64,000 nucleotides of DNA from Bugula neritina (Eukaryota; Animalia; Bryozoa). The notes under the pieces were generated by a model. The model did no database searches, was not told where the DNA came from, and saw only the letters and a program-made list of their open reading frames with translations. Shown here one piece after another: positions 1 to 64,000 of the stretch. The DNA lies in the NCBI GenBank assembly GCA_964035545.1, contig OZ037765.1, positions 14,332,698 through 14,396,697 of the forward strand, in the 5' to 3' direction. Within the stretch, counting starts at the first letter, position 1, and each line of letters opens with the position of its first letter. A program made the translations under genes and the position numbers.

Positions 1-3000
1 CCAAAGTTATAAATGACATCATTATCTATATGTGAATGATTTTAAAAATTAACATTGCAATAATTTGAAATTAATACAGATTAATTAAATATAGCCCTAC
101 ATGCAAATATTCTTAAATTAATTAACTTAGACAATACACAGATTCATCAAAAACATAATGATATAGCATAGGTTTGGTGAAACTGGCTCCAGCCTTCTAT
201 GTTTTTATAAAGTGAGCCAAGTCTCTCATTCACTTGAGTTGACAAGAAAGGTTACTTGAGGTCTTACTCAAAAATTGGACTACCACTGAAACCCATCTCA
301 CAACCTATGCAGCTGTATACCCTGTTCGCACAGCTAGTATTATAAAAGAGTCTATCAGAGTATTCAATTGTAAACAAGACCGCCTGTGCCAACAGTATTT
401 AACCAACAAAGATGCATAAGAAAGCTTAAAAATTCATTTTATGTATATTTTTGGTTTTTTTGCCATTTTCTGTTACATAACAAACTAATTATGTGGTTGC
501 AATAAGCCACTGAGTAACCAGTATTTATAATTACATTCACAAACACAGTTCCTATAAACAAGCATTAATGGGAGATGACAAACTTTTGGTCAGCACAAGT
601 GGCTGCATGGTGCAGTTATTCTCCTGGGCACAATAAGAATTCTAGTAGGTTTTTTTTATGAAAAGTATTGGTAGGTTGGTCTCTGGCATATATTAACTAG
701 TGCATTCAGTCCCATTATTTATCACATGACAAGGAGTCTCTTTCCATAATGTCATGCTGAGCCTCCAGGTACCAAACCTTGTACTAAGGAGCACATGACT
801 CACACACTACCTATGCACTAAACCATTCAAGTGTTAGAAAGATAGTAAATTTTCAAACTTATCCTTCAAAATTTACACAGTGGCAGTCAAACATTGGCTC
901 TTTATCAAATGAAAAGAAAATTTCAATGGTTTATATACTTTATACAATACGATGAAAATGTTGAAGTTTTAAAGTTCATGTTCAGCAATTCGCTAATATG
1001 GAGCCATGTCCACTGATACTATACAGTATACAGCATCTATTCTGCTATCTATTCGTTGAAACAAACACATTCATTTATTATTTATTATTACATTGTTTTC
1101 TATATAAACAGAACTTTGTGAATGCACTTTAAATAAAGCCAAAACGCTGCTAATATTTTTTGTAAATATAAAGATATTTTTTATAGCATGAGAGACCTTG
1201 AGAAGAATGACATTGTGACTCTCAACAATAACTACATCCATCAATTAATGCTAACTTTGATTAAATATTTGGTGTTTAAATGGAATCCAAAGGTTATGTA
1301 ACATGTAATTTATGATCTTGGTGGTACGGACAGGGTGGTTTTTTGCTCACCACTATCTCAAAAATCTCTTTGACACAAGTAATATATGGAGAAATGTTTA
1401 ATTATACTCATACTGTGCGCTCCCATCATGTCCATTGGCAGAATAAATGAAGTCACAGGTGTTACCAACAACTCACCATCATTATGAATTAGATTGCATA
1501 TTTAATGGAAGGCATAGGATTGCGTTGTTATTTAGCGATTACTGCTTAAATTATTTTAGACTTTATTTTTGTCATTCTTATTTTGAATCATTCACATGGC
1601 TCTGGATTTCACTATCTTCACATGTATGAGCATTAAATTATGATCCATCAATAATTCCCTTAGCTAATGCTTTCAGCACTAATTGTTAGTTTACACCATG
1701 ATATCAAGTAACCAGAAGAACTGATTGGAAGCTAGTAACCAACTAGCAACTAACTTTTTTTTCAACAAAATAATATAATATCTTTTGACTTTATTTTCTT
1801 TTTTTTAAATCCATCAACTTCTTTATTTAGGAAATAGTTGCTTGTGGAGCTAAATAGTATATTTGCAGCACTGGGACCTAAAAGTTACAATACAATATAT
1901 ACCATAATATAACAAATGAGCACTAAATATTTAAGTATGTTAAGGAATTTCAGCAGAGTAATATTTTGGTATCGTGCATTATGTGCAAATTGCATTTAAC
2001 TGTCTTAAAATAAATCATATTCTAGTTGTCAACTCTAACATGGCGTTGAGTACAACTGACTTTTGGCTACCCACTTGGAAAATTTATTTTTCAAGCTAAT
2101 AGTGCTAAATGAAATAGAAAAAGTTGTTTATGTATGTTCTAAAGGTCGCTACCGTTTCTTCAGAGCAAACGTGATGTTTATAAGAATGAAAAAATAATCA
2201 CAAGCTGTAAGTGTGTAGTGGCAAGTACTTTTGTGGGCTGAGTATTTTTTATTCTAGTTATTAGCTTTAATTATAATTGTAGAATTTAATTTTAAAAAAT
2301 TACAGAGCAAACAACAGTAAAATAAATGTGCCAATTACCCATGGACATGTGGACCAGCTTAACTGCCTTTTCTATATGTTAGTTCCTAGCTGGCAGTGCA
2401 TGCAACCAATTAGATACCAATAGCATGCCAACTAATCATTTATTAGTAAAAATATTTTGATTTAGTCTGAGAGTTATTGAACTGAAATATTTCTGTTATC
2501 AATAACCATTAAATGTAAAATTAACAATGAAATGGCCTAACCTGTATAACTTGAGTCACAAGTAGCGTATTAATAGTCAGTAAACAATTGAAATACATGG
2601 GAAGTTCCCTTTATGCCTCTAATCAAGTGCCACCTGCACCTTATATTATTCTTTCTATAATCCTGTTAGAGTAAACTTCTGTTGAGTTATTATTCAAACT
2701 TGTTTTACTAGTTTGTAACAGATCAGTAGAGTGCAAGATGTGTGTTCTACTCACATGTAGCACTTGATCTCCAGGTAATTTAATTTTATTGAAAACAGGT
2801 AGCACCAATCATTACGTAATTACTCAGTGAGATGCTTTAGCTGGCCTTTGCAACCATGTCAACTCATGTAAAAAAGTATATGGGAAACTGCATGCATATA
2901 TTTATATATTTGCCACTGCTATACAAATATGTATCTAAATGTATCCTTAACTTTCCTGGTCATAGTTCTTCATCTGATAATATATATACATGCACTTGTT

Positions 3001-4098
3001 ACAGGCTAAGATAATTAATAATAGTAAAAATACAGGATGATGCATGCACAGAAAAACACCAACATTTCTATAACTTATCATAGCTGATTTTATCCCATCA
3101 GCATGTAAGAAGGTTATTTATACCATTAAAATTTATAAACGTTTTAATTTAATACATGGTGTTTTCACTAGTACAATTTTCTGTTCAGATCTACTTGAGT
3201 TTAAAATTGTTCTTAGCATTTTGAATAAGAGCTAATGCAAAGTTTAATTTATATTTTAGATTATGGATTAGCATATCTTAGCAACAAAGCATTTGCTTTG
3301 AATTTCTGGCTCAACTGCCTGGTTTGAGTTTTTTACCTACTGTATGGGATAATTAGTTTTTTATTATATTGTATTTGTATAAAATTACCTGGTCAGCAAT
3401 TGTAGAGGTGTTATTCAAGTGTATATAGTAGTAAAATATAATAACATAGTCAAAAAATAAGCAATCATTGGTATTAGTTTTTTGTCAGCCTATACATAGA
3501 TGAATATTTGCAACAATGTTAGTTGTAATTTTGTGAAGGGGAGTTGCACATAATTAACTTTTTATACTATAAATTTTGATATTTTTAACTGCCAAGTAAT
3601 CGGCGTATCAGCTTTACAGTTACATAATAAATACTTTACCAATATTCTTAAGACAATATGGTGGCAATATATAAGCACCTGCTGTTTATGTTTCTGAACA
3701 TTTGCCATACTTCCTTACAATTCACTTCACAAAGTATACATGTTTGCTAGTGTTTCAATTAGTCTTTTGTCTAACGTAGTTCAACATATTTTGTATGTAT
3801 TGAAAATAATTTTAATATGAGGCAATCATTCATAATATACCACCCAGCAGCTAAGATTGGAATGGTCTTTTAACTGCATCTGTAAGCAAGTAAACAATGA
3901 AAAACCAATCAACACCTGTGGGCTGTGTAAAGCTCTTCTAGCTCCACCCACTTGTTGCAAAGATCCGCCTCTTTTCTTCATGTCTATCTGTAAGGTATTT
4001 AAAAAGTTTGAATTGGAACATTACATATTTAAGGCAAACACATTCTAGTTTATACATTACTGTAACAGCTTAGAAGGCTTAGCAAGACTTCTCCAAGA

Positions 4099-5236
4099 AT
4101 GATGGATGTTATGGATAAAGGTATTAAATTACACCCCAATTACAGTATGCTGAATAGTCAAGGTGAGTGTGCATCACATATGTAGTAGTATCAAACCATA
4201 AAGTTTGTCCATGAATATGATGTTAAGCTGCATAAACATAATATTTAAACAAAGTAACTACTGATGTAGCATTCTTCTCAAAATATTTTGCATAAAGTGT
4301 TTTATTCAAGGAAACGTTTGTTGGAATTTTTTAGGTATGTTTAAATCGGTACCATCACCATCGGCAGCTTCGGATTTAACAAATAGTTTACGACTTTTCT
4401 ATCCAGAATCACCAAATGCCCTTTCTTTATCTTGGAGGCACATGCTGCTTTCTTGCTCGGCGACATCAGCATGGCTGCAACAGCAAAGAAGAGCTTTAGC
4501 AAATAATCTGACTCAAAGCCAGAAATCAAGTGCACAAAATTCTTTTGAGCTTGACTACTTGACTAGTTTATCCCAGCCTTCAATGCTAATATCAAGTGTT
4601 CATTCCCTAAATAACTCGGACTGCACTGAAAAAAAGAAAGTCTCCTTTACTATAGACAACATCATCAATGGAAAGTACGAACAGAGTCGAAAGGTACTGC
4701 AATCAGTTGAACAGCCAGCCTCTCCGACAGATAGCACATCCTCTAGAACACCAGACAGCAGTGCTGGAGGCCATAAGTATGAGTGTGAAGTCTGCACAAA
4801 AACTTATTCTACTTTCAGTGGTTTCACTAAACATAAACAGTTTTACTGCAATCCACAGTTCAAAAAGCAGTTTAATTGTAAGCATTGTGATAAGACATAT
4901 TACTCTCTTGGAGCACTCAAAATGCATATAAGAACTCATACCCTACCTTGTAAATGCAAAGTGTGTGGAAAAGCTTTTTCCCGACCTTGGTTACTTCAAG
5001 GTCATATGAGAACCCACACTGGAGAAAAGCCTTTTCAGTGCCAACACTGTGGCAGAGCATTTGCTGATCGTTCAAACCTTAGAGCCCACCTTCAGACACA
5101 CAGTGATGTCAAAAAGTATTGCTGCAAGAACTGTAATAAAACATTCTCTAGAATGTCTTTGCTGCTGAAACATGAAGAGTCATCTTACTGTTCCGCACCT
5201 GGCAATGAAGTTGTCTCTCCAATCTTTTTGCAGTAA
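4099..5236 (+). CDS. snail: Snail-family C2H2 zinc-finger transcription factor; 2 coding exons (4099-4162, 4335-5236)
   Basis: Five tandem fingers carry Snail-diagnostic sequences ([59 protein letters not shown]). The upstream exon [21 protein letters not shown](G) ends at a G|gtgagt donor and splices in phase 1 to the tttttag|GT acceptor just before ATG 4337. Exon 1 is inferred. Confidence 0.93.
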
Positions 5237-5269
5237 ACTTCATCAAACTAGGTATCAGTGCCTCATGTC

Positions 5270-5432
5270 TAATATTTATTGTATTGCTTATATTTATTGA
5301 ATTATATATAATATATTATATACTACCCATAGAAAGTAAAGGATTTCAATGATAATCTATTTTTTGCTTGTGAGTTTCAGATTTTAGTATATGTTTTGAT
5401 AAATCGAATTTCTATTTTTTTAAAAAAATAAA
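5270..5432 (+). promoter_or_regulatory. Snail 3'UTR with AU-rich TATTTATT elements and AATAAA polyadenylation signal (~5427)
   Basis: Two TATTTATT motifs at about 5273 and 5290, followed by AATAAA. Confidence 0.5.
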
Positions 5433-8400
5433 AAATACTCATTTGAAAGTACTAATTGTGTTTTTTCTTTCTAAAAATCTTTAGATAGTTGCATGACAGA
5501 TAAATTAAAAACCCCTCAATCAAGAAGCTTATTCCTTAGTCTCTTTTTCCAAGTTTGACCTGTTGGTACATACAGTGGGTTTCGAATTACCTCACATTTG
5601 AAAGATAGGTTTACTAGAAGCACAATGTTTCAAATTGTATTTTTCTTTTTGCACCGCAAGTAGCTATACTAAAGTGTGCCACATGCAATAACCTATGATA
5701 ATATAAAAAACATCCTATTCTTATTGCAAATTGACTATTTAAATAATATAGTGATACAATTTCAATTCTTTTGCATTCATTTTTTTCACCATTAAGCACA
5801 ATAACTGGAGAAACTATTTTAAATAAATAAATGAGAAATACTGAATAATTTATTGCAGACTATTACAATAGTCAATATGTATATAGTTTGCTTAATTTGT
5901 GAATCTATTGTATTTGCTTACATAATGCCAATTTAGAATGTTTGTCAAATCAGTCAATTCTGTAAAAAAAACCACCTGTCTGTTGCTGAGCGAAATTGCT
6001 ATTTATATTTTTACCTGCTTCAGTTAAAGATAAGGCTAATGTACAGCAGACACCAGATCTGCTTCATAATCAGAAATTGGTATTATCCTATAATACACTC
6101 CATATTAATTTTTTCTTTGAACTATTTGAGCAGCATACTACAATAAATAATTGCTACTATATATTATAAGTCAGAATTTTTAGTCTATACAATATAAAAC
6201 AATATTCCCTGACATATACGGTTTTCAAGCTCTGGAAGGAAATACCAACCATTATCTAAAATACAGGGTATTAGTTTACTACTTTTAAGTTTATGTACAA
6301 ATCAATAATAATATAGTGAAGTGATTATACACAGAGACTATACTTGTTTAAAAAAAACAAACTTATTATCCCTGCTTGTATAAGTTAGATCATATTATAT
6401 AAATTGTGAAATAGATTTGTTTTCTTAAAACTTTTGAAGACTAGATCTCTTATATCTTTTATATTACTTCTATTGCTAATTTACCATGCACACTAAATGA
6501 CATTCTATAAACTTAGTATATACAACACCTAAATCATATTATACTACATAATTCAAATGTTAAATAATAGTATACAGATTGTATCAATGTTAAATGTATA
6601 GCTTGGTTAAAATTTATCAAGAACCTTTTTCTGTCTTTCTCTAAGGCTTACACAGAGTGCATAAAATGTATATACTATTTGTCAATGATCTCAACAGGTT
6701 GATAATTCAATAATCAAAGAAGGCTAAATTTCCGATTTCAAAATATAATTAAGAAACTCGACAGTACAATAATACAAACTTGTATTAGCATTATATTCTC
6801 ATTGTTACTTCATAATTTACTTTTTGTAAACAAATATAAAGTTATAATATAGCTTGATGTCAAAAAATACACCATTTAGGTGCACAATGTTATGTTATAA
6901 CAAATAGAGCTCAACATGTTTAGTGTGCAATGTTGTTAGATTTTAATCAGCATAATATTCAACAGGTAGCCAGTTACTAAGAATGATATGTCAAACTACA
7001 TCACACATCAAAAGCCATAACATACTTGTTTACAAATATAAATCAAGTGTCAACTATGGTAAAACATGCTATTAATAAGTAGAAACATTAAAAGAAGTGC
7101 AGCAACTTTCAGATGTGGCCAGTTTTGTGAGCAAGGTTGTGACTGGAGCCAGAACTACTAGTTATGGTAATGCCAGTACACTACTTGTTGCCAAATATTT
7201 CAACAATTATAAATTTACACTTGATTAGTATTCATAAATCCTTTGATAATATTGAATCCATTTTACGGCCAACATACTTTGATGTAAAATAATATTACAT
7301 TTGATTTGTTACCTCTCACATAAAAGTGATGGATATGCATTGTATGTATGTTTTAATATAAAACTACATTAGTTTTCCCTTAATTATGGTTCCAGCAATT
7401 AAATAGTGCAGCTGCTAGCTCATCTCTTCAATTTTTTGGCATGTCTAATTTAAGAAAAGGATGCAAATGTACATTATCAAAATAACTAAAGTGCACAGCA
7501 TATAACGTGGTGCTATTTTATGGTCACTCTAAGAGTGTGTGCTATAAACAAATGGATGAGCTGATTTTCACTTGTAGACACCTTAAAATAAATTCTGCTA
7601 TGAAACCATATAAATTATTCTATTTCCAAATACCATGTATATGCACACACACTTGCACATGTGTAGGTACATCAAATAATTTCCACATATAATCAATGCA
7701 TGTGTATCATTTTATTGGTAATTTTTTAGCATTCTCAATATCCCAGCAGCAGTTGTTTGAAATATGATGAGTAGCAAGTATATAATTTATGTTATGTTTT
7801 AAAAGACACTGTAATGGTGCAGCTGTAAACTGAGACAGCTGATCATTTGCCAAGCAAAAGTTAGCAGGTGGTGAGGGTAGAGCCTAATCTATGACAGCAT
7901 ATTACAAACTTATTGTATGCCATTAGGTGTTGGGCAGCTAAAACTTGTTAAAGCTTTTCAGTGCTCTACACCTCCTATAGTTGTAATTACAATCAAGTTG
8001 TCAAAACAAAACTCATGAATAACCCACTTAAATAATGAAAAATGTATAAATTTCTAAAGCCACTGTGTTTTAGAATCTGTGCTGTAGATTGCAGTGTTAC
8101 AGATGTGGAGATAAAATAGGTGTGTGTTTAATGACAAAGTGTTGGCGCAGGTGTGCCTTACATCACTTGCTGCATTTCTATTACGCTTAACACTATAAAC
8201 ACTGTCGCTCTGGTGATCACAAAGCAAAATGATGAAGTTTTGATTGTTACAATTTTTCATTCTAGAATGACAATGTGACACAGTGCTTTGCATTGTAGCC
8301 TGTAGCTGTATGACTATCCAAGAGAGTAAAGGCAGATGATTCTAACCTACGCACAATCAGTCAAAACGGAAGGAATGTGGCTAGTTGAGTGTATTAGGGA

Positions 8401-9810
8401 AATCTGACATGTCTATGCTGAACTTGCATTTCACAGATGAAATACATAACTTACAAGACAGAAGGTGGCAAAAGTAAGCATCAAATCATATAATCCTAAT
8501 GACTCTATTAGGTTTTGACATGGCAGGCAAGTGCCTATATATACAGGAGTGTTGAAGAAGGTTTCAACAAGTAGTCAAGAGTGTGTGCACACAGAATTGC
8601 TATTACAATTTGACACCTGCTATAAAGTACTTAACTGCACACACCGTCCCTTCTAATGGGCTTATTCTAGATTGGCGAACCACTCCACTCTTGGCAGCAC
8701 AAAGCATAAAAGTGAAAGAGCAAGTGCTTCAGTGTTTCATGACAGCTACGAGCATATTGTTTTACATGTCACAAACATTTACTGTACAAGAATATAAGAC
8801 TGCTTGGAGTGATCTCATTACTTCAAGAAAATATTATCTACAAACTAATCAAAGACTGGGGTATGAGAACCAGTGCAGAGGCATTTCAATGATATTATAC
8901 AATTACATAAGAAAATAATGTATACCATGCCGGAGCACAAAACCTATGTTATTGCATACTTGTGTCAAACTTTTATTAATTTATAAACTTGAATAACCAG
9001 AAAACTTGACAAAAGTAAACACAGTACTTGAATCACTGTAGATCTACACTAATTAACCATCTCTGCAGGAGAAAGGCGTGGGATACTAGCTCAAATTATT
9101 TTAGAATTGATATTACAACATTGAAACTTGTAACATAAAATGTTAATACAAACATTTTATAAATGCATTAGATTATTTATAATCTTATGTTGTCAAAATA
9201 AATAGTTACATATTCAAGCAAATCTCATTAATGTATTCATATAACACTTTTACTGTGATTTTTGAGCCACAATTTTATTAACTGTAAAATTATATATTAT
9301 AAATTATAATTGTTAATACAAATAATCAATCTTTAGCTACAACATTTTACAATTTTATTATGCATCCCACCATGTTTACACTACAAAATGGTGTGTAAGA
9401 AATAGTTGTCATGACTTAAATTATGCATTGAAGAATACTGACTGATCTAAGCACCTGAAGTAACTCTCCAATTATTGAGAGAGCATAAAATATAATTTTT
9501 TGGCTTGAATAATCTGGTGTGTGTGTTGCAATAGTATCAGCACAATATAATTTTACAACCGAAGCCAGTCAATGTTGCATTAATGAAATACGGGCAATAA
9601 GTATATACTTGGCTGTTGAAATATAAATTTAAAAATATTACATATTAATTTAAATTTTCAACAAGCTACGGTGCAGAGTGAAACTTGCATGGAAAGCTAC
9701 TATGCCATCTAGTTACGATGCTATATTCCAGAAACTACTAGAATGTCTCAAGTACACAATGCCGGACCTGCATTTCACACAGTTTGTAGAATTCACCAGG
9801 ACTACACAAA

Positions 9811-12800
9811 TCAATCACTCTCTGGAGTCTCAATCACAACTGGATCTGAAGTGATGCCGTCTTGATAGCTACAGGCTGCAGGAGAGCTGCGAGCAGCAAG
9901 GGGTGACTCTTGTGGGGACGTAGCTGGAGACGTGCCACCGGCCCTACGTTTAGCCAATCTTCCAAAAGTTCGGGCAACAGCAGTGAACTTGCCAATGTTC
10001 TGCTGCACTTTGTCTAACCTCTCTTCTAAGTTAAATCCCATAAGATCTCTGCGAGTAATCATACCAACAACCTCGCCACCAGGGTTGAGCACCGTCAGGT
10101 GTCGCAGACCAAGTGTCCGGAAAATGATGTAAGTCCGATGAAGTGAAAAGTTAGACCTAACTGTCATGGCAGACTGGTTTATATATGGTCTCTGAAAGAT
10201 AATAAAATAATGTCAAGTTTCATACTGCTTCAACAATTACAATTTGTAGCAATTGAAAATAGTGATGCACTATGCTATCAAAACTTTCTAAAAGTGACTT
10301 TTGGCTATTAATAGACAGGTGGAAACGATATTCAGTGTATTTTTACATGTATTGTAGCAACTGCTGTCAAATGACAGTTGCAGCTTTAAAACGCTTGGAG
10401 ACTATCATGAAACTGGCATTACAAAAAATCTCAATGTCTTCTACTTGAAAACAATTTGATGTAATAAAAATGAGTACTGCACTGCTTAAAGGTAGGCGCC
10501 AGCACTAGAATAACTGCAACCAAGTAAGTTGCCGAGTGAAGCAGTTTGTTTCTAACCCCAACTCAAAGCCAACAGTTAGAAATTTGAGCTTAATAAAAAT
10601 TAGCATCTTTGAACATAGATGACTGCTGTTCTTACAGAATGACTCATCAGGTAATTAGCAATCGAGGTTTAATAGTGATAAATTAAAGTGTAAATTATTG
10701 CTTGAATGTTATATTAAAAGCTTAGTTGAAACTCTCTTAAAACAAATGCTCATTGACATTAAAAACATTAAAAACAGCAGAAATGATTGCTAAAAGTTCT
10801 CAAGTCTGAGCAACTGGGGAGGTGGCATTGAACATTTGACACTAGAATTTCAAATAGGTTTTGTCTATCCAACTATATAGGAAAATATCAATGCAGATCT
10901 GCTTAATAAAATTTTCAGCTAAAGATAGCATGGCATTGGTTGTTCTCTTCATGCTGCTAAAAACACTGCTATATATTTCTAAAACACTGATCTTCGATCT
11001 AATGATTTCAGGTGTTATTTTGCTTTGTAGATAAAGATTGTAACAGCCTCCTATCTTGTGTGATTTTCCACATTCAATCAATTTTATCACAAGATTTGCT
11101 CACAAAATTGACAGGTGATGTTAATGGTCCATTAATTTTAAAAATTTATGTGCTTTGCTACAAAGAATTTATTATAAACTAAGAGCTTTACATGCGCCAT
11201 CTTAGTTGCTGTGGGGGCAGAACACAACTCCATCACATGAGTATAGCTAAGAGGAAAACAAGGTTACCTACCAGATAGATCTTGGTGAAAGTATACTGAG
11301 GGAGGTTGGCATAGTCAAGGAGAGACTGTTCGGTAGCTGCCGGGTCATCTAGTTTGTCTATAGTCAGCTGTTCATATTCTACTGCTGTTACATCACATGT
11401 CACAGGTTTATTGGGTTGTATGAAAGATGCTTGATGTCTCAACAGCACTGTCAGCTCTAACCTATAGTGAATACAAATATGGAAATCTCAGGGTGTGCAA
11501 CATGTTGGCTCTACACCTGCAGCAGACTGCTATATACTAGGAGGTTTCTAATATGATGCTTTAAATCTTACAAATCTAGCACTAGAGTAAATTGCTAAGT
11601 AGAAAACATTCACATACAGAAATCAGAAATCATTTACAAAGTAGATAAAGCACATTTAGAGAGCTGAAATATGTAAATAAAATGCACTTGCAAGATATAC
11701 AAACATGACCATATGAAGCCATGCTTTAGTCATTAAAATAGTTCATCAACATAAGCCACAAATAGTTTTTGCTTGGTTAGCAGAGCATATCATGATGTTA
11801 GCTTTGTCACTGCATCACATAACAACACCCAGTAATGCAGTAGGAACATAATGACACACCTGGTTATTGTACCAACAAACACTTGGTGGCCTTTGCTAGA
11901 TTTACCAAGAACAGGGAACCCGGAGTGAGTGGTGTTGAGGAGAACCTCTGCAATATTCTTAACATTCTCTCGATCATCGAATGTAACAACATTGCTGCTC
12001 ATTACATTACCAGCAGTGTACAACTCCAGATTCAACCTACATCAGTGATATTACATCAGTCAATGCTATACAGGATGTTCTATGAAGCTAGCTTACGTAA
12101 AGCACTTTGAAGGCCCCATTATTAAGATTTATGCTGTGTAGTAAGAGATGGCCAAGTGTCATTAAAACATCACTGGATAATATAATATTTAACTTGATAA
12201 AATACTTACATTATTATAATACATTTTAGTCCATGATGTGTTGCAATATAAAGATATTTAAAACCCAGTGTTTTCATACAAATTTTTGCAAAAACTGTTT
12301 ATAAAATGATGCAAAATTTTAAAATCTGAATTAAGAACTTATTAAGAGTAATGCTACATCGACACAACATACCTGCGCTTTCTTGAGTTATACACTACAG
12401 GTTCCGAGGCTAAGAAGGGTATACATTTCAATTCTAATAGAGCATGGTACATGGGATGAGTGAAAAAATCACCAACCCATTTAGCTACCATAATAGCAAC
12501 CATGATGGGCAAGAGAAACTGTATATCATTGGTTAGCTCCATCTACATAGAATAATGTTCTTTCGCTGTATGCATACTTTATGAAAATAAAATGAAATAG
12601 ATTTAAAATAGTTAAAAATGATGACAATTCATAGTGAATAGAATATAATCAAATTATAATGCAAAGAGAAAATCAACTTATGAGTAGCTCAGCTAAATCA
12701 ACAAAATGCTGTCACCAGCCATATTAGCTGGGATTTCCTTTTCATGTTTATGTCAAGTAATTGATGAATAACATGACCATTTAATCAACCCTAAATAATG

Positions 12801-15800
12801 TGAAAATCAAAATATCAATATTTTTCATATTGAATGGTCTTCAGTTACATTGAGATTAGGAAAATTATTTATCTGGAAGCTAATTAAATTGATATTTTAT
12901 TATTGTTGAATACAGTGCAGTTGTGATCCCCTATACAGTAACTTCACCTATGCCCAAATTTTAGAGTTTGTCATCTATAACAGGCAGAAACAATAGCATT
13001 TGACATCAGGTTGCAGGTGTATAATAAAGAAAAGTAGATTAGGATATGCTTATTGCTTATATCAGTCAATTCAAGCATAAAGTAATGGAATAGTCCTCTT
13101 TTCCCATGGACAAAAGCTATGTTAGACAATCATTAATTCATAAATCACAAAGGCTAAAATATTCACTAGTAATAGTGCAGCTTCACAGGCAGATAGTCCG
13201 CCTGCTGCTACCTGGGCAAGACTTCACTAACATTATGGCTCTCAGATAAAGTATATAATAATACCTGGCAGTATATCAGTTAATGAGTATTATCACCCAG
13301 TAATATGTTGTATTGTAATGAAAATCATTGTATCCAATATAAACAGTGTTATAGTGGCATTACCCGACATGTAGAAGTTGTTTGTACAATGCATAGATCA
13401 TTACCGAATCTCATAGTGAACATGTATCTTATATTTCCACATACAATACTTATAGACAAGGTTATTGGAGCAGAGAGGAAGTCAGATAGAATAATGAGTA
13501 TGGAGCTAGTGATGCCAATGAGGATGTAAAGAAGAAGAAAAGGAAAGAATCTGGATACAACTATATGGCAATATCGGACAGTATGCCCACATCGGAGGAA
13601 CTGATTGTTGTAGGAGACCTCAATGGACATGTTGGAGTAGAGAGAGATGGTTTTGAAAGATGGAACGGTGGCAAGACACGTGGAAACATCAATGAAGAAG
13701 GAAAGCAGATTTTGAACTATGCTAGGGAGTGTGAATTGGCACTGGTGAACACATTCTTCACTAGAAGTGATGCTCAGACCTACACTTTCAAAAGTGGACC
13801 AAATCAAACTGTGATTGACTACATCGGGATTAGACGAGAAAGTCTTAGCAAGATCAAGGAATGTAAAGTGATCTGAGGGAAATCTGTAGCATCACATCGG
13901 CTTCTGATGGTTGAAATACTAGCCAAGAAGAATAAGAGAAGATCCAGAAAAAAGAAAGATTAGCTGGTGGAAGCTCAGAAAGCCGGAAGGGAAAGAGCCC
14001 TCAGAGAAACTGAGTGAAAAGCTAGATGGAATCTATACTGAGGAAGGATTGCAGTGGGCAGAGACTTATTCAATGGTTATGGAGGCAGCCAAAGAAATTT
14101 TCAGAGAGTCAGTGGCAGGTAAGCACCTAGAGACAGAGTTTTGGTGGTGGAATGAGGACGTACAGTCAGCAGTAAAAGAGAAGGGAGATGCATGGAACGA
14201 ATGGAAAAGAGCATGAAGATAACAAAGAAGAAGCAAGAGAACAATACACCAGCCTGAAAAAGACAAGCAATGAAAAGGTAGCCATAGCAAAAAAAGCAGC
14301 ACCGGAAAACTTATACGATGAATTAAAGAAGAATGGACCGAAGGTCATCCACCGCCTAGCTAAAACTAGACACTGGAGATCTAAGGATATTGATAGAATA
14401 CCTTTTGTCAAGGACATAGATGGAAAGATTCTGTGTGAAGATGAGCAAATCAAAAAGAGATGGAAAAAGTACTTCAATGGTCTACGAAATAATTAGAACT
14501 GTAGGGAGGAACTGCCCCCGCAGTTACCAGTGCAAGAGCAAATACTCAAAATCCATGAAGACAAAGTCAACACTTAGATAGGAAAGATGAAAACCAACAA
14601 AGCCACAGGGCCAGACCAGCTACCAATTGATATCATAAAGCTGCTGGAAGAAAGAGGAAACACCTGTATGATAGCGTGTTTGAACAACATCATCTCCGAA
14701 AGGATACCACTAGACTGGAGGGAGAGCACGATAACACCAATATATAAACAGAAAGGAGGCTCTCTAGACTGCGGAAACTACCAGGGTAATAAAACTGCTA
14801 AGCCACTGCCTTACACTATTGGAGAGGATAATTGAGCAGAGAATCAAAGTATTAGTTACAATCAAGCAAAACCAGTATGGATTTCAGAAGGGGAAATCAA
14901 CTACAGAGCTGATGTGCTGCTTCAGAATTCTGCAGGAGAAACACAGAAAATACAACAAAGCGCTTCATATGGTGTTAGTGAACCTTGAAAAAGCCTACGA
15001 TACTATACCATGTGGCTTTGCTTACGAAAGCAAATGCTTCTAGAGCAGTACATCGACATCATTAAAGACATGTGCAAAGACTGTAGCACCAGTGTTAGGA
15101 CCGACTCTGGGTTGGCAGACAAGATCCAAAGTGAAGTTGGATTGCATGAGGGATTGGCACTAAGCCTCCTGCTATTCATTATAATAATAGATGTTCTAGC
15201 AGAAGACATCAACGAGTACAGCCCATTGGCAATGCTATTTGCCGGTGATCTGGTCCTTTGCGATAGTGATAGGGAGAGACTAGAAAGAAGGTTAGATATA
15301 TGGATAGAGAAGATAGAGGCAGCTGGATTGAAGATAACCCGAAAGAAAACAGAACTTTGCCAGCCGTTGGAGACCAAGAAAACATTAGGATGAAGAAGTA
15401 TGGCAGTCAAGAAATGGAAAGCCTGCCTAAATGTTCTCAGTTCAAGTACTTGGGCACAACAATCCAGCAAGATGAAGGTTGCCGCAAGGAGACTGAGCTG
15501 AGAATATCCAAGGCTTGGAATAAGTAGAGAGAGCTGACTGGTGGGCTCTGCGACAAAAAATGCCTACTAAACTGAAAGTGCTGATTTATAAAACAGCTAT
15601 CAGACCAGTTCTGCTATATAGAAATGAGACATGGCCCATCACAAGATCTCTGGCTGATAAGATGTTATCCTGTGAGATTCGCATGTTGAGATACTGCTTG
15701 AATATAAGTTTAGAGGACCATGAGACAAACGAAAAAATAACAGCAGAAGCCAGAGTGATGGTATGGGCATGCTAAACGGAGAGAAAATGAAGACAACATC

Positions 15801-18800
15801 TGGAGAGTGGCAGAGATGACAGTTGAAGGACTTCGACTTAGGGGTAGACCAAAGCAAAGATGGTGCGACACAATAAACTCAGACCTTAGATGGCTTGATC
15901 TAGATGGTACAGATGCTGAAGATTGAGTGCAATGGAGGAGTTTGGTAGAACTTGGTATCAGACAGAAACCCGCCACCCGAAAGGTGACCTTACAATACTT
16001 ACAGACATCAGCTAGCCTACTAGTAGTACAATACACAAGAACTGAACAGTGGCTCTATAACTACCACCGCCACCTATCACTATCACCACTACCACTACCA
16101 TGACTATAACTCAATTATCATTGCTATGAATGCCACGACTTCCACTACCACTACTAACACTACCACTACTACTATCTTACACTATCACTACAACTATTCT
16201 CTCAACCCCATAAGATAATGTACTACTCGTACTGAAGATATTCCTTCGCCCACATACCATGATTACAGTGAGTGACATGGTAAGTCTAGTCACACCTCCA
16301 AAGAATGATGCTGCACCTATGAGAGCCATAGCCCCTGGATCTATCCATGCCCAGAGAGTATTACCAATAAATACACCAAACATTTTCACCATTGCAATGC
16401 CAATCATACGCCCATATATAGCGCCAATCAACCTGCGGTATAAGCAAAAGCCTGAATTACCTTCACGTGAATTATAATGGAAGTTTAGTAAAAACCAGAA
16501 TAAACGTGTGACAGTGTAAAGTACTTACAGCATCGGCACCACCAGTCCACTAGATATTGCAGTGCCAGCCGACCAGCACGCACACAGGAAGTAGACCGCG
16601 AAAACCGCTAAGAGAGGGAAAAATTCGAATTCAGTGTGAGTTTCTCGAGAGAATAGTCGTTTGATAGCTCTTTCTCCGTTAGTCATTAGAAGTGTTGAGA
16701 CTGCACAGCAACCAGAGCAAGTCATAACATGTATTAAAGAAGCACATACAATGCAAAAGCATGTTTTGTAATCAAATAAGTATATGCGAAGTGAGGCAAT
16801 GCTACGCAGTTATATAATAATATAGGCAATAATATATTTTTATGGTGATGACAAAAAGCAAGACTACTATATGTACCTTGGTTGTATGTTTTATTAGTAA
16901 ACACAGCAGTTTGATCAGTGCTGTTCAGCACAACTCCCGGAGGACAATTGTAAAACTGGGTGTCGGAGATGTTAGCTAGCCAACTGAGGCTTCTTCCAGC
17001 AGATTGTTTTTCACACCATAACTGCTCCCTAATCATTACATAAATTATAAGATAGAGATATTACTCAACATATAACCATACAGGGGCATCGAATTAGCAG
17101 AGCTTCTACAGACAGGTATATCAAGGTTAACTTTGTAGCTACACCTCACATCATGTGAAGGTAAAATTGATCCGAAATCATAAAACAATTAAATAAAGCT
17201 ACATACTGTTCTATGCACATATTATTTTATGAATACTATTTAAATACCATAATGGTGAAAAGCACCTTACTGATCTAGAGACTAAATTATTAATAATAAA
17301 ACTATCTTATGGAAAAAATTATTACATCTATGTACCCCATAAAATTACCATAACATGTTAATAGGAAATTTGTAAATATATATGAGCTGGAAATATGTTT
17401 CTAGAAATCTAGAGTCTACTGGCATTTTGATGTGTTTACTCACCAATAAATTGGGACCAGAGTTCAATTAGATAAAACTTTAGATTATTTTTTAATAACT
17501 TTGGCCTACTTCAACAAAAAAATAATAATATCACTTCAGTTACTGAAATTATGTTTTCTCTTAGATGCTAAACCAAAAAAAAACTCAGATTTAATTTTCT
17601 TGACTTCATTTATAAATAAACACATAAAATCAGAAGCAGACATTAAAATTCTTGAGATTTAAATAAAAACACATTTCAATTTCATGAAACAGAGCTATTA
17701 TAACAAAAAATTCTGACAAAGTTTTGACATTTTCATACATGTAGAGATATCAAATTACAAAACATTTATTAGCATTTTTGAGATGATAAAAAGTTGATTT
17801 GGTAACAGAAAGTTATTCTAACTTTTCTGATACCTGAAAAAGAGCATTTTAAAGGGTTTTAGTCTTAGAAATAATTCTACAATTGCTGATCATATATTTT
17901 GTCTGAATAATTAAGATGTTAGTGCTTTAGTGAAATGGTTATGTGATCAGCTTTCTAGACTTACTGGGTTATGAAAATGCCATGTCCTGTTTAAACATTT
18001 CAAGTTTTGCATTATTTTGGAACCGCTGCAAAGTAGTAAGTACAGTTCACCATCAGTATTACAACGTGAACAACTTTCAAAGAAGATAGTGAAGACATTT
18101 TATTTATAAAGAAATAATAAAACTAACCCTGTTGTTTGATTGCTCTTAACCATACACTGAAAAGGAGTGCAGGGGAAAGCTGCAGGCAAAAACACTGATA
18201 TTGATATATAGAGTGTCTGAAACAAAAAGTACAAATATTGACTGCAAACATATGCTTTACATGATGTTTCAACATAGACTGTGGTGGTGAATAATATAAG
18301 ACAAAGAACCAGTATCAGAACAACTAATTACAGTAACATTGGAGCTAACGCATGTAAAATAATGCTATCTAATATGGATTTATAACCACTAAATACAGAT
18401 TATAATTTAAAAACTTTTTTACTATTTGTTTCTAAACTTATAAAATTAAACTTGGTAAGCAATCAAATTAAAAAGTAATGAAAATATTGTATGCTTTCTA
18501 AAACCACTAAAAGAAGGGAAAAAAGGTAACTAACTATTCTACCAGGATGATTAGTGGCTCCAATACTCTGCAAAGCTTTTGCAAATGTGAAGATGCAATA
18601 CTGGAGAGAATTCTCTTCCTGGCCCTGGCAATCTTGAGGTTGATGATTGTAAATACACCACCCAGTGTTCCTCCCAAAACACCAATCAGTATAGTCGGCA
18701 CAAACACAGCAATATGGAAATCAAATCCTTGATATACCTGAAACAACCGCACAAATCAAGTGCAAATATCTAAGCTACAGTCATAATTTTTTATATACTT

Positions 18801-21800
18801 TTGAATATTTGATTATAGAATTACAATGGACAAAAATTTGCAAATTAATATTGAGTAATGTTGAAGAAATATTGATATCTAATTTAAACTCTAAAATTCT
18901 TTACATCTGCAAACTAGTAAAATTAATATTAAGTGAAAAAGTAAATTATATAACTGCATTCATTAGATTACCATCGTTGATTTCTAAAATTAGAAGATCA
19001 GGTAAACTTCTCAATATTACAGAACATTATAAATCAGTTACACAAAAATAACACTTTCAAAATTATTTTCACAACACAATAAATTAAAATTCAAGTATAA
19101 GCTTAGAGTTATCTTCTCCAAGATAGACAAGACCAATTAATGCAAGCAGTTTGTGTGCAATAATCATGCACACTGGTTACTGGAGTGCTACATTGCTTAT
19201 GCATATAACATTTATATCAGCACAGCTGTAATGAAACAATGAAATTATTTATGATTGCAAAATACTTCATTTTGACATACTTTGAATAAAATAAATTGTG
19301 TAGACTTGAACAAACCAAAACTGCCAGTAAAATCAAATCCTTTGAAGGCTGAATTAAACAGACTTGAAGTAAATACAGAAATCATACAACAGAAGAAAAT
19401 CTGCCAGCTGAGTTTGTCATTCCAGAAAGAGGAGACCTACAAGTAGTTGAACATACTCTACAAACAATTCCTCACTTTACGATTAACTTAATCACTTCAG
19501 TACAAGAAAGAGTAAAATGTGAAATATGATTTAAATTTTAAACTAAAGTTGCAACATAAACTATTTTACAAATTGCTTTGAAAAACTTCATCATTTATGA
19601 AAAAACTTTCTGCAATTTTCACATGTATTTCAATTAGTTGATGATTTCTTGGTGCTTAGAAATTCAGGTTGTCCATCCTCACAGTTTCCTGCAAAGACCT
19701 ACTGTTTTAACTCAGTGGTTCAGAGTATACATTAACTTTTTAAAATAGAGTAAAAGTGTCTACATAAATAGACACCAAAGAATTTCGCCTATGAATAAAA
19801 ATCTGCTATGATAACTTTAACAAGTTTATCACCACTAGTTTTACATAAAGAATGCCGTTGCAATGCCAATCACCCTCAACTTGTACGTTTGTAAGAGTAG
19901 CTACAAATGTCTTCTTCACTTTTTCATAATTGGTGTTTGTTTTGAAACGGAGTGTTTGTAATTAGCTTGTATCAATACGTTGCATTTGTATCCAAGACAG
20001 TTGAAAAAGTGAGATAGCATATTAAAAAGGGTATAAGAACAAAAATACTATAACTTCCGTAAAAAGATGAGAAATTAGAAAAAGTTAATGGATTTTTTGC
20101 AATACCTCTAAAGGGTTTCAACATTTAAACTTAATTTCCTTATTTTATATACAACTGCAAACATCATTGAAAATATTTTACTTTGGAACAAACTAAGAAA
20201 AAACCTCGCTTAAATAATAAATTGACTTGATCTACCTCTTCCATGGAGAAAAGTAATCCACCCACTGGTGCACCAAATGCAGCTGAAACCCCAGCAGCTG
20301 CCCCAGCAGATACAAAGTTTCTCCTACAATGTGTAATGAAAGTTATAATGACATTCCTAGAGCCCAAATATTTATGACATAGGCATATAAATGTTCACAA
20401 ATATGTATAACTTCTGCACTGCTGGAGCTGTATAATCTTTGTTAGAAGATTTACTGTTTTTGAGATAGTGCAAATTATTTGAGCAAGATTATAGAAGTAG
20501 CTTTGTCAATGTAAACACATGGGATAGAGGTTGACATTTCCAATCATTTCCTAGGTGCAATAAGTATCTTGAAATTATGTGAAATAGATTAGTAGTAGAG
20601 TACTAAGTAAAATTGGTGAGGTGCCATACTTTGACTTTATCCACATCAAACTAATCTTCACAGAATTACTTGCTGGCTCAGTGGGTTGACTATTACAGAA
20701 CGAGATAAAATGACTCAGTAATATCTAGATTTGTTAATTGCTAATTGTGTAACTACATTGCTATTCTAACTACATAACTACATAGGTGTCTGCAAAAACC
20801 ATGCATATGTTATTCAGTAAACTGTCATAAATCTGCAAACTTACATTTACAGAAACATATCAACAAAATGTTTTGCATACGTTGGATTTATTAAAGATAC
20901 AAACCGATCTTCAGAATTTCTAAATCTTTCAAAAAATGGCAATTGAACCTTCAAAGTATCGGATTTAAATTGGCTAATTCCAGCGCCTACCAGACTTCTG
21001 TAACACAACATACAGAGCACAGTGTAAAGAGCATCCGAAAACAGCTACTATTGCCTACACAGAAAATCTGTAAATTATGTTGCTCTGGTAAGACAATAGG
21101 CAATACATCAGCAAACCCTCAATATTGACATTTTTCATTGAGTGTGACAGAAACTTGAACAACTAATCTATACTTCAAAACTTGTTATGAAACAACTATG
21201 TGTTGGGAAAACATGCTGCACATAGTTTAAATACTGTGACAGTTCACTAAAAAGTTGCAATGATTTAAGAATTACGCAGTAGAGCTTTGTAGCGGGATAT
21301 TGTAACATATTGATCAGCCGATTGTACTGCACATGACTTAATGACCCTGGCTAACTTCCTTTTCTGTTTTAACAATTATGGTGAGGTTAGTTATTCCTAG
21401 TTATTTCATGAAGTAGTTATCAGTTCCTCATGAATTCGTAATAGGCATAGAAAAGGCCCACACATATTATGTTCTCCTATGTAACTAGACAGTCATAACT
21501 GCTTTTAGCAATACTTGTTACACACTTCTGTGTTCATCTTATCATTTTTTGGCATTTTCTGTAAAACTTTCTACATGTTACATCTACAACACAAGTTATG
21601 TTACATTTAGCCCGTGGTGTCCATGGGACAACATTGTTTACTATCAATATCCCAAGGTTTTTTTTCAACTCTGACAAGTAGAATATTACAAAGGGTTATG
21701 GGGTTGAAGATCTGCAGCTACACTGTCTATTGTCTAAGCATTGAGCTCAAACTATTTCACACCACACATAAAACCCTACTAGTTTATTGCATAACCATAT

Positions 21801-24543
21801 ACCAACTCAACAAAAATATTTGAAAAAATTCGAAATTGAATAATCGCAGGGCACTGTATTTTCATTGGTTGGGATCACCTATTATGTTAAAAATTTAACT
21901 ATCTACGTGTACATTTCGGCCATTTAAAAATGTGAGCCAACATTAATATGACATTTAATATTAATGTATACATTTTATACAAAGTAAATATTTGCCCACC
22001 AAATGAAAATTTGTGTTTGCACACATACCCGAGGTGTATCATTGGTCCTTCCGGCCCAACAGGTAATCCGCTGCCAACAGACAGACAGCAGGAAATGAAT
22101 TTTATAACTAATGTCTTTACATTGAAAATATGACGAACTTGAGTGCCATTTAGAAAGCATATTAGTTCAGGTATACCGGATCCAGCTGCTGATGGTCTCA
22201 AATACTGTAAAACAATCATGGCAGGCTACTAGTCTATAACAATGCAAACCGCACCCTCTGTATCATATATACTTGACAATTTAATTATGAAACATTAATT
22301 TCAGTTCAATTAGAAAGACAAGCTTATTATACAAAGCATATAACCTGAACTAAATTTTATATATATTATGCAAATTCGTATGTTAATTACTACAATTATA
22401 CTCATGAAAAAACAGGCTTTATTACTGAGTGACAAACAATAACATGAGAATAGACACTAAATGTATTTTAATGACATGTTATTATTACATATATTATAAA
22501 CAAAACATCAAGTAATATTTACTATGGAAAATCTTACCACAACAAACACAGTACCAAAAAGTAAGAATAAAGTTGAAAAACCCACACACCATCCCCATGC
22601 AAGCAGCAAGTTATCAACCTACAATGAAATGAGGGTCATACAACACAGTTGTATTATTCAAGTAGGATTAACCTTTATATTATAAAGAAAATTTTTTTAA
22701 AAATAAACTTTATAAACACTTACTGCTAAATATTCTGAAGCTTTATTTATTCGTATATCTGTTAGCAATTCAATGGTTTGATGCAATAAAAAACCAATAA
22801 AACCCACAACAAAACCAATTAAACCCATCATAACCCATAGGTCCCAGTCTAGCCTGCAAAAATTATAAATATTTTTGAGATTTTACAACTACCATAATTT
22901 GTTACACTACCATCTATCTTCACATTACCTCTATACACCATTGACATAAAAATTAAAATAAAAGTTACAGAACAATAATTAGAAAATTACATAATCAATG
23001 ATAGTAGGGTCATTTTACTTAATTTAGTGCACACTTGATATCGCTAGTTTTTAGCCATTTTTCACAATGTGACTGTTAATTTATAAGGGTTTTTTGCGCT
23101 AAACCAATAAAATATTGATAAATACAACTACATAATCAAGATTATTTACTCATTTTGCTTGATTTCCTATGTTTTATCCTAACTTTTTTAGTAAATTAGG
23201 ATATGCAGACTGTGGGGAAAAACCATCATGGTCCGTAAATACATTTTTAGCTTATATAACAACGACATTGCAATTTGATAATGCAGGATCCCCTCCAAGC
23301 CTTTTATGTTATGCATAGTTAGAATCAGCACATAAAATTACCCCATATAGTAAATTGTCATGAATTTTGAGCAAAATTTAATTTTTGGTCCTAACTTATT
23401 GATGTGCAGGTACTAAATAAAGTAAAATGACACAGCATTACAAATTGCAAAGCAAATCTAATGCTCAAACAAATGATAAAGTTATTGAAAATAATTCAGC
23501 AGTTAAAGTTGGTTAAGTTATTACCAATAATGCTTTGATTTTATAACTGCTCTAAATTGCAGATTTAATGGAAAAAATTAGATCTGTACTCCTATAAATT
23601 ATTATTCAACATTTGATGACCTTCAATACAAAACATTTCCAGGGAACATAAATATAGCTACAGGAAGTGGAAGGTGTTAAAAATCAACTGAATAAGCTGC
23701 TCAACAAACCTGGATGGTTGTCTTTTTATCCAATTTTTATAAACTTCACTGTGAGAGGGAAGATAATCTTGACTCTCATAAGTGCGCAATGTTTCTTTTT
23801 CCTCAGATGTATATTTGTGATTTGTAAATGTACTCTCAAAATCACGACCCTATAACAGCAAGTACCTTATATAATAGAAATTTAAAGTACAAGTGGCATC
23901 TCCTATTAGTTGCAACATCATAACATAATGCTTTAGTGTAATAACTTTCTTTGACTTGAGGCTCCTCTAGTAAATGACTGGCAACATCTTTCCAATTTCT
24001 ACAACCATTTATTACGAAAACAAAGTAATATGCCGATGGTTATAGTTGTTTGGGGATATGTATTAGCAAAGTGAGAAACTCTGCTCACTATCTTTGAGAA
24101 ATGGCGGCATAAAGCATTAAGTCGCATAAATTTTTGTGGCGAAGTAGTAAACTTATGAAAGATAAAATTTCAGAGAAATGAAACTAAGCTTCAGAACATA
24201 GATATTGCCAGATTTACATCTACCAACAAGCACTGGAAAACAATTATTCAAGCTCCAACAGACTATGTTTTAAAAATACCTTTGCAAAGAAAGGCATCTC
24301 TTTAGCATCATCATGATAATGAATTGCATCATCTTCAGGAGGTTGGAAAGCAACACCATATTTTGAAAGGCGTGAAGGCCTGTGCCTAAGAGAAATAGAT
24401 TGACTAGACAAAGTTAGTGGTGTTTGAGTATCATCTACAGTCCTCTTAGGTGCCTCTGAAGGAATTTCTGTCATCCGCAAGGCAGAACTTCCTGTGAAAT
24501 CCACAGATTCCCTCTCTAATTCACTAGCACCTTGTACCTCCAT
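9811..24543 (-). CDS. CLC-family chloride transporter (ClC-6/7-related, antiporter-type residues, C-terminal CBS pair), ~927 aa, 17 coding exons
   Basis: Exons with GT-AG sites and matching phases: 24280-24543, 23710-23849, 22724-22853, 22538-22618, 22029-22204, 20905-20997, 20236-20323, 19281-19436, 18543-18737, 18128-18216, 16877-16983, 16529-16700, 16258-16432, 12373-12542, 11860-12036, 11272-11461, 9811-10191 (2784 nt in total). Motifs: [59 protein letters not shown]. Confidence 0.93.
13455..15990 (+). mobile_element. Degenerate RTE-like non-LTR retrotransposon (APE endonuclease + RT), antisense in a CLC intron
   Basis: Frameshifted fragments with endonuclease motifs ([16 protein letters not shown]) and RT motifs ([34 protein letters not shown]). 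Many stops; ends approximate. Confidence 0.9.
16060..16195 (+). repeat. Degenerate (CAC/TAC)n trinucleotide tract
   Basis: Runs such as ctaccaccgccacc and actaccactacc directly after the LINE. Confidence 0.6.
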
Positions 24544-24693
24544 AGATCGTAGCCTCTTTACAAACTCATCTCAAAATGAATTAGTTCCTGTTCCTTGTAC
24601 TTTGTGCACAATTCTTGCACTAAAAAATTCTAACAGAAAAAACTGTCAATAATTGTGTAACTAAAATTTACCAATTTGTCCATTTATAAGTTA

Positions 24694-24697
<4 letters not shown>

Positions 24698-24752
<55 letters not shown>

Positions 24753-24855
24753 AGTGTGTGTGCGAGTGTGTGTGTGCGAGTGTGTGTGCGAGTGTGTGTG
24801 TGCGAGTGTGTGTGTGCGAGTGTGTGTGTGTGTGCGAGTGTGTGTGCGAGTGTGA
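24698..24855. repeat. (TG)n microsatellite grading into (TG)nCGAG compound repeat
   Basis: Visible directly. Confidence 0.95.
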
Positions 24856-26149
24856 GCATTAAATACTGTAATAAACTATGTAGTCAAACTCAAAAACTTA
24901 ATGATAAGAGTCAACACATCAGTTTAATAATAAAATAATGGTAGGTTTAGAAATTGTGTAAAAACATCCTTGGCTACATAATTTTTTTTAGATGTAACCT
25001 AAAAGCAGAAAAAATTCAATATAAATTGAAACAAATACATAAAGGTCTTGAAATTAAATTTACTCTTTTGTTAACTGGTAAAAAAGTAAACTAGATGTGC
25101 TTATAAAATATTAAATACAACTTTAAATAGGAATAAACATTAACAAGTGATAATTCTTTGTACACCAACTCGTAGCTTTATACCAACTGTCTTTAACTTT
25201 CAATATAATGATGATTTCTAGTACTACATTAACCACCCAAACTCCATGTTGATGTTTATTACTTATGTAATAACTATTTTTATTTATTAATACAATTAAA
25301 TAATTATAATTACTACCATCAGTTATGATATCAATATAATTATCGATATGGTGATGATTGTATTTTTACTTCAATTGGTGTCAATTTGCCTGCTTCTTTA
25401 GTGTCAATACTTATAGATCATAGTTGACGCAAATAATATTTAAAATAAAATTACACTTCAGTTTAGACAACATCATCATCTACTCTTAGTGCTTTTAGTA
25501 ATTGGCATATGCCATACTCATTGGGGTTGCTGCTAGTGTTACACTTAGTTTTTTTTTACTGTAAGTGTTATACCTTCAGTCTCATGTCACTAAAAGTAAA
25601 CGAGGCGTTCACATTGACATATAATTTTACCACGAGCTCTGACAAAATAAATCTTAAACCACATAGTAATACTAATAGTAGTATCATAGTACTAGTTGAC
25701 ATAGCATTACCAGTATCACTCAGACTGATAGTCATAGTGATAGTCAGTATCACAATCATAATGATACTGATAGACTTCACCCTAACAACATGAATATCTT
25801 CAACAGTCACTCTAAGTTTAATTCACAAATTTAGTTTCACTGAGTGATTAACGGTCACATTGTCAATTTGATTTTACATTTCATCAGGTCATTAGAATTC
25901 GTCATTAAATTTCGACTTTCACTTTGATTTAGTTATTAACTTAAAGTTAAAGTGAGTAACATTATCATTATGACTATGATAATGATTACCATGTGATTGA
26001 AAATGACGTGGTGATGAGCACTAATTTTAAATTACTATTGCTTTTTACTTCAAGCTCAACATTTAAATAATTACTTCAATTTTATCTACTTCTACTTCTC
26101 GTAACTACTCAACAGTAAACTAGTTCTTCTACTTTGACAGTGACAGCGA

Positions 26150-26560
26150 CAGTGACTGACTGACTCTCAGTCTCACAGAGACAAAACAAATCTTCTATTC
26201 TTAGCAAAGATATTCCAAAAATTAAGCTTCATTTTATAAAATGATCATATACCACCAAATATAACTAAAACGGTAATGAACCTTCTCTATGATTGTTCGA
26301 CTATTACTATTAGTACAAGTATAAAAATCATTATTATAAAAAGCCAAAGGGCAGACCAAACGTTTGAACCACCCACCGGAAACACCGGAAAAAATGTAGA
26401 AAGTTTGCTTTTCCTTGTGTTGCCTAGGGTTGTCGTTTTCTACTACTAATATACAAGGCATATTTCCGATACTAAATTGCGTTCGCGAGAGCTCACGCAG
26501 CAGCACCTTGCACTCCGAGATGATCGATATCCATAGATGGATATCTACCATCTCCGCTTG
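26150..26560 (-). promoter_or_regulatory. Putative promoter / 5'UTR exon region of the CLC gene
   Basis: Local CpG enrichment, tandem CCGGAA ETS-like sites (~26376, ~26385) and a TCGCGAGA motif (~26484). It lies upstream of the first coding exon. Position is inferred. Confidence 0.4.
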
Positions 26561-27109
26561 CACTGTCCTTAACAATTTTGCTCACATGAAATATTGTAAT
26601 GGTTAGAAGAAGTATACCCTCCCTCCGGTACCCTCTGCTAAACATGACTATAGATTATGGTGAAACTAACGTCAAGGGCGACAACTCCGCAAACCCTTGC
26701 CGCATTTCTATGCGGTGCCCTATTAGTAACTACGAATGACACCGCCGGAACCCTGTATTATCCAATCAGGATCCACTCTGTATATATAAGCAATGCCTTC
26801 CGGCGCCCACAGCAGTCTTGTGGGGTAGTAGTAGATAACTAGTTAACTACATTTACCGCTCTACGCTTTATACTTATGTTGTTTTTTTTTCATTGTATTT
26901 GTGATTGTTTTCATTGTACGTAATTAATTATAATACAATTATTCATCAAACATTCAACTAACTCGGTTGCTTCTATAACCTTGCAAGTAGAGATGCAGTA
27001 AATACCAGCGCACAATAATACCCAAATCAGTAGTGCATAAAACTACAACAGTGGTGGCAGCGGTGGGATAATTGTGCGTCAATGCAACTGCTATTGGGAT
27101 AATAAAGAT

Positions 27110-28070
27110 TAAGATGGCAGCACCCAGCGATGGAGTCCCGCCATGGGAGAAGAACCTGCGCAACCTCCACGACAAGATGAAGGTGAGCCCGCAAATTGAA
27201 TTGTTTTGGAAAACTTAGTGCCACGGGGCGAGGAGGCTCACAAGAAACTACCTGACTACAGGTACCGCCTGATGGCCCCTTTTTTTGCTGGCAATGAGAA
27301 CATGGAATAATTCATTCAAGAGTTCGATGGCGTGGTAGCCGTCACCCAGTGGCCACTCCGTGTGGCCCTGTTGAAATTGCGGCTGGCTTTGCCAGATAAA
27401 GCCAAACCCTATGGGTTAGGACGTGACGTCAACAGTATCTTTGCTGCATTACGGGCTCGTTTCGGCATTTCTACTAGAAACACCTGAGTCCACTTGCAAT
27501 GGTTGCGGCGCGGCACTTCTTTGCAAGAACATGCCGCCACAGTTAAACGGTTAGCGCAAATTGCGCATAGTGACTTGTCACTCGTTAACCGTGAGCAGTA
27601 CACCTTTGACGCATTTGTGCAGTCGGTGAATGACTTAGGGCTCCATTACCAGTTTCTAGCGAGAAGAGTCGCGACGGTTAAAGATGAACTGCGTGAAGGT
27701 GAGGCTTATCTGTTGGCTACACAGTGGCCGTGCAGGGTCCTGTCAGGTCGAAGCGGAGTTGGCAACTACTCAAGGCAAGACTGAGACGGCGACCCGCGTA
27801 GCTGTCACTACCGCCAAGTCTTCGAGCGCCTCTAAGGTCCCGTAAGTGAACGACATGGTAGCGCAACAGGTCAAGGCGCTCACGCAGTCTCCAGCGGCGA
27901 GACCCGCTAACAGACCATTGAGGTCGAGGGCGAGGCCGCCGAGGAAACGGGCTATCACCTGTCGGGAGAAAGGTAGCCGCGGGCACCTCCACAGGGAGTA
28001 CCCCTCAGCGCAGAGGGAGTTGAACTCTTGCGGCCCGCAGGAGCTTTCGCCAGCTCTGGGCCAGAGATAA
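27110..28070 (+). pseudogene. Gypsy gag remnant, left arm
   Basis: LQEHAATVKRLAQIAHSDL...FVQSVNDLGLH matches the gag at 42672-43463. Degenerate knuckle TCREKGSRGHLHREYP; stops and frameshifts present. Confidence 0.85.
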
Positions 28071-28490
28071 AACTTCCCTCGCGGGGGGAGCCGTCAGCAG
28101 TCCGTACGGATGTGATGGGCAGCCACGCTGGAGTGGCAAGTGCCAAGAAGGACAGGCAAGCTGTACGGTCAGCCTGCCTCCCTCACTGTGCCACTCTAAA
28201 ACCGCCTTGGTGGGTTGCAGACAGGTTTTCGAGGTGGCGGAGACATTTCACCAGACGCTAGGTCTTGTCTCCCCTCGTCATCAGACTCTGACTCTCGCAA
28301 CCTGCCAAAACGGTTCTGGGGTGGCACAGTGAGGGTAGCAGGCTGGCCATACGGCTTGCCTGTCCTTTTTGGCACTTACCACTCTGGCAAGGGCGCCCGC
28401 CGCGTCTGTACGGACTGCTGACAGCTCCTCCACGGTGGGAGTCTTATCCACGGCCCGCGGTTGACGGAAACACCCGTGGGCTGTGTGAGC

Positions 28491-29410
28491 TTAACTCTCC
28501 CCGCGCCAAGAGGCACTCCTTGCAGAGGTATCTGCGACTGCTACACATTCCCAACAGGTGGCAGTCTGTCGCTGTGTCGGCTCCACCCCTGACCTTTGGG
28601 GTCTTTGGTTGGGGCCCACCGCAGTCGACTGTGCCAGCGTCGCTACCCGTTTCTCCACCATCTTAGTCATACGAATGACCTCAGAGTCTGGTGGGGGACC
28701 GGCAGCAGCCGCTGCTACGTGAGCTGGGGGTTTAGGTTTGCAGTGATCTTCTGATAGATTTACAGCGACCTGATGGGAGCTCACGTGGCTTCTGTGTAGC
28801 TGAGTAGCCAACAGATAAGCCTCACCTTCACGCAGTGCATCTTCCACTGTCGCTACTCCCCTTGCCAGAAACTGGTGATGGAGACCTAGGTCATTCACCG
28901 ACTGCACAAAGGTGTACCGCTCATGGTTAACGAGCGACAGGTCACTATGCGCAATTTGCACTAACCGTTTGACTGTGGCGGCATGTTCTTGCAGGAGAGT
29001 GCGCGGGTCGCACCGCAACCTTTGCAAGCGAACTCGGGCGTCTATAGCAGAGATGCCAAATCCCATCTGTAGTGCAGCGAAAATGCTGTTGACGTTGGGT
29101 CCTAACCCATAGGGTTTGGCTTTATCTGTCAACGCCAGCCGCAATTGCAACAGGGCCACACGCGGTGGCCACTGGGTGACGTCTATCATGTCACTAAACT
29201 CCTGGATAGCTTGTTTCATGTCCTCATTGCCAGTAAAGACGGGGGGGGGCCTTCAGGTGGTACCTGTAGTCAGGTAGTTTCCTGTGAGCCTCCTTGCCTC
29301 GTGGCACTGGGTTTTCCAGCACAATTTGATTTGCGGGCTCACCTTCATCTTGTCGTGGAGGTTGCGCAGGTTCTTCTCCCATGGTGGAGACTCCATCGCC
29401 GGGTGCCGCC
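28491..29410 (-). pseudogene. Gypsy gag remnant, right arm
   Basis: 242-aa ORF containing QWPPRVALLQLRLALTDKAKPYGLG...TCWEC, plus a frameshifted N-terminal part (YRYHLKAPP). Confidence 0.88.
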
Positions 29411-31115
29411 ATCTTAATCCTTCTTATTATCCAGATAGTAGTTGCATTGACACACAATTATCCTACTGCTGCCACCACTGTTGTAGTTTTATGCACTATT
29501 GGTTTGGGTATTATTGTGGGCTGGTATTTGCTGCATATCTACTTGCGAGGTTATAGAAGTGACCGAGCTAGTTGAGCGTTTTATAAATAACTGTATTATC
29601 ATCGATTACATACGATGAAAACAATCACAAATACAACGAGTAAAACAACATAAGTATAAACGTGACATGTAGTCAACTAGTTATCTACTGCTACTGCCAA
29701 GACTGCTGTGGAAGGCATTGTTCATATACACAGAGTGACTCCTGATTAGATGACACAGGGTTCCGGCGGTGTCCTCCGTAGTTACGGGCACCGCATAGAC
29801 ATACGGCAGGGTTTGTGGAGTTGTCGTCCTTAACGTTAGTTTCACCATAATCTATAGTCATGTTTAGCAGGGGGCGCTGGGGGGTATACTTCCCCCAACC
29901 ATTACAATATAGTAGTTGAACTGTCTTTAACAAAATATTTCTAACATTTTGTTACCAATTTCGGAACTGCAGATCAATTAATAACCAATACAAATTTAGC
30001 TAATACAAGAATAACTAATAATGGTGGTGCAATGTTCAGTAACAAAGATTGGTGTTATAGTTAAGTTCTCTGAAGCAGTAAGCTATTATTGGGAGTTGGC
30101 AAGTAAATAGACCCTAGTTTGCCTTTTATGCGACTTAAATTAGAGATTGCCGAGTCACGTGTTAATATATAAGTAGAAAAATATCATTAGGTATTTCATA
30201 CACTAGCAGTGCTGTGTTTCAATAGAGGTGCGTATTTATCATCACAGACTGAATGAGAGTGAATAACAGAAAGTGCTGCGTTTATAATAATATTCTAAAA
30301 AGATAGCTTTTTTGTAGCAGCCAAAATCACTATCTCTCAGCCAATAACACAACAGAGAAAAACTTAATGTAGCTAACATAGCTGTGAGAATACAATAAAA
30401 GCTGTATTGATTCAACAGAAGCTTTCCAAGCTCATGTAATGTCCTAACAAGCAGTGACTTTTCTCTTAGATCAAATGAATTGTAGCTTTAAGCTAAGTGA
30501 TCAAAAGTGTTATAAGTGCTACAGTTAAATCCCCAATTTTCTGTGGTTTCCTAAAAATTCCCTCAGTAGAAAAGGACAACAAATTTTTCCAGGATTTTCT
30601 GGGACATTTTAGTTGGATGTGGAATGACTTGAAGGAGTCGTACAGTTGAAATATATACTTTTCTTTGTGGTTTAACATGAATATCCGCAAATATTAATTA
30701 AGAATGTTCCACTGGATTAACCTCCTGTTGATGAGGCATGTATGCGGCACTGGTAATTTCTCTTTCTAGCTTATAAGTTCCCCAATAGCTCTTTGTTTTA
30801 ATTAGAAGAAGTTGAAAACAAACTATATTAGCCTATCTAGTATTGCAAAGCTAGCCTTTTTCATCAATACTTTCCTATCTGAGAGTCACAAGGTTTTGAA
30901 CAAAATTAATTGGGCTGCATTAGGTCTGCCTGGCTACAGTTTGGGCATCTTTGAGATATACTAAATTTGCAAAAAATAGGATCATATTATTTTTGCAATA
31001 AGTAGATTTCTAAGTTTTCAGTTTATTGGCAATTTTAGTATGCATAGAAATATTCCAGTCATGCAAAATGCTACACAAAATTTGTTTAGAGATTCAGAAT
31101 TATGACAATTAACAA

Positions 31116-34114
31116 CTATGGTAGCATACGAATAGCCCCATCAAGTCTAATGACCTCTCCGTTCATCATTGGATTTTCTATAACACTTTGAACAAGATGA
31201 GCAAATTCGTCAGGGTATCCTAATCGTTTAGGAAAAGGAACAGTATCTGCCAAGAATTTACGAACTTTTTCAGGAAGAGATGCCATAAGTGGGGTGTCAA
31301 AAAGCCCTGCAAGTAAATTAAATGCTAAATGTGACTAAAGTATTCAAATTATACATTTTTCCAGTTTTATGACAAGAGAAGAATGCATTGATCAAATTTA
31401 AAAGTAGCAAAGCGAGGACGTTCTGGAAAGACCAGCATAGTTTTCTCCACTGTGACGATTGCAAATAGTTTTTATATATATGCAATTTATTAATTAAAAC
31501 TAAGAATGAGCAGACTAAAATGCTTTTGACACAACTTTTGATCATAAAACTACCCACCTAGACCAATAAGCTACAAAAAAATATGTTAACCAGTATCAGA
31601 TTATATGCATGTTACAAAATTGATGTAGAAGCATAGATTATGACTCCTAAACCAGAAATGTGAACTTTTCAGAGAAATATTGGACGGTTTTCAAAATTCT
31701 AGCAACTGAACTAACACTAAAAAAACAATTTTGCTCAATAAAAATGGTTTCATTGATATTTAGCCGATGAAGAGGCATAGTCACACAACTTACCTGGTGC
31801 AATTGTGTTCACTCTGATACCAGCTTGAGCAAGATCACGAGCAATTGGTAACGTCATTCCAACTATAGCTCCTTTACTAGCAGAATAAGCAGCTTGACCA
31901 CGCTGCCCGTCAAAAGCCGCAACACTAGCAGTGTTTACAATGACCCCTTTATTTCCATCAGGTCCAGGTTCATTTGCAGATAGCAACTTGCAAGAGAGTC
32001 TGATGACATTGAATGTCCCAATTACATTTACCTGTAAAACACCAGCACATGGGTTAACTAATTTTAACTCATTATCACGTGTTGCTTTTAGATACATCTT
32101 TTTAGGTATTAACACCGACACCGAAATACTATCATCTTCAACTGTAGATAAGGTATTTTTCAAATATTTATATTTACTGCAGTATTTCAACTACACATTT
32201 GTGAAAAAAAACTGATTGATAAAATTTCCAGCTGCTTGCCAGTTTAACAACTACACTTGTTTCAGTTACATAGGAAAGGTTAGATGGATGAATTTAATCT
32301 TTATAAATTTCAGTGCATAGACTATAGAGCATTTAACAAAAGCATCTCTACTAAGAAGTACCTTAAACCAACTTAAAACTGCTTATATTGAGGGCCTATT
32401 GGGAGATACAAATTTTCCTCAATGTCATTTAACGAAAATAGCATAAATAAAATAAATGATCAATAGGTTCAACTAGTTATATAAATTAAATTATAATGAG
32501 TTGTAGATTTAAAAACAAGATATTGTTGATATAATATACTTCATGATTATATGCCAAACATCTTTTTCCACATACCATTTGTACATTTGTGAAACTTTCT
32601 AATTCATGAGGACGATGTTTACTAAAGTTGTATGTCTGAAAGGCAACTGCTGTGCCAGCACAATTAACTACTGCATTTAGTTTGCCAAACCTTGATGCAG
32701 CTACATCAAGAGCAGCATTGACGTCTGATTCAGATGTTACCTGTAACATCAGAAAACTGCCTCATTAATAGCTTACAGTCATTTTTCACAAAAACAGATG
32801 TGAAGTTCGACATGATGAACACATCATGTTAAATAATGTACGAAAATAATGTTAAAACGACTCATACATCAGTAGGACAGAAAATGGCATTCTTCCCCAA
32901 CTCACGAGCTGCATTTGCACCATCTGATGTAGGTAGGTCACAGAGAACAGCCATACCTCCTTGATCAATAATTCTGTCAAAAATCAATAATGCTTCATTT
33001 TTAATATTAATAGAGAATATATGACGCTCCTCTGTTATATCAACAAAATGCCGTGCATATCAATTGCAGCCGGCACTTCTTAATGACGAAATACTTGACT
33101 TTGCACCATAATCCTACCTTTTAGCTGTTGCTCTACCCAAACCAGAAGCTGCACCAGTGACCAGGCCAACCAATCCCTAAACATTAACACATATTCCAAT
33201 TTTTAAAAGCTTTTAAATTAAAAATGTTAATAATTTTCAGAAGGATATATCAAGATGGCAGTAGACCCTTTTCAGAAATCTCTCTAGGGGCATTTAAATT
33301 TTGAAGTTGTCTCTTCCCGCTTGAGAGCAGGGGGCCCTCCATGATTCCATGATAGAAGTAAGAATTTAAGGTTTGTATGAAGACTGTTGCTAGCATAAGT
33401 TTCTTCTTTTCTGAGATAAATATTTTGGCATAAGCACACATATTAGCAGCTCCAGAAATTCAACAATATTTTTTCTTTATGAATTAAAAAAAACTCAGAA
33501 GAGAAGAAACTTATGCTAGCAATAGTCTTCATTCACACAAACCTTAAATTTCTGCTGATTTTATGTGCTTTCTCTACATCATGAAGGTTCCCCTGCTCCT
33601 GGGTGGGAGGAGACAACTTCAAAATATAAATGCCACAATAGGAACATCTGTAAAGGGTCTATTACTTAGTAATAACAAAATAATATAGGTACTAACAACA
33701 TGATGTTTATTGATACAGCAATGGTCAGTGAGACCTGAAGCACTTGCATTGTGAACACTACTAGCTCTAAAAATTAAAACTGGCAAAATGAAGTAATATT
33801 ATTTTACAAGATAATGTACTTCTTTGCATTATTTTAACCACTTGTTAGAAACAATCAGTGTTTATTAATGTGTAGCTTGATATAAAATAAGCATGCTCTT
33901 ATTTCATCAGCAATAAACATTGAATAATAGTAACAACAGTATGTATTTAAGTTTTATATGACATAAATGCTACGATGATTGTTGTGCACAAGTGTCTAAA
34001 AATCTGCATTAGAAAAATTTCTTTTTGGCAAAAAAGGCTATTTAATAAGGAGAAACAATTTATTACCATGTTCTAAATATGCATTCAGTTTTATACCTTG
34101 AGACCAGATACCAT
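31116..34114 (-). CDS. HSD17B10: 3-hydroxyacyl-CoA dehydrogenase type-2 / 17-beta-HSD10 (SDR family), 258 aa, 6 coding exons
   Basis: Exons 34097-34114 (MVSGLK), 33118-33176, 32868-32973, 32576-32740, 31794-32031, 31116-31306 (777 nt). Motifs: [68 protein letters not shown]. Confidence 0.95.
33259..33666. mobile_element. Fold-back / MITE-like inverted repeat in an HSD17B10 intron
   Basis: About 160-bp arms (33259-33417 and ~33494-33666) are imperfect reverse complements, e.g. gctagcataagtttcttc / gaagaaacttatgctagc and ttttgaagttgtctc / gagacaacttcaaaa. No TSD identified. Confidence 0.75.
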
Positions 34115-34624
34115 GTTGATATATGATTTTAACCAGAGCAAAAGAGCATTCACTATATTATTCTTTCATTCACTTCAACACCTTCTTAAATTTTCTTTTA
34201 AATTTTAGCAGATTTCTGTAACTGAGATCTAAAATATTAAAGTTCAGATGTCTAAATGCAATGACCGTATACAACAAGAAACATTATTGATAATAATTGA
34301 GTTACAGTGACAAGAAAATGGCTAATAATGTTGGTAAACATGAGCTGTTAAATGCATATGTGATTACATATTACATACACATCAACTTTAAATTTCTAAG
34401 TTTAACATTTACTTTTAGTTAATGCCACTATCGCCATCACTAAATGAATCCTATATCAGTATAATAACAGTATATTATACTTATAGTATTAGCATTACTA
34501 TTACCATACTATTACTATCACTATAAGTATAAGTGTAACTATAAGCAAACTAATAGTATACCACAACTATTAGTAATACTAATAGTATTACTTTTAGATT
34601 TAGTAAACTAATAGTAATAGTATT

Positions 34625-35544
34625 CATCATCATCATCATTAGCTGTCCTTCGTGTCCGAAGATGACTTCCGGTGAATCATGGTCCTCCATTTACATCTGT
34701 CTTTGCTGAGAGATTGCCAGCTACCAATAGGGATCTTCAGGTCTTTTAGATTGCGTTTAACGGTATCTTTGAATCTCAGTCGCGGCCTGCCAACACCACG
34801 GGTGCCTTCTTTCAGTTGTGAATAGAGAATTTGCTTAGGTAATCTAGAGTTATCCATTCGATGCACATGACCAGCCCATCTCAGGTTTTTGTGAATGAGT
34901 AGTTCGTACATGCTGGGTAGATTTGCCTGTGCTAGAGTCTCCTCATTCGAGATGAAATCCCACCACTTCACGTTCAAGATCTGGCGTAGATGTCTCATCA
35001 TATAGGTGTTGAATTTGTGAGCGGCTATCCTGTATACAGGCCAGGCCTCCGCTCCATAGAGCAGAGAGGACAGGACAATGGCTCTGTACACTGTACACTT
35101 GGTCTTGAATGACAGATCCTTATTGTACCACACTTTGGTCTTTAGTCTGCCGAATGAGATTGAAGCATTGGACATCCTTGTATGAATCTCTTCATCCATC
35201 TTGTTGTTGCACATCACTGTAGACCCAAGATATTTAAACCTATTAACGTTGGCAAGGTCTTCATTATCTATGCAGATACTGTCACCACTGTCATGGGCTC
35301 CAGGTGCCGGTTGGTAGAGCGTTTCCGTTTTCTTGATATTGATCTTCAGACCAAAAGCTTTGGAAGCTCTGGCGAATCTATTGACTAATTCCTGTGCATC
35401 GCCATGGCTGTGTGCAACGAAGGCAGTGTCGTCAGCAAACATGAGTTCTCTAACCAATACTTTTTGTGTTCTTGTTGTTGACTTGTATTGGTTCACATTG
35501 AACAGATCAGCTCCAGGTCTACTTTGAATCCAGACGCCTTTATC
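34625..35544 (-). mobile_element. 5'-truncated RTE-clade LINE with uninterrupted RT C-terminal ORF, (TGA)n tail and 8-bp TSD ATAGTATT
   Basis: ORF 34639-35496 contains VRELMFADD, FGLKINIKKT, FKYLGS, LLYGAEAW, LRWAGHV. Tail tgatgatgatg follows the stop. ATAGTATT at 34617-34624 and 35545-35552. Confidence 0.93.
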
Positions 35545-35995
35545 ATAGTATTAGTATCACTAATTATTTAGATTAAGTCTAATACTAATAGTATTACTAT
35601 TATATTTATAGTAACCTTAATTAGTAATTACTAAGTATAATGTCTAATACTTATGGTTATTGTTGCAATTGTACTAATAGTAATACTAATAGTAGTATAC
35701 TAATACTTATTATAGTAATACTAATAGCATTTGTATAACTAATAATGACAGTAAAAGCTGTCAGTGTCTGCTTATAAGTATAACTTTTCTTTTTTTAATT
35801 CGTACTGTTAGGTAATTTAATCTAATAGTAATAGTGGCTGTCATACCCATTGTGATTGTGGAATATCTCGGAATTGTCAATCATTCACCGTGACCATTGT
35901 CATTCTGATTGTATGTGTATTATATTAAATTTAATATTTATAATTATTTACATCAAACCTAAGCTCAAGGCCAAGCCCAATGGCAACGGTAATAC

Positions 35996-36472
35996 TGTTG
36001 TCTTTTTGTGAACTAATGTCGGTGGGGTTTTATTGTATGCTGAATTACTGGCTCATAACCTAGCTACGAAGTTTGAGAGAGAACCGAGGAATGGTAGCGT
36101 TAAAAGTAATGTCTATATTTTAGGTCTAATTATACAACAGTAAAAGATACAAGTAATTACAAAAGAGTACACATCAAAGCAGTTACACAATATACTAGTC
36201 TATCTAATAGTTAACCTCAGACTGAGGCTGGGTGCCGGAAGGCGCTACTTATAACTGAAGGGTTTGATCTGATTGGCCAGTGGGGTTCCGGTGGTGGTGC
36301 CCGTAATGAGTGGTGCGGTGCCGCATCTCTATGCGGCATTTTACAATGTTAGCCTGGGTGCAGTATGTAGAGTTATCGTCTCTTGGAACTTTATAATACA
36401 ATATACTGCGTCTTTTACTACAAGTGTTAGTGACATAGTGGTTGGGGAACAATACTTCCCACAGCCATTACA
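35996..36472 (-). repeat. 3' LTR
   Basis: Direct repeat of 43485-43894 with several indels; adjacent to the PPT. Confidence 0.93.
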
Positions 36473-36844
36473 ACTCCCCCCCTCCACCAGCAGAAAGCCT
36501 ACTTTCTGATACACCATACAAACAAACAGAAAGAAAAGAAAAGTATTAGACATTAAAAAAAGTAGCAAAGGTAAATATCTAAAAAAATTCATTAATAAAA
36601 CTTTACAAAATATATAATTGCGAGAAACTCTATTTTGGGAGAATGGGCACCACAGCCACAACAAACTCACGTACGCATCCAGTGTATTTATGAAAAATGG
36701 AATCAAGAAAGAAAATGAAACAACACACAAAATTTATAAAACAGAAGAAAAATATAAGACCTTTAGAGAGATAATAAAAGCACCTGGAAGAATGAGGCCA
36801 AGACTTCCCTAGCTATGGAGTACGTCGAGCGAAAGATGACTAGG

Positions 36845-38167
36845 CTACCGAGACTGAGGAGCCTCGCACTTCAGCCGAGACAAGGAATCTTTGAGGGTAC
36901 TCAGCTCACTGGTAACAGCCAAGACCTGGGGGGTTAGCTGGCTTAGCTTATTTTCCAGCTTGTGCATACGCTGCTCCAGGTCAGCATCGAGTTGGTCATG
37001 GTGTGGACTGATGTGAAAGAGGGTGAAAGGGAGGCGTGCCTCTTCCTTTTCTTGGCCGGTTTCACAGCAGAACGAGGGGTTGAGGAAGGTGCAGGAGTAG
37101 AAGTAGTAGTTGGAGCAGGGGTGGCAGTTGGAGTAGCCGAGTCCAGGCGACGTACTATGACCCGAGGCGACTGGGACCTCTGGCCAGATGAAGTAGAATG
37201 AGTGGGCTGAGAAGATGAGCCATAGTTGATAACATTTGGTAACGGTCCCTCCGTAATGGCCCGAAGGGCAGGGAACCCTTTAGAGAGGCGAGCCAGTTTG
37301 CTCAGGTCTTTTACCAGATGAAGGGTAACGGCAAAGAACTCTGGGAAGGTACTCTAGTCAACTTCAAATAAAAAGCGTATGTTACACTTCGTGGTCTGTT
37401 GATGGTGCAACACATAGTCACAGTTATAACTGTATTCACTGCATGCACAAAATGTCGTGACATAGTGCTGCGGTGCGTGCACTCATAGACGGTGTGTTGT
37501 GAATATTTGATGACATAAATGGCAGGCTGTATTATCGGGGTCTCCCGTGGCCCTCATGATGCTGAAGCTGGGGGATCAGAGTCGTCCAGTCGACCCGGTG
37601 ATAGAGCACTGCAGGTAGACGACCATCTTTCAGTCTAGGAGGACTGTCCCGTGGAGGGGGAGGCTGGGTCTCAAGAGCCGGGTCGTCATCCCAGACTATC
37701 TCTGGTGACGACGGAATGCCCACTGTGGCAGGCCAAGAAGAATCTAAAAGAGCAGGATAAGGAATAGATCTACATGGATCTTTACATCCTAACTTACACA
37801 AATCTCGGCTTTCATCAGCCTAAGAATCACTCCCTTATAAGGCACTCGTGAGACAGCTGACAACTGCTTCCAGTTCCAGGTCTAATAGATCGTCTGTCAT
37901 CGCCATATTCTCGTCTTTATTAGCAGTTGCCAAAGTCCCCAGCAAGTCTAACTCAACTAGATTTATTGAGTCAGACTGAACTGACATCAGATCAGTTTCC
38001 ATAATATCAGGAATAATTGGTTTGAGGGACTTACTTCGAAAACCAGTATTTGAATTCATACTTGAATAGTTCAAGGCAATAGTATCATTAGTAGGCAGTG
38101 CATGTCCAACTTTGACTACTGTCGCATATGAAAAGGATAAGCAGCGTGGTTGTTGCAAGTAGCGCAA
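36845..38167 (-). pseudogene. Degenerate accessory ORF in the env position of the Gypsy element: C2H2 finger, Ser/Thr/Pro linker, NLS, leucine zipper
   Basis: Manual translation gives CHLCHQIFTTHRL*VHAPQH (37465-37524), PAKKRKR (37039-37059, same frame) and LEQRMHKLENKLSQLTPQVLAVTSELSTLKDSLSRL (36872-36979, after a frameshift). Confidence 0.7.
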
Positions 38168-38499
38168 GTGTTATGCTACTGGCGGATGAATTCTACCCAC
38201 TACTACGCCTTCGCAAAGAGAACACTTTCTCCTCTGATCGCAAAACTCCCACGCCGCCTGCAGCAATCCACCGCGGTGACTTCTGCATGACCATATTGTT
38301 GTTTTGCAGTTACATACAAAGTCCCGCAAATAGGGCGGTAGCTGCCGCGACCGCTGTTTTTTTTAAAGCCAACGGTGGCTTCCCTATCGAGGTCATGGAT
38401 GCCGGAGGGGGATTGCAGAGATGGGAGGCCTGCAAGGACTCCTTACTCATCAATAGACCCTCTTCTTCGAAAGAGGACCTCACCTCCTGAGTCAGTCCT

Positions 38500-41400
38500 G
38501 GCTCAGGGGTGGCAGTGGGGGAGGCTGGTTTAGAGAGTTTGGCCTCTCCTCTGGTGAAGGAGGCCTGGGTTCTCTAAACCTGTGTACCGGCCTAGGTATG
38601 ATCACCTCATACTCAGGCCCACGTCACATCCGGCTGCCTCCTGGGCTCAAGCAACGGGGGTGCATCTCCCACCGCATCGGGCTAGCCCAATACAGTTTTA
38701 AGCGAGCCTCGTTCTGGGTGGAAACCTGTCTCGAGCGCTCGACATTTTATGTATGATTGGGCAGAGCCTCGACTACCAAGTAGGGCCCCACGAACTTGGG
38801 CTGTAACTAAGCCGACTGTCCGCAGCGCCTACGATAGTTAACCATCTAGACCCAGCCCTCCACCTGATAGAGTGGAGGCTTCACGGAGTCCTCCCTGTGC
38901 ATTTGCCACTGCTTCTTACAATGCATGTTGTGAGCGGCCCGCATGCGTTCCACCAGTTTCCCCACGTACTCATGTACAGAGTTTTCAGGGTCGGGAGCAT
39001 GGTAAGTTAGGTGGTTGGGAACGCAGGTATCTCGATCTAGCATCAGGAAGTCTCAGACGTGCTCTTGCGAGGCGTACTGCGGTATGCAAGCACAACCTGC
39101 GAGAGCACTGTATCCCATTCCTCCTGACCTCGGTCGAGGAGCACACTCTGGAGAGCATCACCCAGCATGTGGTTGTTACGTTTGACAACCCCATAGCTTT
39201 GCGGGTGATACGGGGTGGTCCTGCTTTGATTCAACTCCCCTCCCCCCAGAGCTGGCAGAGGTTACCCGTTAGCTAAGACTGGAACTGAGCATCCTGGTTC
39301 GAATGGATCTGCTCCGACAAACTCAAATAACAGAACAAATTTTGGTTCAGGACCCGGGCCACAGTTAAAGCCGATACATCTGGGATAGTCGGGGCATCGG
39401 CCCACCGAGTAAAGTGGTCCGTGAGCACCAAGATCCAGTTGCTACCTTTGGGGGTCAGGGGCATGGGACCTATCAGGTCAACAGCCACTACCTGCCAAGG
39501 CCTCCCGGCGTACAGCTGTCTTCGCCCCGCACTGTCTGGGGGCAACCATGCTTACTGGCCGGGCAGATTTTGCAATGTCTCACTTTGAGCCTTACATCAT
39601 GCCCAATCTCCGGCCAATGCAATTGGGGTTGTAACTTTTTGACCATTCGCTGAACTCCTGCGTGAGCCTCCTTGTGTGCGTCCCAGATCAACTCGCGACG
39701 GATGGCAAAGGAGCAGACCACTTGCTCACATTTGGGATGGCTGCCCGGGGCAGCAAACGTGATAGTCAAAAGACCATCCCATTAATCCGAAGTGAATCCA
39801 AGCGGCGACAGAACATCTGGAATTCAGTGCACTGCTGCCACTGTTTCTCTTCACTATGTTGCTTCCCCCCTTTCTTAGCCCTATAAATTTTGGCCACTAG
39901 CCCGGGTAGGGTTTCCAGGAGTTTACGTAGCTCACTGAAATTTTCAGCCAAGACTGGGTTAGCGGGGAAGGTGCTTACAGCGTCAATGGGAGAGTCGAGC
40001 ATAAGTTAGCCATGCTCCCATCTGTAATCACCTTCCCAATATTTAAGCACTGTCTGCACCCCCTTTCAGATTGCCGGCTTAGCCCATCTGCATTGTCGTG
40101 TTTCTTTCCGGGTCGATGTTTGATCCGGTAGAAAAACTCGGCCAAGATTTCAAGCCACCGTGCAACCTGACTAGAGGGTTCAGCTCTCTTGCACAACCAC
40201 ATCAGCGAGGCGTGCTCCGCCCGCAGCTGGAACATCTTACCATAGAGAAAAGGTCGAAAATGTTTCACCGCCTTAATTACTGCCAAGAGTTCCTTCCTGG
40301 TGGTAAAGTAATTTCGCTGGGCGACAGAGAGAGCCTTGCTATAGTAACCGACGACCACCTCTCGACCATCCTAGACCTGTGGCAGTACTGCAACCACATT
40401 GTGGTTGCTGGCGTCCGTGTCCAGAATGTACTCCTTAGCGGGATCGGGGTATGCCAGGACGGGCACTCTTATCAAGCAACCCTTGAGGCGGTCGAACGCC
40501 TGATGTTCAGCCTGGGTCCACTGCCAGTAGACCTCCTTTGCAGTTAGCCAATTTAGCGGCTGCGCTATCCCCACAAAGTATGGTATGTACTGCCGATAAT
40601 ACACTACCGACCCCTGGAAAGCCCGTAGCCCGATCAAATCCTGGGGAGTAGCCCAGTCTTTCATTGCTAGTACCTTTTCGGGGTCAGTCGCTACCCCGTT
40701 GCAGCCAACAACATGGCCCAGGTACCTAAACTCCGGCTGTAACAGAGTGCACTTGGAGAGTTTCAGCTTCAGACCAGCACCTCTGAGCCTATCGAAAACC
40801 TTCAGCAGACGACTGATGTGAGTCGTGAAGTCTGGAGAGATCAACGATGACATCACCGAGGTAAATGAGCAAGGTCTTCCAGTAGAGCCCAGTAGAGCTC
40901 CACGAGTGTCTGGATGGTGGCCGAGGATGAAGTCAATCCAAACAGTAACACCTTCCTTTTCCAGAGCCAATCCTGTGTTATAAACGCAGCCTTAACCTGT
41001 GCATCGGGACTCAGGGGGACCTACCAGTACCCGCTAAGCAAGTCTAACGTACTGAAGTACTTGCTACTGGCCAGGGCATCTAGTGACTCATCGATATGGA
41101 GAAGGTGGTACGTGTCCTGTATGGTCACGCTATTTATCTTGCGGTAATCTACACAGAACGACCAACCTCCGTCCTTCCGGACCAGAACAACCGACGAGCT
41201 CCACGCACTATGTGCTGGCTCTATTGGGTTGCGGTCCAAAAAGTCGCGGACTTGTCAGCTCACCTTCTCCGGCCCCAACCCGTGCATAGGTTGCCGGATC
41301 GGGGCCGTCCCGTAGTCAGGGGGATTTCGTGACTGACAGCCACAGCCAAGCTCACATCATGGTCCTCACTGCTGAACACGTCCTTGTACTCACGAAGTAA

Positions 41401-42200
41401 CTGCACCATTACCAGGCGTTCTCGGTTAATTGTGCAGCCATGACATGCGCCCTCGTACAAGTCGACGACATGGTACGAGACCGGTCTGTGACTGCTCATG
41501 ATGGGTTTCCTGGGGTGCCCCGTTGTCTCACCCAACAGCAACCCTACATCTCCTTCTTGAATGGAGTGAAACTTGCCCACCATGGACCCAGCTGGCAGCT
41601 CTACCGGTTCCGTGAAAGGGTTTACACACTGCATCAAGATCTCCCCTTGCATATCTAGCCGGATCAGCCTATTTGCAAATTGGATCCTTTCGTGAGCCCT
41701 TCCACGACTTCAAGTTCGGAGATCCGCCTACAATTCACCTTGCAGTGAATAATAGCACATGAACGCCAAGGTATTGTGCAGTTGCGCACTACCTGGACGC
41801 CCCCCACCAGTAGACGGCCAAACTTGTCAACACAAGCAAACTCTCGCCTGGCCATAGCCACCGCCGACTTCCTAAAGTCGATATGGCATCCCGAGAATGG
41901 CATCCTCTTTGAGCTGGCTGACGATAAACGTCAGCTCAATGATGCCTCAGAAGAGAATACACTACCTGTTCGCCAACTGCCATGTTCCCCATGGTACAGC
42001 TCCAGGCCGGCCCGGTCTCTAGCGCTGAGTATGTCAAAGAGTCGGCAACTTAAGAGGTTCGTAGTGCACCCTGAATCCAACAGGAAAGTAACAGCTTTGC
42101 TAGCTATCTTGCCAAGGAAGAAGTAGCTGCCACCATAGGGTAACAGACAACACTTCTTTAGCATTGAGTTAGGGCTGGACCTGCGTCCGATGACCACGAG
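38500..42200 (-). pseudogene. Gypsy pol remnants (aspartic protease, RT, RNase H, integrase)
   Basis: Protease FLLDSGC. RT: FCVDYRKIN, YFSTLDLLSGYW, and YLGD in place of YLDD (~40852-40863). RNase H: YILDTDASN, KELLAVI. Integrase: HKEAHAG...CKIC, VAVDLIGP, IHSNQ, TPYHPQS, GPY. Many frameshifts. Confidence 0.93.
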
Positions 42201-42489
42201 GCAATCTCCGAGGTTGCAGAGGCAATGCTGCGGACTCTAGGTCCTGCCTCACCTCGTCACCAGACTATGCCTCTTGTAGTTCGTCGAAACGGTTTCGGAG
42301 TGGCCAAGTAGGGGTAGCAGGCCTGCTGTACGGCTTGCTTGCCTGTCCTTCTTGGAACCTGCCACTCTGTTGGGAGCACCTTGGGCGTCCTTGTGGACTG
42401 TGGGCGAGTCCCTCGCCAATGGAGATTTACTTCTGGCCCGCGGTTGGCGGGTAAGCCCGCGGGCCGAGGTGGTTTAACTTTCTCCGCAA

Positions 42490-43463
42490 AAACTGCGGGC
42501 ACTACCTGCGGAGATGCCAGCGGCTACCGCAAAACCAACACACGGTAGCCCGCCCTTGAGTGGGTTGTGTCCCCGACCTCTTGGGTCTTTGGGTAAGGCC
42601 AGCCATCTGGGAATGCGCCAGTGCTGCCACCAGTTTTCTGATCACGTCTGTCATACGAACGATGTCGGAGGCTATGGAATGACTGGGAGTGGCAGCGGCC
42701 ACATAGCGGTTGGCTCAGGTTCAGAGGTAGCATCCAGTAGCCCCGTTTCAACCTGGCGGGTGCTTACGCGGCTCTTGTGCAGCTGTTTGGCCAACAAGAA
42801 AGCCTCACCATCTCTGAAAGCGTCTTCGACCGTTTTGACTCCAGTCACCAGAAACTGGTGGTGAAGTCCCACGTCATCCAACGACTGCACAAAGGCATCG
42901 AAGGTGTAGTGCTCCCAGTTAGCTGGTGACAATTCGCTATGTGCGATCTGTGCCAACTGTTTCGCCGTAGCAGCATGTTCTTGTAGGAGAGTGCGCTGGT
43001 CGCGCCGCAACCCCTGCAAGCACACTCTGACGCCAATAGCTGAGAGGCCAAATTGGGTTCGTAAAGCATCAAAAATGCTGTCGACATCGGTCCCTAACCC
43101 ATAGAGTTTGGCTTTATCTGTCAACGCCAGCCACAATTGTAAGAGGGCAACCCTAGGTGGCCACTGGGAGACGGTTACAACGTCACCGAACTCTTGGATG
43201 AACTGTTCTACATCCTCGTTACCAGTGAAGACAGGGGCTTTCAGGCGATATCTGTCACCAGAAAACTCCCTGTCGGCCTCCTCGCCCTGCGGTATCAGAT
43301 TTCTATGAACTTCAAGAGTTGCGGGCTCACCTTGGTTAGATTGCAGAGGCTCCGCAGGTCTCTCTCCCTCCGCAGGGTCTCTTTCTCCCTCAGCACCTAC
43401 TGGGCGAGGGTCCCCCATCACGAATCTCTCTCCAACTAAGGTAGTAGTTGCATCGACACACAA
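42490..43463 (-). pseudogene. Gypsy gag (capsid plus CCHC knuckle CWFCGSRWHLRR), frameshifted
   Basis: ORFs 42672-43463 and 42502-42702. Confidence 0.88.
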
Positions 43464-43484
43464 TTATCCCACCGCTGCCACCAC

Positions 43485-43894
43485 TGTTGTAGTTTTGTGA
43501 ACTACTATCAGTGGGCTTTTATTGTATGCTGAATTACGGGCTTTTAACCTAGCTACGAAGTTTGCGTTGAAAGTAATGTCTATATTTTAGGTCTAATTAT
43601 ACAAAAGTAAAAGATACAAGTAATTACAAAAGAGTACACACCAAAGCAGTTACACCATATACTATTCTATCTAATAGTTATCCTCAGACTAAGGCTGGGT
43701 GCCGGAAGGCGCAACTTATAACTGGAGGGTTTGATCTGATTGGCCGGTAGGGTTTCGGTGATGGTGTCCGTAATGAGTAGTGCAGTGCCGCATCTCCATG
43801 CAGCATTTCACAATGTTGGTCTTGGAACTTTATAATATAATATACTGCGTCTTTTACTACAAGTGTTAATGACATACTTCCCACAGCCATTACA
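43485..43894 (-). repeat. 5' LTR
   Basis: TG...CA ends, followed by the PBS; contains CCAATCAG and a TATAA-like box. Confidence 0.93.
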
Positions 43895-44072
43895 ATACTA
43901 ATAGTAATACTAATAATAGTAATTCTAATAGTAACATTAGAATACAACTAGTGCTAATAGTTATAGCAATGCTATTACTATTACTAATAATAATAGTAAT
44001 AGCCAATGGCAATTGGTGAGTCAAACAGTACAATAGTAATAATCATAATGATAATGAACCTAATAGGAATAC

Positions 44073-44597
44073 AGTTTCATCCCACATAGACGCTTCCCAG
44101 TTAGACGCTATTTTTTATTTTGGTACCATAATAATGTATATAACTGTTGTATTGATTGCTAAATAGCTAATATGCTAACTATGTCTATAGCTATAATAGC
44201 CAATATAAAGTATCTGGAATAATAGCCTACATTTCCAGGATTTGTGTGGGGCAAAAAACAGGAATACATTAATAATAGACATTATTTTTAATGATTACTT
44301 ATTACTAAAATATTTTTTCACATAATAACTACAAGAAGTATAGAATATGCAAAATTAATAAGTTAATGCAGATCAAAGAAATTTATTTATGTGCTAAATA
44401 GCAAACAATTGATCCAAGTTTATTTAAACATACATATATTTCAATAATATTCAAATAAATTGCACATAAAATATATATTGTACCAAAAGAAATAAATAGC
44501 GTCTAACTGGGAAGCGTCTAACTGGGAAGCCTCCAAGTGGGAAATTTAACCTAGCGTCTATCTCAGTATCTGGGAAGCGTCTATGTGGGATGACACC
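44073..44597. mobile_element. MITE copy 1 (GG...CC-type TIRs with TAGACGCTTCCCA subterminal repeats; 8-bp TSD, Merlin-like)
   Basis: (a)gtttcatcccacatagacgc ... gcgtctatgtgggatgacacc. Flanks are AGGAATAC and AGTAATAC. Homologous to 52000-52556. Confidence 0.85.
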
Positions 44598-44779
44598 AGT
44601 AATACCAATAGTAATAGTAATACTAATACTTATAGAGTAGTACTAGTAATACTACTACTACCAATACCATTACCCTACGCTACTGCTACTACTACCAGAA
44701 TTGATAATTACCATCTAAAGAATATTATTAACATTGATACTCATAGTCAAAGTCATACTTTCCAAAAAAAATTCAGAGC

Positions 44780-45230
44780 CTAGAAGCATATAACGGAAAA
44801 CAGATTGGTGTTTAATATTACCGCAGTTTAATAACTTGTCATGATGATGATAGAACGGAAAACAATTTTCAAAATTTTTTTTATTTGTTTTAAAGCATTA
44901 AAATTTAATTAAAATACTGCCTGTCTTTTTACTCTGACATTCTATGTAAGTTCAAATTTTGTTGATTCAACTTGAACCTAAAGAGGCTTATTAACCTACA
45001 CCGTACAGCTTTCGGACGGAAAAGGTTACGCCTACTCAATATCATAGTGATAATTTTGTTTGGTGGATTAGTCATAGTGATCTTACCCACTGAACTTGTA
45101 CTTCTTCCATAGACTTTTATTTCAGTGCTCTTACCACTATAAGAAGATTTACGGCGATTTTGGCTACTAGGACTACCTTACTGTTACAGTAGCCTTGTGA
45201 TTTACGTGCACCCCATACGCAAATATTGAA
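44780..45230. promoter_or_regulatory. Putative bidirectional promoter for HSD17B10 (-) and BORCS8 (+)
   Basis: CGGAAA motifs at 44794, 44856 and 45017 with local CpG enrichment, between two divergently oriented genes. Inferred only. Confidence 0.4.
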
Positions 45231-45954
45231 GTAATTTATCACCACTTCCAGTCTCAGTTTGAGTTTCACTTTAACTTTGAGTTTGACTTTCAAAGTCACT
45301 TTCACTTTGCATTATAATGATGATTCTATCAATAACAATATTCATAGTGATAATTATAATGATAAACTTTGAGATTAAGAGTAAGTTACCAAGACTAATT
45401 ATATGATTTTAGAAATAGATACAATGTCAATGTGAATTTACTGATGACTCTAGTCCATGCTCATGCTAATACTCTTTGATTTTTATCCTCTCTAGAAGAG
45501 AAAGTGTTTATCCGATATCATAACCACAAAGTAAAAGTTTTTGATGCAAGTGTGAGATAAGATTCTGTGGGAGTACAGCAGCCGCAGAGAGTTTGGCACT
45601 ATTGCTAGCAGATACGTTCAGCCTCATGGTCCATGCCCATGCCCAGTACTAACTGTAAACAGCTTATATTTTAATTTAATGTTGTTTAGTCAAATAATTT
45701 AATTACTTATTGCAATTTTGAGTGTAGCCAAATTAAATTTGTGTGTTTTGAAGTAACATTCCCAATCTTTTATTGCTTTTAGTTTTGCAGTATTATTATT
45801 ATATTAATAATAATGAAAGCTTTTATCACTGCATAATAAATTGTATATATTGAATTCATCCAATACCCATAACTAATTTTGCTAAGACTAAACTATTGAT
45901 TCATAATATATGTAATAATTAAATGCAGTTTAAATTTGAACTTAAATTACTACT

Positions 45955-46180
45955 GGCGATTTTAAGTAAAAATGGCACAATGGTGTTAAATTTGCCCAAA
46001 CCCAGACTCCCTACCCCAAATCCCCACCTCTATCTCTAACTCCCATCTTTAAACCCACAACCTTAAATCCAAACCGTGAAGCTCAAACCCCCATCCCAAA
46101 CCCCAATATTGAAAATGTGCCATTTCTAGCTACTTTTCTATTTGTGCCATTATTACTTGTGCCATTTTTGCCGGACACCA
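45955..46180. repeat. Dispersed repeat with inverted AAAAATGGCACA / TGTGCCATTTTT motifs around a C-rich core
   Basis: Related to 57850-58110 in the opposite orientation; probably a non-autonomous DNA transposon. Confidence 0.65.
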
Positions 46181-46566
46181 CTATTAACACATTAGACGAT
46201 TAATGAAATTTGTAAGCTTGTTAGTTGACATTTTTTCAACTTGCAAAGGATTTAGCAACTACTGCAGTTTGTCGTGGTCCTTATAAACCAATACCTATCT
46301 TCCACTGTTGTTCATTCTTGAAAACATTCTGTAAACCTCGTAATCACTACAATTATGAGACAAAAACTGACCCACTAATAATTAATGTTTAAGCAATAGA
46401 ATTATTATATTTATATTTTGCATATTTACTGTAAGATGGTGGTCACAGATTTGCAATTATATTTCTTTCAGTGACTAGATTGGTCTTAGTGTTTAAACAG
46501 CTTTCATTGCTATGTAATAATATGTACGTTATGCAAAAAAACATTTTTAGGTGATGCTTGAAAATA

Positions 46567-48288
46567 ATGGGAACTAGAGACTACATTATGTCACAATCTA
46601 TTGGAGGTGTAACCATAGCTGCCAGATCTCTTAAAAAAGGTGATAATATACCAGAATTGTTCAATAAATTTTTCAGAGCTATGTAGGATTGAACTGAGTG
46701 TGTTGTAAAATCTTTTTTCACCAGTTTGATTGTCAGTAATTTAGTTTACCAAACAAATTACAGCAATCTCTTAAATAAGTTGTCAAAATAAAATTTCTTT
46801 ATCCAACAATTTTTCACTTGCAAGTTTCACCTGCTAGCTGTATTTTTATAAAAGAGCACATGTTTATATATTCCTTTTTGTCTTTCAAGTGGACCTTATG
46901 TAACTTGTAAAAGTTATTAAAAGCTGTACTGTTGTAGTAAAACCCCAATTTTATTACTCTGACACTGCTTCTTTTTTTATTCAATAAGTTTAATGAGAAC
47001 ATAGATAATATGGGGTGTCCCCCTATTTTTCAAGATGCTGGGTAAAGATAAAAAAAATTCTAATGCTTCTTGGTGTAGTCTAAAATATGAGTAGTTGGTG
47101 AAATAATTATATATAGAAGTGAAATAAAATAATTGTTGTATCATTTATTATTGAATACTCTGCTGGTTATTTGCAGGAGATGGTGAGTTGATTCAGGGTG
47201 AACAAGGCAAGCTGGTGAAGTCTAGTTTGGATAATCTAGAAAATTTTATAACAGTGTCTGCCAATGAGCCTTCCCTTGCCCTGTACAGAATACAGGTGTG
47301 TTGACAGCTTACATGCTGTCTGTAAAAAACTGTTTTTAGACCAAGGCTTCAATATAGCTGTTCTTGCTTTGTATAAATGATACTTCACGTTTAAAAAAAG
47401 AGCCACCTCTGTGTTGTACAAAATTAATAATAATGCAAAGATGTTGCCACAGAGCTAACATTTCTTTTGTGTAAAGACAGTATTTTGGTGTCTGTGTTGG
47501 CCTATAAATGGTCATATTTTCAGCATAATTCCTTTGTTTTTATATTGACCTCATTTTCGACTACTTGTTAGACTATTTGAGGCTTACTATGTGAGAAAGT
47601 TAATCAAGCATCAGTGTATGTTTGAATCTTCAACTGATGTGCTATTGTTATATTCTGAAAATTTCAAGATTGGTGGTTGAATTAAGTTGCTGCTCAACCA
47701 CAATGTTGATGTAGTTGTCTTCAGTAACAGTGTTCTGGTTTTCTATGATTATGATTATGAAATTTACTTTTTTAATGCATTTTTATGTTGGTTGTGTTCT
47801 ATTGATGTAAGCAGGTTCTAAGTAACTGGAAACTTTCAATGGTAATTATCAACTAGAGTAAGAGTTTTTTAAACTATGCTTTAAGATTTGTACATAACAT
47901 TTAGTAATAGCAGAAAGAGCTTCAACATGTTGTGCTGTATGCTTTCATTTAAAGAGAATTCGTGTGTATTTGTGCATCAATTTTTAAATACAGCCTTATT
48001 CTTATTACTATAAACAGTGCAGAGAATAACTTCTGCTGTAAACTGTTTCAGGAGCATGTGAGAAAATCTGTGACGAGGCTAGTGAATAGGAAGCTAGCCA
48101 ATGAAAGCCTTAACGAAAAGACCAGAGGTGCCATATTTGATACTGAGTATGCTTTGGATGCAGCAGACAACATTGCTAGATCTAAAACTGCTTTCAAGAC
48201 AGTCAATAGTAGTCTGAAGAATGCAATTCACCTTACTCAGCAAATCAATCACAGTAAACGGCAAAGTGAAAGGAATGCCGAGTACTAA
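46567..48288 (+). CDS. BORCS8: BLOC-1-related complex subunit 8 (MEF2BNB family), ~142 aa; exons 46567-46639, 47177-47295, 48052-48288
   Basis: The spliced sequence ANEPSLALYRIQ|EHVRKS...GAIFDTEYA matches the BORCS8 signature and phases agree. The first exon and start codon are less certain. Confidence 0.87.
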
Positions 48289-48870
48289 CTTAATTGTATT
48301 CTCAATAGTTGTGGGGATTCAGTATCTCATCAACAATCTAGAAATGGAGCTTCCTCTATGGAAAAAACTACTCATCGCAATTAATTGTTGAAGATTGTGC
48401 TTACTGGGTGTGAGTCGGTTAACTTCATTTTAGTTAATTGTTCATTGCAGCAAACTCCTGGATTTTGACTAAATTTTGTCCAGATATTTTCTACCCTAAC
48501 CTTTGGCTCTATCTGCACAACTTAGAAGAGTTTTATCAGTTGTTCTTTATTTTTAGATTGCGGTTTCGACATAGTTGATAGGTACACTACAAAAATTTTG
48601 TTTCTAAATTTCATGATGTTTAAAAATATCCAAAGTTACTACATATATTTAAAATAAATTACTTTGACAATTAATAAGATTTTGTTAGATAAAAAGCTCT
48701 TAAAGGGATTTTTTTATATTACAAAGTTTAGAAGTCAAGGTAGAATATTCTAGTGAATAATATGGCTACCTTAGTACTACCAACATGCCTATTGAAGATT
48801 CACACCTTGTATATATGCTTTAGTAAAAACATAAGTTTCTACTATTGGGAAGGTGTGGCCATTGTACTCT

Positions 48871-48920
48871 GTTCTGTGCTGATGAGGGGCTGAATCCCGA
48901 AACAGCTGCTGTACACAAAC
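48871..48920 (+). ncRNA. Type I hammerhead ribozyme motif
   Basis: Stem I TGTG/CACA; core CTGATGA (48879-48885); stem II GGG/CCC; GAAA (48899-48902); stem III ACAG/CTGT; predicted cleavage after GTA (48911-48913). Confidence 0.75.
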
Positions 48921-48929
48921 TGATATACA

Positions 48930-48941
48930 TGTGTATATACA

Positions 48942-49020
<79 letters not shown>

Positions 49021-49066
49021 ATATACATGTATATATACATGTATAAATATATATATATATATACAT
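48930..49066. repeat. (TA)n microsatellite with TACATG units
   Basis: Visible directly. Confidence 0.95.
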
Positions 49067-49378
49067 GTGCGTTGACTTTATGTAATTTGACATTTATATT
49101 TGCAACAATAAATGAGATATATAAGTTTTTTCTCATGGTAAATTGCTGTCATATATTAAAGCATAATCAATTGACCACTTACTATAAATAAATAACAGAC
49201 TTTAAAGCACATCACAAAATATATATATTAGGATATAATATAACAAACAAAATTGTCAATCTTTTTTTCTTAAATAGACTTTTAGCAAAACTTTAAAAAT
49301 TAGAAATTTCCAAGAAAAAAGCATATTTAAATATAAACTACAATTGTTGCAAATTGAGCACTTGTTAAATTAGTGGGA

Positions 49379-56975
<7,597 letters not shown>

Positions 56976-57239
56976 TTTAATGCGCTAGAACACTTAATGA
57001 ACCAACTAACACTGCAGAGCCATGTTAAACTGGAGCTGATAACATTTATACAAATGAGATGCCTATTGATTTGGTTTCTACTCCTTCCCAACAGCAGAGT
57101 GGTTACCATCACATAGCTGAATATTTAATACCCTTTCCATTGTTCTAGAATTGCAATTATTGATTTAGATTTTGCAATTATCAATAACTTAGTTATACAA
57201 TGCATTAGAGTTGTGTAGTGTTTCACTATGTAGCTAGAC

Positions 57240-57240
<1 letters not shown>

Positions 57241-57293
<53 letters not shown>

Positions 57294-57294
57294 G

Positions 57295-57329
<35 letters not shown>

Positions 57330-57399
57330 GTATATATATATGTATATATGTATATATATGTATATATATGTATATATATTAGCTGTATACACATACACA

Positions 57400-57431
<32 letters not shown>

Positions 57432-57432
57432 C
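57241..57432. repeat. (TA)n/(TATG) microsatellite followed by (GCAC)n
   Basis: Visible directly. Confidence 0.95.
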
Positions 57433-57849
57433 TCACACGCGTGAGCATGCACACACATATAGTATATATACCACATATATACCACATATATGATTTTGTA
57501 ATGTCAAAAATATCATATATAGATCATATTGATTTAATATTTCTCTAACCTTTCACTTGAGATATCACAGCTATTATTTTCATGTCTATGACATTTTATA
57601 TACATCAGTGGTTCCCAACCTTTTTCCTACTATTTCCCCTTTCATGAATTTCCTCTTTGAAAAGTGAAAAAAAATTATTACTGACATTACAATATAAGAT
57701 ACAACGCAATATATTATGTTTTAGTACATTTGAATATAATATAATTATCATAATAGTTATATTATTGTTGTTACTATGTTATGCATGTATGAAACACAGA
57801 GCAGTTCAATTATTGATGTTATGGCTGCAGCTGATGCATTTGTGCCAGC

Positions 57850-58110
57850 TTGGTACAAGTAAAAATGGCGCAGTAAAAACTGCACAGGTAAAAAATGACA
57901 CAGGTAAAAATGGCACAGATAGTAATGGCACAAGTAGAAAATTAGATAAAAAAGATTTGAATGGGTTGAGGTGCCAGATGGGGGTTTGAGTTTGGAGGTT
58001 TGGGTTGGGAATTTTTGGGCAAAATTTAGCACCAGTGTGCCATTTTTACCTAACTTTCCATTTGTGCCATTTTTGGCTGTGCCATTTTTGGCTGTGCCAT
58101 TTTCACCTAT
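57850..58110. repeat. AAAAATGGCACA-motif inverted-repeat element (family shared with 45955-46180), inside the hAT element
   Basis: Tandem aaaaatggcacag motifs on the left, tgtgccattttt motifs on the right, G-rich core. Confidence 0.7.
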
Positions 58111-58243
58111 AATTGGAACAGATTCTTCTCCTATAATAGTTCATTGAGTGTGGGGGAAAGACACCATGTTTTGATAGAGCCACAACTTTAATGTAACTTT
58201 GAAAACATTGATACTGCTATGAAAAGCAATGATATGATGATTG

Positions 58244-59097
58244 TGTTGTAGTTTAGTGCATTACCAGAGTGAGGTGTTGAGGCCTGGCCTCACGCTCGTG
58301 AGAAGCACACGAAATCGTGTGACGATTTTTGTGAGTTATCCTCTTGTTATGACCAGCCACACACTCGTCGGACGAAACACATAATAAATAGTCCGTGAAT
58401 GGGTCTTGCACGAGATACAAACAGCAGAAAATTGCCAAATAGAGAAACGTGGTAAAAATGAAATAATTACTGTTGCTGAAATTCTATTGAACAATCAAAT
58501 GGTGCTTATCGTCGATTGTGATTTTTTATCCGTCGTCATCATTGTGTACACCCAACGAAGATGACTTCGTTTGAATTCCCTCAAATTTTCTTGTACGATT
58601 TATTTTTCGTGTCAAATAGACGATTTCTTGTGATTCTCACGAGTGTGTGGCCAGGCCTTTATTGTACACACGAATTACTGCTGCATGGTTTACTATGAGA
58701 TTGCAAGAGAAACTGAAGTAGTTAATGTTTATAAAAAGTCTATATTTAAAGTCTAATTAGATACAAATAAAGTCATCAACAGTGGCAAAAGAATATACAC
58801 ATATAGAACAGCTACACAATATTATCCTAATCTACGTGACAGTTGTCCTCCAACTGAGGCTGGGTTTCCGAAGGTGCTGTTTATATCTGAAGGGTTGGCA
58901 CTGATTGGCCGATGGGGGTTTCGGCGGTGCCACCATAGGGAGGGACGCCGTGCAGCATGGGGTTGCAGCATCGCTAACGAAGTTGTAGTCTCTTGGAACT
59001 TTATAATAACTTTCCTAATATAATACAATGTCACAACTTCTGCTACAGGTACGTATACAGGGAAGGTTGGAGGGGTATATTTTTCACAGCCACTACA
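58244..59097 (-). mobile_element. Solo LTR of the same Gypsy group, 4-bp TSD ATTG, interrupted by a MITE
   Basis: Starts tgttgtagttt and ends cagccactaca. Shares actgaggctggg, tcttggaactttataata and gtctatattt blocks with 35996-36472. ATTG at 58240-58243 and 59098-59101. Confidence 0.9.
58280..58658. mobile_element. PIF/Harbinger-like MITE inserted in the solo LTR
   Basis: About 38-bp TIRs aggcctggcctcacgctcgtgagaagcacacgaaatcgt and acgatttcttgtgattctcacgagtgtgtggccaggcct. Flanks TTG/TTA fit a 3-bp TWA-type TSD with one mismatch. Confidence 0.82.
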
Positions 59098-60380
59098 ATT
59101 GCACTACTGCATTTTTAGGTTCAGATTATTTAGTGTAGCAAATATATTTGCTAGGTATGCAGTTCATAGAGATTGGCTTGCATGGCTGCTCTAAGCCGAC
59201 CTGTTGGCTTTTGCAATCTTTTTGCCCTCCATTCAAAGTAGCACAGAGAGCAGTTGGGTAAAGTAATTATTGAACACATTCATGTAGAAGTAGACTGAGA
59301 TGAAGGCTTAAAAATATTATACATCTAACTTCCAAGAGCTCAAAAGGCCTTCAACAAAATGCCTGAGCTTTTTAAAATCCAAATTCCCCTTAAAAAGCCC
59401 AAATTTTCTGGGGGGGGGGGATTCCTCCCAGGTTGGGAACCACTAATATACATGGACTAACTCAAAATACCTAAATAATGCTGCACTCCGTTGAAAGAAG
59501 TTGATATTTCCCATGTTTTATATAGTATGATCATGCTTGTTGCCCAACATCAGTGCATGAAACTATTGAATGTAATGGAAAGTTCCATTAACCAAATATT
59601 ATAATCAATGCATCACCTTATTGACCGACTCTCCAGCACAGATTCAAACTTTGATGATGGGGACATTAGTGTACTTAATTAACACTCGATATACTATTAC
59701 GCTTTATGCAAGCCACTTGTCCAAAAGCCACGGAAATGGTGATTCAAGTTAACACCACCATAATACAGTTAAAAGCACCAAAAGATAGGTATGGATATAA
59801 CTGCTGCATACATGTAATATATAACATATATATTTTTACAAGAGCTATTATACAAAATGCTAGACAGGATGAAATTAACTTTTATATAGTATTAAAAGCA
59901 ATACAAGCAGCACCCTTTAGATGACGTATTATATGAATATACCCTAAAGACAGAGAAGATGTAGCTTTTTATATGATAAAGATAATTAAAAGGAAAGTTA
60001 AGGCAAGATTCAGAGCAGTGGTTACAATATTGGTAAATAAAGACTTACAAAAAATAATTCTTAATCTCATAATTGGAATTAGACAGCAGTGGTAATTCAA
60101 TCTACAAGCTGCATAAAGTTTCAGTACATGTATGCTAAATATTAACATTTAAAAGAGTAAGATATGGTAGAGTAGAACAATTATAAAAAATGACCCTTTC
60201 TATCGACAAACTAGTACAAAATAAAAAATATTTGACATACATATAAAACATACCATGTATAGATATGTCAACATATATGTGATGTGTATATTCAGGCTAA
60301 ATCAATAAAGATAGTTTGAAGTAATAACATTAACAAACAAGGGAAAAGTGTAACAAATGGGTAAAATCAATCACTTGATT

Positions 60381-63300
60381 TTATAACACAGGTTGGTGAA
60401 AGCCTATTTGTCCATCAAGACACCCAGTAACCAGTAACTGGTGCACAGGGGAATATGTGGTGGCCACAACCAAATTCTGATGGGAATAAATAGAAGCAAC
60501 CTCCTGCAGTTCATTAGCTTTATTGGGCGCTGTTAGTGAAGGTTCTAGAGAATTTGCGCCTTCTAGTTCATTGCACTCGCTGTCAAAGCTAAGAAGTCGA
60601 ACTCCATGGGCAAAAGGCGAGCAAATAATACGACCATCATTGCTAAAACAAGGTTCTTTGATAAAGCCTCGGCCCATGTTTGGCTCTTCAACATAGTACA
60701 CCAGTTTAGTGTCTTTAGGTGATTGAGGCTTTTTTGTAGACCTCCTGTCATCAGCAAACAACACAAGAGTCTGATGTACTCCAGTGCTGCCCCCCTGTAT
60801 GAATATCATAAACTGGTCATTGGAATCAGAATAATTTGCGGCCAAGTTGTCTACTCTTTCCTGTGCAGAAGGCAGTATATGTGACAGCATTTCCGCCTGC
60901 TCCAGTACTATTGAGGCAGCAGCAGATTGCGACTGGGTGGAGGATGTAGCTTGTTGTGAACCCTCACTTTGATCTTGTTCTTCATTGTCTAATTGTACAG
61001 GAGACCGAGATCGGGAACGCTGCCGGTAGATGTGTGTCTGTGGACCAGCTGACTGAACTGTAGCTTGACGCTGTCCATCAAACAACACATCAGATGGATT
61101 ACCAAGGTTGCTGTCAACTGACAGTGAAAACTTATATTGAGATGATGCAGATGGTAGATTTTCTTCATTTTCAACCCTCACTCCAACAGGTGTCCTGGTT
61201 TTATGCCGTAAATCGTGGACACAGGTGTGCTGCAACCATACCAGAATACTAGATTTTACATCAATATATTTTGTTACAAAAAATTATGTGCATAGTTATG
61301 ACATAGGCCTTTCAACACTTTTGCTCTCACTCATCACCAACAAACATTGCAGCCATGAGAGCTTGCAGTGTGGTTTTGAAATCATTAACTGAAGATGAAC
61401 TTGTGACCAAAGATGGGGGGGGAGTTATATAAGACTAGGACTTTAATAGCATAGCCATGAAACTGGCGCCAGCCAGGGTAAAAGTAAGCATCTACAGTCA
61501 TTGTTTGGTTAAACAAATTCTTAAACTCATTGAGCAAGCTCACTTGGGAAAAGATGAATGCAATTTAGTTACCACCCTTTGAAATCAGCTAACCCGCATG
61601 TAGATTAAATATCTCTGGGCATGACCAGGCCTGCCTTAAACCCCTAGTAACAGTGATCTCTTCCAGAGTTTTGAAAAGTTTGTAGCCATAAAATTTTCTG
61701 CAACTTTGAGACAAATTTTCGGTGACTAGGTGTTTGTCCAGTATTAGAAAATTCACTAGTATCACTAAGGAAGCTGCCTTGATTTGACCTTATTCTAAGG
61801 TTAAATGTTGGCCATATGTGGGATCTCTGAATCAAGTGTGGGATGCCGACATCACTAGCAAATCTCAATCAAACTAATGAATTGAATAGATCATTATGCA
61901 AACATGAGCGAATAAGGCTCTCAAAACTCAATGGCTTCATATAATGTAGAACAATTGCTGGCATTTGCTCCTAGGTTCCTCTTAAATCATGTACTTTTTG
62001 AGATTTCTTTTATTTATTTTTATTTCCAATAATTAAATTTAAAAATCAAACCATGTAAATTGAAGCCAAGAGTATTATATACAGTTACTGAATAGTTGAA
62101 TTTAGCCCATCCTCAACAAGTTATGGCGGAAAATGAGAAAAAAAGCCTCACCTCACACTGCTCATCACTGCTGTTATTTCTTGACACAACATAGTTTCCG
62201 CTAGGATGAACCTGACAAATATACAGCATAGTGCATGAGAATACACTTTGAGGCTTAAGCCTAATTTAATGTTATTCTGACTCAAATAGTGGCAGGCACT
62301 CATCCGTAAAGGCACAGTACTATTATGGCCTACAGTATTTCCAACTGAAGAAGTTCAGTATCTGCCACCATTAGTATCTGCTACATGAAATGATCACATT
62401 AATAAACTGAGGCATATGTATGAATATTAGTTCCAAACACCAGTATTTCACAGCCCAGCTTAGAGTCCTAATTTCTTAGAAATTTAAGATGGGTTTTCAG
62501 CAAATTATCTTTAGATAATGATACATGACAAACATGGAGAGGTAGGGGCAAACTAAAAAAGATTACAATCACTTCAGAGTGTAAAAAGTATTCCAAATCC
62601 TATGATTTTCAGTACTATCAAAACAAATCTGTTCTGTTCTTAATAATAAAACAATCAATACGTGAAGCTAGACTTGGCAGATTGGAAGCTGTGCACTAGC
62701 ATGGTATGTACCAACAGTTTGTACTAAGTTTTGCCAGCCCATGTGCAGCACAAAATTATAGTAATTCCCCTCAGATAAATCAATCACAATATGTCAACTG
62801 ATAGTCTGAAAACTAGTTGGAAGCAAGTAACATCTTCCAGTACCTTCAAGGAGGCTACAATTTCAACATCTGTGTTTTCTGTGAAGTCAGCAATAAGTTC
62901 CAATCTATTACTTGTTCTATTGTCTTGGAACAAATGGTTATATGCGATGCTGTTGTTGACAATAGCTGGATTCATCTGCATTAACCGATAGATATTGGGC
63001 TAAAAAGAAACACACCATTGCTTACATTACTGGTTAGCTGAAATATTAAAACAGTATTTTGGTTGATCAACAGCACTTAGATTGTTGATAATGACTGAGC
63101 TAGATCAAGATAGAATTCCTTCGAAAGCAACATAGAATATATAAGGCATATTATAATGAACTTATACTCATATAGGTATTCAACACACTTAAACATCTAT
63201 ACCACTTCTCACAAACTAATAAAAGTCTTTCACTTTTAAACCTGAAGCAACACTGCAAAAATAATTCTCATTGTACTCCCAGCACTTGGCATCAGCTTGG

Positions 63301-64000
63301 GCAAAAGGCCAATAGAAATTCAAACCGTGATTTTTTCTGCTGCCAACTTACCTTAAATCCCTTCAAGTCATCAGCAATAGTGTTGATGTCAAAATCATGA
63401 ACCACCATGATATAGCCACTGGAAGTGGACATGATTAACTTGGATTGGTCAGGAGACAAAGCAGTTCGCATTAAATTTCTAGTTTGGAAGAGAACCTTGT
63501 GAGGGACTTCACCATTAGTGGTACATCTGCAATACAGGCAAGCAATGTCAACAGATAATGTGCATAAAATTAGGTTTAAAATATTCACAGAATCGAAAGC
63601 TACCCTAACATACAAGTTCTCAATAAAAAATGCAATCTCCGGTAAAGGGAGAAAGAGTGTAGATAGCAAAGCAAATAAATTGCTATTCACAACAACTAAC
63701 TCGAAAAAACTTTTGGCAGGAAAAAGCTCATGAATATAAATTGTGGAAGGTTTTGCATGTTATTGTTTACTGTATGTAAGAAGTGTAAGCCACCTTTAGT
63801 AGTCAGAATCAAACTAGCTTTAGGAGTTGACTGTATGATTAAACTTCCAATGAAAGTTAACATTTTTTCGATTATACATGCAACTTAAATGCATACGAAT
63901 ATTTGGAATTACTTATCTATAATAATCCATCTATTGGAAAACTTACTCATTGTAATCCCACATGATGATGTTACCATCAAAACCAGATGTAAGTAATTTG
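60381..64000 (-). CDS. DCAF10: DDB1- and CUL4-associated factor 10 (WDR32), 3' part; exons 63947->64000, 63352-63526, 62844-62999, 62152-62211, 60381-61229
   Basis: LLTSGFDGNIIMWD, LMRTALSPDQSKL, NRLELIADF, VHPSG, YYVEEPNMGRGFIKEPCFSNDGRIICSPFAHGVRLL and C-terminal GCLDGQIGFHQP. Splice phases agree; the gene continues beyond the window. Confidence 0.92.

Follow-up and report, generated by a model that had tools for sequence, protein, structure and literature searches.

The locus examined here raises the question of whether a palindromic pair of LTR-retrotransposon halves is a silencing gene, a mobile element of a new kind or the remnant of earlier insertions. The window, that is, the whole 64,000-nt stretch of Bugula neritina DNA that was analysed, contains at positions 26591-29910 a 3.3-kb imperfect palindrome made of two inward-facing halves, each consisting of an LTR, a primer binding site (PBS) for tRNA-Leu(AAG) and gag. 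An initial annotation had proposed this fold-back as a candidate hairpin-RNA "killer" locus or as a novel inverted-LTR element. Our results favour a double insertion that has since collapsed over a mobile element of a novel type, and the locus does not qualify as a proven silencing gene.

Architecture of the fold-back and its surroundings

We found that inverted-repeat blocks with 78-92% complementarity tile 26591-28218 against 28297-29910, and that the two arms form a single blastn alignment of 3404 columns with 76.8% identity, far exceeding chance; this tiling and this self-alignment bear out the palindrome that had been read from the sequence. At the left outer end (26591-26604), ATAT is followed directly by TGTAATGGTT, while at the right outer end (29897-29910) AACCATTACA is followed by ATAT. 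The limits of the palindrome thus coincide exactly with the U3 termini, and beyond the ATAT the left and right flanks have no sequence in common. The left ATAT, a putative target-site copy (26591-26594), is also present in a related taxon; its right counterpart lies at 29907-29910.

The left arm, on the plus strand, begins with a 5' LTR (TGTAATGG...CTACAACA; 26595-27050), which shares an eight-copy LTR clade with the right-arm LTR; its CCAAT box lies near 26763 and its TATA-like box near 26783. The left LTR is followed by a PBS (27052-27069) complementary to the tRNA-Leu(AAG) 3' end at 18/18 nt and by a gag remnant interrupted by stop codons (27114-28219), which is homologous to the gag region of the family copies and includes a "B-type" variable segment (27725-28125). 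The right arm, on the minus strand, comprises a 5' LTR (29479-29906), a PBS for the same tRNA with two mismatches (29460-29477) and a gag remnant (28213-29412), whose longest open stretch spans 28491-29219 (242 aa) and which includes an "A-type" variable segment (28381-28780). These coordinates and PBS matches confirm the order of outer U3 end with ATAT, tRNA-Leu PBS and gag that had been described for each arm. As is usual for an LTR retrotransposon, both arms have the termini TGTAATGG...CTACAACA (TG...CA) next to a PBS. Comparing the first ten bases of U3 (TGTAATGGTT) with the U5 end read as its reverse complement (TGTTGTAGTT) gives 7 identities in 10, and CA-3' is present at both ends. The tRNA-Leu 3' end matching the left PBS occurs at five genomic sites, and ARAGORN predicted a tRNA-Leu(AAG) at all three of those examined (two loci).

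The gene layout on both sides of the fold-back is as had been annotated. To the right, a minus-strand HSD17B10-like SDR gene (stop at 31116) ends 1.2 kb upstream of the fold-back and reads towards it; the left neighbour is a CLC channel gene, also on the minus strand, whose first coding ORF ends at 24543. Farther to the right, a Ty3/gypsy element (35996-43894) encodes RT, RNase H, an integrase zinc domain and rve in that order and is 67-70% related to the arms. This element, 6 kb off, was inserted once the fold-back was already present.

The gag arms are homologous to the gag-position region of that Ty3/gypsy element and to 113 database ORFs, among which P0025 carries RT_RNaseH domains. In the arms' own family, the one pol feature seen is a decayed protease-like motif downstream of gag; the order of RT, RNase H and integrase was read only in the 67-70% related element. 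A Pfam search with the gag ORFs and the ORF downstream of gag gave no family match even at E=10, and neither an exact look-up of the 242-aa ORF nor a gag-based locus search gave a match in the metagenome collection, from which records of this genome are possibly absent. The target-site duplication (TSD) of the family is 4 bp long, being ATAT on both sides of a full copy (L035) and TTAT on both sides of a solo LTR (L051). ATAT is also the commonest 5' flank, found at 5 of 12 independent copies; because a family with 4-bp TSDs prefers this target, the matching ATAT flanks prove little; the initial annotation had likewise called ATAT weak TSD evidence. All family copies examined are old and broken, with 68-90% identity.

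Origin of the arms and of their junction

The two arms are joined at GGTTGCA (28213-28219), a 7-bp microhomology conserved in the related taxon. The left arm naturally ends in these bases and the right arm in their reverse complement, and comparison with other copies allows the microhomology to be assigned to either arm. Nothing foreign lies at the centre, where right-arm gag simply continues for 77 bp (28220-28296, minus strand). This stretch is unmatched in the left arm, which makes the centre asymmetric, and it would provide the loop of a hairpin. In element coordinates the truncation points of the arms lie 83 bp apart. A longer family copy has a decayed retropepsin motif, recognised by motif inspection only, and the arms stop some 100-190 bp before the position of this motif. 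The annotated picture of two arms that stop just before the protease, near each other, and join at about 28218 with no spacer therefore holds, the junction being placed at 28213-28219. At the breakpoint region the family has a short inverted repeat, GTTGCA...GCAAC, about 80 bp apart; on the plus strand of the chromosome, this gives a direct repeat whose members are placed almost as mirror images in the two copies. A 281-bp junction probe matched end to end at its own locus alone in the 216-Mb genome, other family copies matching from the breakpoint onward only, and this single-copy junction argues that the fold-back is not mobile as a unit. The exact junction pattern had no match in the metagenome collection, which may lack records of this genome.

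An orthologous fold-back with identical ends and an identical junction was found in an independently assembled contig of a related taxon (L063/L064), whose flanks diverge from those of this genome by about 4-7%. This finding excludes an assembly artefact and dates the fold-back to before the split of the two taxa. A search for more distant orthologues with the HSD17B10-like exon returned three Logan contigs (1.5-2.7 kb) from the same relative, which do not contain the fold-back; the next-nearest HSD17B10 homologues had at most 87% identity over part of the query and came from distant taxa or short contigs. Neither an empty site nor two full inverted elements were found, the sole relative recovered already having the fold-back.

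The ancestry of the arms was examined in trees of 28 family copies (L033-L060), a set that excludes the loci of the left-arm search. The distal gag of the two arms fell into separate clades, each with high support, and the clade split of the variable patch had a support of 100/100 and a branch length of 0.32. AU tests rejected the arms as sisters for distal gag (p=3e-8) and for the whole arm (p=7e-4), but not for the LTR (p=0.07) or PBS-gag (p=0.42), where both arms belong to the same sub-clade. The difference between the arms is a 400-bp patch with 54-68% identity between the B-type and A-type segments, compared with 83-92% on both sides of it. The B-type patch of the left arm groups with L037, L042, L048 and L057, and the A-type patch of the right arm with L034 and L033. 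Both mosaic types also exist as independent copies, since L057 combines the LTR clade of the arms with a B-type patch and L034 the same LTR clade with an A-type patch. Fixed arm differences predating the species split amount to 25% in the patch versus 4-5% elsewhere; those outside the patch mostly occur in both states in other copies, give inconsistent groupings and are nearly all transitions, so that homoplasy masks any lineage signal. As judged from these phylogenies, the arms are not copies of each other but come from two different element lineages of one family.

On balance, we consider it probable, with modest confidence, that a pair of related elements inserted tail-to-tail, probably into a single ATAT site, and that one microhomology deletion removed the centre. 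We infer that the two insertions would have involved closely related lineages of a single Ty3/gypsy family, characterised by a tRNA-Leu(AAG) PBS, a 4-bp TSD and a preference for ATAT, and that their landing tail-to-tail, probably in the same palindromic ATAT target, would have created a long inverted repeat. A single deletion may then have taken away the pol region and 3' LTR of each element with whatever lay between, joining left gag to right gag at GGTTGCA; the repeat layout would suit slippage of replication across a hairpin, or a break in the middle of the palindrome that was repaired by microhomology end-joining. Both insertions and the deletion would have preceded the split from the related taxon, after which the 3.3-kb remnant appears to have decayed no more slowly than neutral DNA would, with gene conversion between its arms from time to time. 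The outer ends look integrase-made, in that the palindrome stops at the U3 termini and the flanks are alike in ATAT only. Independent random breakpoints in elements of about 8 kb would fall within 83 bp of each other with a chance of only about 2%, so that this double-insertion model depends on a hairpin-assisted or centre-break deletion. Searches for tail-to-tail or head-to-head double-insertion patterns of the family gave counts near those of the control (33 versus 19; 2 versus 2), and the sole hit beside a family copy (L053:426-447) had no detectable LTR homology.

Comparable events are known from other systems. The "nearly precise excision" of Tn10 is a stabilising central deletion by slippage across a hairpin. 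A passage of PMC3300023 names, as further possible routes, the revision of palindromes through a centre break and recombination that microhomology directs at inverted repeats. Stabilising central deletions of these kinds resemble our case in their near-symmetric breakpoints, their joining at a short repeat and the shorter asymmetric palindrome that is left, although they were demonstrated experimentally, in bacteria, mammalian cells or transgenes, whereas the deletion proposed here is deduced from a single old junction. A double insertion has been put forward in D. melanogaster, where a passage of McGurk & Barbash 2018 (PMC5932611) describes two rover LTR elements arranged as an inverted tandem, with ATATAT where they meet, and interprets them in this way. 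The rover pair and the fold-back are alike in involving one LTR family, an inverted arrangement and a palindromic AT-dinucleotide target, with a clear target preference (ATAT here). They differ in that the fold-back has lost its centre, both 3' halves and any junction TSD, leaving two 5' ends; because the centre was deleted, the double insertion itself is no longer visible. If this reading stays, the locus would be a well-resolved natural case of a long inverted transposon pair turning into a short stable palindrome, with a junction known to the base pair, arms from two sources and a second taxon for dating. It would be of use for annotation and for studies of palindrome instability, while being unsurprising in itself.

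The main competing origin is a one-step snap-back cDNA, in which a stalled plus strand was copied back into a molecule with U3 at both ends, which then entered the genome at one ATAT; we regard this as unlikely, though plausible. A plus strand of U3-R-U5-PBS-gag would stall near the gag end, its 3' TGCAACC would pair with a GGTTGCA some 80 nt upstream, in the same strand or in another cDNA made from co-packaged RNA, and copying would run back to the U3 terminus. The junction predicted in this way is the one seen, with a 7-nt inverted microhomology, an unpaired centre of about 77 nt and one arm 83 bp longer. Arms that both end precisely at U3 termini between identical ATAT flanks would also fit, since matching ATAT and two U3 ends are equally expected from one integration of a two-U3-end cDNA, as would the likeness of the U3 and reverse-complemented U5 ends (7 of 10 bases, CA-3' each) and the placement of the LTRs and PBS-gag of the arms in one sub-clade with similar terminal branch lengths. 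However, self-copying gives identical arms, yet the 400-bp segment already belonged to two deep clades before the species split. A rescue requires either heterotypic templates together with a trans switch between plus strands, or later ectopic gene conversion, and conversion of about 400 bp in one arm could indeed mimic a two-lineage origin. Moreover, ATAT on both sides carries little weight in a family that prefers it, and a second copy of such a structure is absent among the scored family matches. The suggestion in the initial annotation of a unit integrated through two U3 ends, taken as a single integration, is conceivable but weakened by the two-lineage arms and the ATAT preference.

A DNA-level inverted duplication of one truncated element, through fold-back repair or replication template switching, would likewise use short inverted microhomology and leave a short asymmetric centre, but homology halts at the LTR termini on both sides and never enters the flanks, and the arms are of two lineages; this origin is largely refuted by these limits and lineages and, together with an assembly artefact, is very unlikely. 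In an artefact the palindrome arms would be nearly identical, while here they are 77% identical and the independent contig of the other taxon has the same structure, so the artefact was rejected. We give almost no credence to a non-autonomous inverted-LTR element that is mobile as a whole: its integrase-type termini at both ends and matching 4-bp flanks would be as expected, but the junction probe matched end to end at one locus in the 216-Mb genome, the metagenome collection held no exact match, and this part of the annotation was rejected as unsupported. DIRS elements, which are multi-copy and combine inverted terminal repeats with a tyrosine recombinase and a reverse transcriptase, resemble the fold-back as retroelements with inverted terminal repeats; the fold-back differs in being single-copy and consisting of Ty3/gypsy gag remnants only.

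Hairpin-RNA capacity and decay of the arms

A transcript of the whole locus has a predicted minimum free energy of -2355 kcal/mol, compared with about -1120 kcal/mol for shuffled sequences; 1332 of its 1429 predicted pairs are arm-to-arm, with 16 helices of at least 21 bp. The predicted fold agrees with the idea in the initial annotation that transcripts started in an LTR or running in from a neighbouring gene could form a long imperfect hairpin. An RNA crossing the junction, whether begun in the left LTR or read through from the HSD17B10-like gene, would fold in this mismatched way, which is a capacity, not a demonstrated function.

Between the two taxa, K2P distances are 0.106-0.110 for the arms, 0.042-0.068 for the flanks and 0.035-0.049 for introns. 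Polarised changes comprise 146 GC->AT versus 68 AT->GC, that is, an AT-biased decay. Within PBS-gag, 109 single changes are uncompensated versus 10 shared by the arms, so that most substitutions break arm pairing. Outside the patch, 11 sites changed identically on both arms in one taxon versus 0 for the control pattern (binomial p ~0.006). The changes common to both arms are transitions throughout, and arm-to-arm gene conversion or shared hypermutable sites would produce such a weak excess too. At the level of these substitutions, neither constraint nor maintained pairing is visible, and the arms drift like junk DNA.

These data bear on the proposal that the fold-back works, or once worked, as a Mu killer-type hairpin-RNA gene whose dsRNA would be processed into small RNAs that silence in trans. 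In maize, according to a passage of PMC3440606, Mu killer is a part of MuDR duplicated in inverse orientation, with hairpin RNA, siRNAs and trans-silencing all proven; its logic, in which transcription from a flanking gene runs through such a duplication, would be alike here. The predicted arm-to-arm hairpin, the CCAAT and TATA-like boxes of the left LTR kept in both taxa, the HSD17B10-like gene reading inward from 1.2 kb upstream, the 11 versus 0 identical two-arm changes and the survival of the fold-back in two taxa are all consistent with it. On the other hand, arm divergence equals or exceeds that of the flanking non-coding DNA, uncompensated changes prevail (109 versus 10), the two-arm changes are all transitions, few exact 21-mers are common to other copies (0-63 per copy), every family copy seen is old and broken, and the related gypsy element was inserted 6 kb away after the fold-back existed. 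Hence the "killer" function suggested in the initial annotation has no support so far, and we consider such a gene, past or present, quite improbable.

The comparison with known loci has two sides. Like Mu killer (PMC3440606), the fold-back is an inverted partial transposon copy with terminal repeats beside a possible read-through gene, with a several-kb hairpin-RNA capacity; unlike that duplication of a DNA transposon, it is a pair of LTR elements of two lineages, old, decayed and known from sequence alone. Known hairpin RNA (hpRNA) genes typically have arms that are highly complementary and are conserved or co-evolve with their targets. The Drosophila hpRNA and endo-siRNA loci (for example in PMC5392987) share with the fold-back a long inverted repeat that could serve as a Dicer-2 substrate, but the arms here are 77% identical and show no detectable constraint.

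It is also doubtful that a snap-back cDNA with two U3 ends, formed in one step from two co-packaged lineages and integrated at one ATAT, acted as a hairpin silencer of its own family while the arms were still at least about 95% identical. If true, this would be an animal LTR-element counterpart of maize Mu killer, with the weak excess of two-arm changes as its trace. Junction-spanning transcripts and small RNAs, if seen in RNA data, would give the locus greater weight. The silencing of LTR elements by animal hosts may start from inverted remnants such as this, and the fold-back would enter such work with a dated origin and an orthologue for comparison. One further difference between the taxa concerns the right-arm LTR, in which the CCAAT box has become CTAAT and 7 bp have been deleted in this genome, while both are intact in the relative.

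Structure and junction of the fold-back

The fold-back at 26591-29910 had been described in the initial annotation as an imperfect palindrome, and this description was borne out: a repeat search found ten inverted blocks that tile 26591-28218 against 28297-29910 with 78-92% complementarity, and in a blastn alignment of 3404 columns the 3320-bp locus was 76.8% identical to its reverse complement. Its GC content is 45-52%, compared with about 31% in the surrounding DNA. As read directly in the sequence, ATAT flanks both outer ends, the left end being ATAT followed by TGTAATGGTT and the right end AACCATTACA followed by ATAT. Each arm consists, in this order, of an LTR (26595-27050 on the + strand in the left arm; 29479-29906 on the - strand in the right arm), one base, a primer-binding site (PBS) and a reading frame at the gag position. 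The PBS of the left arm, TGGTGGCAGCGGTGGGAT, is fully complementary to the 3' end of a tRNA, an end that occurs at five genomic places, three of which (those in two fetched loci) were called as tRNA-Leu(AAG) by ARAGORN; the right PBS has two mismatches, and the proposed tRNA-Leu PBS is thus found on each arm. No Pfam family matched the arm gag, and its identification, also as anticipated, comes from its alignment to gag of the element nearby (35996-43894) and from 113 database homologues. This neighbour shows, on the minus strand, the Ty3/gypsy domain order of RT, RNase H, integrase zinc domain and rve.

We used a 281-bp centre probe to search the 216-Mb assembly for the junction. The probe matched end to end at its own locus only, and all other family copies matched it only from probe position 94-96 onward, indicating that the right arm extends to about 28213 and that the junction is unique. 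With no second copy in the assembly, the idea that the locus transposes as a unit had to be abandoned, and a mobile inverted-LTR element is excluded. Comparison of each arm with longer family copies revealed the natural sequences at the arm ends: the left arm ends with ...GGGTTGCA, which continues as AAAGTCAGAG in longer copies, and the right arm, read in its own orientation, ends with ...CTGTCTGCAACC, which continues as GCTGAGCGCAGG. GGTTGCA is present on the + strand at both ends, forming a 7-bp microhomology at 28213-28219. Because the right arm is 83 bp longer than the left in element coordinates, 28220-28296 represents unpartnered right-arm gag sequence; the arms therefore join without a foreign spacer near 28218, as had been stated, and their ends lie close together, at a distance of 83 bp rather than about 70 bp. 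The start of a decayed retropepsin-like motif (LLDSE..., ILMMPFL; recognized by motif inspection only) lies about 106 bp past the right-arm end in the family copy L037, which agrees with the claim that both arms end just before the protease.

The right-arm gag ORF has its best homologue, P0001 (83% amino acid identity), on a 10.9-kb JGI contig from a related taxon. This contig aligned with 33112-25686 at 89.7% over 7554 columns, running unbroken through the HSD17B10-like gene, the right flank, the entire fold-back and the left flank, with the same outer ends (ATAT next to TGTAATGG on both sides) and the same junction (GGTTGCAGA...). These results rule out an assembly artefact and show that the fold-back is older than the split of the two taxa. 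The element at 35996-43894 is missing from the related contig, where a single ATAC stands in place of the ATAC found on both sides in the window (a 4-bp target-site duplication); here L064:1238-1471, a stretch of the related contig, is continuous over the insertion point of this 7.9-kb element, and the alignment here is only 79% identical owing to the surrounding (TAATAC)n-like repeat and an inverted repeat nearby. Its LTRs are about 92% identical, with a 50-bp indel and gaps excluded. Given this empty site, the element looks like a post-split insertion, 6 kb from the already existing fold-back. A non-LTR (LINE-type) reverse transcriptase fragment at 34618-35544 (285-aa ORF, minus strand) is also missing from the related contig, the ends of the gap (34617 and 35545) corresponding to L064:1660 and L064:1691.

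Two lineages of arms

Old members of the family, copies as well as solo LTRs, number in the dozens in the genome, with 68-90% identity. Trees were built from the two arms and 28 of these copies (L033-L060). In the whole-arm tree, the right arm fell into a clade with 100/100 support that excludes the left arm, and a sister relation of the arms was rejected by the AU test (p=7e-4). This result differed by region: both LTRs fell into one 8-copy clade (sister relation, p=0.07), the PBS-gag tree left the placement of the arms unresolved (p=0.42), and the distal gag tree put them into two strongly separated clades (p=3e-8). A sliding comparison confined the divergence to arm positions of about 1130-1530, where the arms are 54-68% identical, compared with 83-92% on either side. 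In this variable patch, the left arm is similar to a group of copies termed B-type, the right arm to a second group (A-type), and the patch-only tree separates the two types by a branch of 0.32 with 100/100 support. Copies L057 (B-type) and L034 (A-type) both have LTRs in the clade common to the arms, indicating that both mosaic configurations existed as transposing lineages. Copying of one strand, by reverse transcription or DNA repair, would start with identical arms, and the patch thus counts against a self-copied palindrome.

Among the 28 copies, the two 400-bp gag versions do not follow the LTR clades but are shuffled among them, which implies frequent recombination between co-existing lineages. 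Two nearly identical copies, L045 (G000:C7:8719728-8721356) and L046 (C7:8690347-8691514), lie about 30 kb apart on terminal branches of 0.004-0.02, unlike the other copies, which are 10-30% diverged; this pair seems to stem from a recent segmental duplication and not from transposition. An inverted arrangement of a different type was seen at G000:C3:8336197-8336854, where two internal family fragments (query 966-1168 antisense, then 703-1002 sense) lie on opposite strands 147 bp apart.

Origin and age of the fold-back

In 12 independent copies whose 5' LTR start is intact, the 5' flanks read ATAT (5), TTAT (3), ATGG (3) and ACAC (1), and matching flanks on both sides were found for the full copy L035 (ATAT) and the solo LTR L051 (TTAT). 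Target duplications in this family are thus 4 bp long, with ATAT as the preferred site, in keeping with the earlier caution that these flanks are weak evidence of a target-site duplication. The chance that ATAT flanks both of two independent insertions is about one in six, and the pattern is certain if the second element inserted into the ATAT duplicated by the first; matching flanks are therefore no proof of a single integration. At L053:426-447 (G000:C7:11047442-11047463), 1 kb upstream of a family copy, CTACTACA-ATAT-TGTTGTAG resembles two U5 ends tail-to-tail across ATAT, and no LTR homology was detectable in its surroundings.

On balance, we favour an origin from two inverted insertions whose centre was deleted by microhomology. 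Two elements of sister lineages would have entered in tail-to-tail orientation, in the simplest case at a single ATAT target, and a single deletion between two + strand copies of GGTTGCA would have taken out the centre. In D. melanogaster, two inverted rover LTR elements with ATATAT where they meet have been interpreted as such a double insertion (PMC5932611). Near-symmetric breakpoints would be expected from a deletion across the hairpin base or from a break at the centre followed by two-sided resection, mechanisms which PMC3300023 cites as possible. The heterologous patch beside the new centre would help to stabilise the remainder. The main rival, in which a snap-back cDNA bearing two U3 ends integrated once, accounts very neatly for the junction and the ends. 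To explain the patch it would have to invoke something further, namely two different templates or a later conversion, and we consider it rather unlikely. An inverted duplication at the DNA level is disfavoured, since homology ends exactly at the LTR termini. The fold-back is thus most likely an old, neutrally decaying remnant of a collapsed inverted double insertion.

Between the two taxa, K2P distances were 0.042-0.068 in the flanks, 0.035-0.049 in introns, 0.014-0.024 in HSD exons, 0.061-0.067 in the two LTRs and 0.105-0.155 in the gag parts of the arms (whole arms, 0.106 and 0.110). The fold-back changes at least as fast as neighbouring non-coding DNA, and its evolution looks neutral. Polarised single changes comprised 146 GC->AT and 68 AT->GC (21% at CpG), a bias that fits a GC-rich insert relaxing to the base composition of the genome. 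Site patterns in four sequences (two arms in two taxa) gave arm differences fixed before the split of 5.2% in the LTR, 4.1% in PBS-gag and 25% in the variable patch; compared with a post-split gain of about 2.6-4.1% per arm per lineage, the origin of the fold-back lies no more than about twice as far back as the split. The LTR distance between the arms, K2P 0.135, lies within the range for LTR pairs of other old copies, which gave 0.116 and 0.25.

Hairpin capacity and neighbouring genes

The initial annotation had regarded the locus as a candidate source of silencing hairpin RNA. A whole-locus transcript could indeed fold into long dsRNA: the predicted fold has an MFE of -2355 kcal/mol, compared with -1100 to -1134 for shuffles, with 1332 of 1429 pairs joining arm to arm and 16 helices of at least 21 bp. 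The arms have nine exact runs of at least 21 nt in common, and share 0-63 exact 21-mers with each of the other copies. The CCAAT and TATA-like boxes claimed for both LTRs are kept in the left LTR of both taxa; the right LTR in this genome has CTAAT and a 7-bp deletion, so its CCAAT box does not hold. The element at 35996-43894 is too diverged from the arms (67-70% identity) for its later insertion to say much for or against silencing.

Outside the patch, 11 sites changed alike on both arms within one taxon, and none showed the control pattern (binomial p about 0.006); the 11 are all transitions, scattered along 26595-27724 and 28781-29906. Arm-to-arm gene conversion is known for palindromes, and these changes suggest that it acted at a low level after the split. 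Selection for pairing of the arms could conceivably have produced them as well, but PBS-gag contains 109 uncompensated changes and only 10 shared ones. Overall, the earlier interpretation keeps the predicted hairpin capacity and loses the mobile unit, and with evolution that looks neutral, we see a small chance that the fold-back is, or was, a source of hairpin RNA.

The gene layout was found as described, with both neighbours on the minus strand: the HSD17B10-like short-chain dehydrogenase gene ends at 31116, to the right of the fold-back, and the first coding ORF of the CLC channel gene ends at 24543, to the left. A long (GT)n / GTGTGC-type microsatellite occupies 24676-24940, between CLC and the fold-back and just upstream of this first CLC coding ORF.
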